Source: an uncultured Acidobacteriaceae bacterium (GTDB lineage Bacteria; Acidobacteriota; Terriglobia; Terriglobales; Acidobacteriaceae). From it: a DNA stretch of 64,000 bases. Shown here in pieces: positions 1 to 64,000 of the stretch. Position numbers and translations under genes: made by a program. The stretch's first letter is position 1. Each line of letters opens with the position of its first letter. The notes under the pieces are model-generated. The model did no database searches and was not told the origin of the DNA. It was given only the letters and a program-made list of their open reading frames with translations. The stretch lies in the NCBI GenBank assembly GCA_963765995.1, contig CAVXYT010000023.1:6995-70994 (forward strand), in the 5' to 3' direction.

Positions 1-2
1 TG

Positions 3-389
3 CTCACGTGGAAGACCCGCGTGGTGGGGGTGCGCTCGGTTCGCACAGGCGCCGTGGTGGGCTACAACGGGACCTTTGTCGCCACGGAGCCGATGAGGCT
101 GGCGCTGGTGGCCGCGGGCTACGCCGACGGCCTCGACCGCCGGCTCGGTAATCGCTTTAGCTTGCTGGTTCGCGGGGCGCGCGCCCCGCTTGTGGGCCGC
201 GTCAGCATGGACATGGCAACGGTGGACGTGACCGAAATCGAGGGAGTCAAGCCGGGCGACGAGGTGGTGATTCTGGGCGAGCAAGGCGAAGAAACTATCA
301 CCGCCTACGACCACGCCGAGGCGACGGGGACGATTCCCTGGGAGGTCTTTACGCGGATCGGGGTGCGCGTCCGACGGGTTGAGGTTTAA
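3..389 (+). CDS. alr: Alanine racemase, C-terminal part (5' end outside window)
   Basis: LTWKTRVV...GYNGTF...GYADGLDRRLGN...GRVSMDM...TIPWEVFTRIGVRVRR motifs of the Alr C-terminal domain; frame open to the window edge. Confidence 0.93.
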   Translation, partial: LTWKTRVVGVRSVRTGAVVGYNGTFVATEPMRLALVAAGYADGLDRRLGNRFSLLVRGARAPLVGRVSMDMATVDVTEIEGVKPGDEVVILGEQGEETITAYDHAEATGTIPWEVFTRIGVRVRRVEV

Positions 390-445
390 TTGTGCATATC
401 ATAGACCTGCGCGTTGAAGGAGAATGAGCCAGGAGACCAGAAGCT

Positions 446-1198
446 GTGTCGAAGCCGCCGCCGCAACAGAAGAAGAAAGGGAAGAAAACTCGCGCTGCTC
501 AGACGACGCAAGCGAAGATGAGCCTTGGGCTGAGGCTGGGATTTGGCCTCACTCTGGGATTGATTTTTGCATTCGCTGTTTTGTTTGTTACGGCCGGGAC
601 GCTGGACTATTGGCAGGGCTGGGTCTTTCTCGCCGTATTTTTCATTCCAAACGCCTTCACTTTCATCTATTTTCTGAAGCACGACCCGGAGTTTCTGGAA
701 CGACGGCTGCGAAACAAGGAGCGATACGACGAGCAGAAGCTGCTGCTGCGATGGGGCAAGCCGTTTTATCTGGTTGCCTTTCTGCTTCCCGGCTTCGACT
801 ACCGCTGGGGCTGGTCGCGCACTTTGGAGGGCACCGTGCCTCTGTGGCTCACGGTCTTCTCCCTGGCCATGGTATTTGGCAGCCTGTTGCTGATCTTCTG
901 GGTTCTGTATGTCAACCGCTTTGCCTCGCGTACCGTGGAGGTGGAAGCCGGCCAGACGGTGATCTCCCACGGCCCGTACCGTTTGGTTCGCCACCCGTAT
1001 TATTTTGCCACGGTCCTGCTGTGGCTTTTCACGCCGCTGGCGCTGGGTTCCTGGGTTGCCCTGCCGGCCTTTGTGCTGCTCATCCCCTTTTATGTCATCC
1101 GCCTGCTCAACGAAGAAAAGGTGCTGCGTGAGCGACTTTCCGGCTACTCCGAGTACTGCCTTCGCACCCGCTACAGGCTGATTCCGTTTGTCTGGTGA
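446..1198 (+). CDS. Isoprenylcysteine carboxyl methyltransferase (ICMT/PEMT) family membrane protein
   Basis: Several TM segments; C-terminal QTVISHGPYRLVRHPYY...EEKVL...Y.EYC.RTRYRLIPFVW; AGGAGA before GTG 446 (alternative start 518). Confidence 0.85.
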   Translation: MSKPPPQQKKKGKKTRAAQTTQAKMSLGLRLGFGLTLGLIFAFAVLFVTAGTLDYWQGWVFLAVFFIPNAFTFIYFLKHDPEFLERRLRNKERYDEQKLLLRWGKPFYLVAFLLPGFDYRWGWSRTLEGTVPLWLTVFSLAMVFGSLLLIFWVLYVNRFASRTVEVEAGQTVISHGPYRLVRHPYYFATVLLWLFTPLALGSWVALPAFVLLIPFYVIRLLNEEKVLRERLSGYSEYCLRTRYRLIPFVW

Positions 1199-1292
1199 AA
1201 GCTGACTGGCTGTATTCCTCCGGGCAAAAGAACAGGCGCGGGAGAGGAAGCCCACCTGCGCCTGCTTTGTTCTCTTCGGTTTGTTGACAGCG

Positions 1293-2999
1293 TTATTGCT
1301 TGACCGGGGGCGCGGGCGGCACCTTCGGCGCTTTCAGTTGCTTCCCCTCGAACCCCGGCGGAATCCTGTGGTAGGGCGGAACATTCAGCATGGGACCCTT
1401 GGGAGTGGACGGAGCTGCGGGGAAAGTCGCAGGTGGCGCGGGCGGGAATCCCGGACCTTTCTTGATGCGCACATCGCCGTTGTCCGCGTTCAGTATGATC
1501 CTCGATGCGCCGGAGCCGATGGTGAATGTGGCGAGCTTGTTCTCGCCTTCGGTCGCGGGGATGGCATAATCCGAAACGATGTCGCCGTTGTGCGTCCGCG
1601 CGGTCACCGTGGCCGAGGCGTTGGGCGGCAGCGTCACCTCGACGTCACCCTTGCTGTTTTTCGCGTCCACCGAGTAGGCGCCGGCCGGCTCAATCGAGAT
1701 GCGGCCGTTGCGGGTTTCCACGTTGATGTCACCATAGATCTGGTTGAGGTCGATGTCCTTGGAGTGGGTAACCACGCGCACCTGTCCCCTGGCCTCGTTG
1801 ATGCGCAGGTCGCCGGAGTCGAGGGTGAGGTCGCCGGGCAACTCCGCCAGTTCGATGTCGGTCACCGAGGTGTGCATATGCACCGGTCCATGGATGCTTT
1901 CCATGTGCATGTCGCCGAAGATTTCGCCGCTCTGTGTGACCTTGCCGTTGATCTGGGAGAAGGTGATGTCGTTCAAATCCCCGTCAACGGTCAGGTCGCC
2001 CTGGATATCGTGGGCTGATAAGTCGTGGCTGCCTCGTGTGAAGTGCGCCTCCACCGGGCCGACAATCGTGTTCAGTTGAACGTCTCCGCGGGCGGTGACG
2101 CTGATGCCAGTGCCCAGGTTGGCCGCGGTCACATCGCCCTTGCCCGCATTCACGTTTACTTTGACGGTCTTGGGCACGGTAACGGTCAGGTTCACCCTGC
2201 CGCTTGAGTTGCTCTCCGACTTGACCAGCACAGAGCTGCCATTTACCGACAGGCTTGGCTTTTCTGCGTCGAAGATTTTCTTAGCGTCCGCGTCCGAGTC
2301 GGCATAGGCCACTTCGTGCGGCTGCACTTCGATTGCCAACCCGTCGCCTGTCGTAATGCTCACATCGCCGCGAGGATTCTCGATGTCGAGAACGGCATTG
2401 GCGGGAATCTGCTGATTCAGCAACGGTGCGTCAAGATCGTGCTCCGGCAGGCCGAAGGCATTGAAGAAGTCGTCACCGTCGCCGTTCCAATGGAAAAACC
2501 ACGGCCGCGCATGATTCCATCCAGCCGCGCCTAGACCTAACAGGGCCAGCAGGATGAGGATGCCCACAAAGCTGCCGCCACGGCGGACAGGAGTCTCGCG
2601 ACGCAGATCCAGCGCCCACTCTCCCAGCAGGGCCAGGCCGGCGCCGATAAGAAGCAGCGGCCACCAGTGGCCATACCAGCTCCAGAACTGGTCTGCGGCG
2701 ATGTGGCCGGTGAACAATAGCAGAGCGATCACGCCGACGCCGATCAGGATGATGGGTCCGACGACCGAGGGAACGCGCGGGCCGTAGATGCCCACATAGC
2801 TGGACTTCATGGCGTAACGCTGGGCCTTCCAGGCATCGCGCTGCGCGCGCCATGCGGCCCTCTGCTGCTCCCGGTAGACCCGCCACTGAGTCTTGGGATC
2901 GTAAGGCGGATACGGGGGCGGCATGCCGCCTCCTGGATTCGAGTTGGGTTGCGAGTTAGGAGGCGTGTTTGGGGGCATATTCGGCGGTGTACTGCTCAT
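1293..2999 (-). CDS. DUF4097 beta-strand-repeat protein with N-terminal LiaF/DUF5668-type membrane region
   Basis: WWPLLLIGAG membrane motif followed by repeated xGDVx/xGDIx beta strands; start 2999 couples (ATGA) with the stop of the upstream gene. Confidence 0.8.
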   Translation of the reverse strand: MSSTPPNMPPNTPPNSQPNSNPGGGMPPPYPPYDPKTQWRVYREQQRAAWRAQRDAWKAQRYAMKSSYVGIYGPRVPSVVGPIILIGVGVIALLLFTGHIAADQFWSWYGHWWPLLLIGAGLALLGEWALDLRRETPVRRGGSFVGILILLALLGLGAAGWNHARPWFFHWNGDGDDFFNAFGLPEHDLDAPLLNQQIPANAVLDIENPRGDVSITTGDGLAIEVQPHEVAYADSDADAKKIFDAEKPSLSVNGSSVLVKSESNSSGRVNLTVTVPKTVKVNVNAGKGDVTAANLGTGISVTARGDVQLNTIVGPVEAHFTRGSHDLSAHDIQGDLTVDGDLNDITFSQINGKVTQSGEIFGDMHMESIHGPVHMHTSVTDIELAELPGDLTLDSGDLRINEARGQVRVVTHSKDIDLNQIYGDINVETRNGRISIEPAGAYSVDAKNSKGDVEVTLPPNASATVTARTHNGDIVSDYAIPATEGENKLATFTIGSGASRIILNADNGDVRIKKGPGFPPAPPATFPAAPSTPKGPMLNVPPYHRIPPGFEGKQLKAPKVPPAPPVKQ

Positions 3000-3337
3000 G
3001 ACTGTCCTCCCTCGGAGTCCTTTCCGAACTCCTGTGAGTGAGATGAAACATTGGCCGAGTTCTCGGCCGGTGAATACGGCGGCGTAGCGCCGGGATTTGA
3101 CCCTGGATACGCGCCAGGGCCGGGCTGGCCCGGATACGGCCACATCGGATAGCCGCCGTCGGCGGCCAGCGCAGCGCGCTCAGCCAGCATAATCACGCCC
3201 AGCAGAATCAGCAGCAATGGCCAGAACCAATGCCAGAAGTGGTCAATGACGCCTGTCTGATGAAGCAGCGCAATCCCTCCAATCAGCAGCAAAATGGCCG
3301 GAAACCGCAGGCGGCGAATCATGATGTAGCGGCTCAT
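2996..3337 (-). CDS. LiaI/LiaF-like (DUF5668) small membrane protein
   Basis: PAILLLIGGIALL...FWPLLLILLG motif; ATGA overlaps on both sides. Confidence 0.75.
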   Translation of the reverse strand: MSRYIMIRRLRFPAILLLIGGIALLHQTGVIDHFWHWFWPLLLILLGVIMLAERAALAADGGYPMWPYPGQPGPGAYPGSNPGATPPYSPAENSANVSSHSQEFGKDSEGGQS

Positions 3338-4152
3338 TTGGATCCTCCTTGTGAATTTCCAATACGTCGAACGATCAGCCAGACGCCCAGCGCAATCAGC
3401 AGCAGCGGCCAGGCGAAATCAAAGAAGCGGCCGCGGAAGATGTCCAACTGCCCCAGCAGGAACATCAACCCCAGGGCAATCAGCACGATGGCGCCGATCG
3501 GCTCCCTGCGCCGCCAGCAAATCGGCGGCAGCGGCGCGGCAGGATCGACAAAGCCAGCTGCCGGCGGCGTAAACGGGGCCTGGTATGGACTCTGGTACGG
3601 AGCTTGATAAGGCGGCGGAGGCTGCCCGTCCGACGGAGGCGGATAGTCTCCCTCTGCCGGTCCACGTCCGGCGCCGGGTTGGCCAGGATTCCGCATCCGC
3701 GTGCCCATATTCATGTTCAGCCAGTTGCCGACCTCGTTCAGTCCGAAGGGATCGGGCACCGGCTGGCCGTCGCGCAGCGCCTTGGCTGTGTGGAAGGCCT
3801 CAAACGACTGGTAGAGGATCCAGGCGGCAATGAACAGGCCAAAGATCGGGTAGTGGTCGGTGATGCTGACCAGCACCGCGAAGATCGCCACGTGGATGAA
3901 GCCCTTGAAGAACTGGCCGTTATACATCGCGCCTACGCCGGGAATCAGCCCCAGCACCGCAGCGGCTGCTGGGTTGGGTCCGCTTGCCGGAGGCGGAATG
4001 AAGGGCTGTTGATAGCTCTGCCACGCCGTCGAGCAGGGCTCGCAGAGAAGCTGTCCTCCCGCCGCAGTGCGGACGCAGCCGGCGCAGAGCGCCTTGCCGC
4101 AACTCTGGCAATAAGCCGTCGCGTTGATACCACTGTGATTTACGCAATCCAT
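3334..4152 (-). CDS. B-box zinc-finger plus DUF5668 membrane protein
   Basis: N-terminal CVNH...CQSCGKALC..C...LCEPC; TM hairpin LIPGVGAMYNGQ; C-terminal AWPLLLIALG. Confidence 0.8.
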   Translation of the reverse strand: MDCVNHSGINATAYCQSCGKALCAGCVRTAAGGQLLCEPCSTAWQSYQQPFIPPPASGPNPAAAAVLGLIPGVGAMYNGQFFKGFIHVAIFAVLVSITDHYPIFGLFIAAWILYQSFEAFHTAKALRDGQPVPDPFGLNEVGNWLNMNMGTRMRNPGQPGAGRGPAEGDYPPPSDGQPPPPYQAPYQSPYQAPFTPPAAGFVDPAAPLPPICWRRREPIGAIVLIALGLMFLLGQLDIFRGRFFDFAWPLLLIALGVWLIVRRIGNSQGGSK

Positions 4153-5015
4153 CTTGTGCTCCTTTCCCGTAATTCCTCTCGGGAGCCGCCGGAGTGCGCG
4201 GGCCGGTGTTGAAACGTCAGGGATGTTTCCAAATAATCAGAATCGTTGTGAATTGGTTGAACAGCCGGCCCAACAGCCAGACTGTCAGGCTGCTGTGGAG
4301 GATTGTCCTGCTGGCCTCCGGTCCTCGGCTCCGGAGCCTGTCTCGACTCGCCGGGTGCCAGGTCGCGGGGTTTCTGCCGATTGTCTTCGCTTTCACCCTG
4401 GCCCTCGACCTGGGTCGTCCGTCGCAGATCCCGCATCCGGGTTTGCACCTCGTAGACCAGCCGCGAGTTGTCGTAGTAGCGAATGATCGGGGTCGAGGCC
4501 ATGGTCAACTGCCGTTCAAAGAATGAACGCGCTACGCTGGGCCGCAGTTCGGAGAGCCGCAGGCTGCTCAAGTGGATGCCAGTCAGGTTGAGCGTCATGG
4601 CGATGGAAAAGAAGGCCATGGCCGCCGTCATCAGCAGGCGGGGTTCGGCAAAACGCTGGATGCGGGCTACCATGCCGGGGCGCTGCCATGCCGGAACGGA
4701 GACCGGACGCATCGGCAGAACATTGCCGCCTGCCGTCGCCAGTCTCAAACCAGCTTCTTTGCCGGGACCGGAATGCGCAAGGATCCTGTCCAGCAGCCCG
4801 GCCGGAACCTCCGGCTCAGGCGAGAGGAACTCCAGCCATTCGCGGCCCCGGCGCGCTTCCTCAAACAACGCCGCGCAGGCCGGGCAGAGGGCCATATGGG
4901 CGGTAAAGACAGCCTCGTCCTCGGGCTTCAGCAGCCCATCCAGAGAGTCCGCCAAAAGCATCTCCCATTGCCCGCAGGCCGGGGAGTTCGGATTGAAATT
5001 GCGCTCTGCCATCAC
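4140..5015 (-). CDS. Zinc-binding anti-sigma factor (zf-HC2), single TM
   Basis: C...L.D.LDG.L...F.AH...C..C motif, one TM helix, coupled directly downstream of the ECF sigma gene. Confidence 0.85.
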   Translation of the reverse strand: MMAERNFNPNSPACGQWEMLLADSLDGLLKPEDEAVFTAHMALCPACAALFEEARRGREWLEFLSPEPEVPAGLLDRILAHSGPGKEAGLRLATAGGNVLPMRPVSVPAWQRPGMVARIQRFAEPRLLMTAAMAFFSIAMTLNLTGIHLSSLRLSELRPSVARSFFERQLTMASTPIIRYYDNSRLVYEVQTRMRDLRRTTQVEGQGESEDNRQKPRDLAPGESRQAPEPRTGGQQDNPPQQPDSLAVGPAVQPIHNDSDYLETSLTFQHRPAHSGGSREELRERSTRWIA

Positions 5016-5857
5016 ATTACCTCCCTTCTATTACGTTCTAGGAGCCTCGCAAGTTCCGCGCGGCCCCGGCTGATGCGGGATTTAACCGTCCCCTCGGGAA
5101 TACCCAAAACCTGGGCGATCTCCTTGTAGTCCAAATCCTGTAAATCTCTGAGAATAACGGCCTCACGCAGGTCTACGGAAACGCGGGCCAGGGCCTCTTG
5201 CACCATCTTTGCCAGTTCCTTTTTGGCCGCCGACTCGTGCGGCGAGACGCCGCGGGCCGTGAGCCGGTCGATAGGCTTGAGTTCTTCCGCCGACTCCCAG
5301 CCGTCATCCAGCGAAGAGGTAGCGCGCTGGTTGCGGGTCCGCCGGAAGTTGTCCACCAGCAGATTGCGGGTCAAACTCGTGATCCACACCTGCAGGGAGC
5401 CGCGCCCTATGTCGAAGCTGGCCAGATTCGAGTAAATCTTGAGGAATACATCCTGGGTCAGGTCCTCGGCGTCGGCCGGGTTGCCGGTAAAGCGGTAGCA
5501 GAGCCCGTAGACACGCCGGTGCTGCGCGCGAACCAGCTCAGCCCATGCGCTGGAATCGCCGTCCATGCAGCGGCTTACGACTTGGGACCAATCGATCTCC
5601 AGAGAAGCTGCCTCCCTGCACACCGGACGGGCGGCTGGCGCAACCGCCTGGACTCCCACGGGCAGGTCCTGGTCCGTGGGGTGGACCGCAAGGCTCGCCT
5701 GTAAACGGCCTTGCACAAGCTCTTTGCCGTCCGGAATCTGCCGCGGCCTTCGAGCGCCGGTCGCCAGGACTTCCAGGTTGCGCCGCAATGGCTTGGCCGG
5801 GATCCCCAGCGACAGGTCCTTGCCGCTGGGGTGGTTTGCCGGCCACACCAGTCCCAT
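5012..5857 (-). CDS. ECF RNA polymerase sigma factor with N-terminal extension
   Basis: Region 2 DAEDLTQDVFLKIY...WITSLTRNLLVDNFR and region 4 LDYKEIAQVLGIPEGTVKSRISRGR; start 5857 chosen from GGAG upstream (uncertain). Confidence 0.92.
   Translation of the reverse strand: MGLVWPANHPSGKDLSLGIPAKPLRRNLEVLATGARRPRQIPDGKELVQGRLQASLAVHPTDQDLPVGVQAVAPAARPVCREAASLEIDWSQVVSRCMDGDSSAWAELVRAQHRRVYGLCYRFTGNPADAEDLTQDVFLKIYSNLASFDIGRGSLQVWITSLTRNLLVDNFRRTRNQRATSSLDDGWESAEELKPIDRLTARGVSPHESAAKKELAKMVQEALARVSVDLREAVILRDLQDLDYKEIAQVLGIPEGTVKSRISRGRAELARLLERNRREVM
5650..5683 (-). repeat. 35-bp palindromic repeat family A, copy in sigma N-terminal extension
   Basis: CACCCCACGGACCAGGACCTGCCCGTGGGAGTCC on the minus strand. 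Confidence 0.8.
5799..5833 (-). repeat. 35-bp palindromic repeat family A, second copy in sigma N-terminal extension
   Basis: CACCCCAGCGGCAAGGACCTGTCGCTGGGGATCCC on the minus strand. Confidence 0.85.
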
Positions 5858-5896
5858 CCCGCTCCAGCTTAATGTACCCACGCAATGCATATTGCG

Positions 5897-6403
5897 CTAA
5901 TACGCAGGATTTTCCCTATTAGTTCCGTGCAGTTCCACCCAGGCTCCGACAACGCGCGCCGCTTCTTCTAGAAATGCGCGGTCCATCTCCGTGAAAGCTG
6001 CAGGGGTGTGGCTGTCGATATCGATTTCGCCTACGGCCTTGCCGTGTGCGTAGATGGGCACTACGATCTCGGATTTTGTCTTGATGGAGCAGGAAAGATA
6101 GCGCGGGTCCGCGTTCACATCGTCCACCACAACCGTCGCACCAGTGGCAACCGCTGCGCCGCAAATGCCTTCACTGGCGGGGATGCGCACGTGCGGGGTT
6201 GGCTCGCCATGGAACGCGCCCAGCACCAGCGTCTGGGCATCTCCGGGGTCGAGCATATAAAAGCCGGTCCAGTTGTAATGAGGGAGTTTGCCGGCGATGG
6301 CCTCGACGATGGATTTCTCCAGGACATCCAGCGACGGCGCAATCGCGGCCAGCTCGCGAATGCGAGCGAGCAGGGAGATCATCTGCGGTGTGAGGGCGGG
6401 CAT
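5897..6403 (-). CDS. GAF-domain protein (free Met-R-sulfoxide reductase/YebR-like)
   Basis: YNWTGFYML...GAFHG...IP..EGICG.A...SCS..TKSEIVVPI...GEIDIDS. Confidence 0.85.
   Translation of the reverse strand: MPALTPQMISLLARIRELAAIAPSLDVLEKSIVEAIAGKLPHYNWTGFYMLDPGDAQTLVLGAFHGEPTPHVRIPASEGICGAAVATGATVVVDDVNADPRYLSCSIKTKSEIVVPIYAHGKAVGEIDIDSHTPAAFTEMDRAFLEEAARVVGAWVELHGTNRENPAY
5901..5926 (-). promoter_or_regulatory. Candidate autoregulatory ECF promoter
   Basis: GGAAC-N17-CGTA on the minus strand just upstream of the sigma gene; adjacent palindrome CGCAAT-N4-ATTGCG at 5881-5896. Confidence 0.6.
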
Positions 6404-6512
6404 GGTCGTCTCTTTCAGGTTTAGCACGGAGATCCCATGTTTCAAAATCGAGACTTGGTTTCCCAACACATAGAACTGGAATTCCGCATGATATACACCT
6501 AGAATCAATCCA

Positions 6513-7157
6513 ATGAATTCCAAATGCTTGGCAATCGTCGCCTTACTGTTGTCCGCGGCCCCTGTTTTCGGGCAAGCACCGGCAGAGACTAAGAAGTTCG
6601 TCCTTTACGAATTGGATCGATCTTGCGTATGTACCAAAATTAAAAAGGAAACCAAAACCGCTATTGCGACGGAGATCAACGTCGGAAAAGCTGCACACAA
6701 GGTTTTTTACCAGGTTTTTTGGTCACGCACAACACCAAGACATGAATTATTCCGCATTGAAGTTGGTGATTACTCCAGTGGGAAGCTTGTTAAATTGTGG
6801 CATTAAAGTATTGCCGCCGAGGGCGACTTCAACGGCGACGGTCTGCCGGATTATTCCTGGTATGGTGGAGACGACACAGGGGAAGAACGATATCTGTTCT
6901 TGTCTTCGGACAGCGGATACAAACGCGTTGATTTACTGAAGACCGTTGAAGCAGCGTGGCAGCGCCGGTTTAATAAGACCCTTCCTGACCTTGGAGATTC
7001 AGGCGGCAAATATGAACTTGAAGATATAACGCTTGAAAATTCGGCGGAAGGACTGGTGCTCAAGGCTACAGTTCGTTCCAATCCAGTGGTAATAACGACC
7101 CAGACAACCAAGCATACCTACCAGTTCAGCATTGCGCAAGCCGACTTCAAGCCATAA
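6513..7157 (+). pseudogene. Secreted protein with FG-GAP-like motif, interrupted by an in-frame TAA (6804-6806)
   Basis: Signal peptide MNSKCLAIVALLLSAAPVFG; ORFs 6513-6806 and 6900-7157 share a frame, and the sequence after the stop reads SIAAEGDFNGDGLPDYSWYGGDDTG without further stops. Confidence 0.65.
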
Positions 7158-7165
7158 TTATGATC

Positions 7166-7198
7166 TCCCACGTCCCAGAATCGGGACCTGGGGCACCC
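7166..7198 (+). repeat. Intergenic palindromic repeat family B
   Basis: TCCCACGTCCCAGAATCGGGACCTGGGGCACCC hairpin; related copy at 36165-36199. Confidence 0.7.
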
Positions 7199-7223
7199 TC
7201 GTTTCTGTTCCAGGGAAAGGGCC

Positions 7224-8477
7224 TCAATACAGTTGCTGGAAGTCCGGATCGACGGGGTTCTCAAAGAGCGAGGCGTCGCGAGTGACGATGGTCAGTCCCG
7301 AGGGGGTGACAAAGTAGCGGCGCTTGTCCTCGACAGGGTCGTAGCCGATAACCGTGCCCTCAGGAATGTGGACATGGCGGTCGATGATGGCGCGGCGGAT
7401 GCGGCAGTGCCGGCCGATGTTCACATGCGAAAAGACAATGCTCGAGTCCACGGTCGAGTAGGAGTTGACGCGCACATCCTGCGAGAGCACGGAGTTCGAC
7501 ACCGTGGCGCCGGAGATAATCACGCCGGCGGTAATCACCGAGTCGACCGCCGTGCCCGAGCGGCCCGGCTCTGCGAAGACGAACTTGGCCGGCGGATACT
7601 GGCGCACACGGGTGCGGATGGGCCAGTTCTTGTCGTACAGGTTGAAGACCGGCGAAACCGCGCAGAGGTCCATGTTGGCGTCGTAGTAGGCGTCGAGCGT
7701 ACCCACGTCGCGCCAGTAGAGCGCCTGCTGCTTGTTCTCGTCCACGAAGCTGTATGCCATCATCTTTTTCTTGCCCAGCAAGCTGGGCAGAATGTTGTGG
7801 CCGAAGTCGTGTTTTGAGTCGGGGTCTTCGGCGTCAGCGATCAGCGCCTTCAGCAGCACCTCGGTATTGAAGATGTAGATGCCCATCGAGGCATCCACGG
7901 CGTTGGGGTTGAACGGCGAGCGGAAGCTGGTCGAGGCCGGCTTCTCCTGAAAGCCGAGGACCTCGCCCTTCTGGCCCACTTCGACGACCCCATAGCGCGA
8001 AACCTCGTCAGGCGGAATCGGCAGCGTGGACAGCGTGACCTGCGCGCCGGTCTCCTTGTGGTACGCCAGCATCCGGCTGTAGTTCATCTTATAAATGTGG
8101 TCGCCGCTGAGGACGATGATGTACTTGGGCTGTTCGCTGCCGATCGAGTAGATGTTCTGGTAGACGGCATCGGCGGTCCCCATGTACCAGTTCGAGCCGG
8201 TGCGCTGCATAGGCGGCATCAGCTCGAAGAACTCGCCCAGCTCCTGGGCAACGATGCCGGTCCACCCTTCGCGGATGTGCCGGTTCAATGACAGTGCCTT
8301 GTACTGCGTCAGGATGAAGACCTTGCGCAGTCCGGAGTTTATGCAGTTGGAGAGGGTAATGTCGATGATGCGGTAGTGCCCGCCAAAGGGCACGGCCGGT
8401 TTGGCGCGATCCCGGGTGAGAGGAAAGAGCCGTTCTCCCGCTCCGCCCGCAAGCAAAACTCCAAGAGTGTCTCTCAT
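7224..8477 (-). CDS. glgC: Glucose-1-phosphate adenylyltransferase
   Basis: LAGGAGERLFPLTRDRAKPAVPFGG.YRIID..LSNC; WYMGTADAVYQN; GDHIYKMNY; YWRDVGT; C-terminal beta-helix. Confidence 0.97.
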   Translation of the reverse strand: MRDTLGVLLAGGAGERLFPLTRDRAKPAVPFGGHYRIIDITLSNCINSGLRKVFILTQYKALSLNRHIREGWTGIVAQELGEFFELMPPMQRTGSNWYMGTADAVYQNIYSIGSEQPKYIIVLSGDHIYKMNYSRMLAYHKETGAQVTLSTLPIPPDEVSRYGVVEVGQKGEVLGFQEKPASTSFRSPFNPNAVDASMGIYIFNTEVLLKALIADAEDPDSKHDFGHNILPSLLGKKKMMAYSFVDENKQQALYWRDVGTLDAYYDANMDLCAVSPVFNLYDKNWPIRTRVRQYPPAKFVFAEPGRSGTAVDSVITAGVIISGATVSNSVLSQDVRVNSYSTVDSSIVFSHVNIGRHCRIRRAIIDRHVHIPEGTVIGYDPVEDKRRYFVTPSGLTIVTRDASLFENPVDPDFQQLY

Positions 8478-8716
8478 AGCCGGTTAACCCTGCCTTCGCA
8501 CGGATCCCTGCCCGGAGATCCCCGGCCCGGGGCAGGAAGCGCCGCCATTCAATACAGCATATCGTCCAGGGGCACTTTTCTACAGGGATTTCCGAGGGGT
8601 GGAGGATACCACATGCCGACGACTTCGGCAGCCCTTCTCACTTTATAGAAGAAGGCAGCCCCAAAAACAAAACCGGAGCCGCCGCCACTCATGCGCTGGC
8701 CAGGAGCGCCAGTCTT

Positions 8717-9415
8717 CTACCGCTTCTTCGTGAACTTGTACTCGATGCCGACCGAGATGGCGAAGTTGACGTCGAATTGGCTGACCGCAGGCACGCCACT
8801 GGTGCTGTAGTGGGTCATCACCGCGTCGGGCGTGATGCGGAAGACCCAGTGGGCCGAGCGGTTCAGGTCCATGTGCCCGCCGATGATCGCCGCCGGGGCA
8901 ATCTGGTTGTAATAGAAATTCTCTACCGCCGGCGAGACGTTGCCCAAATGCGCATCAAAGTAGGCGCCGCCCACCATCGCATGAGCAATCAGAGCGCCGT
9001 GCTTGTTGTGCGGTCCCAGCCATTCGGGACCGGCGACGAACAAGTACTGGCTGACGAAGGGCCCGTGGACAACATTAGAGCCAGAAGTACCGGCGCCGCT
9101 GCTGCCCAGGTAGCTGCGCCCCGAGCCTTCTACGGCAAAGTGCTTGCTGAACCAATAGGAGCCGGTCAAGTCCAGCCCGCCCAGGTTGGCCCCCTGCAGC
9201 ACGTTAGCGCCTGCCTTCATATGGTCGTAGGCCATGCCCAGTGATACATCGTAGCGGTTGTCGTAGCGCACGCCGGCCAGCGGATCGCTGGCAATGTATG
9301 TGCCATTGCCAGCCGTCGGAGAGGCGGTGCTTTGCGCCTGGGCGCGGGTTCCGGAAGACAAAACCAGGACGGCTACGGCGGCAAGAGCGGCGGAAAATCT
9401 AACTGAAATACGCAT
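8717..9415 (-). CDS. Exported outer-membrane beta-barrel-like protein
   Basis: Signal peptide, amphipathic beta strands, aromatic-rich C-terminus GIEYKF. Confidence 0.65.
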   Translation of the reverse strand: MRISVRFSAALAAVAVLVLSSGTRAQAQSTASPTAGNGTYIASDPLAGVRYDNRYDVSLGMAYDHMKAGANVLQGANLGGLDLTGSYWFSKHFAVEGSGRSYLGSSGAGTSGSNVVHGPFVSQYLFVAGPEWLGPHNKHGALIAHAMVGGAYFDAHLGNVSPAVENFYYNQIAPAAIIGGHMDLNRSAHWVFRITPDAVMTHYSTSGVPAVSQFDVNFAISVGIEYKFTKKR

Positions 9416-9478
9416 CGTATTCCAGCTTACAGGAGCATACCGGCGGGGGACAACGTAAACCGGGCGACAATTTTTCTG

Positions 9479-10165
9479 TTACGGCTCGCAGCGCTCGGTC
9501 CAGCGCGACCAAATCAGGTAGCGCACGGTCAGCACGGTTTCCGCGTAGGTGGAGGCCCATGGATAAGCGGCCGGCTCCGGCGAGAGCGAAAGCGCGGCGT
9601 GAGTGCGCCACTGGAGCGGTAGTTCGTTGAAGATATAACCGGCGCGAGGCAGGTGGCTGGCGCTGGAAACCACCTCCGCTGACCGCCAGTTGTGCGCCTT
9701 CATGATCCGCGCCGCGTAGCAGGCATTCTGGATTGTGTTCCTGGCCTCCGGCTCGATGAAGATGGCAGATTCCGGAATACCCAGCGCGTGGGCAGTTCGC
9801 GCCATCACGCGCGCCTCGAGAAATCCGTTGTGCACCGCTCCTCCAGTCAGAATCAGCCTGGGCGCGACGCCCCGCTCATACTCATGCACCCCCTCGGTCA
9901 CGCGGGCCAACAGCTCCGGCGTAGGGTTGCCGTCGCTGTCGGCCGGATAGCCCAGCACGATAATCGCGTCAAAGCGGGTGAGCGAGGTGTTGGAGGCAGG
10001 CGCTAGCAACCGGACGGCCTCCCCGCAGCCGAGGAGGCCAAGAATCAACAAGATGGCGGCTAGAATCAGCCGGCCCTGCCAGCCCAGCCGTCCTGGCCGC
10101 GCCATGGAGCGACGATGGCTGGTCCGGCGGACGGGCGTCTTGCGGGATGGGCGCGTGCTGGACAA
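9479..10165 (-). CDS. YdcF/DUF218 family protein
   Basis: DAIIVLG...LILTGG...EARVMA...IFIEPEARNTIQNA...VSSASHLPRA. Confidence 0.9.
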   Translation of the reverse strand: MSSTRPSRKTPVRRTSHRRSMARPGRLGWQGRLILAAILLILGLLGCGEAVRLLAPASNTSLTRFDAIIVLGYPADSDGNPTPELLARVTEGVHEYERGVAPRLILTGGAVHNGFLEARVMARTAHALGIPESAIFIEPEARNTIQNACYAARIMKAHNWRSAEVVSSASHLPRAGYIFNELPLQWRTHAALSLSPEPAAYPWASTYAETVLTVRYLIWSRWTERCEP

Positions 10166-10324
10166 AGAAAATCCCCCGCTTCCACTCTAGTGCATTTTCA
10201 CTTCACATATCGCCCATGCAGGAGCATAGAAGGTGGCAGCCAAGTCTCTGTAAAGAGCAGAAGTGAAAATGCTGTAACGCGGAAGCCGGAGCCGTTACGC
10301 CGAAACACATTGCCGGCGGCAAAA

Positions 10325-10948
10325 TCAGCCCAGGTTGGCAGGTACGCCCCATGACGATAAAACGAACTCGGTCAACGGCTTGCGCGTGCGGGGTGTGGTT
10401 TCCAGAGCAATGAGTTCCTCGTGGGCCAATGCGGAGGGTTCGCCCTGGTAGCCGAGGGCGATGACGGCTCCGAGGGCGTAACTGTCTGGGATATCAAGGA
10501 CTTGGCGGGCGGCGTCCTGGTCGTAGCCGGCCATCTGGTGAGAGGTGAGGCCGAGCGCGGCAGCTTGCAGCGTGAGATAGGAGGCGGCTGCTCCCAAGTC
10601 ATAGAGAGCATGGCGGTTGTCTTTACCGTTGTGGGCAAACTTGGTGCTCGCCACGCCCAGGATCAAGACCGGCGCCGCAGCTGCCCAGCCCTGGTTGAAG
10701 CCGATGAGGGTTGAGAATATCTTTTTATAGGTCAATGAGTTACGGGTGCCGACGAGGAAGCGCCAGGGCTGCTCGTTGAAGGAAGAGGCGGTCCAGCGGG
10801 CGGCTTCAAAGACTTTGGCCAAGTCAGCCGGGCTTACGTCGCGGCTGGCAAAGGAGCGCGGGCTCCAGCGGCCGAGCACAGCCGGCAACACGCGCTCGAC
10901 CGTGGGCGCTTGCTTCAAGTTGTTGACTTCAATAGCAGATAGGGTCAT
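10325..10948 (-). CDS. Nitroreductase family protein
   Basis: RWSPRSF...EAARWTASSFNEQPWRF...YDLGAA...LTLQA..LGL.SHQMAG. Confidence 0.92.
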   Translation of the reverse strand: MTLSAIEVNNLKQAPTVERVLPAVLGRWSPRSFASRDVSPADLAKVFEAARWTASSFNEQPWRFLVGTRNSLTYKKIFSTLIGFNQGWAAAAPVLILGVASTKFAHNGKDNRHALYDLGAAASYLTLQAAALGLTSHQMAGYDQDAARQVLDIPDSYALGAVIALGYQGEPSALAHEELIALETTPRTRKPLTEFVLSSWGVPANLG

Positions 10949-11064
10949 GGCGAGAACTCCGTTTGGAAGGATGAATTGCGCTCTGTTTGATTCGAGGCGC
11001 GGGGCGAAGGATTCCTGTTCCCAAGGGAAACGTTGCTTGCACGGACAGTTATCGGGCTGACGAG

Positions 11065-11652
11065 TCAGCAAGTCAGCGAGTCGGCGAGGAGGCTGGATCT
11101 GAGGAGGGCGGAGACGAGAGCAATGGGAAGGCCGACTACGTTGAAGTAGTCGCCTTCGATGCGGGGAATCCAACGGGCGGCGCGGCCCTGGATGGCGTAG
11201 GCGCCGGCTTTGTCCATGGGTTCGCCGGTGGCGACGTAGGCGGCAATGTCTTGTTCGGTGAGGGGGAGGAAGGTGACGGCGGTGGTTTCGGCGGCAACCT
11301 GGGAGGAGGTTGCGGTGACCAGGGCGACGCCGGTGATGACGCTATGGGTGCGGCCGGAGAGGAGACGGAGCATACGGGCGGCGTCGGCGGGGTTTTCGGG
11401 TTTGCCGAGGATTTGGTTGTCGAGGGTGACGGTGGTGTCGGCGCCGAGAACTTGCAGCGCGGCGGAGCATTTGGATGAGAGTTCTGCGAAGACGGCTTCG
11501 GCTTTTTCGCGGGCGAGGCGGGTGACGTAGGCGATGGGATCTTCGTTGGGGAGGGGATCCTCGGGGATGTGGGCGGGATTGACCTCGAAGGTGTAACCGG
11601 CCTGGGCGAGGAGTTCGCGGCGGCGAGGCGAGGATGAGGCGAGGACGAGCAT
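11065..11652 (-). CDS. maf: Maf family nucleotide pyrophosphatase
   Basis: LVLASSSPRRRELL, LAREKA, GADTTV, GKP, LSGRTH.V.TGV, EPMDKAGAYAIQG, GDYFNVVGLP. Confidence 0.95.
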   Translation of the reverse strand: MLVLASSSPRRRELLAQAGYTFEVNPAHIPEDPLPNEDPIAYVTRLAREKAEAVFAELSSKCSAALQVLGADTTVTLDNQILGKPENPADAARMLRLLSGRTHSVITGVALVTATSSQVAAETTAVTFLPLTEQDIAAYVATGEPMDKAGAYAIQGRAARWIPRIEGDYFNVVGLPIALVSALLRSSLLADSLTC

Positions 11653-11746
11653 ATTGAGATTATTACAAAGACAGCAAGTTAGCGCCCGCTTCGTAGGGTT
11701 AGCGAGTTAGCAAGTCAGCGAGTCAGCAGTTTGGTGAGGTGGAAGG

Positions 11747-12790
11747 TCAGACGGTGAGGCCGGTTTGGAGGCCTTTGGGAGTGGCTAGGCCCCATGCCAT
11801 GGCGGGAGTGTTGTGGGCGAGTCCGAAGCGGCCGTCGGGGCCGAGGAGGATGATGCCGCCGTGGCCGCCGAGACGATTGTAGAGATACGAAATGGCTTCT
11901 CGGGCGGCGAGTTCGGGGGCGGTTCCGTTGGCGACGCGATCGGTGGCCCACTTGCCGAGGACCAGCTTCATGATGGGTTCGCCCCAGCCGGTGAGGGAGA
12001 CGGCGGCGGCGAGATTGTCGGCGTAGCAGCCGCAACCGATGAGAGAGGAGTCGCCGACGCGGCCGGGAGTTTTGTTGAGGGTGCCACCGGTGGAGGTGGC
12101 GGCGGCGAGGTTGCCGCGGGCATCGAGGGCGACGGCGCCGACGGTGTCATGACTACTGAAACGCGCGGGATCGTCAACGACAGCAGTCTCAGGGTCTTTG
12201 TCGTCATGGAGGACGGGCTGGAGGGGGGAATTCCACCCCACGGACGAAGACCTGTCCGTGGGGACCCCGGCTTCCTGGCCAGAGAAGGTGGCGTCGCGCA
12301 GGCCGGCGGCCTCGCGGTGCTTGGCATGAGTGAGGCGCTCACGCTCGCGGTCGAGGACCAGTTCGGCGTTGTCAATGAGGGCCATGCCGTGGGCCTGGGC
12401 AAATTGCTCGGCGCCAGCGCCGACGAAGTAGACGTGTTGGCTGTGTTCGAGGACCAGGCGGGCAGCCTGAATGGGGTTGTGGAGGCGCTCGACGCAGGCC
12501 ACGCCGCCAGCCTTCAAGCGGCCACCGTCCATGAGTAGGGCGTCTAGCTGGACGCGGCCGTCGGAGGTGAGAAAGCTGCCATGACCGGCATCGAAGGTGG
12601 GGTCGTCTTCGAGGACGGAGACGGCAGCTTCGACCGCATCGAGGGACGATCCTCCGCGAGAGAGGATGGCATAGCCGGTTTCCAGCGCGTTGCGGACACC
12701 GGCCTGGTGGGCGGCAGCGGCGTCAGCGGGGATGGCCCATGCGCCCCCGTGGACGAGCAGAGTAGGAGCGTGGTGGGCGGGAGAGGTCAC
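11747..12790 (-). CDS. iaaA: Isoaspartyl peptidase/L-asparaginase (Ntn hydrolase)
   Basis: LLVHGGA, LEDDPTFDAG.GS, autocleavage site HD|TVGAVALD, AATSTGG, GRVGDS, SLTGWGE; GTG start 6 nt after TACGAT. Confidence 0.93.
   Translation of the reverse strand: MTSPAHHAPTLLVHGGAWAIPADAAAAHQAGVRNALETGYAILSRGGSSLDAVEAAVSVLEDDPTFDAGHGSFLTSDGRVQLDALLMDGGRLKAGGVACVERLHNPIQAARLVLEHSQHVYFVGAGAEQFAQAHGMALIDNAELVLDRERERLTHAKHREAAGLRDATFSGQEAGVPTDRSSSVGWNSPLQPVLHDDKDPETAVVDDPARFSSHDTVGAVALDARGNLAAATSTGGTLNKTPGRVGDSSLIGCGCYADNLAAAVSLTGWGEPIMKLVLGKWATDRVANGTAPELAAREAISYLYNRLGGHGGIILLGPDGRFGLAHNTPAMAWGLATPKGLQTGLTV
12234..12268 (+). repeat. 35-bp palindromic repeat family A, inside iaaA
   Basis: CACCCCACGGACGAAGACCTGTCCGTGGGGACCCC, antisense to iaaA, in the linker before the cleavage site. 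Confidence 0.88.
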
Positions 12791-13395
12791 CGGAATATCG
12801 TAGAACATTTGGCGCAGGGGTGTGAAAACGCTCCATATTGGGAGTTGATTTGCTTCCGCTCGGACACCTTGTCAACAAAGAGAGGGTGGAGATTTTCGAT
12901 TAAGTTGTTGAATCAACTAGAGAACCGAGTGGTTATTTATGTTGCAGGAAATTTCCTGGAGATTCGTTAAGCTAAGAACAATCAACGAGGAAAAACGAGA
13001 AATGAGAGGACAGGGGAGCGAGGACGAGGCTTTCCTGGTATTTTTCGGACCACTTCCGCGGTACGCGAGCGTGGGGAGAGACTGAAAACACTTTCAGAGG
13101 CCGGATGGACGTTTTGTCTTATTGAAAAGCTGCGGATGGAAGTGTCGGAAGCAGCCAAAGGCAGACGGGCATCTGACAGGATCTGGAAGAGATCAAAACA
13201 TTTTCCGAGTTGACGCGGAGCTGCGAGAGCGTTGCAAGGCGGTTTGGAGTGAAGGAAGAAGCCGCTGAGTCTTCGCGGCGCCAGACGAGACCAATTCGGC
13301 GAATGCAGGGGTGGTTCCTACAAGGAATCACCCCTTTCTCTTTCTACGGAGAAGAGTGCAAGACCGTGTAATGGCGGGACGGGATTGGCGGAAAC

Positions 13396-13749
13396 ATGGT
13401 GTTGGCAAGGACGAGGCAGGCGGCCGGAGGCAGGCCGCATGGAACAGGGATGCAGGCGAAAACAGTCAGCCGCGGAAAAGCAAAGATGGCGGCGGAGGCG
13501 GACAAGGCCCTGGAAGACAACAGCAGCGAGATAACGAAAGGCTTGACCGAGAACGCGAAAAAGGGCAACGCAACGTGCACAAGGCTGCTACTTGCGCTCG
13601 CGGACGGGCTCATCAACTGCGAGAACGAAGTCGTAATGGAGCAGCTTTGCAGTTATGCCGAGAAGCTGGCTTTGGAGCCGGAATGGACTGGCGAAGAAGA
13701 CGATCTGGATGCGGAGACGAGCATCAGAGAACGCGAAGCGAAGGGTTGA
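13396..13749 (+). CDS. Small helical hypothetical protein at the head of the phage-like cluster (small terminase or regulator candidate)
   Basis: 117-aa charged helical ORF, co-oriented with and just upstream of the cluster; function is inferred from position only. Confidence 0.55.
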   Translation: MVLARTRQAAGGRPHGTGMQAKTVSRGKAKMAAEADKALEDNSSEITKGLTENAKKGNATCTRLLLALADGLINCENEVVMEQLCSYAEKLALEPEWTGEEDDLDAETSIREREAKG

Positions 13750-13822
13750 CGATTTGGCCCGCGTGAACAGTAACAGAGATGAACAAAGGCAGGTTCTTCC
13801 CCGGAAGAAAGAAGAGAGGCAG

Positions 13823-16800
13823 ATGAAGCTCACAAATCACAAGTGGTTGCGCGTCAACGGCTGGATTGGACTGTTGTTGATTGAGTTATGCCTGATGTTC
13901 CTGGGGTTAGCAAGCAAGGCCCCGGCGCAGGCGATCAGCACAACGACAGTTCAGGGAACGGTGTATCTGGCGAACGGTCAGCCTGCCACAGGAACACTCG
14001 TGGTGAGCTGGCCATCGTTTACCACGGCGAGCGGTCAGTTGGTGACGGCCGACAGCACGACGGTGACGATTGCGCCGGATGGATTTGTGAGCGTGAATCT
14101 GGCGCCTAATCTGGGGGCGACTCCGGCGGGGTTGTATTACACGGCGGTCTATTACATGAGCGATGGCTCGACTAACACCCAATACTGGGTGGTGCCGACG
14201 GGGACGCAAGCGACGCTGGGGCAGGTGCAGGCGCAGTTGATGCCGGCGACGCGGGCCGTGCAGGCAGTGAGCAAGGCCTATGTGGATCAGGCGATCGCGG
14301 AGCTAACGGGAAGCCTGCTGACGGGATCGGGAGGGACGCTGAGCGGGCCACTTACATTGTGCTGCGATCCGACGCTGCCGTTGCAAGCGGCGGACAAGCA
14401 CTATGTGGACGCAGCATCTGCCTTAGCCGTGCCATTGACAGGCGCGACAATGACCGGGCCGCTGACGAGCGTGAAATTAGGGGCTTTATACCAAGTGGAC
14501 CAGTTTTCCGGATCGGATTTCGGAGCCAAGCTGAGTGCGTGCCTGAGCGGGCTGAGCTCGACGAATGGCGGTACGTGCGATGCGCGCAATTTCACGGGCA
14601 CTCTGTCGATGGGATCGAACCTGACGATTTCGACGGCGAATGCGACGGTTCTGCTGCCTTGCGCGACGATTTCGACTGCCAATCAGTTGATGGTGGCGGC
14701 GGGCACGAGGAATGTGTCGCTGCGCGGGTGCGCATTGCGCGGGGCGAGCACGGCGAGCGGGAGCCAGGGCGGCACGGTGTTTCTGTATTCGGGAACGGGC
14801 GCGATGGTGCAGGTGGGAGACCCGACCTATGCGGCGGACACGATGGGTTTTCATCTGGACAATGTGGTGATTAACACTACGGCTTCGTCCAGCGGAGCGG
14901 CGCAAGGACTGGCGGCCTATCGCACGCAGGAGATGGACCTGGAAAGCTTGTATTTTCTTGGTAACTCGAATCAGACAGGAATGACACTGGACGGGACTGG
15001 GAATTATACCGGGGGAACGTTTCTCGACAACGAATTCAATGGCTACCAGACGGCGGTGAACGCCATCGGGCACCAGATATCGAATCCTGCCACGACAGAT
15101 TGGGTAAATGCGAGCACGTTTGTGCGGTTGCACATCGACTGCCCGACGAGCGGGGGAAGCCCGATCAGCGGGAGTTATGGGATCAACCTGCAACAGGGCG
15201 ATGGAAACACGTTCACGGGCGGAGACGTAGAGGGATGTTCGACGGCATTGCACCTGGGAGCGAACGCGCAAAACAACATGATCGTTGGACTGCGGAACGA
15301 AAACTCGACGAACCAGGTTGTGGCGGATGCGGGCAGTTCGTATAACAACTGGATGACCGGGGGAACGATGTTTACCGGTCAGTTGACCGACAACGGCACG
15401 CGCAACAGCTTCCTTGATGCATTTCACCGGAGTTTCAATGGCCTGAACGGCGATTGGTACGGAAGTCAGAAAGACGCGACGGTCACCAACCACTATCGCC
15501 TGGGGACAGGCGCAGGAAACGAGCGCGGCCTGCTGGACCGCTATCAAAGCGACTACGGCTACCGCTGGACGCTAGGCTTGAGCGACGCGACGGCCGGCGA
15601 GCAGTTTTACCAGATACTGGACGAACTGAACAATGTGTACCGGCTGTCGGTGGGCCAGAATAACAACGGGCAGTCGAGCACGAATAACCAGACGGTGATC
15701 AATGCGGCAGGAACCGGCGCTGTGGTGTTGAACGGATCGAACAACGCGGGGACCGGCGGAGTGGTGATCGGGTCGGGCGGCGCGAGCGAGACGACCGTGG
15801 CGACGATCGGCAACACCGGAAATGCGCAGTTCAACGGGACGCTGCAGGTGGGGGGCGCGTCAACTCTAGCGGGGACCGCAACAGTTAAGAACCAGGCCGA
15901 CGCGGAGATCGATGCGACGCTGTGGGCGGGACTGACGACGAGCCAGAAAGAGTCGTTCATTTACAAGGACTGGAACGGCAACAGCCAGTGGTACATGGTG
16001 AAGGACGGGAGCAATAACTGGGCGCTGAATTCGGCCACAGGCGGATTGGACAGTTTCAAGGCTTACCAGAGCGCCAACAGCGGCGACACGTACATCAACA
16101 CCTCGAACGCTTCCGGGGTCGTGCGCATCAACTACGAGACTGGATCAGGAACTCAGCTAAAAGTATATGGGGGGAACAGCAGCACTCTTTATGCCTCCTT
16201 CACGGGCGCGGCATTGATTCAATTTCCAGGGCTTGCGGCGAGCAGCGGCCACAACTGCCTACAGATCGATAACTCGGGCTATGTCACGAATACGGGGACG
16301 GCCTGCGGCAGCGGAAGCACCAGCGGGACGGTCAACACGGGGACCAGCGGGCAGATTGCCTATTACAGCGGAGCAGGCACAACCCTATCCGGCACAAACA
16401 CGGTTTCCGTAACGGCCGGAGGGACCGGGGCTTCCACGGCTTCAAGCGCGCTGGCGAACCTGGGCGGAGCATCGCTCGCAGGGGCGTCTTTTACGGGACC
16501 GGTGAGTGTTTCGACAACACTGTCTGTAGCAAACAACGCGAGCATCGGGCCGCGGTACGATGTGACGAACTCCGCGTTTGGCGCAGTAGGCAACGGCTCG
16601 ACAGATGACACGGCGGCGATTCAGGCAGCTTTTGACGCTTGTTATCACGGCGGTGTTGCTCCCTACGGCGGCGTGGTTGAGTTTCCCGGTCCTCACAGCT
16701 TTGTGGTCTCCTCCACGATTAACGCGCACGATTCCTGCCAGGTGGAGGGGGTTGTGGGAAGCTCGACCGTGGCCAACGCGCCGGTTCGGGTTCTATGGAA

Positions 16801-19720
16801 GGGCGCGGCAGCGGGAACAGTTTCGACGATTACCGGATACAGCGTAGCAGCGGGCGGCATTGCAACCTTCACAGCCGCAAACAGCCTGACCGCCGGGCAG
16901 TACGTCGATATTGAGGGATTGACTACTACGACAGGCACGACAATGAACCGGCTCATCGCGCCGGTTCTGGCTGCCGGACTATCCACGACGCAGTTTGAAA
17001 TACAGGCGAACGCATCGGCGACGACAACGACATCGGATTCCGGCACTGCAACGACCGTCAACGTGCTTCTTGTCTTTGATTCCAGTGCCAGATACGAACA
17101 GTCCCTCAAGAATATGGAGTTTGCCCTGGCATCCGGCGCGACTACGGGGTCGCTGCAAGTAGACGTGTACTACGGTAGCCGCGTTGATACCGGAACCCAC
17201 GTTGAGAATACCTGGGCGGAGCAAGCCACGATGTATGGTTACTACTTTTCCGGCGGGGGCATCAACGTAGACTTCGACAAAGGCTGGCGGTGCGACTCTG
17301 CCGGGATATCCTGCATCTATTGGCGGCTGTCAGGAGGGGATTCCTTTGGAATAGCCAACGGAACGGCAGACAACAGTCAAGGCGGCACGATGACGCCGAG
17401 CGGCGGCCTGTTAATGGTGGATGGCGCTCCCTGCGTCAACACCTCGTTCCTAAATTTCGAGTCACGGAATGTGCTGTTTGAAGTGAACTCTACGATTACC
17501 TCTGGCCTGGGCATTTTTACGCTGTATGATTGCCCATCAGCCGCACAGAATTTTAACCTGAACCTGGAAAGCACGAGAGAAAGCATAGCTGCGGCATCCA
17601 CCTCCGGTTTCAATTTCCCGGCTATCGTCATGTCTCCGCCGAGTGATTCAAAGCTCACCTTGAACATGGCCGATGGTGGATTCTACAATGGCACCGCGCC
17701 CAACACAACCACAAGGTTTGTTGGGATTCCGGCATTGATGAGAGACGATATAGGAGACGGCCCATTCCTGAGTTATGCTCCTTCGTTCAATAGCCTTGCG
17801 GCTGCTAATAATGCTCCGGAACCGATCTCTCTGATAGGCGATGTTGAGTTCAGCCAACTCTGGCAGCACGGGGTTGAGGCATCGGCATTTCTATTCTCAG
17901 ATACAGCGTACGCCGCGCTTCCCAACGGGACAACGCTGTACTCCGGCCAGGTGCTCGCGCCCCCAGCCTACTGGAACGGGGCCAACGGGAAGCGGTATGC
18001 TCTCGACGTTGTATACCAAACCGGCACGACCGGTTCCCCAAACGCCGGAGCTACCACCTGCACGGATACCGGCTATACAGGAACCATGACCTGCTCCAGC
18101 GCCACGGACTTGTCAGCCGGAAGCGTACTCACGCTAGGGAGCGAAAGCCAAATTACAGTTGCATGGGTGGACAACACGAATCCTTCGGCTGTTATCGTGC
18201 ATAACACAACTTCTTTGCCGCACACAACCAATTCGTCTGCTACTGCGTTGTCCTTCACCGCGCCGGTGCTGGGACCAGAGATTCAAATGCCGACGAAATC
18301 CGCAGCCGCGCCTTCTGCTTTGGCATGGTCGCAGGGAGACTTCGAGCAGAACTCCAGCGCGGTGGCGAATGGTATCTGCGGATGGGTCAATGTGTCAGCC
18401 GGTACGCCGGGAACCTGGACGGCCATTCCGTGCGCCAATAGCAGCGGGCAGATTACAGCGTCTCAGATCGCGCCCGCGTCTCTTCAGGGAACCGATTCAA
18501 AGATTCTTACAGCCGGGACAGTATCGGGCACGGGAGCAGCTCTCTGCACAGACAGCAATGGAGGCGCAACTACTTCCGGCTGCTCCGGGGGCTCCGGGGC
18601 ACCTGCCAATACACCGTCCTGGCTTCAGTATCTTGGCAGCGGAGCGGATGGCTCGTATGAATACAGTTCTACCGGAAGCTGCTCGACGAGTCCGACACAT
18701 TGCGTGACAAGCTGCACTTCGTCAGCGCCGTGTTCGATGGCCGGCGGCGAAATGATCACTACTAATTTTCAAGTGGATTCCGGGGCGTACATCTATGACA
18801 ACATTGCCAGCACGGCAGGGCTAACCATTCATTCACAGGGAGCTTGCAACATCTACGGAACGATTCTGGTCAACGGAGCGAAGAGCACCTGGCCTGCCGG
18901 AAATAAAGGCGTCGGGGGCGGTCCTTCCGGCGGCTCAGGTGGAGGCACCGCGGCGGGTACGGCAGGAACCGCGACTTATCCTACGATTGCCAACACAGGT
19001 TTAGGGAACACATCTGGCGGCACAGCCGGGGCTGCAAGTGGCGGCAACGGTGGAAACGGGACCGCGCCGAGCGCAAATTTTCAAAGATCGGTCACGAACG
19101 CCGGAATTGGCGGAATGGATGGGATGTATCTCACTGGAGCAGCCGGGGTGCAGGGCGGAAGCACTGGCGGCGCGGGCGGTGAAGGTGGTCAAGGACTGGT
19201 TATGATGTGTGCCACGATGAACGGCACAGGCGGCGTCATCGACGCAAGCGGCGCTTATGGGATGCCCCCAGCCGCAAACTCGACTGGGGCAGGAAGCGGC
19301 GGCGGCGGCGGAGTTGTGCTTCTATCCTCGCAAGCTGCTGTTACAAACTGGCCCACAGTTTATGTTGCGGGCGGACCTGGGGGATTGGTCACCGTGCCGG
19401 AAGCCCTGGCAACAGGCGGCGCCTGCACCTCTCAGCCGAAGGCCACTCTCGGCGTTACCAGCGGGGCGTTCAGCGGAACCTGCACGGTGGCGCAAGCGGG
19501 GGCCGGTTGCGGCACGGGCGCAGGCATTACATGGAATATTGCCGGTGGCGGCGGAACGGCGGGAACGGCTGTCATCAACCCAACTTGGAGCAGCGGCACA
19601 CTGGCAAGCTGCACGGTAACGCCGGGTACAAGCACAGGCTATACGGCAGCGACTTACACGACTGCGGGAAAGGGCGGCGACGGCGCGACAGGCTGGTACG
19701 CGGAGTTTGCGGGGTGGTAG
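13823..19720 (+). CDS. Giant tail fibre/tailspike-like protein with two predicted beta-helix regions, Gly-rich C-terminus and N-terminal signal-like peptide
   Basis: About 1965 aa from ATG 13823; fibre-type SKAYVD and AADKHYVD motifs; pectate_lyase_3-type FGAVGNGSTDDTAAIQAAFD; Asn/Gly/Thr-rich repeats; GG-rich tail. Confidence 0.7.
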   Translation: MKLTNHKWLRVNGWIGLLLIELCLMFLGLASKAPAQAISTTTVQGTVYLANGQPATGTLVVSWPSFTTASGQLVTADSTTVTIAPDGFVSVNLAPNLGATPAGLYYTAVYYMSDGSTNTQYWVVPTGTQATLGQVQAQLMPATRAVQAVSKAYVDQAIAELTGSLLTGSGGTLSGPLTLCCDPTLPLQAADKHYVDAASALAVPLTGATMTGPLTSVKLGALYQVDQFSGSDFGAKLSACLSGLSSTNGGTCDARNFTGTLSMGSNLTISTANATVLLPCATISTANQLMVAAGTRNVSLRGCALRGASTASGSQGGTVFLYSGTGAMVQVGDPTYAADTMGFHLDNVVINTTASSSGAAQGLAAYRTQEMDLESLYFLGNSNQTGMTLDGTGNYTGGTFLDNEFNGYQTAVNAIGHQISNPATTDWVNASTFVRLHIDCPTSGGSPISGSYGINLQQGDGNTFTGGDVEGCSTALHLGANAQNNMIVGLRNENSTNQVVADAGSSYNNWMTGGTMFTGQLTDNGTRNSFLDAFHRSFNGLNGDWYGSQKDATVTNHYRLGTGAGNERGLLDRYQSDYGYRWTLGLSDATAGEQFYQILDELNNVYRLSVGQNNNGQSSTNNQTVINAAGTGAVVLNGSNNAGTGGVVIGSGGASETTVATIGNTGNAQFNGTLQVGGASTLAGTATVKNQADAEIDATLWAGLTTSQKESFIYKDWNGNSQWYMVKDGSNNWALNSATGGLDSFKAYQSANSGDTYINTSNASGVVRINYETGSGTQLKVYGGNSSTLYASFTGAALIQFPGLAASSGHNCLQIDNSGYVTNTGTACGSGSTSGTVNTGTSGQIAYYSGAGTTLSGTNTVSVTAGGTGASTASSALANLGGASLAGASFTGPVSVSTTLSVANNASIGPRYDVTNSAFGAVGNGSTDDTAAIQAAFDACYHGGVAPYGGVVEFPGPHSFVVSSTINAHDSCQVEGVVGSSTVANAPVRVLWKGAAAGTVSTITGYSVAAGGIATFTAANSLTAGQYVDIEGLTTTTGTTMNRLIAPVLAAGLSTTQFEIQANASATTTTSDSGTATTVNVLLVFDSSARYEQSLKNMEFALASGATTGSLQVDVYYGSRVDTGTHVENTWAEQATMYGYYFSGGGINVDFDKGWRCDSAGISCIYWRLSGGDSFGIANGTADNSQGGTMTPSGGLLMVDGAPCVNTSFLNFESRNVLFEVNSTITSGLGIFTLYDCPSAAQNFNLNLESTRESIAAASTSGFNFPAIVMSPPSDSKLTLNMADGGFYNGTAPNTTTRFVGIPALMRDDIGDGPFLSYAPSFNSLAAANNAPEPISLIGDVEFSQLWQHGVEASAFLFSDTAYAALPNGTTLYSGQVLAPPAYWNGANGKRYALDVVYQTGTTGSPNAGATTCTDTGYTGTMTCSSATDLSAGSVLTLGSESQITVAWVDNTNPSAVIVHNTTSLPHTTNSSATALSFTAPVLGPEIQMPTKSAAAPSALAWSQGDFEQNSSAVANGICGWVNVSAGTPGTWTAIPCANSSGQITASQIAPASLQGTDSKILTAGTVSGTGAALCTDSNGGATTSGCSGGSGAPANTPSWLQYLGSGADGSYEYSSTGSCSTSPTHCVTSCTSSAPCSMAGGEMITTNFQVDSGAYIYDNIASTAGLTIHSQGACNIYGTILVNGAKSTWPAGNKGVGGGPSGGSGGGTAAGTAGTATYPTIANTGLGNTSGGTAGAASGGNGGNGTAPSANFQRSVTNAGIGGMDGMYLTGAAGVQGGSTGGAGGEGGQGLVMMCATMNGTGGVIDASGAYGMPPAANSTGAGSGGGGGVVLLSSQAAVTNWPTVYVAGGPGGLVTVPEALATGGACTSQPKATLGVTSGAFSGTCTVAQAGAGCGTGAGITWNIAGGGGTAGTAVINPTWSSGTLASCTVTPGTSTGYTAATYTTAGKGGDGATGWYAEFAGW

Positions 19721-19793
19721 GCAGGATCGGCCTGGGTTCCAGTAAATAGGCAAGCCCTTCAGAGAGCCGGAGCACAATGCAAGGAGCACACGG

Positions 19794-21401
19794 ATGGCGG
19801 CACACAGCGCGGGGCTTGTGCGGGAGCGCGTGGACAGGTTTCTCAAACTTGAGAAAGATATGGCGGAGAAAACAGAAGGAAGCACGGCAGTTGCGGGGGA
19901 GCCGCGCTTGTGCCCGGAGAAGCTCAACCGAGAGGAGCTGGAGCGATTTGGGCGGATTCTGGATTCCCGGCCGTCGAGCATGCGGGGGCGGACGGTGGGC
20001 ATGGCGCTGGCCGAGCAGCTTTTGCAGGTAAGGACGCGGGATGGGAGCACGGCGCCGTTGAAGGCGAACGCGGTGCAGCGAGCCTTTGAGCGGCGGCGGG
20101 GCGAGCGGAATATCGTGCTGAAGGCGCGGCAGATGGGGTTGACGACCTGGGCGGCAGCGCGGTTTTTTCTGAAGACGATTACCCGGCCGGGGACACTGAC
20201 GCTGGAGGTTGCGCACACGCAGGAGGCGGCCGAGGAGATCTTCCAGATCGTTCACCGGTTTGTGGACTGGCTACCGGAGGAACTGCGCGAAGGTCCGCTG
20301 CGGACCTCGCGAGCCAATGTGCGGCAGATTGTGTTTCCGGAGATGGATTCGCAGTACAGAGTGGTATCGGCGGGCGAGCGGAACGCGGGGCGGGGATTGA
20401 CGGTGCAGAATCTGCACTGCTCGGAGCAGGCGCGCTGGCCGGGCGATCCGGCGGAGACGCTGGCGGGATTGCGAGCGGCGATGGCGCCGGGAGCGGAGCT
20501 GATTCTGGAGTCGACGCCGGAAGGAGTGGGCGGATGCTTCCACGAGGAGTGGCAGAAGGCCGGCGAGACGGGGATGGTGCGGCACTTCTTTCCCTGGTGG
20601 ATGGAGCAGCGGTACCGGGCCAGGGCGGCGGATAAGGCGAGCCTGACGAACGAAGAGCGGGACCTGATGGCGCACCGCAAACTGGACCTGGAGCAGATTG
20701 GTTATCGACGGCAGATACGGGCGGATTTTCGCGGGCTGGCGCGGCAGGAGTATGCGGAAGATTGCGAAAGCTGCTTTCTGGCCAGCGGGGATTCGGTCTT
20801 TGAGCTGGCGGCGATTGAAGCGCGGCTGGCAACATCGACCGAACCGATTGAACGGCGGCAAAATGGGGAGTTGGAGATTTGGCTGCCGCCGCTCAAGGGC
20901 AAACAGTACCTGGTGGCGGTTGATCCGGCCGGCGGCGGGAGCGAGGGCGACTACTCGGCGGCGCAGGTGCTGGAGCTGGAGACGGGGCTGCAGTGCGCGG
21001 AGTTTGCCGGACACATGGGGGGTCTGGAGCTGGCGCGGCTGGTGACGGCGCTGGCCGATGAGTACAACCAGGCGTGGCTGGTGGTGGAGAGGAATAACCA
21101 CGGGAGCGGCGTTCTGGCGCTGATCGAGACGGCGTGCGGTTACGGGAAGATCTACCGGCAGGGTGGGCAGGCGGGCTGGCTGACGACGTCGGTGAGCCGG
21201 CCGGCGGCGCTGGGGCGGCTGAATGCTGGGCTGGTGGAGGAGCCGGAGCGTTTTCAGAGCCGGAAGTTGCTGGCCGAGTGCCGGAGTTTTGTGCGCCGGC
21301 CGGACGGCGGGAGCGGGGCGCGGCCGGGGACGCATGACGACCGGGTGATGGCGATGGCAATCGGGCTGGGGGCGCGGGCGGAGTTGGTAGGGAAAAGCTA
21401 G
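19794..21401 (+). CDS. Terminase large subunit
   Basis: Walker A IVLKARQMGLTT, Walker B LHCSE, ESTPEG coupling motif, nuclease YLVAVDPAGG..DYSA and HDDRVMA. Confidence 0.92.
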   Translation: MAAHSAGLVRERVDRFLKLEKDMAEKTEGSTAVAGEPRLCPEKLNREELERFGRILDSRPSSMRGRTVGMALAEQLLQVRTRDGSTAPLKANAVQRAFERRRGERNIVLKARQMGLTTWAAARFFLKTITRPGTLTLEVAHTQEAAEEIFQIVHRFVDWLPEELREGPLRTSRANVRQIVFPEMDSQYRVVSAGERNAGRGLTVQNLHCSEQARWPGDPAETLAGLRAAMAPGAELILESTPEGVGGCFHEEWQKAGETGMVRHFFPWWMEQRYRARAADKASLTNEERDLMAHRKLDLEQIGYRRQIRADFRGLARQEYAEDCESCFLASGDSVFELAAIEARLATSTEPIERRQNGELEIWLPPLKGKQYLVAVDPAGGGSEGDYSAAQVLELETGLQCAEFAGHMGGLELARLVTALADEYNQAWLVVERNNHGSGVLALIETACGYGKIYRQGGQAGWLTTSVSRPAALGRLNAGLVEEPERFQSRKLLAECRSFVRRPDGGSGARPGTHDDRVMAMAIGLGARAELVGKS

Positions 21402-21557
21402 TGGTCAGGGATCAGGGGTCAGGGGTCAGGGGTCAGGGGTCAGGGGTCAGATGAATTGTTCGCGCCATTTTCGGGATGTCAAGCATTTCTTCAGAAGATC
21501 AATCTGCTCGCGCCATCGAAGAGAAACTGATCACTGACCACTGTTCACTGTTCACTG
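21401..21557. repeat. Inverted heptamer-repeat arms between terminase and kinase genes
   Basis: GTGGTCA GGGATCA (GGGGTCA)x5 at 21401-21449; TGATCAC TGACCAC TGTTCAC TGTTCAC at 21528-21555. Confidence 0.85.
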
Positions 21558-21571
21558 TCAACGCTTAGAAT
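21544..21571 (+). promoter_or_regulatory. Candidate sigma70 promoter for the kinase/DUF3037 pair
   Basis: TTCACT-N16-TAGAAT, the -35 lying inside the heptamer arm; GGGGGA Shine-Dalgarno before TTG 21607. Confidence 0.45.
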
Positions 21572-21606
21572 TCGATTGTGGCTGTGGACGCGGCGGGGGA
21601 ACGGGC

Positions 21607-22479
21607 TTGGCGGTACTGGCGGTGCAGCATATCCGGCGGATGCGGGGCGGAGCGCAGGGCCAGTTGATGCTGGGCGCGGACGGCCAGGTCTACGTGGTGA
21701 AGTTCCAGAACAACCCGCAGCATATGCGGGTGCTGGCCAACGAGTTTCTGGCCTCACGGCTGGCGGCGGCGGCCGGGCTGGCGGCGCCGGAGACGGAACT
21801 GGTGGAGGTTTCGAGCTGGCTGGTGGAGAATACACCGGAGCTGGAGATCGACCTGGGCAGGAAACGGGTCCGGTGCCAGGCGGGCTTGCAGTTCGGATCA
21901 AGATTTGTGGGCGGCCTGATGCCGGGGCAGGTGGTGGACTACCTGCCCGAGGAGCAGATGACCGAGGTGAGAAACCTGGGCGAGTTTGCCGGCATCCTGG
22001 CGCTGGACAAGTGGACCGGCAATGCGAATGGCAGGCAGGCGGTCTTCGCGCGCAAACAGCGGGAAAGGCGCTACCGGGCGGTTTTTATCGACTACGGGTA
22101 TTGCTTTCACGCCGGGGAATGGAGGTTCGAGGATCTTCCGCTGCGCGGGGTGTATTACCGCAACGATGTCTACCGGGAGATCAGAGGATGGGAATCCTTT
22201 GAGCCCTGGCTGACGCGGCTGGAGACGATGGCGGCGGAGACGGTGTGGGCGGCGGCCAGCGAGGTACCCCCTGAATGGTATGGCGGCGATCTGAGCGAGA
22301 TGGAAGCGCTGGTGGAGAAGCTGCTCCAGCGGCGGAGCCGGATTCGCAAGCTGATTGAAGGATTCGGGAAGTCGGATCGGAAGCCATTTCCGAAATGGGG
22401 CGGGATGGGGAAAGATGTGATGGAAGAGGGTTGGAAAGAGGAACGGTGGGGGACTAACATGACGGGGAGAGTGAATTAG
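21607..22479 (+). CDS. HipA-like (HipA_2-type) Ser/Thr kinase
   Basis: Gly loop MRGGAQ, YVVKF, LANEFLA, FGSRF, catalytic-loop region LDKWTGNANGRQ, DFG-equivalent FIDYGYCF. Confidence 0.85.
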   Translation: MAVLAVQHIRRMRGGAQGQLMLGADGQVYVVKFQNNPQHMRVLANEFLASRLAAAAGLAAPETELVEVSSWLVENTPELEIDLGRKRVRCQAGLQFGSRFVGGLMPGQVVDYLPEEQMTEVRNLGEFAGILALDKWTGNANGRQAVFARKQRERRYRAVFIDYGYCFHAGEWRFEDLPLRGVYYRNDVYREIRGWESFEPWLTRLETMAAETVWAAASEVPPEWYGGDLSEMEALVEKLLQRRSRIRKLIEGFGKSDRKPFPKWGGMGKDVMEEGWKEERWGTNMTGRVN

Positions 22480-22504
22480 AACGAGGCCAGGCGACAGCCA
22501 GATC

Positions 22505-23380
22505 ATGAGTAGCGGAAACGAACGGCGGGCATGCGAGTTTCAACTGCTCCGGTATGTGCCGGATGCGGTGCGGAACGAGTATGTGCATATCGGGGTGATC
22601 CTCCGCGAGCAGGGCGGCGGGCCAACGGAGATCCGGCTTACCCGCGACTGGCGCCGCGTGCGCTGTCTGGATCCGGAGGCCGACACCGCGCTGCTGGAGG
22701 GGATGGAGAGCGAGCTGCGCAGGCGCTTTGAGGCCGAGCCGGATGGGAATCTGATGCGGTTGCTCAGCGAATCGCTCTCGCTGAGCGTGCAGATGACCGA
22801 ACCCAAGGCGTACCTGGCGGAGAGCCTTCCGGCGGGGATGGAAGAGTTGATGCGGCTTTACGTGGAGCCGCCGCCGAGAGAACGAATCCCGCGGCTGAGC
22901 GGCCGGGCGGCGATTCAGGCGAGGATGCGGACAGAGTTTGAACGGGCCGGGGTGTGGGATCTGCTGAGAAAGAAGATTGCGGCTTCGGAGTACACGCGAC
23001 CGGGGGATCCGCTGCGGATTGACGTGGGGTACCGGCCGAATGGGGTGCGCCACCCCGCGGACAAAGACCCGTCCGCGGGGACCCCGTTCATCCGCATGTT
23101 TCACGCGGTGAGCCTGGAGCCGGGCGTGGAGATGGCCAAGGTGCTGGCATTTTCGGCGGCGGGATTGCGGGCCGGCGTGGAGCGCGTGGAGAAGGCCAGC
23201 CTGGAGCTGACCGCGGTGATCGAGCCCGCATTGAAGCTGGGAGCTACCGGCGAGGAGCCGGAGCGGCTGGAGATGTACCGGTTTGGCGTGGAGACGATGG
23301 AAGAAAACCTCATAAGGGTGCTGACGACGTCGGACCTGGGGCGGGTGGCGGAGACGGCGCGGCGGGAGCTGCGGGTGTGA
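22505..23380 (+). CDS. DUF3037 family protein (partner of HipA-like kinase)
   Basis: N-terminal FQLLRYVPDAVRNEYVHIGVIL signature; directly downstream of the kinase. Confidence 0.85.
   Translation: MSSGNERRACEFQLLRYVPDAVRNEYVHIGVILREQGGGPTEIRLTRDWRRVRCLDPEADTALLEGMESELRRRFEAEPDGNLMRLLSESLSLSVQMTEPKAYLAESLPAGMEELMRLYVEPPPRERIPRLSGRAAIQARMRTEFERAGVWDLLRKKIAASEYTRPGDPLRIDVGYRPNGVRHPADKDPSAGTPFIRMFHAVSLEPGVEMAKVLAFSAAGLRAGVERVEKASLELTAVIEPALKLGATGEEPERLEMYRFGVETMEENLIRVLTTSDLGRVAETARRELRV
23051..23085 (+). repeat. 35-bp palindromic repeat family A, inside DUF3037 gene
   Basis: CACCCCGCGGACAAAGACCCGTCCGCGGGGACCCC, translated HPADKDPSAGTP. Confidence 0.88.
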
Positions 23381-23385
23381 GGACA

Positions 23386-23567
23386 GTTGTCAGTGATCAG
23401 TTGTCAGTTCTTTTCGTATAGATTGCAGCTGACGGAAAATTATCAGCACAGGCTTGCAGATAATTATCGGTGTTTGCGGTAGGATCGATTTTGTTGTGAA
23501 GTTCAAGCGGTTGGAAGTCACGGTCTGTCGGCGGGTAGCTGATCACTGACCACTGACAACTGATCAC
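23386..23567. repeat. Inverted heptamer-repeat arms between DUF3037 and portal genes
   Basis: GTTGTCA GTGATCA GTTGTCA at 23386-23406; TGATCAC TGACCAC TGACAAC TGATCAC at 23540-23567. Confidence 0.85.
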
Positions 23568-23579
23568 TGGCGAAGATGA

Positions 23580-23615
23580 GGCATGGCCCTTTCCGGGGCT
23601 GTGCCTTTTTGTTTT
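23580..23615 (+). terminator. Intrinsic terminator immediately upstream of the portal gene
   Basis: Stem GGCATGGCCC / GGGCTGTGCC (10 bp, 2 G-U), 6-nt loop, followed by TTTTTGTTTT. Confidence 0.7.
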
Positions 23616-23635
23616 GGGGCGGCGGGAAAAGGAAG

Positions 23636-24913
23636 GTGCGCGTGAAGGTAGGAGAGCAGTTGCGGGAGATCTGGCGGCAGGCGACCGGAAGTGGCCGCAG
23701 GACGGAGATAGCGGCGGGCGCGGCAGATGCGGAGGCGGAGCGCAGGACGCTGGCGCTGCCTGCGATCCTGAGCCCGGTCCAGTTTCCGGGACAACACTTG
23801 CCCAAGCCGACACCGATGAATCTGCGTAGATTTGCGGAGACCCCGGTTGTCCGGCGAGCGATCAACGTGATCAAGGATCGCATTGCGGCCATGGACTGGC
23901 AGGTGAGGGTGCGGCGCGGCGTGAGGCCGGGAGATTTGGCCTTTGCGGAACGCAAGCTGCGCGCGCTGCGCCGCACGCTGGAAGAGCCGAATGCGACGGA
24001 CAGTTTTCGGACCTTGATTGAACAGGTGATTGAGGACGCGCTTACGGGCGGGTACGGGGCCATCGAGATGGAGCCGACCGGCGACACAGAGCGGCCGGCG
24101 ATGCTGTGGGCGGTGGATGGGGCGTCGATCCGGATCAATCCACGCTGGGACGGACAGCCGGAGACGCCCCGGTATGCGCAGGCGATGCCGGGGCAACTGG
24201 AGTCGAGCGCGATCGAGTTGCGCGACGACCAGCTTATGTATGTGCGCATGAATCCGCGCAGCTTTACGCCCTTCGGGCTGGGACCGCTGGAAGTGGCCTT
24301 CGAGACGGTGAACCAGTTCTTGAGCGCGCACCGATTTGCAGGCAAGCTGGCGGCGAACGCGGTGGCGCAGTATGCGCTGTGGCTGAACGAGGCGACGCCC
24401 GCGCAGCACGACCGGCTGATTCGCTGGTGGCAGGACGAGATCGAGGGAACAGGGCGGGTGCCGTTGATTTCGACCGAGCAGAAGCCGGAGGTACTGCGCT
24501 TTGCCCAGGGGACGGACGCGGATATGCGGCTGGCCTGGCAGGAGTTTCTGATCCGCATGGTGGCTAACTCCTTCGGGCTGCCGCCGCTGATGCTGGGACT
24601 GGAGGCGGATGTCAACCAATCGACCGCGTCGGAGATGACCGATGAGGCCTTCCGCGGGGCGATCTCGCCGTTGGCGATGCTGCTGGCCGGGCACATTACC
24701 CGTGACCTGTTCGGCAAGTGCATTGGCTGGCGGGAGTTTGAGTTTGTCTTCAACGAACTGAACGCGAGGGACGAGGAGACGGAGCTGGCGGTGCAGGTGC
24801 AACTGCTGCAGGCCGGCGTGTTGACGGTGAACGAGGTGCGGGCGATGCGGGGATTGGGACCGCTGGGGCAGGATGGGGCGGCGCAGTTGACGGGCGGAGC
24901 GGAGAGCGCATGA
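23636..24913 (+). CDS. Phage portal protein (HK97-like)
   Basis: VRRAINVIKDRIA, LIEQVIED.LTGGYG.IE, FGLGPLE, FGLPPLMLG, GVLTVNEVRAMRGLGPL; GTG 23636 with GGAAGG upstream (ORF open from 23576). Confidence 0.9.
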   Translation: MRVKVGEQLREIWRQATGSGRRTEIAAGAADAEAERRTLALPAILSPVQFPGQHLPKPTPMNLRRFAETPVVRRAINVIKDRIAAMDWQVRVRRGVRPGDLAFAERKLRALRRTLEEPNATDSFRTLIEQVIEDALTGGYGAIEMEPTGDTERPAMLWAVDGASIRINPRWDGQPETPRYAQAMPGQLESSAIELRDDQLMYVRMNPRSFTPFGLGPLEVAFETVNQFLSAHRFAGKLAANAVAQYALWLNEATPAQHDRLIRWWQDEIEGTGRVPLISTEQKPEVLRFAQGTDADMRLAWQEFLIRMVANSFGLPPLMLGLEADVNQSTASEMTDEAFRGAISPLAMLLAGHITRDLFGKCIGWREFEFVFNELNARDEETELAVQVQLLQAGVLTVNEVRAMRGLGPLGQDGAAQLTGGAESA

Positions 24914-25410
24914 GACTGGAAGCGATGGCGGTAAAGATTCCCCATGTGGACGGGCACCCCAACCGGGTGGCGTTTGAAGGGGTGTTGACGATGGTGAATT
25001 CAGCCAGCGACAAGGCGCCGGCGGGGGCGCGCGGACACCGGGTGATGCTGACCCGCGAGGCGGCGGAGAAGGCGCTGCCTTCGCTGCTGGGCATGGCGGT
25101 GGACTACCGGCCGGGATGGGACGGCCACGACGCGCGGCGCAAGATCGGGTTGCTGACCGAGGCGGATCTGGCGGGCCAGCGACTGGTGGTTCGCGGGTAT
25201 CTCTACGCGCGAGACTTTCCCGAGGTGGCCGAGGCCATACAGGCGCAGACTCCCGAGGCGCTGGGCATGAGTTATGAACTGGCCGACGCGCGGGTGGAAG
25301 ATATGCGGGCCGATGTGTGGAAGCTGACCCGCGTGACCTTTACCGGAGCGGCAATCCTGCTGCGGGACAAGGCGGCTTACCGGGCCACCAGCTTCCGCAT
25401 GGCGAGTTAG
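24910..25410 (+). CDS. Prohead (maturation) protease-like protein
   Basis: GHD and GMSYE motifs matching the His/Ser of HK97/assemblin-type proteases; FTGAAIL; position after portal. Confidence 0.7.
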   Translation: MRLEAMAVKIPHVDGHPNRVAFEGVLTMVNSASDKAPAGARGHRVMLTREAAEKALPSLLGMAVDYRPGWDGHDARRKIGLLTEADLAGQRLVVRGYLYARDFPEVAEAIQAQTPEALGMSYELADARVEDMRADVWKLTRVTFTGAAILLRDKAAYRATSFRMAS

Positions 25411-25425
25411 CAAAAACAGTTCACT

Positions 25426-25570
25426 GTTGTCAGTTGTCAGTTCTCAGTCATTGGTTCACAGCAAGCCATCGATAGAGAGCCGTGGAGAAGTCGCGTCTCG
25501 ATAGCAGCTAACTGTAACTGATCGCTGGAAGCTGACAACTGATCACTGATCACTGAGAACTGACAACTGA
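25426..25570. repeat. Inverted heptamer-repeat arms between protease and scaffold genes
   Basis: GTTGTCA GTTGTCA GTTCTCA at 25426-25446; TGACAAC TGATCAC TGATCAC TGAGAAC TGACAAC at 25533-25567. Confidence 0.85.
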
Positions 25571-25583
25571 AGAAAGGAATGAA

Positions 25584-25982
25584 ATGGAAAACAAAGAGCA
25601 AGAGATTACGGAGCGGCTGGAAGCCGCGACGACCCTGCTGGAGCGGACACTGAGCTGGCTTGAGGAGCGGCAAGGCGTCTTGACCGGCGAAGTGGAGAGG
25701 ATTTCGGCGACCGTCGAGCAGGGCCGGCGGGAGGCGGAACTGGCGGAGAAGCTGGCCGCCGCCGAACGGGAGTTGGCCGAGGTGAAGGCTGGGGCTGCGC
25801 AAAATGTGTTGAACCCGCTGCGCAGGACGTTGCCCTCGACAACCAGCGAGATGCTGGCCAAGCACGGCATCGGCGAGGGCCCGGTGGACGTGCGGACCCT
25901 GGATGCGGCACTGGCCGGGCTGAGCCTGGAACAGCGCATCGCGGTCAAGAGCCAACTACTGCGGGCAGGCGCAATCGCATAA
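25584..25982 (+). CDS. Coiled-coil scaffold-like protein
   Basis: Glu/Ala/Leu/Arg heptad pattern; between protease and capsid genes. Confidence 0.55.
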   Translation: MENKEQEITERLEAATTLLERTLSWLEERQGVLTGEVERISATVEQGRREAELAEKLAAAERELAEVKAGAAQNVLNPLRRTLPSTTSEMLAKHGIGEGPVDVRTLDAALAGLSLEQRIAVKSQLLRAGAIA

Positions 25983-25987
25983 AAGCA

Positions 25988-26008
25988 GTTTTCAGTTGTC
26001 AGTGATCA
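25988..26008. repeat. Heptamer repeat arm before the capsid gene
   Basis: GTTTTCA GTTGTCA GTGATCA. Confidence 0.75.
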
Positions 26009-26045
26009 CTCAAGCAACGGCCCCATGGAGGGGGCGGAGAAGCCT

Positions 26046-27014
26046 ATGAACGCAACCTTTGCAGACATTCACGCGGCAGCAGACTATATCGGGCCGGGCG
26101 CTATCGAAGTTCCGTTGTATCAGACCGAAATTTTCGACATCTGCCGGCGTTCGAGCCCCTTCGGGCAGCGCATCAAGCAGGTTCCGGCGACCGGGCATCC
26201 GTCGCGGTTCTTCGAGGAGACGGCGATTCCGAATCCGGGAACGGCCGGCTTTGTGAATCCGCGCAGCATCGCGCCTACGGTGGTAAGCCCGACGCGCGTG
26301 GAGCGCAGCGTGCCGCTGAAGGCAATCGTTTCGCAGATCAACTACAACCTCTTCGACATCGAGCTGGGCGACCAGCAGAAGCAGTTTGCCTATCTCCAGG
26401 CCAAAGACCTGGTGGATACGGTGAGCGGCGTGATGGTGGCTCATGACGTGGCCTTGTGGAACGGCAACGACACCAGCCTGAGCTCGCCGACGACCACGCA
26501 GTACATGGGCGTGATTCCGCAGATTGTGGCGGGCGGCCTCACGACGACCATCGGCACGACGGCATCAATCGTGGATGGAATCAAGTCGGCTGTGGCGCAG
26601 ATGGTAGCCAATAACGGCTTCCATGTTCGGCCCACGGCGATCTACGCCAACCCCGTGCTGCTGGACCTGATCGACCGGGAGATGAAGACCGAGTTCAACG
26701 TGGTGCTGAATACCGACAACATCACGGGCGGTATTCGGGTGAAGATGCTTTCGACGCAGGCGGGCGATCTGCCGCTGATTCCGGACTGGAGCCTGAGTTA
26801 CACGGGCACGCCGGGCTCGGGCACGGCGGTTTTGCCGGCCTACATCGTGACCGAGGATCTGATCGAGTACCACTGGCTCGGCGATCCGACGCCGCGCATC
26901 TTCCAACTGGGACTGCCGAACTCGCTGACTTACCAGTATGTCGCGGTCAAATTCGGCGCGCCGGTGGTGAAGGGCGCCAACTACGCGCACTACCAGGTTC
27001 TGGTGGACCGGTAG
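26046..27014 (+). CDS. Major capsid protein (HK97 fold, SU10-like)
   Basis: 322 aa, beta-rich; DVALWNG, PTAIYANP, STQAGDLPLIPD; syntenic position portal-protease-scaffold-capsid. Confidence 0.8.
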   Translation: MNATFADIHAAADYIGPGAIEVPLYQTEIFDICRRSSPFGQRIKQVPATGHPSRFFEETAIPNPGTAGFVNPRSIAPTVVSPTRVERSVPLKAIVSQINYNLFDIELGDQQKQFAYLQAKDLVDTVSGVMVAHDVALWNGNDTSLSSPTTTQYMGVIPQIVAGGLTTTIGTTASIVDGIKSAVAQMVANNGFHVRPTAIYANPVLLDLIDREMKTEFNVVLNTDNITGGIRVKMLSTQAGDLPLIPDWSLSYTGTPGSGTAVLPAYIVTEDLIEYHWLGDPTPRIFQLGLPNSLTYQYVAVKFGAPVVKGANYAHYQVLVDR

Positions 27015-27023
27015 ACAACGGCA

Positions 27024-27117
27024 GTGATCAGTGAACAGTGGTCAGTGAACAGTAACAACTGACCGCTGTTCACTGCGTGCCGGAGTTTTGTTCTGATCAC
27101 TGACCACTGACAACTGA
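27024..27117. repeat. Inverted heptamer-repeat arms between capsid and neck genes
   Basis: GTGATCA GTGAACA GTGGTCA GTGAACA at 27024-27051; TGATCAC TGACCAC TGACAAC at 27094-27114. Confidence 0.85.
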
Positions 27118-27129
27118 AGGAAGGATCTT

Positions 27130-27753
27130 ATGGCATATCTGCAGCCAGCGGATTATCAGAATTATGGCTTGCCGGCAGGCACGACGGCGGATTGGATTAC
27201 GGCCGCCACGGCATTGATCAACAGCTACTGCAGGCGGCCAGACCTGAACGTGATCCAGTACATGGAGCGGTTGCGGCTGACCAGCGGATCGCAGACGATG
27301 TTGTTGAGCTATCTTCCATTGGCGCTTCTGGGAACGGCTACAACGCCGATAGTGAGCATCGAGGGCCGTTATGCAAGACCGCGGCGCGGCGAGTTTCCGA
27401 ACCAGCCGCTTCTGGAGATCGCGTTGGCGTTTTCGCTGCCAGGGCAGTGGACGGCGATCGATCCTAACTCCGTAGACTACGACCCCAATACCGGGGAGCT
27501 TACGCTGCCATGGAATGTGCTGGGGCTGCCTTACAACGAGGTGGCGGTGACTTATACGGCGGGGCTGGCGACGATTAGCGACGACGTGAAGACGGCGTGC
27601 GCGCAGATTGTCCGGAATGCGCAGTCCACGCCGGCTCTGAACGCAAGCAAGACCAAGATCGACACGATGCAGATGCAGTATTTCTCGAGTTCGCTGGTGG
27701 ACGAAACAGTGCAGGCCTGGCTGCGTCCCTACGTGGCGAACAGGCTGGGGTGA
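27130..27753 (+). CDS. Head-tail connector (adaptor) protein
   Basis: MAYL...ATALINSYCRR and VAVTYTAG...ISDDVKTACAQIV...L.PY pattern of gp6/gp15-like adaptors. Confidence 0.75.
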   Translation: MAYLQPADYQNYGLPAGTTADWITAATALINSYCRRPDLNVIQYMERLRLTSGSQTMLLSYLPLALLGTATTPIVSIEGRYARPRRGEFPNQPLLEIALAFSLPGQWTAIDPNSVDYDPNTGELTLPWNVLGLPYNEVAVTYTAGLATISDDVKTACAQIVRNAQSTPALNASKTKIDTMQMQYFSSSLVDETVQAWLRPYVANRLG

Positions 27754-27756
27754 AGG

Positions 27757-28191
27757 ATGAGCGATACGGCAGCGCGCAACCCTGTGGGAGCGCCGCGGAT
27801 GCTGGCCGATGCCCTGCTGCGAAGCGTGACAGGAACGACGGCCCTTCTGCGGGTGACGGGCGCAAATACGGATAGCAGTCAGTCCGAGGTGGGGCTGGTG
27901 GCAACGGCTTTTGCCGAAGTGGTGATAAGCCCGGTGGTTATGCGCAAGCTGCGGCCTACCTGGCAGGAGAATGGCGAGTCAAAGTGGGAGCTGCTGGTTT
28001 CGGCGACTGGTGTGGAACAACAGGTGAATGCGCTGGACCTGGCATCGGCCCAGTCTCTGTTTGCGATGACTCTGGCGATTACGGTAGCGGGACAGGATTA
28101 TCTGATTGAGTCGATTGGCGCAAACGAAGCCTTCGGCCAGGTGTATCTCTACCGGTTGCTGTTGCGGGAAGCAAGGCAGCAGGCAGTGTGA
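27757..28191 (+). CDS. Putative head-closure (stopper) protein
   Basis: 144 aa beta-rich ORF ending GQDYLIESIG...YLYRLLL; position after adaptor. Confidence 0.5.
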   Translation: MSDTAARNPVGAPRMLADALLRSVTGTTALLRVTGANTDSSQSEVGLVATAFAEVVISPVVMRKLRPTWQENGESKWELLVSATGVEQQVNALDLASAQSLFAMTLAITVAGQDYLIESIGANEAFGQVYLYRLLLREARQQAV

Positions 28192-28196
28192 GAGCA

Positions 28197-28372
28197 GGGA
28201 TCAGGGGTCAGGGATCAGGGGTCTTGATGCGTGATCAATGGCCAAAACCGTGTTTCCGACCCAATCGCGGCTTTTTGTCAACGAACATTGACCCGGAAAG
28301 GTGAGTGGGAAAGCAAGGGAAGTTGATCAAGGAGAGGTTTTCTGATCCCTGATCCCTGACCCCTGATTCCTG
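28197..28372. repeat. Inverted heptamer-repeat arms before the tail genes
   Basis: GGGATCA GGGGTCA GGGATCA at 28197-28217; TGATCCC TGATCCC TGACCCC TGATTCC at 28343-28370. Confidence 0.85.
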
Positions 28373-28379
28373 TCTTCTT

Positions 28380-28865
28380 ATGCAAAATGCGAAAGATTCG
28401 TTTTATATGGCACTGCGCACGCGGCTGGCGGCGATCAATCCAGAGCGGACGATTCTGCTGCGCGGAGCGGTAAGGCCAGGGATTCTGGCGGAGGAAGCCG
28501 AGGCTCCCTTCAGCCAGCTTCCCAACGATGTGTTTGTTCTGCGCTGGCTGGGCCTGGGCGTCGATTTTGATCTCGGGTCCATGATGGTGGCCGAGCAGTG
28601 CGAGGTGATCTATCAGACCTGCGGAACGCAAAGCTTCAGCGGGTTGGACCGCGGCCGGTCGCTGAGCGAGTTGGACGAGGAACTTGTGGCGATGATGCAG
28701 CCTTTCTACACCGCCAAGCTTAACTTCACGGCAACGCCGCCGGCGGCGATGCTGACGAAGGTGTTCTGGGATGAGCCGGAGTTTGCGCCGATCGTGGTCC
28801 AACGGGACCAGCTGAGCCGTTCCGCAAAAGTGATGGTTTACAGCTACCAGGAGCAGGGGGAGTAA
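28380..28865 (+). CDS. Putative tail terminator/completion protein
   Basis: 161 aa, N-terminal helix SFYMALRTRLAA then alpha/beta pattern; position between neck and tube genes. Confidence 0.45.
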   Translation: MQNAKDSFYMALRTRLAAINPERTILLRGAVRPGILAEEAEAPFSQLPNDVFVLRWLGLGVDFDLGSMMVAEQCEVIYQTCGTQSFSGLDRGRSLSELDEELVAMMQPFYTAKLNFTATPPAAMLTKVFWDEPEFAPIVVQRDQLSRSAKVMVYSYQEQGE

Positions 28866-29840
28866 ATGGCGACGACTTGGTTTTCGGCTCCCGCACCGGT
28901 GGCGCGGCGGGTTCGAGGGTATTTTGCGCCGGTGAACCGGACGGTGCAGACGCCAGTGCTCTTCGACCCGGCGGAGCAGGGCAGTTTCAGCCTGAGCGCT
29001 CCGCCGGCTCCATGGATCAGCCTGGGTTGGATTCAACAGTTCACACGCAAGCAGGGAAGCAAGACCGCCGCTGTGTTGACGGGCATTCCCGCTGGAACGC
29101 TGGAGCAGGTGCGCGAGACGCTTGAGGCGCAGGTGAGCTTTGAATTTCTGAGCTGGACCAAACTGACCATGGCTCTGGCGACGGGCTCGCAACACATGAA
29201 CCTGCTGGCTCCCGCAAGCGGAGCGACTCTGGCGGCGGATGGAGCAACGGCTGCCGCGGCAGTTACGGTGCTGAGCGGATCGACGGCTACATCCATCGTG
29301 CTGGCCTCGGCCGATGCGGCTACTTTTTCTGCTGGTTCGATCATTGCGCTGGACGCGGATTACACGGGGCAGACCGGATATGTGGGCGCGCCTGTATCTG
29401 GAGCGTATGTGCGCACTGCATTAACGGATGTAAATTACATCCGGCGCGTGACCTTTAACGTCGCATTGGTGTCTGCGGTGACTTCCACCGGCTTAACACT
29501 TGCCGAGCCGTTACCGGGCGGAGCTCCTGCGGCCGGTTCCAGGTTGCAGGCAGTCACAGGATTTGTGGATCGCGAGGGCGGCTGTTTCTATCAAGAGTGG
29601 TCGGCGCTGTTTGTGATGGAGGGCAGCCAGGGGGAACGGATCTTCTTCCACTATCCACGGCTGCAGACCATGGCCAGCGCACAAGAAACCGCATTGCCGT
29701 TGGACGGCAAGCAGAAGGCCGGGCTGGCGCGGGTGTTGCTCAAAGGCCAGTTTCTGGCGCTGCCCGTGACCGATCCTCTGGATGGGGAGCGAGTGGTCTG
29801 TTACCGGAGTTTCCTGCCCGCGGCACACGCTCTGGTGTAG
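28866..29840 (+). CDS. Putative tail tube protein with inserted domain
   Basis: Beta-rich N- and C-terminal parts (WISLGWIQQF, QVSFEFL, RIFFHYPRL) around an Ala/Thr/Ser-rich insert; synteny. Confidence 0.5.
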   Translation: MATTWFSAPAPVARRVRGYFAPVNRTVQTPVLFDPAEQGSFSLSAPPAPWISLGWIQQFTRKQGSKTAAVLTGIPAGTLEQVRETLEAQVSFEFLSWTKLTMALATGSQHMNLLAPASGATLAADGATAAAAVTVLSGSTATSIVLASADAATFSAGSIIALDADYTGQTGYVGAPVSGAYVRTALTDVNYIRRVTFNVALVSAVTSTGLTLAEPLPGGAPAAGSRLQAVTGFVDREGGCFYQEWSALFVMEGSQGERIFFHYPRLQTMASAQETALPLDGKQKAGLARVLLKGQFLALPVTDPLDGERVVCYRSFLPAAHALV

Positions 29841-29890
29841 GCGAGTCGGCAAGTCAGCACAACAGCAAGTCAGCAGGGCAGAGAGTCACG

Positions 29891-32206
29891 ATGAAGATCA
29901 CGATCAACGGGCAAGACTACACGGCCGCGCTCGATGCAGTGCGGCCGTTGACGATCGAGCGAAAGCTGAACGCGCCCTCCCTGTGTCAACTGTGTCTGAG
30001 CCTGCCAACCAACGGAAGTTTGACGTCTCCCCTGCGCTATCAGTCTCTCGCCGTAGTGGGAGACGACGGAACATATTATTTTACGGGGTACATCGCGGTA
30101 AGTCCTCTGCCGGAATATGCAGGCTTTGCGATGGAGGGCCCGCGCTATCGGATTGCGATTCAGGCTTTGAGCGACGAGCTTTTGCTGGACCAAAACCTGA
30201 TGCCTCCCAGTACTGGCGCAACGGGAGAAAGCGCGGGGACGCTGATGACGGCGCTGGTAGCCCACGCGGGAGGCGCCGGGCTATCGACTCTGGGGCTTTC
30301 GCTCAGCGCGGCGGTGAGCAACTTTGCCCCCGACAAGGGCGCGCCGTGGAGCAAGAGCGCCGGACAGGTGGCAAACATGGCGCGGGCCGCGTATCGCGCG
30401 GTCAATGGAGCGCTCACAGCCTCCTCTGTGCCCGGCACGGTGCATCCACTGAATGAGACGGACGGCAGCTTGAACCTGGCAACCCTGGCCTTCACAGCCA
30501 GCGTCAAACGCGCTCTGGCGAACGATGTGACGGTGTGCGGAGAGCATGAGCCGGTTGCTTATGTTACCGAATACTTTCTGGGTGACGGAGTAACAACACA
30601 GTTTTATCTGGCGCAAGATCCGTTCTTTCCCGCCACGTCCAAGTCCATCATCATCCGCGAACTCTTCAACGAATCGCAGATCAACCAGTGCGTGTGGGGA
30701 GTTACAGGCGGGGCAGGTTACCTTACGCTGGGAGCCGGCGGGCTGGCGATAAACGGCGGCAATGGAATCGACGGGGACACGCTGCTCGCCTGGCTTGACC
30801 CTGTGGAGATGGGCGGAACTCTGCTGCTGGAGGCTGTGGGAGTAACTCTTGCACTGGGCAGCACAGGGGCATTGGCCGGCTTCTTTGTCGGCATGGACAG
30901 GCAGACTACGTGCGTCGCGGGCTTTCAGGTGACAGCGCAGCCAGGCACCGGGGCAGTCACATTGCAGCCACTCATCAATGGCAGTCCGGTGGGAACGACT
31001 TATGCGATCAATCCAGCCTATCAATACACACTGCGCGTCCGGGTGCATTGCCCAGAGAACGAACGGGCGCTGGCGATCTATCGCTCCTTTGGAGATAGCG
31101 GGGCAATTACCTCCGGCGGCGAGTTGAATGCGGCTCCGGGCATGGTGCAGATGGAGATCCAGCAGTTTGTTGACGGAGTGGGAGGGATGCCGGTAACTCT
31201 GTATGACGGAGCTATCTCCAACCTTCCCGCGGCTTGCAATGTGGTGGCGGCGAGCAGCATCAATCTGATTGGAACCATGCGTGCGCTCAACTTGACCAAT
31301 CTGGGCTCGGGCTGGGTGGTGAGCACACCGCCAAGCGGCGGTCCCTACACTCGGCGAGTTGGCACGACGGCCGAGGCGGCCGAGTGCTATCTGGAGCGCA
31401 CGGGCAAGGTGGTATTTTATACCGGGTATACGCCGGTAGCGGGCGAGCAGATTGCGGTGAGTTACCGCACTGTGGGCAGGGCAGTAGGTCGAGCCGTCAA
31501 CACCGCCAGCCAGGCGGCGTTGGCCGCGGCGGGAATGCCGACCGAGGCCGCGTGGATCGGCTCGGTGACCAATCCCCCGGCGCGCAGTTCCGCGGACTGC
31601 CGCAATGCGGCTCTGGTGATGGAGCAGGCGGCGGCCAGCGTGAGCGCGCTGTGGAGCGGCACTTACAAGGGGAACCGGTTGAGCTTTGCCGCCGATGTCT
31701 GGCCGGGCGATGCGCTGTTGCTGAACGCGCCTTCAACCAGCCTGGACGCGCAGGTGGTGGTGCGGACTGTCAAGGTGAGTTACAGCGCGAGCTATCCCGA
31801 TCTGGTGGAGTATGCCATTGTCTTCGCCAACGACTGGGCCGACGATCTGGCGATCAAGACCAGCGCGACGGTACCCGCTGATGCGTGGCTTCCGGCGCCG
31901 ATTGCGCCGACCGTGCTGGCGAATCTGAACAGCCTCACGGTGACTACGCTGAATGGAACCACGTTGACAATCAATGCCGGTGTTACTCCGCCCACAGGCG
32001 GAGGATTCGAGGTGCGGTTGCGAGACTTTGACTTCATGGCGGGCACGGACCCGGCGCTGGTGATGCGGTCGACAACTCCGGCCATGACTTTCTCTCGCAT
32101 CAGCGCCAACGACCGGTTCTATATCCGGATGTACGACGGCTCGACGCCGCCAAACTACTCGGAGTTTTCAACGGCACTATTCATCAACCTGCCGCTTGGA
32201 TCGTAA
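29891..32206 (+). CDS. Tail tip/baseplate hub-like protein with C-terminal beta domains
   Basis: MKITINGQDY...LTIERKLNAPSLCQL hub-like start, FLGDGVTTQFYL, 771 aa beta-rich; last large gene of the cluster. Confidence 0.6.
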   Translation: MKITINGQDYTAALDAVRPLTIERKLNAPSLCQLCLSLPTNGSLTSPLRYQSLAVVGDDGTYYFTGYIAVSPLPEYAGFAMEGPRYRIAIQALSDELLLDQNLMPPSTGATGESAGTLMTALVAHAGGAGLSTLGLSLSAAVSNFAPDKGAPWSKSAGQVANMARAAYRAVNGALTASSVPGTVHPLNETDGSLNLATLAFTASVKRALANDVTVCGEHEPVAYVTEYFLGDGVTTQFYLAQDPFFPATSKSIIIRELFNESQINQCVWGVTGGAGYLTLGAGGLAINGGNGIDGDTLLAWLDPVEMGGTLLLEAVGVTLALGSTGALAGFFVGMDRQTTCVAGFQVTAQPGTGAVTLQPLINGSPVGTTYAINPAYQYTLRVRVHCPENERALAIYRSFGDSGAITSGGELNAAPGMVQMEIQQFVDGVGGMPVTLYDGAISNLPAACNVVAASSINLIGTMRALNLTNLGSGWVVSTPPSGGPYTRRVGTTAEAAECYLERTGKVVFYTGYTPVAGEQIAVSYRTVGRAVGRAVNTASQAALAAAGMPTEAAWIGSVTNPPARSSADCRNAALVMEQAAASVSALWSGTYKGNRLSFAADVWPGDALLLNAPSTSLDAQVVVRTVKVSYSASYPDLVEYAIVFANDWADDLAIKTSATVPADAWLPAPIAPTVLANLNSLTVTTLNGTTLTINAGVTPPTGGGFEVRLRDFDFMAGTDPALVMRSTTPAMTFSRISANDRFYIRMYDGSTPPNYSEFSTALFINLPLGS

Positions 32207-32250
32207 ACGATATTTTTTGAACGATGGTGGATGGGGTCCGGCATATGCGG

Positions 32251-32472
32251 ATGATGAATGAATTCGAAGCGCAGGTGCTGAGCGACTTGAGCGTGCTGAA
32301 GACGCAGATGACCGGCCTGATGGGCGACGGCAACGGCGGGCGGCTGGCCGATCTGGAGAGGCGCATGGAGCGGCACGAGCAAAACTGGCAGCGCGCCAAA
32401 GGATTTCTAGCGGCGGTCAGCGTGCTGCTCGCAGTGGTGGAAGTGGCCTTCGAGGCTTGGCACCGGCACTGA
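32251..32472 (+). CDS. Small coiled-coil plus C-terminal TM protein (holin/XhlA-like)
   Basis: RLADLERRMERHE coiled coil, one hydrophobic helix GFLAAVSVLLAVVEVAF; end of cluster. Confidence 0.5.
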   Translation: MMNEFEAQVLSDLSVLKTQMTGLMGDGNGGRLADLERRMERHEQNWQRAKGFLAAVSVLLAVVEVAFEAWHRH

Positions 32473-32503
32473 GATAAGAACTCAACTTTCAAGCCGAGCA
32501 GGC

Positions 32504-34318
32504 TTACTCGTTCTTTTCCCAGCGCTTGGGCCGACGATTCTGCTGCAGGATTTTTTTGCGCAGTCGGAGCGACTTGGGCGTCACTTCGACCATCTCGTCG
32601 TCGGCGATGAATTCGATGGCCTGCTCCAGGTTGAGGTTCCTGTAAGGCACCAGCCGGATGGCCTCGTCGGCGCTGGAGGCGCGCATGTTGGTCATGTGTT
32701 TTTCGCGGACGACGTTTACGTCGAGGTCCTTGTCGCGCGAATGTTCGCCGACGATCATTCCCTCGTAGACCTCAACGCCCGCGCCCACAAACAACATCCC
32801 GCGCTCCTGCAATCCGTTCAGCGAATAGGTCGTCGTCAGTCCCTGGCGGTCGGAAACCAGAGCGCCGGTGGGCCGCTGCGGAATCTCGCCCTGGTAGGGA
32901 ATGTAGCCGTCGAAGAGCGCATTCATCACAATCGTCCCGCGGGTCTCGGTGAGCATCTCGCTGCGCAGGCCGATGAGGCCGCGGCTGGGCACGCGAAACT
33001 CCATGCGCACGCGGCCCGAGCCATGATTGTGCATCTTGGTCATCTCGCCCTTGCGCGGCCCCAGCTTCTCGATCACCGTGCCGGTGTAGGCATCGGGAAC
33101 GTCGATGGTCAGATGCTCCACCGGCTCCATGCGCGTGCCGTCCACCACCTTGGTGACTATCTCCGGCCGGCCGGCGGAAAGCTCGAAGCCCTCGCGGCGC
33201 ATCATCTCAATCAAAATCGCCAGTTGCAGCTCGCCCCGGCCCAGCACTTTGAAGCTGTCCGGCGAGCCGGTATCCTCGACGCGAATGCTGACGTTGGTCA
33301 GCAGCTCTTTTTCCAGCCTCTCGCGCAGATTGCGGCTGGTTACGTATTGGCCCTCGCGTCCGGCAAACGGCGAATTGTTCACGCTGAATTGAATGGCAAT
33401 GGTCGGTTCGTCAATCACAATCAGCGGCAGCGGCGACGGGTTTTCGACGCTGGTGATGGTTTCGCCGATGGTGATGCCCTCGACTCCGGCCACGGCCACA
33501 ATGTCGCCCATGGTGGTCTCGGTGGTCTCGATGCGCTTGAGGCCGCTGAAGGTGAACAGTTTGGTGATGCGCGTCTTCATCAGCGAGCCGTCGCGCTTGG
33601 AAATGGTCACGTCGTCGCCGAAGTGGAGCGTGCCCTGGAAGACGCGGCAGATAGCGATGCGGCCGAAGTAATCGGAATAATCGAGATTGGTGACCAGAAT
33701 CTGCAAGGTGCCGTCGGCGTCGCCGGTGGCCGGCGGAATCTCGGAGACGATGGTCTCGAAGAGCGGCTGCAGGTCCACGCCGGGAGTGGCCGGATCAAGC
33801 GTCGCCGTGCCTGCTTTGGCTACCGCGTAGAGCACCGGAAAATCGAGCTGCGATTCGTCGGCGTCGAGGTCGATGAAGAGGTCGTAGATCTCGTTCAAAA
33901 CTTCTTGCGGGCGCGCATCGGGGCGGTCGATTTTGTTGATGACCACAATGGGCTTGAGATGCGCTTCGAGCGCCTTGGCCAACACGTAGCGCGTTTGCGG
34001 CAGCGGTCCTTCGGCCGCGTCCACCAACAGCATCACGCCGTCCACCATTTTCAGAGCGCGTTCCACCTCGCCGCCAAAATCGGCGTGGCCCGGCGTGTCC
34101 ACAATGTTGATCTTGCCGCCCTCAAAGACGATGGCCGTGTTCTTGGCCAGGATGGTGATGCCCCGCTCCCGCTCCAATTCGTTGGAGTCCATCACCCGGT
34201 CGGCCACCTGCTCGTTGGCGCGGAATGTCCCCGACTGCCGCAGCATGGCGTCCACGAGAGTGGTCTTGCCGTGGTCAACATGAGCAATGATGGCGATATT
34301 ACGTATCGTCTGGGTCAC
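32504..34318 (-). CDS. typA: Translational GTPase TypA/BipA
   Basis: [73 protein letters not shown]. Confidence 0.98.
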
Positions 34319-34377
34319 AGGGGAGCTTTTCCTTCTCTTGGTTCGGCCAAGCGGGCCATGGGTTTGGAGAGAAATAC

Positions 34378-34400
34378 AGGGATCAGGGGTCAGAGATCAG
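34378..34400. repeat. Single heptamer repeat arm upstream of typA
   Basis: GGGATCA GGGGTCA GAGATCA. Confidence 0.65.
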
Positions 34401-34587
34401 GTATCAGAAGACCCTCAAAGCACTCTCAACATAGAGACATTTGCCGCACAATGCGTCACCTTCTATTGTATCAGCAGTGGAGAAAAGCAGGCCCAGCGCG
34501 GGTGGATCCGCTTTTGCCCGCTAGAAATCATGCACCGAGCGCGCATCCATCGCAGTAAAATGGCCTTGCTTCGCTTTTGCTCTCCGC

Positions 34588-34722
34588 ATGAATCGACCGG
34601 CCAAATCTCGCCAGGCAAGGCCGCGCCCACAGCGTCTGGTTCTGGTGTGCGTCGTTGCGTTTGCCGTTTTGCTGCTGCTGTTGCGGATGCTCGTGTTTGT
34701 GCATGGGCATGGAAGGCATTGA
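34588..34722 (+). CDS. 44-aa single-pass membrane protein (below the ORF-track cutoff)
   Basis: MNRPAKSRQARPRPQRLVLVCVVAFAVLLLLLRMLVFVHGHGRH; TAAAAT upstream; ends 23 nt before the glycosylase gene. Confidence 0.55.
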   Translation: MNRPAKSRQARPRPQRLVLVCVVAFAVLLLLLRMLVFVHGHGRH

Positions 34723-34745
34723 CGACCTGGAACGGAGTTCCCCCG

Positions 34746-35267
34746 ATGAAATCTCTCAGCTTCGATGCAGTGGAATCCGCCGATGCTCGTGTGCTGATCC
34801 TGGGAACACTGCCGGGCGTGAAGTCGCTGGAGATGGGCGAATATTATGCCCACCCCAGGAATTGTTTTTGGTGGATCATGGGTAAGCTCGTCGGTGCTTC
34901 GCCTGAGATGGCATATCAGGATCGTCTTAGCCGGCTTCGTAAGAGCAGAATCGCGCTGTGGGATGTCTGCCGTTCCGCCGAGCGCGCCGGAAGCAGCGAT
35001 GCAAACATTCTGATGGAAACCATCGAGCCCAATGATTTCCGAGCGTTTCTCGCCAATCATCCGCGCATCGAATTGATCTGCTTCAACGGTCACCCGGCCG
35101 CAAACCTCTTTCGCCGCAAAGTCGCTCCATCGCTCACCGGCCTTCGCCCCATCCCACAGCAAGCCCTGGTCTCCACCAGCCCCGCCAGCGCGCGCTTCAC
35201 GCGAGAAGAAAAGTTGTCGCGCTGGCGTGAGTGCCTGGCTCCATTCATCGAGCGCAAGCGCAACTGA
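34746..35267 (+). CDS. Uracil-DNA glycosylase superfamily, Mug/deoxyinosine glycosylase type
   Basis: VLILGTLPG..SL...YYAHPRNCFW, IALWDV, GSSDANI, FNG, STSPA. Confidence 0.88.
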   Translation: MKSLSFDAVESADARVLILGTLPGVKSLEMGEYYAHPRNCFWWIMGKLVGASPEMAYQDRLSRLRKSRIALWDVCRSAERAGSSDANILMETIEPNDFRAFLANHPRIELICFNGHPAANLFRRKVAPSLTGLRPIPQQALVSTSPASARFTREEKLSRWRECLAPFIERKRN

Positions 35268-35290
35268 AATTTCTTTCAAATACCGGCTTT

Positions 35291-35566
35291 GTGTCAGGGC
35301 GCGACTTCAAAGCCTGTCCTGAGCGCAGTCGAAGGGTGCCATTCATCCGGAGGGAGCAGAGGCCTTCAGGCCTCTGAATGTTGGCCTTCAAGATCAGCGG
35401 CTTCAGCCGCGGAGATTTCGCAGGGAATAAGGCCCAGGCCTGAAGGCCCTGTTGATTTGATGCATCGGTTTTCAGGAGCCTGAAGGCTCCTGCTCCCTCC
35501 GCAGGGGCTAAAGCCCACCATCCTTTTGCAATCGCTTACAGCACGACTAAAGTCGTGCCCTGACAC
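35291..35566. repeat. Nested REP/REPIN-like composite palindromic element
   Basis: Outer inverted repeat GTGTCAGGGCGCGACTT ... AAGTCGTGCCCTGACAC; inner pair GGAGGGAGCAGAGGCCTTCAGGCCTCTGAA (35349-35378) / TTCAGGAGCCTGAAGGCTCCTGCTCCCTCC (35471-35500); also GGGGCTAAAGCCC and CCTGAGCGCAGTCGAAGG units. Confidence 0.8.
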
Positions 35567-35687
35567 AATGCACCTGCGGTGCGGTGCCATACGGTTCTTG
35601 ATTTCGCAAGTCTCATATTCAAAACCTGTGGTATTCGTCCACTTTGGAATAGTCAGACCCTATTGGACTACTTGCCTGACACCCAAT

Positions 35688-36149
35688 TCAATTAGTTTTA
35701 CCGTCATACTTCTCAAGAATATTCTGAGCCTTCTTCTTGATGTAATCTGGCACCTTGGTCTTCTCAGCAAGCGCCACGAGTATTTCCGCTTCCTCCCGCG
35801 TCAGGTCGACGTGGCGCCCAAAAAGCTCTAAGAAGCGGCTGAAGCTGTCGTCGTACCTGGATGGGCGCAGTAGGTTCGCAAGCATATGGTTTATGGCCAA
35901 CGAGAGCAGGAAAAACAGCCCACCGACAAAAAACACGAATTGGGATGTTAAAGGCCCGCTCACATGCTCGGCTTGCCAGAACCCCACGCCCACGACGAGA
36001 ATAACGCACGCGTAAAAAGCAACCCACGCAGCAGTCCATAAGTGACGCTTCTGATCGCTAACATTCGGAACAAACCTTGCGTAGAATCGTTCCGCAATAC
36101 CCAAGATTGCTAATACGCTCCCACATACGACCGGTACCCAAGAACTCAT
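35688..36149 (-). CDS. Hypothetical membrane protein (AT-richer than neighbours)
   Basis: Three hydrophobic segments, 153 aa. Confidence 0.55.
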   Translation of the reverse strand: MSSWVPVVCGSVLAILGIAERFYARFVPNVSDQKRHLWTAAWVAFYACVILVVGVGFWQAEHVSGPLTSQFVFFVGGLFFLLSLAINHMLANLLRPSRYDDSFSRFLELFGRHVDLTREEAEILVALAEKTKVPDYIKKKAQNILEKYDGKTN

Positions 36150-36164
36150 AGCATTAAACCTCTG

Positions 36165-36199
36165 CCGGGTTCCCTACGTTCGGATTTTCGAATCTGGGA
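36165..36199 (-). repeat. Intergenic palindromic repeat family B
   Basis: TCCCAGATTCGAAAATCCGAACGTAGGGAACCCGG on the minus strand, just downstream of recA. Confidence 0.65.
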
Positions 36200-36219
36200 T
36201 TCAACCGTGAACCAGAAAA

Positions 36220-37296
36220 CTACCCTTTGCGCCCCCGCACCGCTTCCTTGGCTTCAGCCGGTCCGCTAGCCGGCACTTCGGGGATTTCGCCTTTGATGCC
36301 GCCGATGTTGAGCCTCTTGCGCAGCTCGGCGTCGAGTTTGGCGAAGATGTCCTTGTTGTCGCGCAGGTAGGCGCGGGTGTTTTCGCGGCCCTGGCCGATG
36401 CGCTCGCCGGCGTATGCGTACCATGCGCCGGACTTTTCAACGATGTTATTGGCCACGGCCAGGTCCAGCACGTCGCCCTCTTTGCTGATTCCCTCGCCGT
36501 AGAGGATGTCGAACTCCGCCTCGCGGAAGGGCGCGGCCACCTTGTTTTTGACGATCTTGACCTTGGTGCGGTTGCCGGTGACAGCGTCGCCGTCCTTGAT
36601 GGCGGCGATGCGGCGAATGTCCACGCGGACAGACGAATAAAACTTCAGAGCCCGGCCGCCGGTGGTGGTCTCCGGGTTGCCGAACATGACGCCGATCTTT
36701 TCGCGAATCTGATTGATAAAGATCAGCGCCGTGCGGGATTTCGAGACCGTGCCGGTGAGCTTGCGCAATGCCTGGGACATGAGGCGGGCCTGCAGGCCCA
36801 TGTGGGACTCGCCCATCTCGCCGTCCAACTCGGCTTTAGGCACCAGCGCGGCCACCGAATCCACCACCAGCACGTCGATGGCGCCGGAGCGGACCAGGGC
36901 CTCGGTGATTTCCAGGGCCTGCTCGCCGCTGTCGGGCTGCGAAACCAGAAGGTTGTCGATATCCACGCCCAATTTGCGCGCGTAGGCGGGGTCGAGGGCG
37001 TGCTCGGCATCGACAAATGCAGCCAAACCGCCCGCCTTTTGCGCCTCGGCGATCACCTGCAAGCAGATCGTCGTCTTGCCCGAGGATTCGGGGCCGAAGA
37101 CCTCGCTGACGCGGCCACGCGGGATTCCGCCCACGCCCAGAGCAGCGTCGAAACTGATTGAGCCGGTGGAGATTACGGCAATGGGCACCAGCGCTTCCTT
37201 GGACCCGAGCCGGACAATCGACCCTTTACCAAACTGTTTTTCGATCTGTGCAAGGGCCAGTTCTACGGCCTTGGTGCGGTCATCGGCTATCGCCAT
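36220..37296 (-). CDS. recA: Recombinase RecA
   Basis: [69 protein letters not shown]. Confidence 0.99.
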
Positions 37297-37492
37297 TTGG
37301 GGGGCTCCTCAAGAGTGTGCTCACCTCGTCCGGCTCCTGCTTTCCTGCGAGGAAACAGCGCGGCGGCATGGATTGGATTTCGATGGGATTGTAGCAGGGC
37401 GGGACACACAATTGACAGAGAAAAATGGCGAAGAGACGGAGAAGCATTAAACCAAACAACCAAATTTAACATTCCGCATCAATTTCCATAAA

Positions 37493-37521
37493 TTGCATCA
37501 TTTTTTATTTTGATGTAGTAT
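37493..37521 (+). promoter_or_regulatory. Sigma70 promoter with overlapping palindromic operator for vapBC
   Basis: TTGCAT-N17-TAGTAT; TGCATCA-N10-TGATGTA inverted repeat; ATG 6 nt after the -10 (likely leaderless). Confidence 0.7.
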
Positions 37522-37527
37522 GAGGAT

Positions 37528-37785
37528 ATGAGAACCACGATCACACTGAACGACGAAACTCATACCTTTGTTAGCTATTACGCTCATGCGCGCGGACTCA
37601 CGCTCAGTGCGGCCATTGAGGAACTGCTTCGCAAAGCGCAGGCGCCGCCGGAATCTATACCCAAAATCGTATTTTCTCCAGACGGTTTTCCGACGTTTCC
37701 TCCTTCCGGGACAGGCAGGGTTGTCACGGACGAGATGGTGAAGAGACTCGAGGAGGAAGAGTTTGATCCTGAAAAGTTTGCTTGA
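37528..37785 (+). CDS. vapB: VapB-type ribbon-helix-helix antitoxin
   Basis: MRTTITLND...LSAAIEELLRK RHH pattern; overlaps the PIN gene start. Confidence 0.8.
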   Translation: MRTTITLNDETHTFVSYYAHARGLTLSAAIEELLRKAQAPPESIPKIVFSPDGFPTFPPSGTGRVVTDEMVKRLEEEEFDPEKFA

Positions 37786-38200
37786 TTTGAACATCTTGAT
37801 CGCGCTCACGGATCCCGAGCACCAGCATCATCAGAAGGCGCGAAACTGGCTCACTTCTTCCGTTGCAGGGCGATTGGGCATTTGCCCTTTGACGGAGGCG
37901 GGATTTTTACGCGTGACGACGAATCCCGTATTCCACCCCGGCCCACGTACTTTGGAGCAAGCAATCGCCATTCTTCAGGCTCTCAAGGAACGTGATGACT
38001 ATTGGTATTGTCCGATCGACAGAAGCTGGGTCGAACTCACCGCTCCGTTCGCCGCGCGCATCTTCGGCCATCAACAGGTGACCGATGCTTATCTTTTAGG
38101 GCTTGCGATCAAAGAGAAAGGTGTGTTGGTCACCTTCGACAAGGGCATCCAATATATGGCGGGCGCGGAGTTCAGCCAGAACGTTCTGGTCCTCGAATAG
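37763..38200 (+). CDS. vapC: VapC-type PIN-domain ribonuclease toxin
   Basis: LLDLNILIAL, CPLTEAGFLR, QVTDAYLLGLA, LVTFD acidic PIN motifs. Confidence 0.9.
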   Translation: MILKSLLDLNILIALTDPEHQHHQKARNWLTSSVAGRLGICPLTEAGFLRVTTNPVFHPGPRTLEQAIAILQALKERDDYWYCPIDRSWVELTAPFAARIFGHQQVTDAYLLGLAIKEKGVLVTFDKGIQYMAGAEFSQNVLVLE

Positions 38201-38229
38201 AAAGACGTGGAGTATACGGAACGTGCGGC

Positions 38230-38526
38230 TCAGACGGTGTAGGCGCCGATGCGGACCTCGCGGCTGGTGAGCTGGTCGCAGGCGCGGTCCAGGGTTTCGT
38301 ATTCCTGGTCGTGGTCCTTGCGGAAGGCGCGGAAGGCCTCTTCGCTGGCCCAGCGGTCGATGGTCAGGTAGCTGCCGGGGATGTAGGCGTCGCGCAGCAA
38401 CTCGGTGCCCTGGTAACCGGGCGAGGTGCGGAACAATTGCGCCCACGAGCCCTCGGACGAATAGGCGGCCTCAAAGCCGGCAATCTTCTCTTCGGCAACC
38501 TCGAACTGCCAAACAACGACGAACAT
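38230..38526 (-). CDS. Antibiotic biosynthesis monooxygenase (ABM) family protein
   Basis: MFVVVWQFEV...FE.AY...PGYQGTELLRD...YLTIDRWASEEAF. Confidence 0.8.
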   Translation of the reverse strand: MFVVVWQFEVAEEKIAGFEAAYSSEGSWAQLFRTSPGYQGTELLRDAYIPGSYLTIDRWASEEAFRAFRKDHDQEYETLDRACDQLTSREVRIGAYTV

Positions 38527-38582
38527 GCGCGTTTCCAATCTTGTCTTTATGGTAGCGCAGCGGGAGTGCGAAGGCGAAGGCC

Positions 38583-41351
38583 TCAGATCTTTTGTAAATT
38601 GGCGAACTTTTCCATCAGCTTTTTCACTCCGTGGCGGGAGAAGAGGATAGTGAGCTTGGCGCCTTCGCCGTCGCCTTCGCGCAGGAGGATGGCGCCTTCT
38701 CCGTACTTCGCATGGCGGACGTGCTGACCTTATTTCAGGCCGGTCGCGCCTTTTGGCTGCGGAAGATCGATGGCCGGACGGGCGAGAGTGCCGGGCTTGA
38801 TAGCTCCGCCCTTACCACCAAAGAAGCGTGCGATGTTGTCGATGGAATCAGGCTGTGCCTCCGCGCCTCCGTCTTTCGCCGTCTCCGCGCTTTTGCGCGA
38901 GGGGCTCGCTTCGTGGCTTGCCGCTGGGGCTTTGGCGGTCATCCAGGAGGCGACAAAGGGCTTGGAGGAGGAGCCATTCGCGCCCGCGCCGTAGCTCTTA
39001 TTTCCGCTGGGCGTGAATCCCTTGGCGGGTGAACGCGGGGCTTCCTGGTTTTCGTCTTCGTAGTTGTAGTGACGGTCGGCGAAGTCGCCGGAGTGAGCGT
39101 GGCGGCGGGATGCGCCCGATCGGGAGCCTGCGCTGGTATAGCCGGGAGTGGACCACACTGGGCTGCGTCCGCCGAGGTTTTCGATCAACCGGTTGGGGAC
39201 TTCTTCGAGGAAGCGGGAGGGGATGCTCATCTCCGGGGCGTCGTTTCCGTAGCGGCGGCGGTAGTGGGCGCGGGTGAGGATGAGCGAGTTCATGGCGCGG
39301 GTCATGCCGACGTAGCAGAGACGGCGCTCCTCTTCTAACTCATCTGGATTGTTGAGGGTGCGGGAGTGGGGAAACAGGCCCTCCTCCAGTCCTGCAAGAA
39401 AGACCAGCGAAAACTCCAGGCCCTTGGCGGCGTGCAGGGTCATCAGCGTGACGCGGGCGTCGGGGTCGAACTGGTCGGTGTCGGAGGCCAGAGCGGCGTG
39501 GTCGAGGAACTCGGCCAGAGTCTCGCCGCGGGCTTCGGCGTCGTGCGCGGCGTTGGCCAGCTCCTTCAGGTTTTCAATGCGGCTGAAGGCCTCCGGCGAG
39601 CCTTCGGTCTCCAGAGCTTTGATGTAGCCGGTGCGGTCGAGGAGGAAGCGGATCAGCTCTGGCAGCGTGGCTGCGTCGCCTGGAGTGCGAAAACCCACGA
39701 CCTGTTCTTCGCCGATGGTTGCGGAATCCTCGCTTTCTCTCTTTGAACTGACGGAGTCGGCCGTGGACGCCCCGAACCCGAAGCCGGTGTCCGCGTCCTC
39801 GCCGGATTCCGCGCCGGCGGCCACGTCAGCCGAGAGCTTGCCGGCGAAGTCGGGATCCATCATCGCCTGAGCGTCCAGAATGAGCTGTCTGAAAGACTCA
39901 AGAGCCATCAGCGCCCGCGTGGGGATCAGCCGGTTCTGGATAGCGGCTCCCAGGGCCTCCCAGGTGGAGGCGCCGGTCTCCAGAGCCAGCCGCTCCAGGG
40001 TTTCCAGCGTGGTTTTGCCGATGCCGCGGGCCGGAGTGTTGATGACCCTCTGCAAGGCCATCGAATCGTGGGGGTTGCGGATCAGCCTCAGGTAAGCGAG
40101 CAGGTCCTTGATCTCGGCTCTCTCGTAGAAGCTGAAACCGCCGACCATGGTGTAGGAGATGTTGTAGCGGCGCAGCGCCTCCTCCACCAGCCGGGACTGA
40201 GCATTGGTCCGGTACAACACCGCGCAGTGGGCTTTTTCAGTGGTCTCTCCTCCGGCCGTCTCCGCCTGGCGCAGGAAAGCCTGAATGCGGTCGGCGATAA
40301 ACAGCGCCTCGTTTTCTCCGTCGGGGGCTTCATAGTAGCCGATCAGCGAGCCGCCCTGGCGATCGGTCCACAGCTTCTTGCCCTTGCGCTTGAGGTTGTT
40401 GGCTACCACCGCTCCCGCCGCTTCCAAAATCATCTGCGTGGAGCGGTAGTTCTGCTCCAGGCGCACGATGCGGGCGCTGGGAAAGTCCTTTTCAAACTCC
40501 AGAATGTTGCGGATGTCGGCGCCGCGCCACGAATAAATGCTCTGATCCTCGTCTCCCACCGCGCAGACGTTCTGATGCTCGCCGGCCAGCAGCTTCATCA
40601 GCTCGTACTGAGGCCGGTTGGTGTCCTGGTACTCGTCCACCAACAAATATCTGTACCTGCGCTGGTAGCGCTCTCTCACCTCGGAGGAAACCTTCAGCAG
40701 ACGCACCGCCTCCAGCAGCAGGTCATCGAAATCCAGCGCGTTACACTTGCGCAGTTCGGCCTTGTAGCCCTGGTAGATGTGGGCGATGCGCTCGCTGTTG
40801 GCGTCTTTTGAGGCGAGGTAATACTCCTGGGGATCGACCATGTGGCTCTTGGCCCAGGAGATGCGGCCCAGAACCGCGCGGGGGGTGAGCTGCTTGGTGT
40901 CCAGGCCCATGCGCTTCATGATCTGCTTGACGACAGCCAACTGGTCGTTCTCATCGTAGATGGCAAAGGAGCGGGTCAGGCCGTCACCGGGGTCCCCAGC
41001 GACAGATCCACGTCGCTGGGGTGAATCGTTGCCGACTTTGAGGGCCTCAATGTCACGCCGCAAAATGCGCACGCAGAACGAGTGAAAGGTACAGAGCAGC
41101 GGCCGGGCCAGCGAGGAGTGGCCCAGCAGCCGGTCGACGCGTTCTCCCATCTCGCTGGCGGCCTTGTTGGTGAAGGTGACGGCCAGAATCGAGTCCGGCG
41201 CGACGCCTTTCTCGCGAATTAGCCAGGCAATCCGGCTGGTGATGACGCGGGTCTTCCCCGAGCCGGCCCCGGCCAGAATCAGCAGCGGGCCCTCGGTGGC
41301 CTCCACGGCGGCGCGCTGTTCGGGATTCAGGTTGGAGAGAGGCGGCTGCAA
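38583..41351 (-). CDS. uvrD: UvrD/PcrA helicase; C-terminal Tudor domain separated by an in-frame TAA at 38730-38732
   Basis: LNPEQ, LAGAGSGKTRV, AVTFTNKAA, LVDEYQDTN, VGDEDQSIYSWRGA, LEQNYRST, MTLHAAKGLEF, EEERRLCYVGMTRA; after the stop the frame continues GQHVRHAKYGEG...KKLMEKFANLQKI*. Confidence 0.93.
40989..41023 (-). repeat. 35-bp palindromic repeat family A, inside uvrD
   Basis: CACCCCAGCGACGTGGATCTGTCGCTGGGGACCCC, translated in another frame as SPQRRGSVAGDP. Confidence 0.88.
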
Positions 41352-41589
41352 GGGGCAAGTCCAGGCGGGAAGAGTCCTAGATCTAGTGTACTGGTTAGGG
41401 CGTTGAGAGAGCAGAGTGCCCGCCCAGCAGTGCCCGTCGAGTGCGCCGATGGTTTCCTGTTACGCGACTGTTGACGAGAGAGTAACTACCAAGTGGCCGG
41501 TGATACACCCGGAACGAATATTTGCCAGTGGCCATCCTGTAACCGTCCCTTCTTGCTCGACCCCGCGTTGGGGTTTACACTCGCTACCA

Positions 41590-42270
41590 ATGATCTTTCT
41601 AGTCGCTTGGCTGGCACTCACCGTTCTCTACGTTCTCGGCGGGATGTGGGTGTACCTGCGAAAGGCGAGAACACACCAGCTCAGGAAGAGAATCTCCGTA
41701 GTCTTGCTTCTTCTGTTCCTGATAGCCATGTTGCCCATCCAGTGCCTGACCGAATATTCAATTTCCCTCTCATTTGGGCCAGTCTTGATTCTGGGTTTGT
41801 CTCTCGGAGCTTGCTTCCTGGAAGAAATCCTCGTTTGGCGGGAGGGTCGCGTATTTGGGCTGGCAGGAATTCCCGGACTTGTTGCAGCACTGACCTTATT
41901 TGTCGGCCTTTTCTTTACGAGCGGCGGTATTTTTGATCCGGCTGGAACTGCGTCACTCTCCCCGTTCATGTCGGGAAGACTTTCCCCGGTCTTGTCCTAT
42001 CGCATAACAGTCGGTCAAAGCATTATTGGTGCCGATACGATTTACAGGTACGAGATCTACAAGAATCCACTTCGGTTCCCATTTGTCCAGAGACGCATTC
42101 AGAGCGAATCGGTCCCGTTGGGGTGTATGGACCCGGATGGCATCGCGTCCCACCGCATCGTCCCTGAGATTAGCCTTGGCCCAGACGCGAAGACCTTGCA
42201 TCTGACGTGCGCGTACCCGGACAGCGAGATTCGCCCAGATACTAGCGTGGACGTCAGACTCCAGAATTGA
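41590..42270 (+). CDS. Hypothetical membrane protein
   Basis: Four hydrophobic segments then a soluble C-terminal domain. Confidence 0.55.
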   Translation: MIFLVAWLALTVLYVLGGMWVYLRKARTHQLRKRISVVLLLLFLIAMLPIQCLTEYSISLSFGPVLILGLSLGACFLEEILVWREGRVFGLAGIPGLVAALTLFVGLFFTSGGIFDPAGTASLSPFMSGRLSPVLSYRITVGQSIIGADTIYRYEIYKNPLRFPFVQRRIQSESVPLGCMDPDGIASHRIVPEISLGPDAKTLHLTCAYPDSEIRPDTSVDVRLQN

Positions 42271-42345
42271 ATTTCTCCCTATATTGTCGCCAAGTGGGAA
42301 GTAACCCCGTTTTCCGCCCATTGTCCGTTTGGCGGTGATACGGTC

Positions 42346-42703
42346 TCAGGACCACTCTGAGCAGCCGAGAATCCGTGCAGTCAGAAAGAGAATTCCAATA
42401 AGGAGCCAGAGCACTATTGTGCGAACAAACCAAATTCCCGTTCGATCATTACACTCAGGGTTGGCCGGATCATAGCGCAAAGGGAGAGTGTCCCCTTCAC
42501 ACCACGGCTTACTCCAGTGGAATTCAGCTAGGACTTCGTGGGAATTGGCTAAGTAACGAACCTGAATGGAATAGTTCGAAACTCCCAAGTACAATTCGCC
42601 GGCCCACCATTCAGCCGGAATGCAGGCCAACACTATGGCCTCAGTCTCAATCCAGGATCTGCGTCGAAATTGTGATCTCCAGAAGGCCCAAGCATTCATG
42701 TTC
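42346..42703 (-). CDS. DUF3592-like small membrane protein
   Basis: W.ETEA.V...VRY...G..LPLRYDPANPE, then a C-terminal TM helix; start uncertain. Confidence 0.5.
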
Positions 42704-42834
42704 CAAGAGTATGGCACAACTCCATTCACTCCGACGCGAATCCGTGGAGTTGCCTCGATCTTCACTATGTCCGGTTTGTCAGCAAACCGGAGATTACCAC
42801 TCGATAAACAACATAGAGACAGCCAGTCGGATTA

Positions 42835-43398
42835 CTATGGAACTCGGGCCTTCGGTGGCAGCAGCCAAAGCACTGCAACGATCCCGATCAGTGCCAGAGA
42901 GGCAACAGGCCGGAAGTAGGCCACGGGAATCGCAGTGAGATAAAGCGAAACGGAGGCTATCTGTTTGCCCCAGCTTGCGTGCGCGGGTGCCGCACTCTGC
43001 GATCGTACCTGGATCCACAGCGCCATATATCCGAGCCCCGGAAAAATGCTGACTGCAGCATAGAGCGCGGTGGTGAACGACGACAGCCCCTTGACGCCAA
43101 TCCAGTTAGTCGCAAACGGAAACAGCGAGAGGCAAAAGAGAAACACCAGGTTGGCCCACAAAATACCATGGCTGACCGTCTCCACCTCATCGATGAGGTA
43201 GTGATGGTTCACCCAGTAAATTCCGATCTGCACGAAGGTGAGCAGGTAGAGGAAGATGGTAGGCAGCACTACGAGCAGACCGGCTAAGCCGTCCGGCCCC
43301 GGTACCTTCAGCTCCAGCACCATTATGGTGATGATGACAGCAATGACGCCGTCGGAGAACGCCTCTAGACGTGCCGGACTAAGGCCTTTTCTGCTCAT
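42835..43398 (-). CDS. TMEM175 (DUF1211) family K+ channel
   Basis: RLEAFSDGVIAVIITIMVLEL, IGIYWVNHH, CLSLFPFAT. Confidence 0.92.
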   Translation of the reverse strand: MSRKGLSPARLEAFSDGVIAVIITIMVLELKVPGPDGLAGLLVVLPTIFLYLLTFVQIGIYWVNHHYLIDEVETVSHGILWANLVFLFCLSLFPFATNWIGVKGLSSFTTALYAAVSIFPGLGYMALWIQVRSQSAAPAHASWGKQIASVSLYLTAIPVAYFRPVASLALIGIVAVLWLLPPKARVP

Positions 43399-43493
43399 TC
43401 TGATTCCAACTTAGCACGGAGCCCGGTTCTCCATCTCCAAAAACGACATGAGTGTCGATTAATTTTGTACCCAGCATTTATCCTGTAGAGACT

Positions 43494-44054
43494 ATGCCCA
43501 CTTCCCATCAACGTCATCGTCGCGTGGCGGTTTTCTGCGGATCGTCCGACGGAACCAATCCCGCATTTGTTGCCGAGGCTCGTGCGTTGGGCGCTGCCGT
43601 CGCTGCCGCCGGGCTGGGGCTGGTCTATGGCGGGGCGTGCGTGGGGCTGATGGGCGCGGTGGCCGATGCGGCGCTGGCCGCCGGCGCTGAAGTAATCGGC
43701 GTGCTGCCCGCGGTGCTGAACGGCCGCGAGATTGAGCACACCGGGCTGACCACGCTCGAACTGGTGCCCTCCATGCACGCGCGCAAGGCGCGCCAGGTTG
43801 AGCTGGCCGATGCGTTTCTGGTGTTGCCGGGCGGCTACGGCACCATGGACGAGATGGTCGAGGTGGTGACCTGGGCGCAACTCGGCCTGCACGCGAAGCC
43901 CTGCATCCTGATCAACACCGCCGGGTACTGGAACGGGCTGCTGGCCTTTCTCGACACTGCGGTTGCAGCGGGGTTCGTAAAGCCGCAGAACCGGAGGCTG
44001 GTGCAAGTGGTAGCCAACGCGCAAGAGGCGGTGGGGATGGTGGTTAGGGGCTAG
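43494..44054 (+). CDS. LOG family phosphoribohydrolase (TIGR00730-like)
   Basis: VAVFCGSS, LVYGG..VGLMGAVA, MHARK, LPGGYGTMDE, NTAGYW. Confidence 0.93.
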   Translation: MPTSHQRHRRVAVFCGSSDGTNPAFVAEARALGAAVAAAGLGLVYGGACVGLMGAVADAALAAGAEVIGVLPAVLNGREIEHTGLTTLELVPSMHARKARQVELADAFLVLPGGYGTMDEMVEVVTWAQLGLHAKPCILINTAGYWNGLLAFLDTAVAAGFVKPQNRRLVQVVANAQEAVGMVVRG

Positions 44055-44174
44055 CTGCGCTCGACAGGGCCGTTTTCACCTCCACGGCGGAATTCGCGCG
44101 CCTGTTTGCGGATAATTACTGTCCCTCGTCGCACAATCAATACATGAACAAGGTCCAGAGTCACGTGCACTTCC

Positions 44175-44198
44175 TGACCACTGACCACTGATCACTGA
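44175..44198. repeat. Single heptamer repeat arm in the LOG-trpC spacer
   Basis: TGACCAC TGACCAC TGATCAC TGA. Confidence 0.7.
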
Positions 44199-44468
44199 AA
44201 GCTGGGTACCCCCCCACCCCCCCTACCCCAGGGGGGTATAAATTTCCCCTGAAACCTTGCAGATTATTTCTAACCCGTTTGTAATCAATGCCTGTTGAAA
44301 ACTTTTCGCCCCCAAATTCTCCCGCATGGTGAGATTTGACCCCTGAAAATCACCGGAAAAATCCGATTTTCGCCTAAATAAAAAACCCTAAAGCGTCGCT
44401 CCATGGCCTTTCCGCTAACTTGCCGGAGGCCTTGCGCTTCGGACTTTTCCGTATACTCATCGCAGAGT

Positions 44469-45278
44469 ATGTCTACTCACCTCGACAAAATTCTGGCCGC
44501 GACGCGCGCCACAGTGGCCGCGGCAAAGGCGCATCTTCCCATCGCGGAGCTGGAGCGGCTGGCCGCCGCGCACCAGCCGCGCGGTTGGGCTGCGTCCTTG
44601 CGGCGGCAGGCGGCCGCGGGCTTTGCCGTCATCGCCGAGATCAAGAAAGCCTCGCCCTCCAAAGGACTGATTCGCGCGGAGTTCGACGCGGCGCAACTTG
44701 CCCGGAGCTACTTCGCCGGCGGCGCGGCGGCGCTGTCGGTGCTGACCAACGAGCCGTTCTTTCAGGGCAGCCTGCGCAACCTCGAGCTGGCTTCGGCGGC
44801 AGTTCCGCTGCCCTGCCTACGCAAGGACTTTACGGTGGACGAGTACCAGATCGTGGAGGCGCGCGCGCACCACGGGGATGCGATTTTGCTCATTGCCGCC
44901 GCGCTTAGCGATGGCGAACTTCAGCGTTTTGCCGCAACCACGCACGCTCTTTCACTCGACGTGCTGGTCGAGGTGCACACGGCTGCCGAGCTTGATCGCG
45001 TGCTCTCGGCGCTGGGCGAAACCGGCGCCGACGCCATCGGCGTGAACAACCGCGACCTTGGAACATTTGATGTCCGTCTGGAAACCTCGCTCGAACTGGT
45101 GCAGCGGATTCCGCCCGCCGTGGTGCGCGTGGCCGAGAGCGGCCTTAAAGCGCCTGAAGACCTGGCGCGGCTGCGCGCGGCGGGCTTCGACGCCTTTCTG
45201 ATTGGCGAGAGCCTGATGCGCCAGCCCGATCCCGGCGCGGCGCTCAAGGCGCTGCTGACTGGAGTCCAAGCGCGATGA
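44469..45278 (+). CDS. trpC: Indole-3-glycerol phosphate synthase
   Basis: VIAEIKKASPSKGLIR, LSVLTNEPFFQGS, LRKDF.VDEYQ, GVNNRDL, VAESG, FLIGESLMR. Confidence 0.97.
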   Translation: MSTHLDKILAATRATVAAAKAHLPIAELERLAAAHQPRGWAASLRRQAAAGFAVIAEIKKASPSKGLIRAEFDAAQLARSYFAGGAAALSVLTNEPFFQGSLRNLELASAAVPLPCLRKDFTVDEYQIVEARAHHGDAILLIAAALSDGELQRFAATTHALSLDVLVEVHTAAELDRVLSALGETGADAIGVNNRDLGTFDVRLETSLELVQRIPPAVVRVAESGLKAPEDLARLRAAGFDAFLIGESLMRQPDPGAALKALLTGVQAR

Positions 45279-45955
45279 GCATCTGGATAAAAATCTGCGC
45301 CAATACCTCGCTCGAGGACGCGCTGCTGGCCGCTGAAGCCGGAGCGGACGCGGTAGGATTCGTCTTTGCGCCCAGCCCGCGCAGGGTGACAGCGGTCCAG
45401 GTCGCGGCCATCGTTCCGCATCTGCCGGCAACCGTCGAGAAGATCGGCGTTTTTGTCGACGCCGCGCTGGATGAGATCGTCTCCACGGTTCAAGCCTGTG
45501 GCCTGACCGGCGTGCAACTCCATTTCGACGCGGACCCCGAGCTGCCGGCCAGACTCCACGAGCGCCTGGGGCCGGAACTGCGCATCCTGCGCGTGGTGCA
45601 CTTTGGCGCGGAAACTGCCGGGCGGTATGCTGCCCAGTTCGCCGAGCACGCCCGGAACCCGCACGTGGATGCAGTGCTGGTAGACGCGCGGACTGCCTCT
45701 GCCGTTGGCGGGACGGGCGTGACCTTTAACTGGGCCGAGGCGCGCAAAGCGCTCTTTCAAAACGCGGAAGCGCGGAAGCGACTCATCGCCGCCGGCGGGC
45801 TCAACCCTGCCAACGTGGCCGCAGCCATCGCCGCGCTGCACCCCTGGGGCGTGGACGTAGCCTCCGGCGTTGAAGCCGCGCCGGGCCGCAAGGACCCGGC
45901 CAAAGTGCGGGAGTTTGTGGCCCGCACAAAGATGGCGACTCGCGAGATGGCGTGA
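45275..45955 (+). CDS. trpF: Phosphoribosylanthranilate isomerase
   Basis: IKICA.T, GADAVGFVFA.SPRRV, IGVFVD, VQLH, GGTG.TFNW, AGGLNPANV, GVDVASGVE..PGRKD. Confidence 0.96.
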   Translation: MSIWIKICANTSLEDALLAAEAGADAVGFVFAPSPRRVTAVQVAAIVPHLPATVEKIGVFVDAALDEIVSTVQACGLTGVQLHFDADPELPARLHERLGPELRILRVVHFGAETAGRYAAQFAEHARNPHVDAVLVDARTASAVGGTGVTFNWAEARKALFQNAEARKRLIAAGGLNPANVAAAIAALHPWGVDVASGVEAAPGRKDPAKVREFVARTKMATREMA

Positions 45956-46188
45956 CTGAAAAGCCTGCGACCAGGACGAGCCCGAACAACCAATCTGGCG
46001 GCTGATAACTCTCGCGCCCAGTTCCGCCGCCAGCGCTGCCGTGTTATCAGTCGAACCGTCATCAACGACGAACACTTCCTCCGGCTTCAATGTTTGCGAG
46101 AAGACGGACTGAAGGCAGCGCGGCAAAAAGCCGCGGCGTTATTGGCCGGAATGACAACACAGATCTTGTTCACAAACGCCCTGCCATT
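45940..46188 (-). pseudogene. Truncated, frameshifted GT2 glycosyltransferase N-terminus
   Basis: NKICVVIPANNAAAF, a frame change in a 5-T run (about 46125-46129), then LPRCLQSVFSQTLKPEEVFVVDDGSTDNT...; the GT2-like pattern ends after about 60 aa where it meets the trpF 3' end. Confidence 0.75.
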
Positions 46189-47714
46189 CATCGCGAACGA
46201 GTCAGCAGGTCCAGAACCATGTTCGCCTGAATGGCGATCGGCCTGGGCAACATGCCGGCTACTGCATCGAGGCGGGCGCGGTCTTCTGGCTCCAGCACGC
46301 GCATTAGGTAGAAGAGCCCGAAGAGAACGATAAGGGAAGCGACACCGCCGCACAGGATGGCCCATAACGGCGTAGCAAGCTGCACAACAACGTAATGCGC
46401 GGTCAGGGATGCCGACGCGCTGATAAAGGCAATCTTTGCCACCAGCAGCCAGGGAAGTTTCACTTTGTAGAGGTGGATGGAGATGGCCCACATCAACCCG
46501 ACGGCTGCCAACTGCGCCGCGCCATTGCCGATGCATGCGCCCACCGCGCCGTGGGCCGGAATAAGATACCACGCAACGCTGATATCGATTATCCCCGCTA
46601 GTACTGTCGCGGCGATCACATAGCGCTGCCGCTCGAAACTCTCCAGCAAGTTCTGTGCGGGCGCGAGAAAGGCTTTGAACATACACAGTAGCGGCGCCAG
46701 CGTCACCACTATCATTGCACCCTCAAACTTATGCCCGTAGAAAAGCATCAGCGCCGGATATGCCAGCGACGCGGCGATGAAGTGGAGCGGTATCGACATC
46801 AGAGCGATGTAGCGGAAAGTAGAGGCGGCAAGTTCAGGCAGCCTGGATTTGTCCCGCCCGTACTGCGCGAAAATGGTTGCGCCGGCCGCCGTACCGAAGA
46901 TGGTCGCCACAAGGAGCAACTGTTCGGCCATGGTAAAAGCAACGGAATAAAAGGACACCTGCTTCACATCCGAGCACAGCGCCTTTAGCAGGATGATTTC
47001 AGAGCGTCCCCAAACGATCTGCGCCACAAACATGCTGCCAACGGCCTGCAACGCGAACGGCGTCATGCGCTGGCGCAGGCCTGGCGGATGAGCATGAGTT
47101 GTCTCCCATGCCAGTACACGCTTCATCGTTGGAAAGAAGCGCACGAGAAAATCGGCGGCTCGCATGCTGAGCAGCGACGCGCCGACGCCGACAACTCCCC
47201 AATGAAACAACACCGTTGCTGCAATAGCCGTGAAGTAGGTCAAAGCTGAGGCGATAGATCCCGGAAGATTCTTCGCCAAATCTTCCGCGGCGGTGTTGGC
47301 CTGGGCCGAGATGAAATTGATCATTGCAGGCCAAATGCTTAGTACGATAAGAACCGAGGCCAGCCAGTACTCTCCAGAGGCAGACCTGGCCACCCAGAAA
47401 ACAAAGCCGGATGTGGCCAGCGTGGCCAGGCCAAGCTGCAATAGAAGAGTCCGCAGATAAATGTACCGCGCGGTTCCCCGGTCGCCCATGCCGATAAATT
47501 CGGCCATGTACTTCCGCGTAGTCGCGGGAATGCCCATGCTGCCCAGGCTGCTGACCAGGTTGGCGATATATGAGATATAAATGAGATAGGCGTTCTTCTC
47601 AGGTCCTAGATAGCGGTTAATTGCGATCGACGTAGTAAACAGAACTACAGCGTTAATTATGTTTTCGATGCTGAACCAGCCGGCATTCCGGGCGATGGTC
47701 TTGGTGTTTTTCAT
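46188..47714 (-). CDS. Polysaccharide flippase (Wzx/PST family)
   Basis: About 12-14 TM segments; IARNAGW, YLGPE, QVSFYSVA, LIPAHGAVGACI. Confidence 0.88.
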   Translation of the reverse strand: MKNTKTIARNAGWFSIENIINAVVLFTTSIAINRYLGPEKNAYLIYISYIANLVSSLGSMGIPATTRKYMAEFIGMGDRGTARYIYLRTLLLQLGLATLATSGFVFWVARSASGEYWLASVLIVLSIWPAMINFISAQANTAAEDLAKNLPGSIASALTYFTAIAATVLFHWGVVGVGASLLSMRAADFLVRFFPTMKRVLAWETTHAHPPGLRQRMTPFALQAVGSMFVAQIVWGRSEIILLKALCSDVKQVSFYSVAFTMAEQLLLVATIFGTAAGATIFAQYGRDKSRLPELAASTFRYIALMSIPLHFIAASLAYPALMLFYGHKFEGAMIVVTLAPLLCMFKAFLAPAQNLLESFERQRYVIAATVLAGIIDISVAWYLIPAHGAVGACIGNGAAQLAAVGLMWAISIHLYKVKLPWLLVAKIAFISASASLTAHYVVVQLATPLWAILCGGVASLIVLFGLFYLMRVLEPEDRARLDAVAGMLPRPIAIQANMVLDLLTRSR

Positions 47715-47837
47715 GTCGAAATCAACTCTGATCCAAAAAGTATCGGCACACCATTCGCCCGCGCCAGTCAATTAGTGCATACTGGCAGCCGTCAGCACGT
47801 CGCGCACCGCCGGCTGCCATTAAAGCCACGTTGTTGT

Positions 47838-50171
47838 CTAACCTAGTCCTTGCAACGCGGCCCGCGCGTCCTTTGCCGCCTGCGAATTCGGCTCCATCGA
47901 AATGGCCTTCTTAAAATGGATCGTTGCGTTGTTTCTATCTCCAAGCTTGACGTATACCATTCCCAGGTGATACTGCATGGCCGTGCTGTTTGGATTGATT
48001 TTGATGGCGTCTTCCAGAAGATCGCGGGCGTATCCGTAGGTTCCCTTGAAGTAGTATGCCCACGCCAAAGTGTCGGCGGAGTTAGGTGAATCTGGCATGC
48101 CGCGCCGCGCCGTTTCCGCCAGCGTCAAGGCCACATCCACGTTTTCGCCATTCTGAAGCATTAGATAGGCAAGATTGTTGGCGGCGACAGGCTGTGCGGG
48201 CTGGAGTGCAAGAGCCTTCTTGTAGTAGTCCTCGGCCTTCCTTGTATCTCCGCTCGATTCCACCAGGGTTCCAAGAATGGCCAGGGCTCCGGCATTGCTG
48301 GGATGGGCCTTCGACCATTGCTCCCAGGCGCCAATCGCATTTGCCGCCTGTCCGCGCTGAACCTGAAGCTGCGCGTAAAGCGCAACCGCCTCGCCATCAT
48401 CGGGATTTACCTCCATGGCTTTCTGAGCCGTGGCGGCTGCCTGATCGAGGTTCTTGTTTTGTATCTGTAACTGAGCGAGCAAATCGTAGAAGCCGCTATT
48501 CTTCGGATTCTTCGCGATTTGCGCATTCAAGCGGGACAGTGCATGGTCCGGCTGCTTCTTGAGGAGATCGTAACCGACCAGCCCGCGCAAGGAGGCAATC
48601 GAATTAGGATCGTACTGTAAAGCTTGCTCCAACAGCGCGGCTCCTTCCGGGTATCGTTTTTGCGCGTAGCGAAGTTCGCCAAGCATTAGATAAGCCTGCG
48701 CGCTTTGCGGGGCAATGCTCATTGCGATCTTCATGTCGGCCTCAGCCTTGTCCGGTGAGTTATGGGACAACTCCACCATAGCTCGCCACAGATAGCCGCC
48801 AGGAAAACGAGGGGCGGCGGCAATCGTCTTGTCGGCCACATCGGCCAGCATGTTCATGTCGCCCCGCTGACCTGCAATGCGCGCAAGTTCCTCCTGTGCC
48901 TCCAAGTCCCGCGGATTCAGTTGCGCCGCCATGCGAAAGCTCCTCTCGGCCAGAGCGCTATCGCCCTTAACCATGGCGGCCTTGCCCAGCCAGAACTGAA
49001 TAAAGGCGTCCTTCGGGGCATCGTTCGCGGCACTTTGAAGGGCGTTGATCGCGTCAACCAACTTGCCATTGTTGAGCAATACAATTCCGTTCAGCACAGC
49101 GACCTGTGGATCCTTGCCATTCTTCTTCATCAACCCGGTTACCACGGTTTGAGCGGTCGCAAAGTCCTTGGTTTGAAGAAGAATCCGGACGTATCCCTCC
49201 TGCACAGAAACATTCTTGGGGTACTTTTGAGCAAGGCTTGCAAACTCCGCCCTGGCTTTGTCAATTTGACCGGAAGCAGCGTAGTAGTCAGCCAGCATTC
49301 TCACTCCCTGCGGGCTGTCCGCAAGATCGTTCGAAGCCTGACGAAGCACTATCTCGGCCCTCGCCTGATCGCCTTGCTTCAAAATCACCTGAGCAAGGGC
49401 TTCCCGCGCGCTTGGATTCTTCGGATCGGTAGCTACGGCACTCCAGCATACCTGCTCGGCTTCCTGCAAACGGCCGTTCTTGACATAGAAAGAGGCGAGC
49501 AGCAGTTTGGCATTCACAGACTTCGGATCGAGCGCAACCGACTTCTTCATTTCGTCTTCAACGGAAGAACTTAGAGTAGAATCACCCGCTTCAAGCAACG
49601 CGAGGGCTTCATGAAACGCCGCATCGTTCGGGGCCAATTCCAGCGCGCGATGAATTTCAGTCAGAGCCATATCTTTCTGTCCCCGCCTGGCCGCTATGCG
49701 GGAAAGCAAAGCGTGGACATCGGCGTTGTTAGGCTGAGCCTCCATCACCGCAACGGCCTGCGCCTGGGCGTCGTCGGTCCTGCCTCCGGCAAGCAGCAGG
49801 CTTCCGAGATCGATCCGCGCCTTGTAGTTTGCCGGCTGCAGGGTGACGGTCCGCTGGAGTTCGGCGTAAGCGGCGTTCCACGCGCCCATATGGAGGTACG
49901 TCTGCGACAGGGCATAATGCGCATCGGCAAAGTTCTTGTCAATTTTCAGGGCGTTGGAAAACTGAATGACGGCTTCTCTGTCCTTGCCCTGAGCGCTATA
50001 CCGCTGCCCGCTTTCCAGATATTTATGCTTGCGCACGTTTGGATCACGGAAGCATCCGGACAATAGTGCGAGCGACAGAAAGAGCGCAACTATCCCAACA
50101 GCCGCGCGACGATTCCTCGGCCTCCAATTGCCATCGAAGCCGGATTGAAATGCATTAAATCCGCTTTTCAT
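47838..50171 (-). CDS. TPR-repeat lipoprotein (PrsT-like, exosortase system)
   Basis: Lipobox LLSGC, many TPR repeats, C-terminal AANNLAYL...ADTLAWAYY..G.Y. Confidence 0.85.
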   Translation of the reverse strand: MKSGFNAFQSGFDGNWRPRNRRAAVGIVALFLSLALLSGCFRDPNVRKHKYLESGQRYSAQGKDREAVIQFSNALKIDKNFADAHYALSQTYLHMGAWNAAYAELQRTVTLQPANYKARIDLGSLLLAGGRTDDAQAQAVAVMEAQPNNADVHALLSRIAARRGQKDMALTEIHRALELAPNDAAFHEALALLEAGDSTLSSSVEDEMKKSVALDPKSVNAKLLLASFYVKNGRLQEAEQVCWSAVATDPKNPSAREALAQVILKQGDQARAEIVLRQASNDLADSPQGVRMLADYYAASGQIDKARAEFASLAQKYPKNVSVQEGYVRILLQTKDFATAQTVVTGLMKKNGKDPQVAVLNGIVLLNNGKLVDAINALQSAANDAPKDAFIQFWLGKAAMVKGDSALAERSFRMAAQLNPRDLEAQEELARIAGQRGDMNMLADVADKTIAAAPRFPGGYLWRAMVELSHNSPDKAEADMKIAMSIAPQSAQAYLMLGELRYAQKRYPEGAALLEQALQYDPNSIASLRGLVGYDLLKKQPDHALSRLNAQIAKNPKNSGFYDLLAQLQIQNKNLDQAAATAQKAMEVNPDDGEAVALYAQLQVQRGQAANAIGAWEQWSKAHPSNAGALAILGTLVESSGDTRKAEDYYKKALALQPAQPVAANNLAYLMLQNGENVDVALTLAETARRGMPDSPNSADTLAWAYYFKGTYGYARDLLEDAIKINPNSTAMQYHLGMVYVKLGDRNNATIHFKKAISMEPNSQAAKDARAALQGLG

Positions 50172-50261
50172 TTTTCTTCCATCCTTTCAGGCTGTCTCTT
50201 GACCGAAAATTTGAATTCATTGGCTGCGCCACGTTCCATTTCACTGTTCCTTTAAATGCTC

Positions 50262-50903
50262 CTAATCGGGGATAAATCGCGGCAGCATGGGTGTCAGGCG
50301 CATGGTGAATTCCTCGGCGCGTTTTTTTGCGTCTGAAACTTCTTCGCCGGGAGCGATCGGCGTGATAACACGGACCAGCGCGCCATCCGTGCGATTCATC
50401 CGTATTGCATCCATGACCATGTAAATCTTCGCCATGAATTCGTTTGCCACGCTGCGCCCATGCGCCTGGTACCAGTAGATGACAAACTCCCTTGCCTCGC
50501 CGTTGGCAACAATGTATTCTCCCACGCGATGCGGCTTGCCGTTCACATCGTTCAAATCGACGTAGCTCGACGACACGAAGACCCAACCTGCCCCTGGCAG
50601 GCAATGCTTCGGAGAATGGATGGTCTGGCCAGTTCTCTGGGTGGGGAAATAGCCGATGAAGAGACCAATTGGCGCCGCTTGCGGCCTGCGGGAATAAAGG
50701 CGCGAAAGGAAGTCTCCGGACCCGAGAACATCGAGCGTCTCCTGGTCGATTTGCTGGTCGCTTCCAACCCATCCCGCGATGACGCCCGGTAACTGCGACA
50801 AGGGCTCGCTGGAGGGATTCCGATCGGTACTGGAGCGCGTATGCAACAGCAGCGCCGTTCCCGTAAGCAGCAGGACCGCAGTCCAGAAACGAAGGTTCTT
50901 CAT
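50262..50903 (-). CDS. epsI: Exosortase-associated EpsI family protein
   Basis: LFIGYFPTQRTGQTIHSPKHCLPGAGW, YWYQAHGR, RTDGALVRV. Confidence 0.9.
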   Translation of the reverse strand: MKNLRFWTAVLLLTGTALLLHTRSSTDRNPSSEPLSQLPGVIAGWVGSDQQIDQETLDVLGSGDFLSRLYSRRPQAAPIGLFIGYFPTQRTGQTIHSPKHCLPGAGWVFVSSSYVDLNDVNGKPHRVGEYIVANGEAREFVIYWYQAHGRSVANEFMAKIYMVMDAIRMNRTDGALVRVITPIAPGEEVSDAKKRAEEFTMRLTPMLPRFIPD

Positions 50904-51787
50904 GTCTGCCGCCTTTTACCTGGGAAGAGGCTCATTGCGCGATGGACAAGATACAAGAATGTCAACGATACCAAAAAAATAACCCAGCCTGAAAACTCAT
51001 GAAAAAAGCCCATGGCTTTGTCCGGATCCCAATACTGGACGCACAATCCGGTGCCGAGAATGCGCACCGCGTTGGCTGCAATCGCGATCGGAACGCTGGC
51101 CACGGCGAGAACTATACGCCGCCAGACGGACTTCTCGAGGAAGTATCCATAAAAAACCGCCAGCGTGAACAGGCTCATCAGGGAGCGGATGCCGCTGCAG
51201 GCCTCGGCCACCTCCAGCTTCATCAAGGGAAGCTCGAGGACGTTGCCCTCCCGCAGAACCGGCACCCAGAATAGATCAAGCAGGCCACTGGCAAGCTTGG
51301 AAGCCAGGATCTGCAGCGGAAAGGTGATCTGGTTGAAGAGGATGGCCGGAAGCGGAATAGCCAGCAACAGGACCAGCAGGGCGAAGCGCAGCTCCTTCAA
51401 GAACAGCCGTCCGCCAAAGCAAAGCACCAGTCCGGCCAACAGGAAAATCAGCGAAACCCGCGAGAGGAAGAGCTCGGATCCGTAGACCCCCAGGAGCAGA
51501 ACGACGAGCCCCAGGACCATCACGGCAATTCCACTCCAGGAAGGAGCGACTTTTATTGAGCGAAGGGTCTCTCTCTTCTCCCACACCAGATAGGCGGCGA
51601 ACGGGGGCACCAGGAATCCGTGAGAGAAATCAGGTATCTGCCACCAGTCAGTGATTAGCTTCGCCAGCACCTGGTAATAAACCGCCACGATCAGCAGGCA
51701 TATCACCACCGAACCCACTGCAAATTGAGCGTAGCGAGAGCGCCAGTCCCTTAGGGGATCCGTAGAAGCCTGTGTGCCTTGATCCAT
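50900..51787 (-). CDS. epsH: Exosortase (EpsH/Xrt family)
   Basis: DFSHGFLVP, LAIPLP, PLQ, EVAEACSGIRSL (catalytic Cys), AIAANAVRI (Arg), FHEFSGW (His). Confidence 0.93.
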   Translation of the reverse strand: MDQGTQASTDPLRDWRSRYAQFAVGSVVICLLIVAVYYQVLAKLITDWWQIPDFSHGFLVPPFAAYLVWEKRETLRSIKVAPSWSGIAVMVLGLVVLLLGVYGSELFLSRVSLIFLLAGLVLCFGGRLFLKELRFALLVLLLAIPLPAILFNQITFPLQILASKLASGLLDLFWVPVLREGNVLELPLMKLEVAEACSGIRSLMSLFTLAVFYGYFLEKSVWRRIVLAVASVPIAIAANAVRILGTGLCVQYWDPDKAMGFFHEFSGWVIFLVSLTFLYLVHRAMSLFPGKRRQT

Positions 51788-51866
51788 TTTCCCGGTCCTC
51801 AAGCCTTATCGATCCGTACCACTCTACACTAGCAATCGGAGGCCGAAAGTGAAACGGTTCGATTCA

Positions 51867-51938
51867 GGGGAATTCCCGATGAATTCCCCTTTTGTTTGGG
51901 AATCCGCCTTCCGGTGTTAGTGGAAAATGAATTCCACT
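51867..51938. promoter_or_regulatory. Two inverted repeats in the divergent epsH/regulator promoter region
   Basis: GGGGAATTC-N5-GAATTCCCC (51867-51889) and AGTGGAA-N6-TTCCACT (51919-51938). Confidence 0.5.
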
Positions 51939-52118
51939 TTTCGGGACAATTAATGGTACACTGTTTCCCTGTGGGAGGGGACAACTCTGCCTTTTCTTCG
52001 GCGTCGCCCTGGAAAGCGCGTCCCTAAGCCCATATCCCGCAGGGAAGCCAATTCCTCGTTCTTCTCCCCCAGGTTTGGAACCTGCATTACTAAAGATGAA
52101 GTGAACTTTGGTCCCCTT

Positions 52119-53036
52119 ATGGCAACAATTGCAATGATCCAGAATGGGAAGCGGCAGGCACGGCCGGCCTCTCCTGCTGAAACGCGGATTCAACACGCGA
52201 TTGCCCGAATTGCCGAAAGCGACTGCCCGGTCTTGATCCTGGGCGAGCATGGCGCCGGGAAGCGATTTGTTGCCGCGCAAATCCACGCGAAGTCGAATCT
52301 GTCGCGCAGCGCGTTCCGGGAGATCCGCTGCATGGATGCCAACGCACCGGCCCTGCAGGCTGCGCTCTCTACTAAGGGAACGGTTTATCTTGCTGAAATA
52401 ACAGATCTTAGCCTTTCCCTGCAGGAACTGATCGTCAACACCCATTTTCGCTCCGGGCAGGTGCAAGGCTGCCGCCTCCTATGTGGTTCGAGCCGCGACC
52501 TTCCAGACGAGGTCAAGTCGTGGCGCATGAGAGAGGATTTCTACTACCTCGTATCAGCCGTTACGCTCCGGATTCCTCCACTGCGCTGCAGGAAGTCAGA
52601 GATTCTCTCCATCGCCGATGAGCTTTTGACGCAATACTCGAAGCAGTTTGACCGTCCCAAGCCGGTTCTCTGCAAGGAAATCATCGGACACCTGATGGAG
52701 CACACCTGGCCCGGCAATCTCTCCGAACTTCAGACGGCAATCAAGACCTTCGTCGCCATCGGGGACCAGGCAATTTCTCTGGCGGCCATCAAGGCGGCGT
52801 CGCCATCGGGGAGGCCGAACGGAAACCGCAGGCATCTGCTGTTGAAGGAAGCCACGCGTGCCTCATCGATCCAGCTCGAACGCCAGTTGATCACAGAGGT
52901 TCTGGTTTCAACCGGCGGCAATCGGAAACGCGCCGCGGTCGATCTCGGAATCAGCTATAAGGCCCTGCTCTACAAACTCAAGCAGATCGAAACGGAAAAC
53001 CAATCCGCATTCTGCATGAATGGAGTTGCACTATGA
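52119..53036 (+). CDS. Degenerate sigma54-activator-type AAA+ regulator with Fis HTH, no receiver domain
   Basis: VLILGEHGAGK, FREDFYY-like MREDFYYL, IPPLRCRK, WPGNLSEL, GGNRKRAA.DLGISYKALLYKLK; GAFTGA loop absent. Confidence 0.85.
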   Translation: MATIAMIQNGKRQARPASPAETRIQHAIARIAESDCPVLILGEHGAGKRFVAAQIHAKSNLSRSAFREIRCMDANAPALQAALSTKGTVYLAEITDLSLSLQELIVNTHFRSGQVQGCRLLCGSSRDLPDEVKSWRMREDFYYLVSAVTLRIPPLRCRKSEILSIADELLTQYSKQFDRPKPVLCKEIIGHLMEHTWPGNLSELQTAIKTFVAIGDQAISLAAIKAASPSGRPNGNRRHLLLKEATRASSIQLERQLITEVLVSTGGNRKRAAVDLGISYKALLYKLKQIETENQSAFCMNGVAL

Positions 53037-53692
53037 AACCAGGAAGCCTTCTCGTGGCGGCATTTCTTGCTTCGGCGCTTTTCTGCCCGGCTCAAGACAA
53101 TAAACCGGCTGCGCCGGACACGGCCAAACCGGCTGCGCCAGACGCGGCCAAGCCGGCTGCACCGGACACGGCCAAACCGGCTGCGCCAGACGCGGCCAAG
53201 CCGTCTGTGACCGACAGCTATGTCATCGGCGCTTCCGACGTTATCAGCGTGACCGTATTCAAAGAGCCGACTTTATCGGGCGGTCTGCTTGTCCGGCCTG
53301 ACGGCATGGTCTCGATGCCGCTTCTGGGCGATGTCCAGGCCTCTGGCAAGACGCCTCTGCAGTTGGCGGACGAAATTACGGACAAGCTCAAAAAGTACGT
53401 ACAGGATCCGAATGTGTCTGTAGTTCTGACGCAGATCAACAGCAAGAGAGTCTATCTGATCGGGGAAGTGGGTAAACCCGGACCTGTCGAGATGACTTCC
53501 GGCATGACCTTGCTTCAGGCAATCGCCACAGCCGGCGGACTTACACAATTCGCAAACTCGAAGAAGATTTACATCTTGCGCAACGATGGCGGAAAGCAGC
53601 AGAAGATTCCCGTGCAATACAAGCAAGCATTGAGGGGCGACGGCTCGCTCAATCTCACTCTGAATCCGGGCGATACGATTGTCGTTCCGTAG
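53033..53692 (+). CDS. Polysaccharide export protein (Wza-like Poly_export + SLBB)
   Basis: YVIGASDVISVTVF, VRPDGMVSMPLLG, VYLIGEV.KPG, LLQAIATAGG, LNPGDTIVVP. Confidence 0.92.
   Translation: MKPGSLLVAAFLASALFCPAQDNKPAAPDTAKPAAPDAAKPAAPDTAKPAAPDAAKPSVTDSYVIGASDVISVTVFKEPTLSGGLLVRPDGMVSMPLLGDVQASGKTPLQLADEITDKLKKYVQDPNVSVVLTQINSKRVYLIGEVGKPGPVEMTSGMTLLQAIATAGGLTQFANSKKIYILRNDGGKQQKIPVQYKQALRGDGSLNLTLNPGDTIVVP
53102..53203 (+). repeat. Four 24-bp tandem repeats encoding KPAAPD(T/A)A
   Basis: AA(A/G)CCGGCTGC(G/A)CC(G/A)GAC(A/G)CGGCC x4 in the N-terminal linker of the export protein. Confidence 0.9.
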
Positions 53693-53702
53693 GACTGCCC
53701 AA

Positions 53703-54941
53703 ATGAAACCATTTGCCACACTCATGGCGATTCTATTCATCGCCAGCGCCACGGCGAGAGCGCAAGTTGTTCCTGCGGCGACCGGCCCGGCAGGGCTGCC
53801 GCTCAGCGGCGCTCTGCACTACCATCTGAGCTACTCGCAGATGGTGCAGTTCTATGGCGGTCAAACCGCGCAGAATAGCATCTTATCCGGAGAGGCAACC
53901 TACAAAAATTCCAGCCCGGCCTACCCGTTCAGCCTGATGTATTCGGGCGGCAATTTGTGGAACATCTCCGGCTCCTCCGGGGAATCCGGGGTATTCCAAC
54001 ATATGTTGGCTTCGCAAGGCTTTGTCGGGCGCAAACAGTCATTCACTCTCCGTGACGACGCGAGCTATCTGCCGGAAGCGCCGACCACGGGATTTTCGGG
54101 CATCCCCGGCGTGGGCAACCTGCCCGGATTGCCCATCCCGCCGACCCTGTCGGTGCTCACGCTGAACACGCCCAGCGTCCTTAATGCCACTAGCGCGAAT
54201 TACACGCACAATCTTGGCCACGCAATCAGCTTCGGCGGCAACGGCAGCTACCAAATCCTGCGTTTCCCTGACGGCAATGGCCTGGAAATGGATTCCTGGC
54301 AGGCGGGCCCGCAAATCACCCGGCGGCTGAACGCTCTCAATTCAATATCAGCTCAATACACTTTTTCTCACATCAGCTATCCGGGGTACACGTTCACCAT
54401 GGATACTCAATCCGCGCTGTTTGGGGACCGGCGTACGTGGAGCCGGCGGTTCCAGACGAACGTCTCGGCCGGGCCGCAATGGGTACGGAGCTCAGACAGC
54501 GCGACTATTCCTACATCGATAAACCTCACCGTGAACGCGACTGCGACCTACACGACTCCGTCAACCTCGGCCACGCTCAGCTATTTCCGTACAGTAGCAG
54601 GCGGTTCGGGGGTGGAGACGCAGTTTGGGATAGAAACCAACACCGCCAGCGCCAGTCTTATGCGAAAGTATGGCAGGAACCTGGACTTAAGCGCTACGGG
54701 CGCGTACATGCGCACCCAGGGGTTGCAACTAGGATTGTCGCAGATCGGCGTGATCAACGCAGAGTATGGCGGAGTGGCGGCGACGCGGCGATGGGGCAGA
54801 TATATCATCGTATTCGCGAACTACACGGCAATCCATCAGTCGTCGAGCTCAGTGATTCCAGCGAATGCCATCAACGGGCTGTCGCAGGTGGTCAGTTTCG
54901 GCGTCGGCTACTCTCCGCGGGAAACACACTTCAGGAAGTAA
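53703..54941 (+). CDS. Outer-membrane beta-barrel of the EPS export system
   Basis: Signal peptide, alternating amphipathic beta strands, terminal SFGVGYS; operon context. Confidence 0.7.
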   Translation: MKPFATLMAILFIASATARAQVVPAATGPAGLPLSGALHYHLSYSQMVQFYGGQTAQNSILSGEATYKNSSPAYPFSLMYSGGNLWNISGSSGESGVFQHMLASQGFVGRKQSFTLRDDASYLPEAPTTGFSGIPGVGNLPGLPIPPTLSVLTLNTPSVLNATSANYTHNLGHAISFGGNGSYQILRFPDGNGLEMDSWQAGPQITRRLNALNSISAQYTFSHISYPGYTFTMDTQSALFGDRRTWSRRFQTNVSAGPQWVRSSDSATIPTSINLTVNATATYTTPSTSATLSYFRTVAGGSGVETQFGIETNTASASLMRKYGRNLDLSATGAYMRTQGLQLGLSQIGVINAEYGGVAATRRWGRYIIVFANYTAIHQSSSSVIPANAINGLSQVVSFGVGYSPRETHFRK

Positions 54942-54957
54942 CTCATCAAGGAGGCCT

Positions 54958-56472
54958 ATGCTCGGGCATCGTGAACTGACAATGCGGGACTACGAGGAAA
55001 TGCTGAAGCGGCGATTCTGGTTGATTTTGACTTCCGCGGTCCTCCTTCTGGGGATTGGTCTCGGAATCAGCTACATCCTGCCTCCGCAGTACTTGTCTCA
55101 GACGCTGGTGCTCATCGAGCAGCAGAAGGTTCCGGAAGACTATGTGAAGCCCGTCGTCGATGAAGATCTAGGCGCGCGGCTGGCGTCTATGAAGGAACAG
55201 ATTCTGAGCCGCTCGCGCATCGAGCCGATCATCGAGCGGTACGGCCTGTATGCCGGCGGCAAATACACCATGGACGATCGCGTCGATCTGACGCGCAAGG
55301 CCATAGGAATCAAACCGATTTCTCCGGGCCAGTCGTCGCGCGGGATGCCAGGCTTCTTTATCACGTTCAAGGCGCAGGACGCGCGCACCGCCCAACAGGT
55401 GTGCGGCGATATCACATCGCTTTTCGTCAGCGCGAATCTCAGCGAGCGCGCGGAGACTGCCGAAGGCACGACCGATTTCCTCAAACAGCAACTCGCCGAC
55501 TCAAAAAGAAACCTCGACGATCAGGATGCAAAACTTGCAGCCTTCGAGCGCAAGTACGTCGGCAAGCTTCCCGAGCAGGAATCGGCGAATACGAACACTC
55601 TTCAGGCGCTCACGACCCAGCTTGACGCTGCGACCCAGGCGGTGAATCGCATACAGCAAAATGGGACCTTTCTTGAATCAATGATCGCCCAGCAGGCACA
55701 GGAATCGCCACGCACCGACCCGGCTACAGGAGCATCAGCGGATACACTCACGACTCAGCTCAAGGATGCGATTACACAGCAAAAGGATCTGGAGGCTCTC
55801 TACACTCCAGATTATCCAGACATAGTCGCGATTAAGCGCAAGATCGCCAATCTGCGGGCGGAGATCGCGCGCAACGCAGCCGAGCCGGCGAAGACAGGGA
55901 CCGCTGCTCATTCTCCTGACACACCGCAGCTTCAACAGCTAAAAGCTCAGCTTCGCGCGGAGCGACAGTCCTTGGTCTCCGCCAAGCAGGAGCAGGCCCG
56001 GATCGAGCAGCAGGTTCGCACCTACGAGTCGAGACTTGAGTCAAGCCCCATGGTCGAGGAAGAGTATAAACAAATCACTCGCGACCATGAGACGGCTTTG
56101 CAGTTCTACAATACTCTGCTGACCAAGATGAACGAATCGTCCATGGCCACCGCTCTTGAACACCGCCAGCAGGGCGAACAGTTCCACGTAATGGATGCTC
56201 CCAACCTTCCGGACGCTCCTACCTTCCCGAACCATTTCATCTTTGCCGGTGGCGGCCTTGCTTCCGGCCTGATTCTGGGCCTGCTTCTTGCCGCGCTGCT
56301 CGAATACCGCGATACCGCCCTGCGCAACGAGAGCGATATTTGGGCTTTCACCAAACTGCCGACGCTGGCCGTCGTCTCCTACATCAACGATATTGATCAC
56401 CCCCGCGCGTCCCGCAGGCGCGGGAAACTCTTTTCGCGTACGGCTAAACCCATAGAAAGCGCGCCCGGATAG
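54958..56472 (+). CDS. Polysaccharide co-polymerase/chain-length determinant (Wzz/GumC)
   Basis: N- and C-terminal TM helices, long coiled coils, GEQFHVMDAPNLP..P.FPN. Confidence 0.9.
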   Translation: MLGHRELTMRDYEEMLKRRFWLILTSAVLLLGIGLGISYILPPQYLSQTLVLIEQQKVPEDYVKPVVDEDLGARLASMKEQILSRSRIEPIIERYGLYAGGKYTMDDRVDLTRKAIGIKPISPGQSSRGMPGFFITFKAQDARTAQQVCGDITSLFVSANLSERAETAEGTTDFLKQQLADSKRNLDDQDAKLAAFERKYVGKLPEQESANTNTLQALTTQLDAATQAVNRIQQNGTFLESMIAQQAQESPRTDPATGASADTLTTQLKDAITQQKDLEALYTPDYPDIVAIKRKIANLRAEIARNAAEPAKTGTAAHSPDTPQLQQLKAQLRAERQSLVSAKQEQARIEQQVRTYESRLESSPMVEEEYKQITRDHETALQFYNTLLTKMNESSMATALEHRQQGEQFHVMDAPNLPDAPTFPNHFIFAGGGLASGLILGLLLAALLEYRDTALRNESDIWAFTKLPTLAVVSYINDIDHPRASRRRGKLFSRTAKPIESAPG

Positions 56473-56474
56473 CC

Positions 56475-57407
56475 ATGTACAAATCCTTCTTTGGCCTTCG
56501 CGTCCTTCCTTTCGGAACAAGCCCGGACCCGCGGTTTCTCTTCCTGAGGCCGCAGATCAGGGAGGCGCTTGCCTGCCTGCAATACGGCATTGCAGCGCGC
56601 AAGGGCTTTGTGGTCATGACGGGAGAAGTGGGAACAGGGAAAACAACACTGCTCAGGGCAGTTCTGGACACGTTTGCCAAGGGGCGCATTGCGACGGCTT
56701 TCGTTTCCAATCCGCGCCTGGATGTACTTGACTTTTTCGAATTGATGCTCACGGACTTCGGCATCCCGCCCAAGACGCGGACGAAGTCAGCTATGCTTTT
56801 GCAACTCAATGGCTGGCTCATCGAGCGCTTCCGCGCTCATCAGCTGTGCGCCATAGTGGTCGATGAAGCGCAGGATCTTTCCTGGGAACTTCTCGAAGAG
56901 ATTCGTTTGCTGACCAATCTCGAGACCTCATCGGAGAAGCTGGTGCAGATTGTCCTTTCCGGCCAGCCTGAACTCGAAGAAAAGCTCTACCACCCAGATC
57001 TTCGCCAGCTTCGCCAGCGCGTTTCCCTGTGGTGCAGAACCAAGTCGCTGAACAGCGAAGAGACGCAGGCTTACATCAAAGAAAGATTGCGCATCGCAGG
57101 AGCCAGCCAGCCGGTGTTCTTGCCTGATGCGGCGGAACTTGTCTATCACTACTCGAAAGGAATTCCTCGCATCATCAATCTGATCTGCGAGCATGCCTTG
57201 ATCGACGCTTATGCTGAACAGGTCAAGCCGGTCCCGGCGTACATCGTTGAGTCTGTCGGTCTGGAGCTCGATCTTGCTCAGCATCCATTCACAATCTCGT
57301 ACCCGGCCATGCAAGCGTTGATGAAGCGTACTCTGCAACCCAATATGCTCAACACCATAACACCCGTCGCCGACAGCGCGGGCTCACTGAAGGAACGTGA
57401 AATATGA
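56475..57407 (+). CDS. ExeA-family AAA ATPase (exosortase/EPS-associated)
   Basis: FFGL..LPF..SPDPRF, TGEVGTGKTT, VVDEAQ, LSGQPEL, LRQLRQR, GIPRIINLIC. Confidence 0.92.
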   Translation: MYKSFFGLRVLPFGTSPDPRFLFLRPQIREALACLQYGIAARKGFVVMTGEVGTGKTTLLRAVLDTFAKGRIATAFVSNPRLDVLDFFELMLTDFGIPPKTRTKSAMLLQLNGWLIERFRAHQLCAIVVDEAQDLSWELLEEIRLLTNLETSSEKLVQIVLSGQPELEEKLYHPDLRQLRQRVSLWCRTKSLNSEETQAYIKERLRIAGASQPVFLPDAAELVYHYSKGIPRIINLICEHALIDAYAEQVKPVPAYIVESVGLELDLAQHPFTISYPAMQALMKRTLQPNMLNTITPVADSAGSLKEREI

Positions 57408-58324
57408 GCCGCATATACGATGCACTTCAAAGGGCGGATCTTGAACGGCAAGCCGCCAAGGGAACAGACTCCACAACAACTGACGATCCGTTCGTTCTCC
57501 CCGGCGCCGAGGCTTTGCGGCCGATCAAGACCGGCGTCATCCTTGAGAACATCACACAGCATTCGTGGCAGCCATCGATGGCCTCCCTTCCGACGCTCGG
57601 AGACCGCGGCGAAAGCATCGAGCAGTTTCGCGGCCTGCGATCACAAATCTATCAGTTTCGCGATAAGTCTCCGCTAAAGACGATTCTTGTCAGCAGCGGC
57701 ATGCCCTCGGAAGGCAAGACCTTTGTAGCTGCAAATCTGGCCATTAGCCTTGCGCGCAACAGTAACAACACGGTTCTACTCATTGACGCCGACCTGCGCA
57801 AGCCCGCGCTCCACGAAATCCTGGGCGCTCCCAACACGCCGGGGCTCATGGAGTATCTCGCGGGAACCGCGGAAATGCATGACATACTGCAGCGCAACCA
57901 GGCTCCCCGCAATGTCGATGCCGACCTCTTGCACAATATCCCGGATTTTACCTTTATACCCGCCGGCACGGGCGGCGACAACTCTTCAGAGCTCATCGCA
58001 AATCACCGTATCGAAGAACTGATAGCCGCCCTTTCACCGCTCTTCGACTGGATCCTGATCGACTCCCCGCCAGCCCTCGTGTTTGCGGATGCAACCGATA
58101 TGTCCCGCGCCGCCGATGCAGTATTGCTTGTTGCCCGCGGAGCAACCACGCCTTTCGATGTAGCGCAGCGCGCGCAGGCCGCCTTCAGCAACTCGCGCAT
58201 CCTCGGCTTCGTGCTGAATGCAGTCAAGAACGCTCCACGCAACACCTCTTACTACTACGGATACGGCAAGCAAGAGACTGGCGCCGGATCGCACCGGCGA
58301 AAGGATAAGCAGAAACAAGGATGA
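57404..58324 (+). CDS. CpsD/CapB family BY-kinase
   Basis: EQFRGLR, SGMPSEGKTFVAANLA, LLIDADLRKP, LIDSPP, Tyr cluster SYYYGY. Confidence 0.93.
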   Translation: MSRIYDALQRADLERQAAKGTDSTTTDDPFVLPGAEALRPIKTGVILENITQHSWQPSMASLPTLGDRGESIEQFRGLRSQIYQFRDKSPLKTILVSSGMPSEGKTFVAANLAISLARNSNNTVLLIDADLRKPALHEILGAPNTPGLMEYLAGTAEMHDILQRNQAPRNVDADLLHNIPDFTFIPAGTGGDNSSELIANHRIEELIAALSPLFDWILIDSPPALVFADATDMSRAADAVLLVARGATTPFDVAQRAQAAFSNSRILGFVLNAVKNAPRNTSYYYGYGKQETGAGSHRRKDKQKQG

Positions 58325-59694
58325 TCAGACTTTTTAACGTCTACTATCCTACACGGACTTTGGTGCTGCTTCTTTGCGAGGTGCTCCTCGTGGGCGGCTC
58401 ATTTCTGCTGGCCACCGCCTGCCTCATGGGGCCGGATACTTACATCGTTCTGTTCTACGAGAACGGGTTGCTGAAGATCGCCGGCATCACCGTCTTCACC
58501 CTGCTCCTCACTTATTACTTCGATCTGTATGAACCGCGTCGCATCTCAGAGAGCTGGGAGATATACTTCCGCCTGCTGCTCGTTCTCGGAGTGCTATCTT
58601 TTGTTCTCGCCGGGATCGTCTATTTTGCCCCAGATCTGGATATCGGCCCTTATGTTTTTGTCGTTGGTATCTCCTTCCTTGCAGCTCTTCTCGTCTTCTG
58701 GCGCGGGGCCTATGAGTGGATCATCGGTCTCCCCATGTTTCGCGAGCGGGTCTATGTTCTGGGCTGCGGCGAGCGGGCTCGCGCCGTGGTCGAGCTACTG
58801 CGGACCAGCCGCGATGCCGGCATGGAAGTCATCGGCTGGAAAGGCGAGAGCGAAGTCCATGGACTGCTCGATCACTTCTCCGCGGATCTTCGCTCCTTCC
58901 GCGGCTTGAGGCCCGGCATTGATCGCGTCATTGTTGCAATGGAAGAACGTCGCGAATCGATGCCTGTTCGAGAACTGCTTGACCTTCGTCTCTGTGGCGT
59001 TGTCGTTGAAAATTCCAACGAGCTCATGGAGCGGCTTTCGGGCAGACTGCCGCTGGACGGTCTCAATCCTAGCACCCTCATCTTCTCTGAGGGCTTCCGA
59101 ATGAGCGCATTGCAGCAGCTTTTCCGGCGTTTGCTCTCCTTCGCAGTTTCTTTTATTGCGCTATTGATTTGCCTGCCGTTTATCCCGCTGATCATTCTTG
59201 CGGTTCGCCTCTCGTCACCAGGACCCATCTTTTTTAGCCAGACGCGAGTCGGACAGCGCGGGCGCTTGTTTACCGCCTATAAGTTCCGCACTATGCGGGT
59301 GGACGCCGAAACGCAGGGAGCAGTGTGGGCGACCAAGAACGATCCGCGCGTCACTCCGATTGGCAGGTTCATGCGAAGCACTCGGCTCGACGAGATTCCG
59401 CAGCTCTGGAACGTCCTTTATGGAGACATGGCCTTTGTCGGTCCCCGTCCTGAGCGCCCGGAGTTTGTGCAGTGGCTTAACCAGGAGATTCCCTTCTACG
59501 ACGTGCGTCACATGATTCGCCCAGGTATTACCGGTTGGGCACAGGTGCGCTATCAATACGGCGCAAGCCTGGAGGAGACCAAGCGGAAGCTCGAATACGA
59601 TCTCTACTACGTCAAGCACCAGTCGATTGGTCTCGACTTGCTCATCATGTTTGAGACCATCAAAACAATCATTCTGCGGAGGGGCGCCCAGTGA
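58321..59694 (+). CDS. Priming polyprenyl-phosphate sugar transferase
   Basis: SPGPIFFSQTRVG, YKFRTM, DPRVT.IGRFMR.TRLDEIPQLWNVL.GDM.FVGPRPERP, PGITGWAQV, KLEYDLYY. Confidence 0.95.
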   Translation: MIRLFNVYYPTRTLVLLLCEVLLVGGSFLLATACLMGPDTYIVLFYENGLLKIAGITVFTLLLTYYFDLYEPRRISESWEIYFRLLLVLGVLSFVLAGIVYFAPDLDIGPYVFVVGISFLAALLVFWRGAYEWIIGLPMFRERVYVLGCGERARAVVELLRTSRDAGMEVIGWKGESEVHGLLDHFSADLRSFRGLRPGIDRVIVAMEERRESMPVRELLDLRLCGVVVENSNELMERLSGRLPLDGLNPSTLIFSEGFRMSALQQLFRRLLSFAVSFIALLICLPFIPLIILAVRLSSPGPIFFSQTRVGQRGRLFTAYKFRTMRVDAETQGAVWATKNDPRVTPIGRFMRSTRLDEIPQLWNVLYGDMAFVGPRPERPEFVQWLNQEIPFYDVRHMIRPGITGWAQVRYQYGASLEETKRKLEYDLYYVKHQSIGLDLLIMFETIKTIILRRGAQ

Positions 59695-60938
59695 AAATCA
59701 TCTTCTGGCTGTCGCTGATAGGCATCCTCTACACCTACCTGGGATATCCCGCGGTGATGTGGATGCTCGCCCGGCTGCGTCCACGGCCCTGGACAGCCAG
59801 GCCGATCTCTCCCAGTGTGAGTGTTGTGCTTGCGGTGTATAACGGCGAGGCGCTGCTCCCGCGCAAGATCGAGCACCTGCTTGGCCTCGACTATCCCAAC
59901 ATCAAAGAGATCATCATCGTCTCGGATGGCTCAACCGACGACACAGCGGAATTGCTGGCTCGTCAGCGCCATTCGCGCCTCATCACGGTCATCCTTGATG
60001 AGCACAGTGGCAAGGCGGTTGCCGTCAACGCCGGTGTGTCGAAAGCCACGGCGGAAGTGATCCTCTTCGTGGATCTTCGGCAAGAGATCGCTCCCGGCGC
60101 GATTCAGAAGTTAGTCAGCAACTTCGCAGACCCGAATGTTGGCTGCGTAACCGGCGAATTGATTCTGCGCAAGGAATCCCACGACGGCGCCTCCGCGGCT
60201 GTCAGCGGGGTTTATTGGCGCTATGAGAAATGGATCAGGAGTTGTGAATCTATCTGCGGTTCCCCGGTCGGCGTCTCTGGTTGTTTCTACGCGATTCGCC
60301 GCGAACTCGCCGTGCCGCAGCCGGCCGGAATAATCCTGGATGATATGTTCCAGCCGCTTTCGATTATCCGCAAGGGCTACCGGTCAGTCATTGATGCGCA
60401 TGCCTGCGTCTACGACACCTGGCCAGCGAGAATTGAAGAGGAGTTTCATCGTAAGGTGCGCACACTGGCTGGAAACTTCCAGCTCTTCCGTCTTGCGCCG
60501 TGGACGCTGACTCCGCGGAATCCAGTCCTCTTTCAGCTTGTCTCGCACAAGGTCATGCGACTTGTGGTGCCTTACCTGCTGGTTCTGCTGCTTATCTCCA
60601 CATTGGCGCTTTCGGGCGGCTCGCTCATCTATGCGGCATTCGCCGCCCTGCAGATTTTCGGCTGGACCGTCGCTATTGCCGGCCTGCGCTACCGGATTCC
60701 CGCTCTGCATCGGGTCACGGCTCCGGCCAGCGCGCTGCTCGTGCTCAAAGTTGCCGCCGTCGTTGGGCTTTATAGATTTCTCTTTACGCGTGGTCCGCTT
60801 TGGAAGATATGGACTTCTCATGGGCCGGGAGAGCAGACTGCAGCTCCTGATACTGCGAACTCCGCGCCGCCGGAACCCTTTGCGCCTGCCGCGGGAAATG
60901 ACAAACGTAGAATTCTCTTGAATGATTCACATCGATGA
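59691..60938 (+). CDS. GT2 glycosyltransferase
   Basis: VSVVLAVYNGE, VSDGSTD, GKAVAVN, YWRYE, ILDD, R.RTLAG; TM helices at both ends. Confidence 0.9.
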   Translation: MKIIFWLSLIGILYTYLGYPAVMWMLARLRPRPWTARPISPSVSVVLAVYNGEALLPRKIEHLLGLDYPNIKEIIIVSDGSTDDTAELLARQRHSRLITVILDEHSGKAVAVNAGVSKATAEVILFVDLRQEIAPGAIQKLVSNFADPNVGCVTGELILRKESHDGASAAVSGVYWRYEKWIRSCESICGSPVGVSGCFYAIRRELAVPQPAGIILDDMFQPLSIIRKGYRSVIDAHACVYDTWPARIEEEFHRKVRTLAGNFQLFRLAPWTLTPRNPVLFQLVSHKVMRLVVPYLLVLLLISTLALSGGSLIYAAFAALQIFGWTVAIAGLRYRIPALHRVTAPASALLVLKVAAVVGLYRFLFTRGPLWKIWTSHGPGEQTAAPDTANSAPPEPFAPAAGNDKRRILLNDSHR

Positions 60939-60956
60939 GAGGAACATTAAGCCGTC

Positions 60957-62066
60957 ATGAGACCCTTGAAAGCGCTGGCCATTTTCATGCTGGGAGTCAT
61001 GGCGGGAATGGGAGCCATCGTGGCTATCCACCGTCTCCACAACCACATCGTCTTCGCCAGGAGTGCCCAGCACCTCAAGGCCCACATCGCCTTTGCGCTG
61101 GATAGAGCTTTAGGCGGCAAGGCAAGGGCGGCAAGGCTGGAGCACGTCGTCGCGCCTGCGGCCTATTTTCCCGCGGGTTCAATCTGGACACAGGACATAA
61201 GTCACGCGCCCCTCGATCCTCAATCCTCCACAATCATCGCCTGGCTCGAGGGTGCGGGCGGATGGGGACACAACAATAAGGTACAAGTCGATTTCGCCAT
61301 GCGGGTATTGCAGGCGGACGCCTCCACGCCACAAGTTCCCTTTCGCAAAGGTTTGGGGTTTTACACTCGGGATTCCGACATGGTCTCAACCTTTCCCCTT
61401 CCTGCCGGTGGCGGCATAGAAGGGCAGGCCGACTATCAGTGCCCTATTGACCAGAGCGATTGCCACCTGATTGTGGCCGACCGTGGCCACGCCAAACTCT
61501 ATGAAGCCTATCAGGCCAACTACGCGGATGGCGCTCTTTCCGCAACCGGCCTTGTGGTGTGGGACCTCAATCGCATTTATCCGCCGTCGGGACGTGGAGA
61601 TCAATGCACCAGTACCGACGCCGCCGGCTTCCCGGTCGCGCCGCTGCTCTTCAATGCCGACGAACTCGCTACAGGAAGCATCAACCACGCCATCCGCTTT
61701 ATTCTCCCCAATCCGCGGATTCGCGCGCACGTTTTTGTGCATCCTGCCACTCACGCCGGTGCTCCGCGCGGGCCGATTGATGCTCCTCCAATGGGCGCCC
61801 GCTTCCGCCTGAAAGCCTCGTACGATATGTCGCAACTAACACCCGCGGCGCAAGTCGTCGCGCGAGCCATGCAGAAATACGGCATGTTCCTATCCGACGG
61901 CGGCAATATCGCCCTCACCGCGCAGAATGACGCTGATACGAAAGCAAAGTACGCCGACATTGATTTCGGCCCTCGCGATTTGGCGGATCTGAAAGTGACA
62001 GACTTTGAAGTTGTCGATTTTGGAACCCCAATCCGATTAACCGATGACTGTGTGCGGAATCCATGA
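60957..62066 (+). CDS. Membrane-anchored or secreted protein of unknown function in the EPS operon
   Basis: N-terminal hydrophobic helix; motifs WTQDIS.AP.D, DCHLIV, STDAAGFP, INHAIRF, PMGARFRL, YGMFLSDGG. Confidence 0.7.
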   Translation: MRPLKALAIFMLGVMAGMGAIVAIHRLHNHIVFARSAQHLKAHIAFALDRALGGKARAARLEHVVAPAAYFPAGSIWTQDISHAPLDPQSSTIIAWLEGAGGWGHNNKVQVDFAMRVLQADASTPQVPFRKGLGFYTRDSDMVSTFPLPAGGGIEGQADYQCPIDQSDCHLIVADRGHAKLYEAYQANYADGALSATGLVVWDLNRIYPPSGRGDQCTSTDAAGFPVAPLLFNADELATGSINHAIRFILPNPRIRAHVFVHPATHAGAPRGPIDAPPMGARFRLKASYDMSQLTPAAQVVARAMQKYGMFLSDGGNIALTAQNDADTKAKYADIDFGPRDLADLKVTDFEVVDFGTPIRLTDDCVRNP

Positions 62067-62201
62067 CGCGGCAGGCGCCTTTTCCGTCTCAATCTAAGCG
62101 CAATAGTGGCGTGAGCGAAAGTTACTCAGGATTGAAGATAAAAGCAATCAATGTGTCCTGTCCTATCCTTGCACTAGCGAGATTATTAAAGGGGATCTTG
62201 A

Positions 62202-62990
62202 ATGAATACTCCAACTGACGACCAGCCGCTGCTTTCCATTGTTGTTCCGGCCTACAACGAAGAAGCCACGTTGTCCGAGATAGTGGCGCGTCTGCTGGCG
62301 GTTCCGAACGCCGGCGAAATCATCATCGTCGATGATTGCTCTACCGATGGGACGCGGGCGATCGCCGACCGGTTGGCGGCGGAACACCCGACGATCAAAG
62401 TCGCCCGCCATTCCAGAAACCGGGGCAAAACCGAGGCGCTGAAGACGGGCTTTTCGCTGACGACAGGCCGAATCGTCATCGTTCAGGATGCCGACCTGGA
62501 ATACGACCCCGCGGAGATCGGCGACGTGATTGCGCCGATTGTGGAAGGCTACGCGGATGTGGTTTACGGCTCTCGCTTTCTTGTGCGCAAGGCATCGCGT
62601 GTGCTGTACTTCTACCACTACCTCGGCAACAAGTCACTGACATTTCTTTCGAACCTGTGCACAAACGTTAACATGACCGATGTCGAAACCTGTTATAAGG
62701 CGTTTCGCGGCGATATTATCCGCAACATGAAGATCATCAGCACCGGATTTGGCTTCGAGATTGAAGTTACTGCGAAAGTGGCCAAACTTGGCGTCGCCAT
62801 CTACGAGGTGCCGATTTCGTATCACGGGCGGACTTACGAGGAGGGGAAAAAGATCGGGATGAAGGATGGCATCGCGGCGCTGTGGTATATCTTGCGGTTC
62901 AACTTCCTCTGCAGCCTCGAGGATTCCTTCCGCGCTCTTCCGGAGGCCGGAAGCGCGCAGCGCGCCGCCAGAAAGAAGAGCGCTAGTTAG
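62202..62990 (+). CDS. DPM1-like GT2 glycosyltransferase
   Basis: LSIVVPAYNEE, VDDCSTDGT, NRGK..AL..G, QDADLEYDP, VYGSRF, TDVETCYK, FEIEVT. Confidence 0.93.
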   Translation: MNTPTDDQPLLSIVVPAYNEEATLSEIVARLLAVPNAGEIIIVDDCSTDGTRAIADRLAAEHPTIKVARHSRNRGKTEALKTGFSLTTGRIVIVQDADLEYDPAEIGDVIAPIVEGYADVVYGSRFLVRKASRVLYFYHYLGNKSLTFLSNLCTNVNMTDVETCYKAFRGDIIRNMKIISTGFGFEIEVTAKVAKLGVAIYEVPISYHGRTYEEGKKIGMKDGIAALWYILRFNFLCSLEDSFRALPEAGSAQRAARKKSAS

Positions 62991-63092
62991 GCTGTTCCCC
63001 CATCTCGTTGGGTCATGCAAAGTATGAGAACCCTATTTATAACACACTCCGGCTACCGAAGAGCCGTGATCAGATGTTCGCCCGAAACAGGC

Positions 63093-63998
63093 TCATCGAG
63101 CTGCGGCCGCCCTGCCCGCAACTCGCGGGGTGTTGCGATAAAGGTCCATGTAGGCGTCGACCATAGTTTGCAGAGTAAAGCGCGAGTTAAACGCTTCCTC
63201 GGCGTTCGTCGAGAATCGCTTCCGTTCCGCATCACTGGCCGCCAGCCGCAGAATCGCTGCAGCCATCTCTGCAGGATCTGCCGCAGACACAGTAAACCCT
63301 GCCTGCGCCAGCCGCACAACTTCCGCCATTCCGCCCACGTCGGTCACAATTGCCGGGAGTCCCAGCGAGAGGGCCTGCAGGAGGGACATGGGCAATCCCT
63401 CCGACTTCGACGACATGATAAATGCGTCGGCCGCGGAAAAGAACGGCGCCACGTCGAGTTGCTGTCCCCAGAATGTGACTTGCGAAGCGATGCCCAACTC
63501 TCTAGCCAAACTCTCCAGGGCCTTTCGCTCGCTGCCCTCGCCCACCATCCAAAGCTGCAAATCCGGTATAGACCAGAGCGCGGCGCGAAAGGCATTCAGT
63601 AGCAGCGCATGGTTCTTCACCGGCTCAAGCCGGCCGACGTAAACCAGCGTGAATCCTTCTTTCCGAGGCAAGAGTTCTTTCGTCACGCGCTCTATAGGTA
63701 CTGCGCCGTTATAAATGCGCACAATCTTTCTTGGCGAGACACTGTGAATACTCTTCATATTATTCGCCGTTGCGTCGCAGATGCCGACAATCCAGTCGCA
63801 ACAGGTAGCCGCAAAGGCATATTTCAACTCTGCAATTAGCCTGCGCGGCGCGGCCACGAGGCTATGGCGAGTCGACACAATGCTTGGCACGCCGGCTATC
63901 CGGGCAGCCATGGCAGCATAAACTGTCGGCGTCGGATTATGAAGATGAACCACGTTGGGATGCGATTCTTTGAAGATGTGGAAGAAATTCCGCGCGGA
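63093..63998 (-). CDS. GT4 glycosyltransferase (5' end outside window)
   Basis: VVHLHN, VGRLEPVKNH, VGEG, FIMSS.SEGLP.SLLQAL..GLP.IVTDVGG. Confidence 0.92.
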   Translation of the reverse strand, partial: SARNFFHIFKESHPNVVHLHNPTPTVYAAMAARIAGVPSIVSTRHSLVAAPRRLIAELKYAFAATCCDWIVGICDATANNMKSIHSVSPRKIVRIYNGAVPIERVTKELLPRKEGFTLVYVGRLEPVKNHALLLNAFRAALWSIPDLQLWMVGEGSERKALESLARELGIASQVTFWGQQLDVAPFFSAADAFIMSSKSEGLPMSLLQALSLGLPAIVTDVGGMAEVVRLAQAGFTVSAADPAEMAAAILRLAASDAERKRFSTNAEEAFNSRFTLQTMVDAYMDLYRNTPRVAGRAAAAR

Positions 63999-64000
63999 GT

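What the first reader, a model, noticed from the sequence alone, without database searches (positions are those of the whole stretch)
21401..28372. Inverted heptamer-repeat arms punctuate the cluster's gene junctions
Seen: at terL/kinase, DUF3037/portal, protease/scaffold, capsid/adaptor and stopper/terminator junctions, a run of G(T/G)NNTCA-type 7-mers starts right after the stop codon and the complementary run ends just before the next ribosome-binding region, enclosing 40-135 nt. A lone arm precedes the capsid gene. Elsewhere in the window there are only two lone 7-mer arms (34378, 44175). Established: cyanobacterial STRR elements are similar heptamer arrays; long mRNA stems are RNase III sites and stabilisers. 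Inference: these stems segment the polycistron to set subunit stoichiometry, or record preferential repeat invasion of a rarely expressed locus.
Basis: partly seen in the sequence, partly recalled or inferred. Interest (0 to 1): 0.62.

Follow-up and report, generated by a model that had tools for sequence, protein, structure and literature searches.

The report
Heptamer-repeat hairpins between operon genes
The mirror-image runs of 7-base repeats between the phage-like head genes are real, but they belong to a genome-wide family of hairpin inserts that also fills the gaps of the ribosomal-protein and other core operons, a kind of bacterial repeat already described in Xanthomonas and cyanobacteria.

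Summary
Observation confirmed. Five gene junctions between 21397 and 28374 carry two inverted arms of tandem 7-mers (unit NNYAGNN, about 5 units per arm). A lone arm follows the scaffold gene. The 5' arm starts 0-6 nt after the stop codon.

The arms are not special to this cluster. This Terracidiphilus (Acidobacteriaceae) genome holds about 176 such arrays and 48 inverted pairs. Of these pairs, 45 lie between co-directional genes and 39 of those 45 abut the upstream stop codon. The other hotspot is the ribosomal-protein super-operon (10 pairs). Further pairs sit in rpoB/C, atp, nuoA/B, mreBC and similar operons. That excludes "invasion of a rarely expressed locus".

In 80 orthologous clusters the same junctions are open, but occupancy, repeat flavour and loop sequence change even between near-identical flanks. 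This argues against a fixed stoichiometry role.

The architecture and the strand rule match the GGGAATC inverted pairs of Xanthomonas (Rehm 2015), the TAACTGA repeats (MacGregor 2015) and the heptamer-stemmed rRNA intervening sequences cut by RNase III. This scan has met the same kind of element in other genomes.

Verdict: a new member of a known kind.

The parts
21397..21452 (+). terL/kinase junction, 5' arm: 8 units, mostly GGGGTCA. The terL stop TAG (21399-21401) lies in the first unit. Seven G-tracts give G-quadruplex potential.
21525..21559 (+). terL/kinase junction, 3' arm: 5 units of CACTGNN type. It is a poor complement of its 5' arm (16 nt matched; hairpin z -0.6).
23382..23410 (+). 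DUF3037/portal junction, 5' arm (CAGTTGT/CAGTGAT units). It starts 1 nt after the TGA stop.
23537..23571 (+). DUF3037/portal junction, 3' arm (CTGATCA/CTGACCA/CTGACAA units). Hairpin -74 kcal/mol, z -7.0. The loop holds a core sequence conserved in relatives.
25415..25449 (+). Protease/scaffold junction, 5' arm. It starts 4 nt after the TAG stop.
25516..25571 (+). Protease/scaffold junction, 3' arm: 8 units. It ends 12 nt before ATG 25584, flush with the Shine-Dalgarno sequence GAAAGGA. Hairpin z -3.7.
25984..26009 (+). Lone 5'-type arm (3 units) directly after the scaffold stop. It ends in the small palindrome AGTGATCACT, and it looks like a collapsed pair. Relatives mostly have a full pair at this junction.
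27020..27054 (+). Capsid/adaptor junction, 5' arm: 5 units of CAGTGAN type.
27057..27077 (+). Capsid/adaptor junction, inner short 3' arm (3 units). It forms an inner hairpin with the 5' arm.
   Evidence: I9
27091..27118 (+). Capsid/adaptor junction, outer 3' arm. It ends 11 nt before ATG 27130, flush with the Shine-Dalgarno sequence AGGAAGGA. Hairpin z -5.0.
28193..28223 (+). Stopper/next-gene junction, 5' arm (CAGGGAT/CAGGGGT units). It starts 1 nt after the TGA stop.
28340..28374 (+). Stopper/next-gene junction, 3' arm, 93% complementary to its partner. Hairpin -92 kcal/mol, z -6.5. It ends 5 nt before ATG 28380.
34375..34409 (.). Lone array outside the cluster. On the minus-strand mRNA it reads as the CTGA type, 56 nt upstream of a start codon.
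44172..44206 (.). Lone CTGA-type array between two plus-strand genes.

Best explanation
The arms are gene-less copies of a genome-wide family of heptamer-repeat hairpin cassettes. Each cassette has two inverted arrays of about five NNYAGNN units around a unique loop. The family is the acidobacterial counterpart of the Xanthomonas GGGAATC inverted pairs, cyanobacterial STRR and the TAACTGA repeats.

Shown here:
- The cassettes sit between the stop codon of one gene and the ribosome-binding site of the next co-directional gene.
- In mRNA sense the G/T-rich TCAG-type arm follows the stop, and the C/A-rich CTGA-type arm precedes the start.
- The two arms of a pair match each other better than they match other arms of the same genome.
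- Cassettes are gained, lost and replaced as units between close relatives.
- They pile up in long core operons (ribosomal proteins, rpoBC, atp, nuo) as well as in this phage-like head cluster.

Inferred:
- They are self-propagating or mutationally regenerated elements (slippage plus arm-to-arm template switching). They are tolerated only where they leave the stop codon and the Shine-Dalgarno sequence intact.
- Once transcribed inside the polycistronic mRNA, they fold into 25-35 bp stems that RNase III can cut, as it cuts heptamer-stemmed rRNA intervening sequences. This would sever or insulate neighbouring cistrons as a side effect. It would not be a device tuned for this cluster.
For: Genome-wide census:
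- About 176 arrays, against 17 in a reversed-genome control.
- 158 of 176 arrays are intergenic and 129 lie between co-directional genes.
- 48 pairs in the F..R order (TCAG-type arm first, CTGA-type arm second), against 2 in the R..F order.
- 45 of 48 pairs are co-directional, and 39 of those 45 start -5 to +10 nt from the upstream stop.
- Lone arms obey the same strand rule.

Hotspots:
- Ribosomal-protein operon, 10 pairs.
- Core operons confirmed by Pfam.
- The same ribosomal-protein and mreBC hotspots in a complete same-genus genome.

Hairpins:
- Median z -5.7 for the 48 pairs, against -0.9 for control gaps.
- True partners pair better than swapped ones: p 1.7e-4 in this genome, and p 6e-10 against same-genome swaps in 91 pairs from relatives.

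Turnover:
- Variable occupancy in 80 syntenic clusters.
- Empty versus filled sites at g161/g324 and adaptor/stopper, with a complete swap of the insert between near-identical flanks.
- Coding identity with locus L001 (the closest relative's copy of the cluster) is 89-97%; junction identity is 17-79%.

Known parallels: PMC4692102, PMC4679880, PMC4990558. An RNase III gene is present in the genome.
Against: - No transcript data could be obtained, so cleavage, stability effects and even co-transcription are unshown.
- Loops are unique, so simple copy-and-paste of whole elements is excluded and the way new cassettes arise is unknown.
- At DUF3037/portal the arms flank a loop core conserved across relatives. 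This fits arms evolving in place better than insertion as a unit.
- The terL/kinase pair barely pairs (z -0.6).
- Strong enrichment in multi-subunit operons, and the strict strand rule, could equally reflect selection for a function.
Confidence: 0.6

Rival explanations
1. The hairpins are selected processing or stabiliser sites. They cut the head-gene polycistron into segments with different half-lives, so that portal, protease, scaffold, capsid and connector proteins are made in the right ratios.
For: - Long stable stems sit exactly at cistron borders.
- The same eight junctions are kept open (median 92-246 nt) in 80 relatives, while two others stay at 3-6 nt.
- Enrichment in operons for multi-subunit complexes.
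- RNase III cuts such stems in rRNA intervening sequences.
Against: - Only 15-60% of orthologous junctions carry any period-7 array.
- Presence differs between 98%-identical relatives: hipA/DUF3037 is 28 nt here and a 119-nt pair in L001.
- portal/protease overlaps here but is open in 79 of 80 relatives.
- The elements are not cluster-specific.
Confidence: 0.12
2. The hairpins preserve translational coupling. The stem base places the upstream stop codon next to the downstream Shine-Dalgarno sequence and start codon. A terminating ribosome melts the first repeats and is handed to the next cistron across a gap that is long in sequence but short in space.
For: - 39 of 45 pairs begin within a few nt of the stop.
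- In three junctions here, and in most ribosomal-protein junctions, the 3' arm ends flush with the Shine-Dalgarno sequence.
- Filled sites derived from TAAATG-coupled junctions carry a new Shine-Dalgarno sequence right after the 3' arm.
- The elements prefer operons known for coupling.
Against: - The same geometry follows trivially if an element inserts into an originally 10-20 nt gap.
- Lone arms obey the same position rules without a partner.
- At terL/kinase and DUF3037/portal the 3' arm is 48-70 nt from the start.
Confidence: 0.13
3. The arrays work as single strands. They are multivalent binding sites for a protein (S1, Csp, CsrA-like or the four-helix-bundle S23p family), or G-quadruplexes in the case of the GGG class. 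The strand rule reflects RNA recognition, and pairing of the two arms is secondary.
For: - The strand rule holds for lone arms.
- It matches Rehm et al. and MacGregor.
- GGGNNNN arms with four or more G-tracts occur at 21397-21452 and 28193-28223. In vitro G4 formation has been shown for GGGAATC repeats.
- PF05635 copy number correlates with array count across 60 genera (rho 0.74).
Against: - Partner-specific complementarity of the arms, and 48 F..R pairs where about 3 are expected from independent placement.
- Unit sequences are very diverse (CAGT, CAGG, CAGC, TAGC, TAGG), which is hard to reconcile with one binding protein.
- Three genomes of this genus have abundant arrays but no PF05635 gene.
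Confidence: 0.1
4. The hairpins are intrinsic or bidirectional transcription terminators, or attenuators, between the cluster's genes.
For: - In the ribosomal-protein operon several 3' arms are followed by T-runs (for example CCACTGTTTTTTGAGG).
- The stems are long and stable.
Against: - None of the five cluster hairpins is followed by a T-run.
- The terminator scan flags only the separate conserved hairpin at 23578-23607, plus a weak hit inside one arm.
- Termination inside ribosomal-protein operons would be costly.
Confidence: 0.05

Closest known systems
Xanthomonas GGGAATC and Nostoc GGGGAYT heptameric repeats (Rehm et al. 2015, PLoS One, PMC4692102)
   Same: [quoted passage not shown] - 70-75 convergent (inverted) pairs per Xanthomonas genome.
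- The repeats are transcribed.
- There is a modal arm length.
- Our GGGAATA, GGGATCA and GGGGTCA units are near-identical in type.
   Different: - Here many unit flavours coexist (CAGT, CAGG, CAGC, TAGC, TAGG), and most cannot form G4.
- The modal arm is 5 units, not 4.
- Pairs dominate within operons.
- The lineage (Acidobacteriaceae) is not covered by that paper.
Intergenic TAACTGA direct repeats of marine Beggiatoaceae, Cyanobacteria and Bacteroidetes (MacGregor 2015, PMC4679880)
   Same: [quoted passage not shown]
- They occur inside ribosomal-protein operons.
- They place stop codons in all three frames.
   Different: - Those repeats are almost always lone direct arrays (one indirect repeat in 170 sets) of a single unit.
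- Here the 3' arm is usually matched by a complementary 5' arm at the preceding stop codon.
Cyanobacterial STRR (short tandemly repeated repetitive) sequences
   Same: Heptanucleotide tandem arrays dispersed in non-coding DNA, some within operons.
   Different: STRR were defined as direct arrays of three fixed units in heterocystous cyanobacteria. An inverted-pair architecture and anchoring on the stop codon are not part of the definition.
23S rRNA intervening sequences carrying an S23p / PF05635 four-helix-bundle ORF (Coxiella burnetii; Warrier et al. 2016, PMC4990558)
   Same: - A long stem built partly of tandem heptamers (GACAGAT, which fits NNYAGNN) encloses a variable interior.
- The stem is cut by RNase III.
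- In Acidobacteriaceae relatives, PF05635 genes are flanked by inverted heptamer arrays in at least 6 of 12 loci examined.
   Different: - The hairpins here lie in mRNA spacers, not rRNA.
- They enclose 10-154 nt without an ORF.
- No PF05635 gene or remnant was found in this genome or in 568 junction sequences.
REP / BIME elements and REPINs with their RAYT transposases (my knowledge, Enterobacteria and Pseudomonas)
   Same: - Extragenic palindromic doublets inside operons and after stop codons.
- They are transcribed and act as mRNA stabilisers.
- They are rare in promoter regions.
- They evolve in a genome-specific way.
   Different: - REPs are a conserved 20-35-nt sequence, not tandem 7-mers.
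- The four Y1-transposase genes of this genome have no heptamer array within 3 kb.

Membership tests
Heptameric intergenic repeats of the Xanthomonas/Nostoc type (Rehm 2015) | Tandem repeats with a 7-nt unit, at least 2-4 units, strongly over-represented in non-coding DNA | tested here: met
   TRF period 7. 158 of 176 arrays are intergenic, and the count at period 7 exceeds that at periods 5, 8 and 10.
Heptameric intergenic repeats of the Xanthomonas/Nostoc type (Rehm 2015) | Preference for gaps between aligned ORFs; the G-rich strand follows the stop on the coding strand and lies on the non-coding strand upstream of ORFs | tested here: met
   129 arrays are co-directional, 17 convergent and 12 divergent. 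Strand and position rules hold for pairs and for lone arms.
Heptameric intergenic repeats of the Xanthomonas/Nostoc type (Rehm 2015) | Convergent inverted pairs in close proximity | tested here: met
   48 F..R pairs against 2 R..F pairs. All five junctions are found by the repeat finder.
Heptameric intergenic repeats of the Xanthomonas/Nostoc type (Rehm 2015) | GGGNATC unit able to form G-quadruplexes | tested here: inconclusive
   Only the GGG class (about a third of arms; class counts) has G-tracts. The CAGT and CAGC classes do not.
TAACTGA repeats (MacGregor 2015) | Direct repeats of the exact heptamer TAACTGA just upstream of start codons | tested here: not met
   Units are NNNCTGA with varied first three bases (CAACTGA, GAACTGA, CCACTGA, TCCCTGA), and the arrays are mostly paired. 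Position and orientation do match.
MITE (miniature inverted-repeat transposable element) | Copies share the internal sequence as well as the terminal inverted repeats; target-site duplication | tested here: not met
   All-against-all BLAST of 48 loops finds no shared sequence, except one segmental duplication of nuoA/B. No duplication is seen at the filled sites.
REPIN / RAYT system | A Y1 (IS200/IS605-like) transposase gene flanked by the repeats | tested here: not met
   There are four PF01797 matches, and none has an array within 3 kb.
S23p / PF05635 four-helix-bundle cassette (IVS type) | A PF05635 ORF enclosed by the inverted arms | tested here: not met
   No PF05635 gene in this genome (assembly 91% complete), none in the 80 cluster loci, and no remnants in 568 junction or hairpin sequences (best E 3.1). 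In relatives the ORF is flanked by such arms.
S23p / PF05635 four-helix-bundle cassette (IVS type) | Arrays occur only in genomes that carry the gene (claimed by earlier scan notes) | tested here: not met
   Across 60 genera rho is 0.74, and the ten gene-less genomes have 0-6 matches. In this genus, however, G072 (97% complete) and G079 (98% complete) have 97 and 120 matches and no gene. This genome has 167 matches and no gene.
Intrinsic terminators | GC-rich stem followed directly by a T-run | tested here: not met
   No T-run follows the five cluster hairpins. The scan flags only 23578-23607, which is a separate conserved hairpin, and a weak hit inside one arm.
RNase III processing sites | A double-stranded RNA stem of about two helical turns or more in a transcript, with cleavage dependent on rnc | not testable with these tools
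   Stems of 24-37 bp are predicted and an rnc homologue is present.

The most novel reading that the evidence does not exclude
The heptamer hairpins are not junk. They are a stop-codon-anchored device of long multi-subunit operons. A ribosome terminating on the stem base, or RNase III cutting the stem, sets how much of the next cistron is made. The arms are renewed by a dedicated, still unknown mechanism. On this reading the phage-like (gene-transfer-agent-like) head cluster is, together with the ribosomal-protein operon, one of the two most heavily equipped operons because it depends on this control.
Probability: 0.12. Interest if true: 0.7.

Novelty: new member of a known kind. Interest (0 to 1): 0.35.

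Why it matters
Heptamer repeats are the commonest long simple repeats in bacteria, and their origin and role are still unknown.

This genome gives a clean picture of their rules:
- They are anchored on stop codons.
- They are strand-specific with respect to transcription.
- They are paired into partner-specific hairpins.
- They are concentrated in the most important operons.
- They are exchanged as units between near-identical strains.

It also shows that the suspected link to the four-helix-bundle (S23p) gene is not strict.

For annotation, it warns that the long gaps in this conserved phage-like cluster are mostly repeat cassettes. Two exceptions contain conserved regulatory-looking sequence.

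Tried and rejected
- **MITE-like copy-and-paste.** Rejected, because the loops are unique.
- **REPIN/RAYT.** Rejected, because no arrays lie near the four Y1 transposase genes.
- **Decayed four-helix-bundle cassettes.** No PF05635 gene or remnant was found.
- **Strict dependence on PF05635.** Rejected by G072 and G079.
- **Terminators.** No T-runs follow the cluster hairpins.
- **Known RNA families.** Nothing relevant in Rfam at E <= 1 over 19000-35000.
- **Genome-specific repeat flavour (concerted evolution).** Only a weak signal: 0.35 for same genome, 0.34 for same junction, 0.26 for neither. I dropped the claim.
- **Within-class partner specificity in this genome.** Not significant (p 0.35 and 0.92). 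The partner effect here comes from class concordance (39 of 48). It is clear only in the larger set from relatives.
- **Conservation of the tuf/rpsJ and rpsJ/rplC hairpins across genera.** Low: about 3-5 of 27.
- **Ranking the cluster as a hotspot in the genome of L044.** Failed, because the hit list was truncated.
- **First folding script.** It timed out and was rerun.

Full report
**What is in the sequence.** Between 21397 and 28374 the plus strand carries a phage-like head module. Pfam supports a large terminase, a HipA-like kinase, DUF3037 and a portal. The following five or six small ORFs have no Pfam hit.

Tandem Repeats Finder reports ten period-7 arrays in this stretch. It reports only two more (34377, 44174) in the remaining 57 kb.

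The sequence itself shows that the first arm starts 0-6 nt after each stop codon. The terL TAG is part of the first unit. A three-unit lone arm follows the scaffold stop and ends in a small palindrome, as if a pair had collapsed.

The second arm ends flush with the Shine-Dalgarno sequence at three junctions. At terL/kinase, a conserved TAGAAT box and 48 nt lie between the arm and the start. At DUF3037/portal, the arm is followed by a conserved terminator-like hairpin (23578-23607). The portal most likely starts at GTG 23642.

Four of the five hairpins are far more stable than dinucleotide shuffles (z -7.0, -3.7, -5.0, -6.5). The terL/kinase pair mixes a GGGGTCA arm with a CACTGNN arm and is not more stable than shuffles (z -0.6).

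**Genome-wide picture.** The window is C23:6995-70994 of a 3.43-Mb, 30-contig assembly. Titles of related contigs place it in Terracidiphilus, family Acidobacteriaceae.

A detector for chains of YAG spaced by 7 nt finds about 176 arrays, against 17 in the reversed genome. Of these, 158 are intergenic. 129 lie between co-directional genes, 17 between convergent genes and 12 between divergent genes.

There are 48 pairs in the order TCAG-type arm then CTGA-type arm, and 2 in the opposite order. About three pairs would be expected if the arms were placed independently. Arms typically have five units. Loops are 10-154 nt and share no sequence.

Of the 48 pairs, 45 are between co-directional genes. 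In 39 of those 45, the first arm begins -5 to +10 nt from the upstream stop.

Lone arms follow the same rule. In mRNA sense, the TCAG type hugs the stop codon and the CTGA type hugs the next start. This also holds in long gaps, where the two positions can be told apart: 9 against at most 2, and 12 against 0.

The two arms of a pair usually belong to the same unit class (39 of 48). They pair better than swapped partners (p 1.7e-4).

**Not a property of the phage-like cluster.** The cluster is a hotspot, with 25-fold density. Five of 10 junctions carry pairs, against 45 of 1690 genome-wide (p 2.4e-6, post hoc).

It is not the only hotspot. Contig C5, 94-116 kb, is the str-S10-spc-alpha ribosomal-protein super-operon and carries ten pairs (p 1.3e-9).

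Other pairs separate:
- L1/L10 and L10/L7-L12
- rpoB/rpoC
- S6/S18 and S9/S2
- tuf/secE
- ATP-synthase subunits
- nuoA/nuoB
- mreB/mreC
- flagellar rod genes
- ilvB/ilvN and gcvH/gcvP

I read these from the sequences. Ten of them were confirmed by Pfam.

In a complete genome of the same genus, the densest run of arrays again lies around secY, and another lies at the mreBC region. This removes the reading that repeats have invaded a rarely expressed locus.

**Orthologous clusters.** The portal has more than 555 relatives at 80-98% identity. Eighty loci were fetched, and the gene order from terL to the tail genes is conserved.

Eight junctions are open in nearly all loci (median gap 92-246 nt). 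Adaptor/stopper and g161/g324 are almost always 6 and 3 nt. The content of the open junctions is in flux:
- A strict period-7 detector finds arrays in 15-60% of orthologous junctions.
- Unit flavours differ: CAGT, CAGC, CAGG, TAGC and TAGG.
- Locus L001, the closest relative (98% portal identity), has a 119-nt pair at hipA/DUF3037 where the window has 28 nt. It also has a different 5' arm and loop at terL/kinase.
- The portal/protease junction overlaps in the window but is open in 79 of 80 relatives.

Two normally tight junctions are filled in L073 and L074. The inserts sit exactly between stop and start, and a new Shine-Dalgarno sequence follows the 3' arm. The two genomes have entirely different arms and loops between flanks that are almost identical.

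Across 91 pairs from these loci, the true partner arms pair much better than arms swapped within the same genome (p 6e-10). A pair is therefore a unit.

At DUF3037/portal, however, the loop contains a roughly 45-nt core conserved in every relative inspected. Arms can therefore also turn over around resident sequence.

**What is known.**
- Rehm et al. (PMC4692102) described GGGAATC heptamers in Xanthomonas. These show the same preference for aligned ORFs and the same strand and position rule, with 70-75 convergent pairs per genome.
- MacGregor (PMC4679880) described TAACTGA arrays directly upstream of start codons, including inside ribosomal-protein operons.
- Warrier et al. (PMC4990558) showed that the stem of the Coxiella 23S intervening sequence contains GACAGAT heptamers and is cut by RNase III.

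A text search found no description of such repeats in Acidobacteria.

Earlier follow-ups of this scan report the same kind of element in other genomes. They tie it to the PF05635 four-helix-bundle gene.

I tested that link. The gene is present in 50 of 60 genera of the family, and it is flanked by inverted heptamers in at least 6 of 12 loci. Its copy number tracks array counts (rho 0.74).

This genome has none, and it shows no remnants in its hairpins. Two near-complete genomes of the same genus have about 100 arrays and no such gene. The link is a tendency, not a requirement.

**How it most likely works.**

Shown:
- Position, strandedness, pairing, instability and operon preference.

Inferred:
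- The cassettes persist only where they leave the stop codon and the Shine-Dalgarno sequence untouched.
- The arms are kept complementary by slippage and arm-to-arm template switching, or by selection on the stem.
- In the mRNA they form 24-37 bp stems, which the genome's RNase III could cut. This would separate cistrons.

The variability among close relatives argues against a junction-specific adaptation of the head module.

**Verdict.** The kind of element is already known. This is a new lineage, with an unusually clear set of rules. It is of moderate interest.

Noticed in passing
window 23454-23485 and 23578-23617: The loop of the DUF3037/portal hairpin holds a core (TTGCAG...TAGGAT, 20-nt spacing) conserved in all relatives inspected. 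After the 3' arm comes a conserved terminator-like hairpin with a T-run. The portal probably starts at GTG 23642 (Shine-Dalgarno GGAAGG), not at ATG 23576. This looks like a promoter plus leader terminator, that is, antitermination-type control of the head genes.
   Followed up: partly
window 21544-21571: A -10-like TAGAAT box is conserved upstream of the HipA-like kinase in relatives. Its -35-like TTCACT lies inside the 3' heptamer arm.
   Followed up: partly
window 21607-23380: A HipA-like kinase and a DUF3037 protein sit between terminase and portal. This placement is conserved in at least 65 of 80 orthologous clusters, which is odd cargo for a head module.
   Followed up: partly
own genome C24:156929-157772 (outside the window): Inverted heptamer arms (TAGGGAT / CTAATCC) enclose a VapB-like antitoxin and a PIN-domain (VapC-like) gene. 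The arms can therefore bracket gene cargo other than the four-helix-bundle gene.
   Followed up: partly
own genome, at least 31 sites (for example C24:156991); also in junction loops of L006 and L028: A second dispersed repeat: TTTCCCACCCTT - variable stem-loop - AAGGATGGGGCAC. The stem covaries between copies. It is a REP-like or small-RNA-like element.
   Followed up: no
own genome C4:96454-99010 and C12:141239-141424: Homopolymer A/T runs of 0.2-1.4 kb, most likely assembly artefacts.
   Followed up: no
own genome C15:93738-93819 and C19:6950-7031: The same heptamer hairpin, with the same 12-nt loop, sits between nuoA and nuoB in two copies of the nuo operon start. This is a segmental duplication, and it is the only case of a shared loop.
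   Followed up: partly
own genome C5:94020-115920: In the ribosomal-protein operon several hairpins include the TAA stop in the stem base. They are followed by a T-run and then GAGG (for example rpsL/rpsG). They therefore resemble bidirectional terminators placed inside an essential operon.
   Followed up: partly

Follow-up and report, generated by a model that had tools for sequence, protein, structure and literature searches.

A gene pair encoding a HipA-like serine/threonine kinase and a DUF3037-domain protein separates the large terminase gene terL from the portal gene in a phage-derived head/packaging cluster of a Terracidiphilus-like acidobacterium, carried on the 64,000-nucleotide stretch of DNA analysed here (the window). 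Comparison with related genomes reveals that the pair is an ancient and fixed constituent of this cluster, which is vertically inherited in the Terriglobales Acidobacteria. By its protein sequences, the pair belongs, as a divergent representative, to the HipA-like kinase/DUF3037 class, which includes the PADLOC candidate defence system PDC-M66, DS-6/HipAD and the Retron-Sda1 operon. The module type is thus already known, since DS-6/HipAD and the Retron-Sda1 operon have been validated as anti-phage systems composed of a kinase toxin and a DUF3037 antidote. Its genomic context, that is the position between terL and portal in a domesticated-looking cluster, is new. HipA-like/DUF3037 pairs have been recognised as anti-phage systems only recently, and retention between terL and portal in acidobacterial species numbering from dozens to hundreds represents an unusual stability for a defence module. 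The reading that we favour, with a probability of roughly 0.5, is that the pair may be expressed autonomously and guard the host and its resident cluster in a HipAD-like manner.

The pair occupies a fixed site in a domesticated-looking phage cluster

The cluster extends over ~19 kb of the plus strand (13655–32466) and is flanked by two genes on the minus strand, encoding an asparaginase (11747–12808) and bipA (32504–34318). It begins with the gene for a 2021-aa protein without assigned function, which is followed by terL, the kinase, DUF3037 and portal genes, g166, g132, g329 (likely the capsid gene), g207 (head-tail adaptor), g144, g161 and g324, and it ends with genes for a ~787-aa protein and a 74-aa coiled-coil/membrane protein. 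A 620-aa open reading frame further downstream (32696–34558, plus strand) was rejected as a cluster gene, as it is an artefact on the strand opposite bipA. The 5' neighbour of the pair, terL (19794–21401, plus strand), matches phrog_2 (E 4.5e-23) and Terminase_6C, and the 3' neighbour, portal (23636–24913, plus strand), matches PF04860 (E 1e-52), bearing out an earlier note on this DNA, which had described a co-oriented two-gene module splitting terL from portal.

Integrase, replication and lysogeny genes are absent from the gene content of the ~19 kb cluster. The bipA gene lies downstream of it in at least 31 species loci, and all 11 cluster genes tested, from terL to g324, are under purifying selection with dN/dS values of 0.07–0.14 (0.12 for the kinase and 0.11 for the DUF3037 gene). 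The lack of integrase and replication genes, the adjacency to bipA and the purifying selection together make the cluster look domesticated. In some species it is divided between sites, with its genes still intact. By its structural and packaging content, its fixed site and the purifying selection acting on it, it is gene-transfer-agent-like. The cluster is abundant among Acidobacteria from peat and soil, its sequence also occurs in their metatranscriptomes, and we found no published description of it as such in the literature.

The earlier note had allowed for the pair being present at this position in a single strain only, as expected for a recent insertion. Comparison of orthologous loci shows that it is not confined in this way: the pair immediately precedes portal in 69 of 79 species genomes and is present in every deeper relative examined, the order terL-kinase-DUF3037-portal recurring in 17 of 17 IMG/VR loci and in both metagenome contexts, with portal identities down to 52%. 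Pairwise distances of the kinase and of the DUF3037 protein correlate with those of portal (r 0.93 and r 0.97, respectively), indicating co-divergence, and at depth kinase identity amounts to 58–66% as compared to 49–57% for terL and portal. The pair also follows the codon style of the cluster, as the earlier note had observed, with an RSCU correlation of 0.96 to terL/portal/g166 and of only 0.57 to host genes, and with a preference for G-ending codons that pair and cluster have in common. Presence in 69 of the 79 species and in deeper relatives, co-divergence and shared codon style rule out a recent insertion. Eleven of the 79 species carry the pair without terL nearby, and 10 retain the head genes with neither terL nor the pair nearby; breakpoints of such cluster rearrangements are found on either side of the pair, never inside it.

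A tblastn search of 50,697 phage records with the two proteins yielded no match, and thus no known phage relative. The DUF3037 protein has matches at E 1e-7 to two uncharacterised viral proteins, and an exact look-up revealed no identical protein on record.

Both proteins match the families of known kinase/DUF3037 modules

The kinase gene (21607–22479, plus strand) encodes 290 aa and starts with TTG. Its product scores 43.9 bits against Pfam HipA_2 (PF20613; cut-off 27) over residues 9–141, and nearly all of 120 kinase relatives have this domain among the matches listed. The protein also matches the PADLOC model PDC-M66A (8e-10), as do 42 of 42 relatives. Classical HipA_C (PF07804) stays under its cut-off (27.1 versus 30.5 bits), the HipA N-terminal domain has no match within the 290 aa, and no gene for a HipB-type helix-turn-helix antitoxin is found upstream of the kinase gene, where terL and a 205-nt repeat-built spacer are located. 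The weak start codon is conserved (TTG in 53 and GTG in 9 of 62 loci), as is the N-terminus MAVLAVQH among orthologues. Invariant motifs are RGGAQG, VVKF, LDKWTxNxxGRQ and FIDxGYCF. All of 42 sequences with 56–65% identity to the kinase of the window share residues G14, G15, K32, D134, N139 and D162, as do those of an alignment of six sequences, five of which are full length. By analogy with HipA, G14/G15 would form the glycine-rich loop, K32 would be the ATP-binding lysine, D134/N139 the catalytic-loop Asp/Asn and D162 the Mg-binding Asp. On this reading, the kinase retains all catalytic-type motifs. A structural model of the kinase (pLDDT 66, with a low-confidence catalytic core), which suggests a kinase-like fold, retrieved CtkA (5e-4), HipA (3tpv and 3dnt, ~1e-2) and Fam20C (3e-4) in Foldseek searches at TM-scores of only 0.33–0.44, and the lipid kinase PI4KIIalpha was also among the fold matches (E in the range of 3e-4 to 1e-2).

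The partner gene (22505–23380, plus strand) starts with ATG and encodes 291 aa, and is separated from the kinase gene by 25 nt in the window and by 3 nt in the related locus L001. Residues 12–120 constitute the DUF3037 domain (PF11236, 66.3 bits; cut-off 22.6), and residues ~130–291 an unannotated alpha/beta C-terminal domain. A match to PDC-M66B (2.6e-6) is shared by 28 of 43 partner relatives, and DUF1829 was detected in 0 of 43, even at E values up to 1. The AlphaFold2 model (pLDDT 82) has no significant neighbour in a PDB structure search, the best being Can2 (E 0.14); several nuclease-fold proteins appeared in this search with weak scores only, and a nuclease fold is not claimed. Profile searches of PDB sequences with the kinase or with its partner gave nothing meaningful. 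The assignment to the HipA and DUF3037 families, with Pfam scores above the curated cut-offs, and the pairing proposed in the earlier note are supported, and by analogy with its relatives the partner is presumed to be an antidote or regulator of the kinase.

Conserved elements on both sides suggest a separate transcription unit

The earlier note had proposed a promoter TTCACT-N16-TAGAAT (21544–21571) in the terL-kinase spacer. Its -10-like box TAGAAT (21566–21571, plus strand, within GCTTAGAATTCGAT) is conserved: of 79 orthologous loci, 55 have an exact copy no more than 70 nt from the kinase start, usually 38–42 nt upstream of it, and 10 further loci have a copy with one deviating position, as compared to a background of 0.003 per window searched. 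It is also kept where terL is absent upstream (loci L059, L062 and L068). The proposed -35 hexamer TTCACT did not hold up, as it is part of an array of CTGAYCA-type heptamers (21526–21558, plus strand) and is not conserved, because the sequence of the heptamer unit varies between species. An inverted partner array, (GGTCAGG)n, is located at 21403–21450; the predicted folding of this spacer is not more stable than that of shuffled sequence (z -0.2).

The spacer between the DUF3037 and portal genes contains a cassette (23384–23569) that is bordered by inverted heptamer arrays (23384–23409 and 23539–23569), which can pair over 22 bp; for the spacer as a whole, the folding energy is -77.6 kcal/mol (z -5.2). 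Inside the cassette lies a conserved promoter-like element, consisting of TTGCAGATAATT (23454–23465) and TAGGAT (23481–23486), and the motif TTTGCAGATAATT-N-TTTGCGGTAGGAT-cgaTTTTGTTG is found in most orthologous loci. The cassette is missing in L001 and in some metatranscriptome contigs. The idea that the TTGCAGATAATT-type motif is specific to the cluster was rejected, as the motif is also present upstream of trpC and thus probably represents the ordinary promoter style of the organism.

A terminator following the pair had been noted earlier. The hairpin then designated (23382–23405) is weak repeat sequence and was rejected, as at -6.2 kcal/mol and z ~0 it is no better than shuffled sequence, but a strong candidate intrinsic terminator is present at 23578–23617 (plus strand). 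It comprises a 13-pair stem and a T-run (GAGGCATGGCCC-TTTC-CGGGGCTGTGCCTT, then TTTGTTTTGG; -20 kcal/mol), and is positioned ~200 nt past the DUF3037 stop codon, just 5' of the portal ribosome-binding site. At least 61 of 100 loci have this terminator, with energies of -14 to -30 kcal/mol, and many others have variant stems; of the 11 pairs of the consensus stem, 3 are retained via changes on both sides. The conserved sequence AAGGAAGGTGCGCGTGA follows directly 3' of the terminator. The longer version of the portal open reading frame (23576–24913) overlaps the terminator, and gene callers assign portal proteins of 402, 422 or 442 aa in L001–L004. The true start of portal is likely the GTG at 23636 or at 23642, after the conserved AAGGAAGG.

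From these conserved elements we infer that the pair has its own promoter and its own terminator, the latter (23578–23617) ending the unit and separating it from portal. The idea that the pair can be a separate transcription unit therefore stands with corrected elements, namely the conserved TAGAAT box and the conserved terminator. Metatranscriptome contigs of related strains cover the kinase and DUF3037 genes and cross their junction, which reflects presence in RNA libraries and not transcript ends. The promoter-like box, a leader terminator before portal, inverted heptamer arrays and a codon style of its own give the cluster a distinctive regulation.

Possible functions of the pair

As a guard, the pair would operate as follows. 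The kinase would be a growth-arresting toxin that the DUF3037 protein keeps inactive; a cue of phage origin would free the kinase, which would in turn phosphorylate an essential host factor and thereby abort the infection. These steps are modelled on validated relatives. In DS-6, mutating a catalytic kinase residue abolishes defence (PMC13092281), and in the Sda1 operon, deletion of the HipA kinase abolishes defence and deletion of DUF3037 is toxic (PMC12548924). The role of an anti-phage guard, one of those proposed in the earlier note, has direct precedent in these HipA-like/DUF3037 systems. The layout of promoter and terminator further suggests that the pair would be expressed independently in ordinary non-producing cells, guarding the host and the resident cluster rather than serving as a late morphogenesis gene. 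The guard role is also in line with a promoter that looks constitutive and with a terminator shielding the pair from portal. Rapid turnover is the norm for defence cassettes; the stability of the pair, which matches that of the capsid and portal genes, fits a role in a particle programme equally well.

In such a programme, the pair could be a control element of a phage-derived particle system, a possibility that we rate as rather unlikely. The freed kinase would then arrest growth or commit the cell to particle production, one possible route being read-through of the conserved terminator before portal, and both genes would be core genes of the system and not defence cargo. Deep synteny argues for this role, as do the higher conservation of the kinase as compared to terL and portal, the co-divergence and codon style in common with the structural genes, the continued linkage of the pair to portal in species in which terL and the giant gene lie elsewhere, and the predicted DNA binding of DS-6B (PMC13092281). 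The promoter-like element followed by a strong terminator before portal is also consistent with it and would need regulated read-through. Counter to this role, the pair has a constitutive-looking promoter of its own and is insulated from portal by the terminator, the head-gene block is intact without an adjacent pair in 10 species, and particle production by the cluster is putative. Moreover, no gene transfer agent or tailocin is known to be regulated by a HipA-like kinase, which likewise counts against a control element. The earlier note had also considered a switch that commits cells to particle production. A more specific scenario of this kind, in which a defence-type toxin-antidote pair was co-opted as the commitment switch of an undescribed, order-wide domesticated phage-particle system of Terriglobales, appears unlikely. 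Here, the DUF3037 protein would restrain the kinase and perhaps also the promoter-terminator cassette before portal, and release of the kinase would arrest the cell and open head-gene expression.

It is also conceivable, but improbable, that neither protein is toxic and that the kinase is a morphogenetic or modifying enzyme with the DUF3037 protein as cofactor or specificity subunit, acting on a virion or packaging protein (portal, terminase or scaffold) or on a non-protein substrate, e.g. an envelope sugar or lipid. The location between packaging and portal genes would suit such an enzyme, and Fam20C and the lipid kinase PI4KIIalpha are among the best fold matches of the low-confidence model. 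Moreover, in 'Gratiaviridae' gut phages the gene for a HipA-family kinase is inserted between those for portal and capsid, with a glycosyltransferase gene as its neighbour (PMC8008677), and on a Peribacillus plasmid a HipA-family kinase is fused in an operon with a GT4 glycosyltransferase. As distant HipA_2 kinases adjoin glycosyltransferases (PMC8008677), some members of this family need not be toxins. The partner in the window is, however, a DUF3037 protein and not a glycosyltransferase, removal of DUF3037 proved toxic in the one tested case (PMC12548924), and a terminator separating pair and portal would not be expected if they were simply co-expressed late. Most doubtful is the role of an addiction module guarding the cluster against deletion by post-segregational killing. 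The toxin-antidote-like architecture speaks for it, as does the weak TTG of the kinase gene versus the ATG of its partner, which suggests antidote excess, and toxin-antitoxin pairs do stabilise some chromosomal islands. This proposal of the earlier note is nevertheless weak: the cluster resides at a fixed chromosomal site by bipA and is itself under purifying selection, and thus needs no addiction; head genes persist without the adjacent pair in 10 of 79 species, and the pair without terL in 11; and the pair co-diverges with its neighbours, whereas selfish modules are usually patchy and horizontally transferred.

The locus offers a natural setting for two questions, namely whether such a kinase is triggered by a phage morphogenesis protein, and whether kinase modules of the defence type can turn into built-in parts of domesticated phage machinery.

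Relation to known systems

The closest counterparts of the pair are DS-6/HipAD of E. coli, the latter reported by Brenes & Laub (2025) in work on prophage defence systems of E. coli, as cited in the DefensePredictor paper PMC13092281, and PDC-M66. As in these systems, a kinase gene is followed by an adjacent, co-oriented DUF3037 gene, both PADLOC models match, and the catalytic-type residues of the kinase are conserved. However, the matches to DS-6/HipAD and PDC-M66 are distant and, like those to Pfam, restricted to the N-terminal half of each protein, the partner carries a C-terminal domain without annotation where DS-6B has DUF1829, and in contrast to DS-6/HipAD the pair is not found in a variable hotspot but at a fixed site between terL and portal across many species. 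The pair of the Retron-Sda1 operon consists of the same two domain families and provides stand-alone defence (PMC12548924). It replaced the retron effector in Bacteroidota and Pseudomonadota, whereas the present pair resides in an acidobacterium among phage structural genes, without reverse transcriptase or ncRNA.

The kinase of 'Gratiaviridae' is likewise encoded in a morphogenesis module and has been proposed to confer immunity to other phages (PMC8008677), but it is partnered by an AAA ATPase and a glycosyltransferase rather than by a DUF3037 protein, and it belongs to free phages of Bacteroidetes and not to a domesticated chromosomal cluster. With the type II toxin-antitoxin system hipBA of E. 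coli, the pair shares the kinase superfamily, and the hipBA toxin is also restrained by a co-transcribed protein. Unlike hipBA, the pair has no HipB-type helix-turn-helix antitoxin, the kinase gene comes first, which is the reverse of the hipBA order, and the kinase is short (290 aa), lacks the HipA N-terminal domain and remains below the cut-off for HipA_C. Finally, the pair resembles the morons of HK97/lambda-type phages, as it is placed between genes that are usually adjacent and, to judge from conservation, would have its own promoter and terminator. In contrast to morons, it is invariable among related elements, is not compositionally foreign and is as old as the cluster in which it resides.

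Identity of the kinase/DUF3037 gene pair

The gene pair that the earlier note had placed between the terminase and portal genes of the phage-derived cluster was confirmed by profile searches. Its upstream gene (21607–22479, forward strand) encodes a protein of 290 aa matching Pfam HipA_2 at 43.9 bits (cut-off 27); the score against Pfam HipA_C is under that family's cut-off. The TTG start at 21607 is confirmed by the N-terminus MAVLAVQH, which is common to the orthologues, and the start codon is TTG in 53/62 loci and GTG in 9/62. Catalytic-type residues are kept, and the motifs RGGAQG, VVKF, LDKWTxNxxGRQ and FIDxGYCF are unchanged among kinase sequences with only 56–65% identity to the window protein. 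The AlphaFold2 model is mediocre (pLDDT 66), but nonetheless matches the atypical kinases CtkA, HipA, Fam20C and PI4KIIalpha (E 3e-4 to 1e-2). The family is large: an E cut-off of 1e-3 admits 2835 representative clusters, and one of 1e-30 still 544.

The partner gene (22505–23380, forward strand) encodes 291 aa, of which residues 12–120 match DUF3037 at 66.3 bits (cut-off 22.6). It yields a good two-domain AlphaFold2 model (pLDDT 82) with no significant neighbour in the PDB, and also matches two uncharacterised viral proteins at E about 1e-7. In PHROGs, kinase and partner match the uncharacterised phage families phrog_3162 and phrog_5137. Both genes match components of the PADLOC candidate system PDC-M66 in the correct order; among relatives, these matches recur for 42/42 kinases and 28/43 partners.

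Position of the pair in relatives

A scan with one genome per species returned at least 564 portal relatives, the best 80 of which (portal identity 80–98%) were analysed. Among the 79 loci with usable flank, the portal gene is directly preceded by the pair in 69. The complete order terL–kinase–DUF3037–portal is present in 49 loci, terL being the large terminase gene; in 11, kinase, DUF3037 and portal genes occur with neither terL nor the giant gene (the long ORF 5' of terL) within 10 kb and with host genes upstream (acetate kinase and a permease in L059), and in nine the pair or DUF3037 is present on a flank too short for terL. The remaining 10 loci have neither pair nor terL directly upstream of the portal gene and carry host genes there, as with thymidylate kinase and recJ in L050; L049, also among these 10, has the pair about 6 kb farther up. 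With the kinase or DUF3037 as search anchor, the identical gene order was recovered in 17/17 IMG/VR loci and two further metagenome contexts. In these deep loci, identity falls to 52% for the portal, 49% for terL and 32–43% for DUF3037, and is still 58–66% for the kinase. Two IMG/VR contigs (L091, L098) have the block g166–g324, cluster genes located 3' of the portal gene, shifted upstream of the giant gene, with terL–kinase–DUF3037–portal unbroken. The pair is thus clearly no recent, strain-specific insertion.

Pairwise distances across 56 loci correlate with those of the portal at r = 0.93 for the kinase and 0.97 for DUF3037, as compared to 0.89 for the capsid protein, and dN/dS values of 0.12 and 0.11, respectively, indicate purifying selection on both genes. 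The pair also shares the codon style of the cluster, as the earlier note had stated: it prefers G-ending codons (G3-C3 skew about +0.4 versus –0.2 to –0.65 in most host genes), and its codon usage correlates at 0.96 with neighbouring cluster genes and at 0.57 with host genes. Skew is +0.3 to +0.5 in the cluster genes at 19794–29840 and lower (+0.11) in g329, the likely capsid gene; most host genes, those compared lying at 11747–12808, 36220–37296 and 38730–41351, favour C-ending codons. Since this style is found again in most orthologous clusters although inheritance appears vertical, it may be upheld by selection or by transcription-linked mutation bias.

A probably domesticated phage-derived cluster

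The phage-like gene run (13655–32466) comprises the giant gene for a 2021-aa protein (13655–19720), terL (19794–21401), the pair, the portal gene (PF04860, E 1e-52), g166, g132, g329, g207 (a head-tail adaptor, phrog_442), genes for four more proteins and, as the last gene, one for a 74-aa protein (32245–32466). Integrase, repressor and replication genes are absent from this run, and no small terminase gene was recognised across the whole cluster. Asparaginase flanks one side; bipA, a uracil-DNA glycosylase-family gene and recA flank the other. At least 31 other species loci likewise have convergent bipA/typA (32504–34318, minus strand, in the window) downstream of the cluster (88–99% identity), which places the cluster at a fixed chromosomal site; the few loci with a long enough flank also have asparaginase on the upstream side. 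In each of the 11 cluster genes tested, from terL to g324, dN/dS is 0.07–0.14 at dS around 1. The closest relatives are metagenome-assembled genomes of Terracidiphilus and other Acidobacteriaceae. Gene content, flanks, the fixed bipA site and dN/dS bear the signature of a vertically inherited, domesticated, phage-derived element rather than that of an active prophage.

The 2021-aa protein had no match in Pfam, PHROGs or NCBIfam; its counterparts in other loci measure 1900–2646 aa, and in some deeper relatives an 805–811-aa protein is encoded immediately 5' of terL, replacing or alongside the giant ORF. The 74-aa protein, kept in 63 loci at 78–96% identity, has an N-terminal coiled-coil part and a hydrophobic C-terminus; it may be a holin-like or membrane-anchored component. 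A 620-aa ORF (32696–34558, plus strand) was rejected as a cluster gene, being an antisense artefact of bipA. Elsewhere in the window, a PIN-domain (VapC-like) ORF between recA and uvrD (37763–38200) may encode the toxin of another toxin-antitoxin pair, and ORF 53033–53692 contains a tandem repeat (53102–53207; unit 24 or 48 nt, about 4.4 copies, 85–96% identity).

Transcription signals and repeat arrays

Of the promoter proposed for the pair in the earlier note, the TAGAAT box (21566–21571) stood: it is exact in 55/79 loci and one base off in 10 more, almost always 38–42 nt before the kinase start codon, and occurs also in loci with host genes upstream. The proposed –35 hexamer, however, sits in a heptamer repeat array whose sequence varies between species. 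Similarly, a hairpin directly after the DUF3037 stop codon scored no better than shuffled sequence and was rejected as terminator, but a strong conserved one, a 13-pair GC-rich hairpin with T-run, lies about 200 nt downstream (23578–23617). It is present in at least 61/100 loci, and many others have it with a different stem sequence; aligning 18 versions yielded a consensus of 11 pairs, three of which are retained through changes on both sides. Most loci have a conserved TTTGCAGATAATT...TTTGCGGTAGGAT...TTTTGTTG element between the DUF3037 stop and the terminator, which is located directly 5' of AAGGAAGG-GTG, the probable true portal start.

The terminator ends a region (23454–23617) immediately 5' of the portal ribosome-binding site, in which a short leader separates it from a conserved promoter-like element, TTGCAGATAATT...TAGGAT. 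As similar TTGCrGATAATT-spacer-hexamer motifs precede trpC, the element seems to be a normal promoter of this organism. The succession of promoter, short leader and strong terminator ahead of the head genes resembles lambda late-gene control and suggests that these genes would need regulated read-through, that is antitermination. The kinase, DUF3037, portal and g166 genes have matches at 85–99% identity in metatranscriptome contigs of peat, permafrost and soil, some of which span the kinase/DUF3037 junction; deriving from related strains, these contigs show presence in RNA libraries rather than transcript ends.

Almost every cluster spacer contains tandem arrays of 7-nt units (CTGAYCA, CTGACCC, CTGACAA) as inverted pairs (21403–21450/21526–21558, 23384–23409/23539–23569, 25426–25448/25518–25570, 27022–27057/27059–27117 and 28195–28220/28342–28372), with further arrays at 25993–26009, 34377–34407 and 44174–44198. 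The units total 50 matches versus 6 expected, 9/11 arrays lie within 19 kb, and the pair 23384/23569 is able to form a 22-bp stem. Orthologous clusters use other units (AGCTnnn, GGGAATA), yet with equal period and inverted layout. The roughly 130-nt cassette enclosed by the arrays of the 23384/23569 pair is absent from L001 and some metatranscriptome contigs. Possible roles of the arrays are RNA processing, DNA structure or a deletion-prone cassette.

Possible functions of the pair

The earlier note had read the pair as an addiction module, a switch for particle production or an anti-phage guard, an interpretation that our data support in part. On the likeliest reading, drawn from validated relatives, the kinase would act as a toxin that arrests growth and is kept in check by the DUF3037 protein; its release would abort phage infection. 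The layout suggests that the pair could be expressed on its own in ordinary cells, as a guard needs, and the weak TTG start of the kinase versus the ATG start of the partner would fit antidote excess. The stability of the pair, however, is exceptional for a defence module, which speaks against simple cargo and keeps alive the alternative that it belongs to a programme of the cluster itself. As the cluster occupies a fixed chromosomal site and persists where it has been split from the pair, its stabilization by addiction is unlikely. In the split clusters (L050, L055, L059, L062 and others), the portal locus lacks terL and the giant gene, in some cases the pair too, and host genes stand in their place, the rest of the cluster genes being intact; breakpoints match the repeat-rich spacers flanking the pair on both sides.

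A role as modifying enzyme is suggested only by distant relatives, which adjoin glycosyltransferases. On a Peribacillus sp. plasmid (L107; NZ_CP133765.1, 52488–54379), a HipA-family kinase gene (24% identity) overlaps a family-4 glycosyltransferase gene by 4 nt, next to rhamnose-biosynthesis genes. This layout resembles the kinase-glycosyltransferase arrangement of 'Gratiaviridae' phages, in which a HipA-family kinase lies within the morphogenesis module (PMC8008677), and by this analogy some HipA_2 members may serve envelope synthesis rather than act as toxins.

What lends the pair interest is its deep, fixed integration into a domesticated phage cluster of Terriglobales, itself probably undescribed. 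The module type is already known and ordinary by 2025–26 knowledge, since the Retron-Sda1 operon and DS-6/HipAD have been validated. A strong association links DUF3037 genes to HipA-like kinases, the pair being named PDC-M66 in PADLOC; in the Retron-Sda1 operon, deletion of the kinase abolishes defence and deletion of DUF3037 is toxic, the retron parts being dispensable (PMC12548924). Earlier work on the defence systems of E. coli prophages had reported a HipA-like kinase/DUF3037 module, as cited in PMC13092281. DS-6, which the authors of PMC13092281 had found independently, renamed HipAD and validated, loses defence upon catalytic mutation of its kinase, and the proposed model is a toxin-antitoxin system acting by abortive infection (PMC13092281). 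The pair described here differs from it in the partner: DUF1829 is not detectable in the window protein, whereas DS-6/HipAD joins its HipA-like kinase to a DUF3037+DUF1829 protein (PMC13092281).

Follow-up and report, generated by a model that had tools for sequence, protein, structure and literature searches.

A conserved terminator hairpin lies ahead of the portal gene in a phage-derived particle cluster of Acidobacteriaceae and may gate its head and tail module

Results

Gene order around the portal gene

The window, that is, the whole stretch of DNA analyzed here, comprises 64,000 nucleotides from an Acidobacteriaceae genome assembly of 3.43 Mb in 30 contigs that is 91% complete. It contains a phage-derived cluster in which the genes for the terminase, a HipA-like kinase, a DUF3037 protein and the portal protein are all co-oriented. 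The large terminase gene (terL) lies at 19794 to 21401 on the + strand (Pfam Terminase_6C; PHROG terminase large subunit) and is followed by the HipA-like kinase gene at 21607 to 22479 (+; Pfam HipA_2, E = 2.3e-11) and the DUF3037 gene at 22505 to 23380 (+; Pfam DUF3037, E = 3.8e-18, and synteny in relatives), which is the last gene before a hairpin that we call T2. Beyond T2, the portal gene at 23636 to 24913 (+; Pfam Phage_portal, E = 1.2e-52; PHROG portal) is the first gene of the right-hand module, whose transcription may be gated. The gene order is shared with other genomes of the family, in which the cluster has a wide, vertical-looking distribution. Between 11000 and 32000, the GC skew of the coding strand is strongly positive (0.1 to 0.33) and far above that of the remaining window.

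The DUF3037 and portal genes are separated by a spacer of 255 nt, which consists of a cassette of inverted heptamer repeats, then T2, 8 nt past the 3' arm of the cassette, and finally the portal gene. The 5' arm lies at 23384 to 23408 and the 3' arm at 23539 to 23569, and T2 sits directly 3' of this long, repeat-derived stem. Inverted arrays of 7-nt repeats (CAGTGAT, CAGTTGT and GGGGTCA types) flank spacers between genes throughout the cluster; the arrays in the window are found at 21402 to 21543, 23384 to 23569, 25424 to 25569, 25986 to 26009, 27022 to 27116, 28202 to 28365 and 44174 to 44204. Genome-wide, the heptamer repeat has 115 matches.

T2 has the structure of a Rho-independent terminator

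T2 is a hairpin of 13 pairs, G-U pairs included, with a loop of 4 nt; on the + strand it reads 23578 GAGGCATGGCCCT-TTCC-GGGGCTGTGCCTT 23607, as delimited by sequence, fold and the covariation in 29 orthologous hairpins described below. The T tract at 23606 to 23615, TTTTTGTTTT, has 9 T in 10 positions and is followed directly by a conserved GGGGCGG. A terminator at 23580 to 23615 had been claimed in the sequence-only reading, with a 10-bp stem (GGCATGGCCC/GGGCTGTGCC) and a 6-nt loop. That stem is the T2 helix under stricter counting, and the terminator itself was confirmed by its structure, by its rarity against shuffled sequence and by covariation in relatives.

In a consensus scan, T2 was returned with 13 pairs (7 of them G-C) and a loop of 4 nt, whereas every other terminator-like site between 15 and 35 kb of the window had 8 pairs or fewer. 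The folding energy was -21.5 kcal/mol for the hairpin alone and -24.8 kcal/mol with its flanks, and T2 stayed an independent hairpin when the whole DUF3037-portal spacer (266 nt) was folded. An RNAfold-based scan between 12 and 36 kb of the window yielded only two strong terminators on the + strand, T2 and a hairpin at 13307 to 13335 that we call T1. Hairpins of at least 13 pairs with a T tract were counted 34 times in the genome but 0.7 times in local shuffles. Many of the strong terminators in the genome sit just past gene ends, which indicates that the organism uses canonical terminators. A search of the region from 22800 to 24200 against Rfam gave nothing near threshold; the best match, sbrA, reached 18 bits, where the gathering score is 45.

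T2 is conserved and covaries in close relatives

The portal gene is present in 94 of 151 genomes of the family. The near clade was defined as 29 loci with a portal identity of at least 62% and upstream sequence present. At each of the 29, the stretch from the DUF3037 stop to the portal start contains a hairpin plus T tract, with folding energies of -13.7 to -29.6 kcal/mol. When the 29 hairpins were aligned, 96.5% of the cells were paired, and double (compensatory) changes were seen in 8 of 10 pairs; not one of 500 shuffles matched this, and slid registers paired to 31 to 56%. About 26 cells of the alignment are G-U pairs, which would be A-C mismatches on the opposite strand. The covariation, together with the many G-U pairs, argues for selection on T2 as a + strand RNA. 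Most near-clade stems read GAGGCATGGC...GCCATGCCTT, and others have changed on both arms (GGGACGCGGC, GAAGGCTCGCCG, GAGCGGGCTTGGAC). The stem sequence GGCATGGC/GCCATGCC is kept in about 20 of the 29 loci, and the conservation of the T2 sequence exceeds what the structure alone requires. Apart from T2, the spacer cannot be aligned across the near clade.

The conserved stem would also suit a hairpin that acts mainly after transcription or at the level of the DNA, be it as an mRNA-stabilizing or processing (REP-like) element or as a palindromic operator bound by a dimeric repressor. The same can be said of its place directly behind the repeat-derived stem and of REP-like hairpins in the same genome (C3:168815, C12:282020, C14:32149 and C21:22768) that have nearly the stem of T2 (GGGCATGGCTTTAGCCGTGCC) and no T tract. 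However, the T tract is conserved at every one of the 29 loci, and the G-U pairs and the changes in the stem are in keeping with a paired RNA and not with a symmetric DNA site; a stabilizing role would, in any case, be compatible with termination. We regard such a main function as very improbable, but T2 may derive from a REP-like element. The possibility that T2 is one copy of a repeat dispersed in the genome was rejected: the stem recurs in a few REP-like hairpins, but the combination of hairpin and T tract is unique in the genome. A sigma-54 or ECF-type promoter hidden within the hairpin was excluded by eye, since the length of the loop varies among the loci and a fixed promoter spacing is thereby ruled out.

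T2 thus combines a G+C-rich hairpin with a short loop, an adjoining U-rich tract and selected pairing in the + strand transcript, as is characteristic of intrinsic (Rho-independent) terminators, and it is almost certainly a real terminator under selection. In the distant clade (portal identity of 52 to 59%), the gene order is unchanged, and of 36 loci only about 13 have a convincing, canonical T2; among the other spacers, some measure 20 to 60 nt and are free of hairpins. Since T2 is missing from about two-thirds of the distant clade, it is dispensable and not an obligatory part of the cluster. Judged from these comparisons, it is a gain or a loss within the family.

Little room for a promoter between T2 and the portal gene

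The portal gene starts with GTG at 23636 or with GTG at 23642, the latter being better spaced from the ribosome-binding site GGAAGG, and the N terminus of the portal protein is conserved in relatives. A longer portal reading frame from ATG at 23576, which would enclose the hairpin, was discarded because the frame is closed in several relatives. The claim that little space for a promoter is left in front of the portal gene was borne out: 20 to 26 nt lie between the end of the T tract and the portal start in the window, and in the near clade a median of about 45 nt (range, 20 to 304 nt; 29 loci) separates the end of the hairpin from the best portal start, with less than 70 nt at 22 of the 29 loci. 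The distance between the DUF3037 stop and the hairpin is more variable (19 to 713 nt in the near clade). No conserved -10 box was seen between hairpin and portal start in the near-clade loci and, once the T tract is subtracted, the space left at most of these loci is too short for a promoter plus leader.

On the other side of T2, alignment with relatives revealed a conserved block at 23454 to 23497 (+ strand), about 110 nt before T2, as a candidate internal promoter. The block contains TTGCAG, GATAAT (23459 to 23464) and TAGGAT (23480 to 23485; TAGGAT-CGATTTTGT) and is conserved in two close relatives (G062 and G145) although the remaining spacer diverges; the consensus scan did not flag it. 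As a promoter, the transcripts of which would also meet T2, it is a weak candidate; it may also be a binding site. Elsewhere in the genome, -10 boxes lie directly past the 3' arm of a heptamer cassette (C15:114980 and C24:101044).

T2 belongs to the portal module and not to the kinase/DUF3037 pair

The consensus scan also marked a promoter-like site, TTCACT-16-TAGAAT, at 21544 to 21571 (+ strand) in front of the kinase gene; it directly follows a heptamer repeat arm, as do promoter -10 boxes elsewhere in the genome. A promoter motif common to the pre-kinase region and the spacer, TAGRAT-CGATT, was dropped, as it occurs 5 times genome-wide against about 10 occurrences expected from composition. 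With its promoter-like site, the kinase/DUF3037 pair might be an autonomous, moron-style unit for which T2 is nothing but the gene-end terminator, and the portal gene would then have a promoter of its own that overlaps T2 or was not recognized. In several relatives the hairpin indeed follows the DUF3037 stop by only 19 to 30 nt, which fits such a unit. The gap of 20 to 70 nt between hairpin and portal gene at 22 of 29 loci, in which a conserved -10 box is missing, does not fit.

Two further observations speak against a terminator that serves the pair. First, a terminator between terL and the kinase gene is absent from nearly all of 58 loci, and the terL-kinase gap in the near clade ranges from 22 to 365 nt with T2 kept throughout, even at gaps of 22 to 35 nt; the gaps of distant-clade loci that have T2 and of those that lack it cover overlapping size ranges. 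The idea that T2 is present only where the pair has room for a promoter is therefore unsupported, the length of the gap having no predictive value for T2. Second, in a genome of the same genus (G062), the cluster lies in three parts on separate contigs (C16, C88 and C25; loci L039, L040 and L042) with differing host contexts: the fiber and terminase genes are on one, the kinase and DUF3037 genes near a tRNA gene on another, and the portal module on the third, behind a CpsB/CapC gene. There, the DUF3037 gene is followed by unrelated sequence and no T2, whereas the portal module, with the divergent CpsB/CapC host gene upstream, has kept T2 20 nt before its start, and both wobble pairs of the hairpin have turned into Watson-Crick pairs by compensatory changes. 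T2 therefore travels with the portal module and not with the kinase pair. A perfect TATAAT is present in G062 about 65 nt upstream of T2, at the place that aligns with GATAAT (23459 to 23464) in the window. A promoter and a terminator that move with the insert, the mark of a moron, were not found, neither in the split genome nor at the loci with terL-kinase gaps of 22 to 35 nt, and the moron-style explanation is very improbable.

A promoter-terminator cassette at the head of the cluster in relatives

T1, the second strong + strand terminator of the RNAfold-based scan, spans 13307 to 13347 with its hairpin (13307 to 13335) and the tract TTCTCTTTCT. It lies about 50 nt before the first reading frame of the cluster and has no + strand gene upstream. 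A corresponding terminator on the same strand is found upstream of the fiber gene in 25 of 30 relatives. In most Acidobacteriaceae relatives, the head of the cluster is occupied by the gene for a small protein of about 150 to 175 amino acids with a C terminus like sigma region 4 (loci L093 to L117 and L179 to L210), and 30 to 200 nt past this sigma4-like gene a cassette is found (e.g., L098:786-890, L106:762-870, L197 and L203) in which a TTGGCR box is followed, after about 20 nt, by the extended -10 box TGnTATTCT and then by a conserved AAGAG and T1. The T1 hairpin begins 20 to 28 nt past the -10 box, and the next reading frame begins 3 to 75 nt past T1. T1 follows the sigma4-like gene at 17 of 19 loci and, in the distant clade, at 15 of 20; the TGnTATTCT box is present at 12 of these 20. 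Fiber genes that have been relocated from the cluster bear their own copy of the cassette. In the genome studied here, TGnTATTCT is the -10 box of tRNA promoters as well, which indicates that the promoter of the cassette is of the housekeeping type.

In the window itself, no TGnTATTCT box was found before T1; a TTGACG is present upstream of it at 13210 to 13215, with a poor -10 partner. When the 75 nt ahead of every terminator in the genome were scanned for TGnTAnnCT, only 4 unrelated sites and no cassette turned up.

The first reading frame of the cluster, orf117 (13396 to 13749, +; 117 amino acids), was connected by a shared motif and by BLASTP links with fast-evolving small proteins that are encoded between T1 and the fiber gene in relatives. 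The shared motif is AKxGxxxxxKLLxxL, and a weak DUF5681 match was obtained; orf117 has no Pfam or PHROG match of its own. By its sequence, orf117 is possibly a small terminase. It was rejected as a regulator, for it has no family match and a direct search finds no homologues beyond the nearest genera.

A sigma-region-4-like protein is encoded in nearly all portal-bearing genomes

The sequence-only reading had seen no antiterminator in the window and had pointed to Q/GafZ-like sigma-region-4 proteins. No match above cut-off was obtained for the Q families PF06530 and PF03589 in the 91%-complete genome; PF06323 had no match either, but the positive control likewise gave none and this search is uninformative. 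Two NusG proteins were considered. One is the housekeeping copy (secE-nusG-rplK), and the other, a paralogue with an NGN domain only (C9:276549-276830), adjoins a SIS-domain sugar gene, is unlinked to the cluster and looks like the regulator of a polysaccharide operon; both were dismissed as antiterminators.

The search for sigma-region-4 proteins was positive: the sigma4-like gene is present in 92 of the 94 portal-bearing genomes and is single-copy in 126 of 151 genomes. In 65 genomes it is located on the contig and strand of the portal gene, 4.3 to 19.7 kb upstream (median, 9.6 kb), and in 26, mostly fragmented assemblies, on another contig. Pfam Sigma70_r4_2 scored 24.2 bits against the protein, slightly below the cut-off, and a profile search gave weak, consistent matches to sigma region 4 (CnrH and SigE). 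Many public homologues, among about 2,900 cluster representatives that are mostly named hypothetical, carry precomputed PF08281 or PF04545 domains. In the AlphaFold model (pLDDT 76), the last 70 residues match sigma region 4 with a TM score of 0.85 to 0.91 to 3hug, and the N-terminal helix is novel, with no clear structural match.

The genome studied here also has a sigma4-like gene, at about 9140 to 9720 of contig C1 and thus outside the window. A candidate of the predicted kind is thus encoded in this genome. Two +1 frameshifts interrupt the gene within the helix-turn-helix (HTH) region (C1:9560-9620), and the adjacent gene for a TPR-repeat protein is frameshifted, too (C1:10120-10140). Because the neighbor is affected as well, the frameshifts in the sigma4-like gene may be assembly errors; local assembly indels or real decay may have produced them. 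Whether this protein is the factor that lets RNA polymerase read through T2 is doubtful at present; it could also be a plain activator or act on something else.

Discussion

The structure, the conservation and the position of T2 were observed, and so was the cassette in front of the cluster in relatives. From these we infer how the cluster may be transcribed. T2 would be a working Rho-independent terminator in the + strand transcript, kept by selection between the two arms of the cluster, the left arm with the fiber, terminase, HipA-like kinase and DUF3037 genes and the right arm from the portal gene to the genes for tail and holin-like proteins. Ordinary RNA polymerase that has started upstream, be it at the putative kinase promoter at 21544 to 21571 or elsewhere, would halt at 23606 to 23615. 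Since no promoter fits into 20 to 26 nt, the right arm would be transcribed only by polymerases that pass T2, and we consider it fairly probable that the portal module depends on this read-through. The likeliest way past T2 would be processive antitermination that is established at the head of the cluster, where most relatives have the sigma4-like gene, the TGnTATTCT promoter, T1 20 to 28 nt further on and then the co-oriented late genes. We give this explanation as a whole, a gate that is opened by antitermination, a probability of roughly 0.55. That T2 terminates transcription, that a factor is needed to pass it and which factor this would be are inferences of the model.

Antitermination had been claimed before, and what now speaks for it is architecture: the sigma4-like gene and the promoter-terminator cassette of the relatives. 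No Q-family protein was found, and the head of the cluster in the genome studied here is without the TGnTATTCT cassette, with a sigma4-like gene that is frameshifted. These last two points, the gene being possibly broken, would suit a role of T2 as a passive, partly leaky terminator without a dedicated factor, which a fixed fraction of polymerases passes. T2 would then end most transcripts of the left arm and shield the right arm from the kinase promoter, so that portal and protease expression would be low and the head and tail genes would be boosted by promoters further downstream. A low level would be in line with the low copy number in which the products of the portal gene and the next small gene are required, and long spacers capable of holding promoters are indeed found before the scaffold, adaptor and tail genes. 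The many distant relatives with unchanged gene order and no T2 fit this reading as well. On the other hand, a long stem with 9 T in 10 positions is predicted to terminate efficiently, a family-wide promoter-terminator cassette beside a regulator gene is hard to explain without an override, and the sequence of T2 is conserved beyond structural need. As an account of the whole locus, the passive terminator is a minority reading that we still take seriously. Asked in isolation, the question whether polymerases get past T2 by factor-dependent antitermination or by a fixed leak stands at about even odds; the family-wide cassette favors antitermination. Against the gate as a whole, the high-copy head genes behind T2 could be served by later promoters, such as one in the spacer ahead of scaffold and capsid, which would bypass the terminator.

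If antitermination is the way past T2, the sigma4-like proteins are the candidates for the factor. They would constitute a family of processive antiterminators that is new and not related to Q; these proteins would load at the housekeeping-type promoter with the TTGGCR box, carry RNA polymerase over T1 and then T2 and act as the main switch of a vertically inherited cluster, resembling that of a gene transfer agent (GTA), in a phylum that is dominant in soil. We put this forward as a tentative proposal. T2 itself is an element of an ordinary kind, and the cluster occurs in about two-thirds of the sampled Acidobacteriaceae genomes. The strict conservation of T2 before the portal gene in the near clade would mean that a phage-derived particle cluster is gated at the level of transcription elongation. 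The outcome is a regulatory model, with one candidate regulator, two terminators and one promoter, for a possible GTA-like system of abundant soil bacteria, and cultured relatives such as Acidipila rosea open it to testing.

The layout can be compared with three known systems. In phage lambda, late control is exerted by the Q gene, the PR' promoter, the tR' terminator and the late operon, with Q21 and Q82 as further examples. The cluster head of the relatives resembles this arrangement in having an adjoining regulator gene upstream, a housekeeping-type promoter, a terminator some tens of bases on and, behind it, a long operon of co-oriented virion genes whose transcription would have to proceed through additional terminators such as T2. 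Unlike in lambda, no Q-family protein was found in the genome, the candidate factor folds like sigma region 4, and T2 is internal and has no promoter of its own; in the genome studied here, the regulator gene is also unlinked and the promoter box unrecognizable. Terminators also flank the morons of HK97 and lambda in lambdoid late operons. As in a moron, the kinase and DUF3037 genes are embedded in a virion operon, with a promoter-like site and a downstream terminator that the polymerase of the operon must ignore. In contrast to morons, the pair has long been a fixed component of the cluster, and T2 tracks the portal gene, as seen in G062, and is kept even at loci too tight for a promoter of the pair.

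The third system is the GTA of Caulobacter crescentus, which is regulated by GafY and GafZ. GafZ is reported to have a sigma-factor-like HTH, to bind within the cluster promoter and to let RNA polymerase get past a terminator that follows the first GTA gene (PMC11150451). This terminator, terGTA, is made up of three 150-bp GC-rich repeats (PMC11150451), whereas T2 is a canonical hairpin plus U tract; moreover, the phyla differ, and the acidobacterial cluster is known from its genes alone. The likeness lies in a domesticated, phage-like cluster with an internal terminator, which in Caulobacter comes early in the GTA cluster. As for the factor, the sigma-factor-like HTH reported for GafZ may be compared with the sigma region 4 fold of the sigma4-like candidate and with the conserved TTGGCR box about 20 nt before the -10 box. 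Finally, the GTA regulator of Caulobacter is encoded apart from the cluster, as is the sigma4-like gene in the genome studied here.
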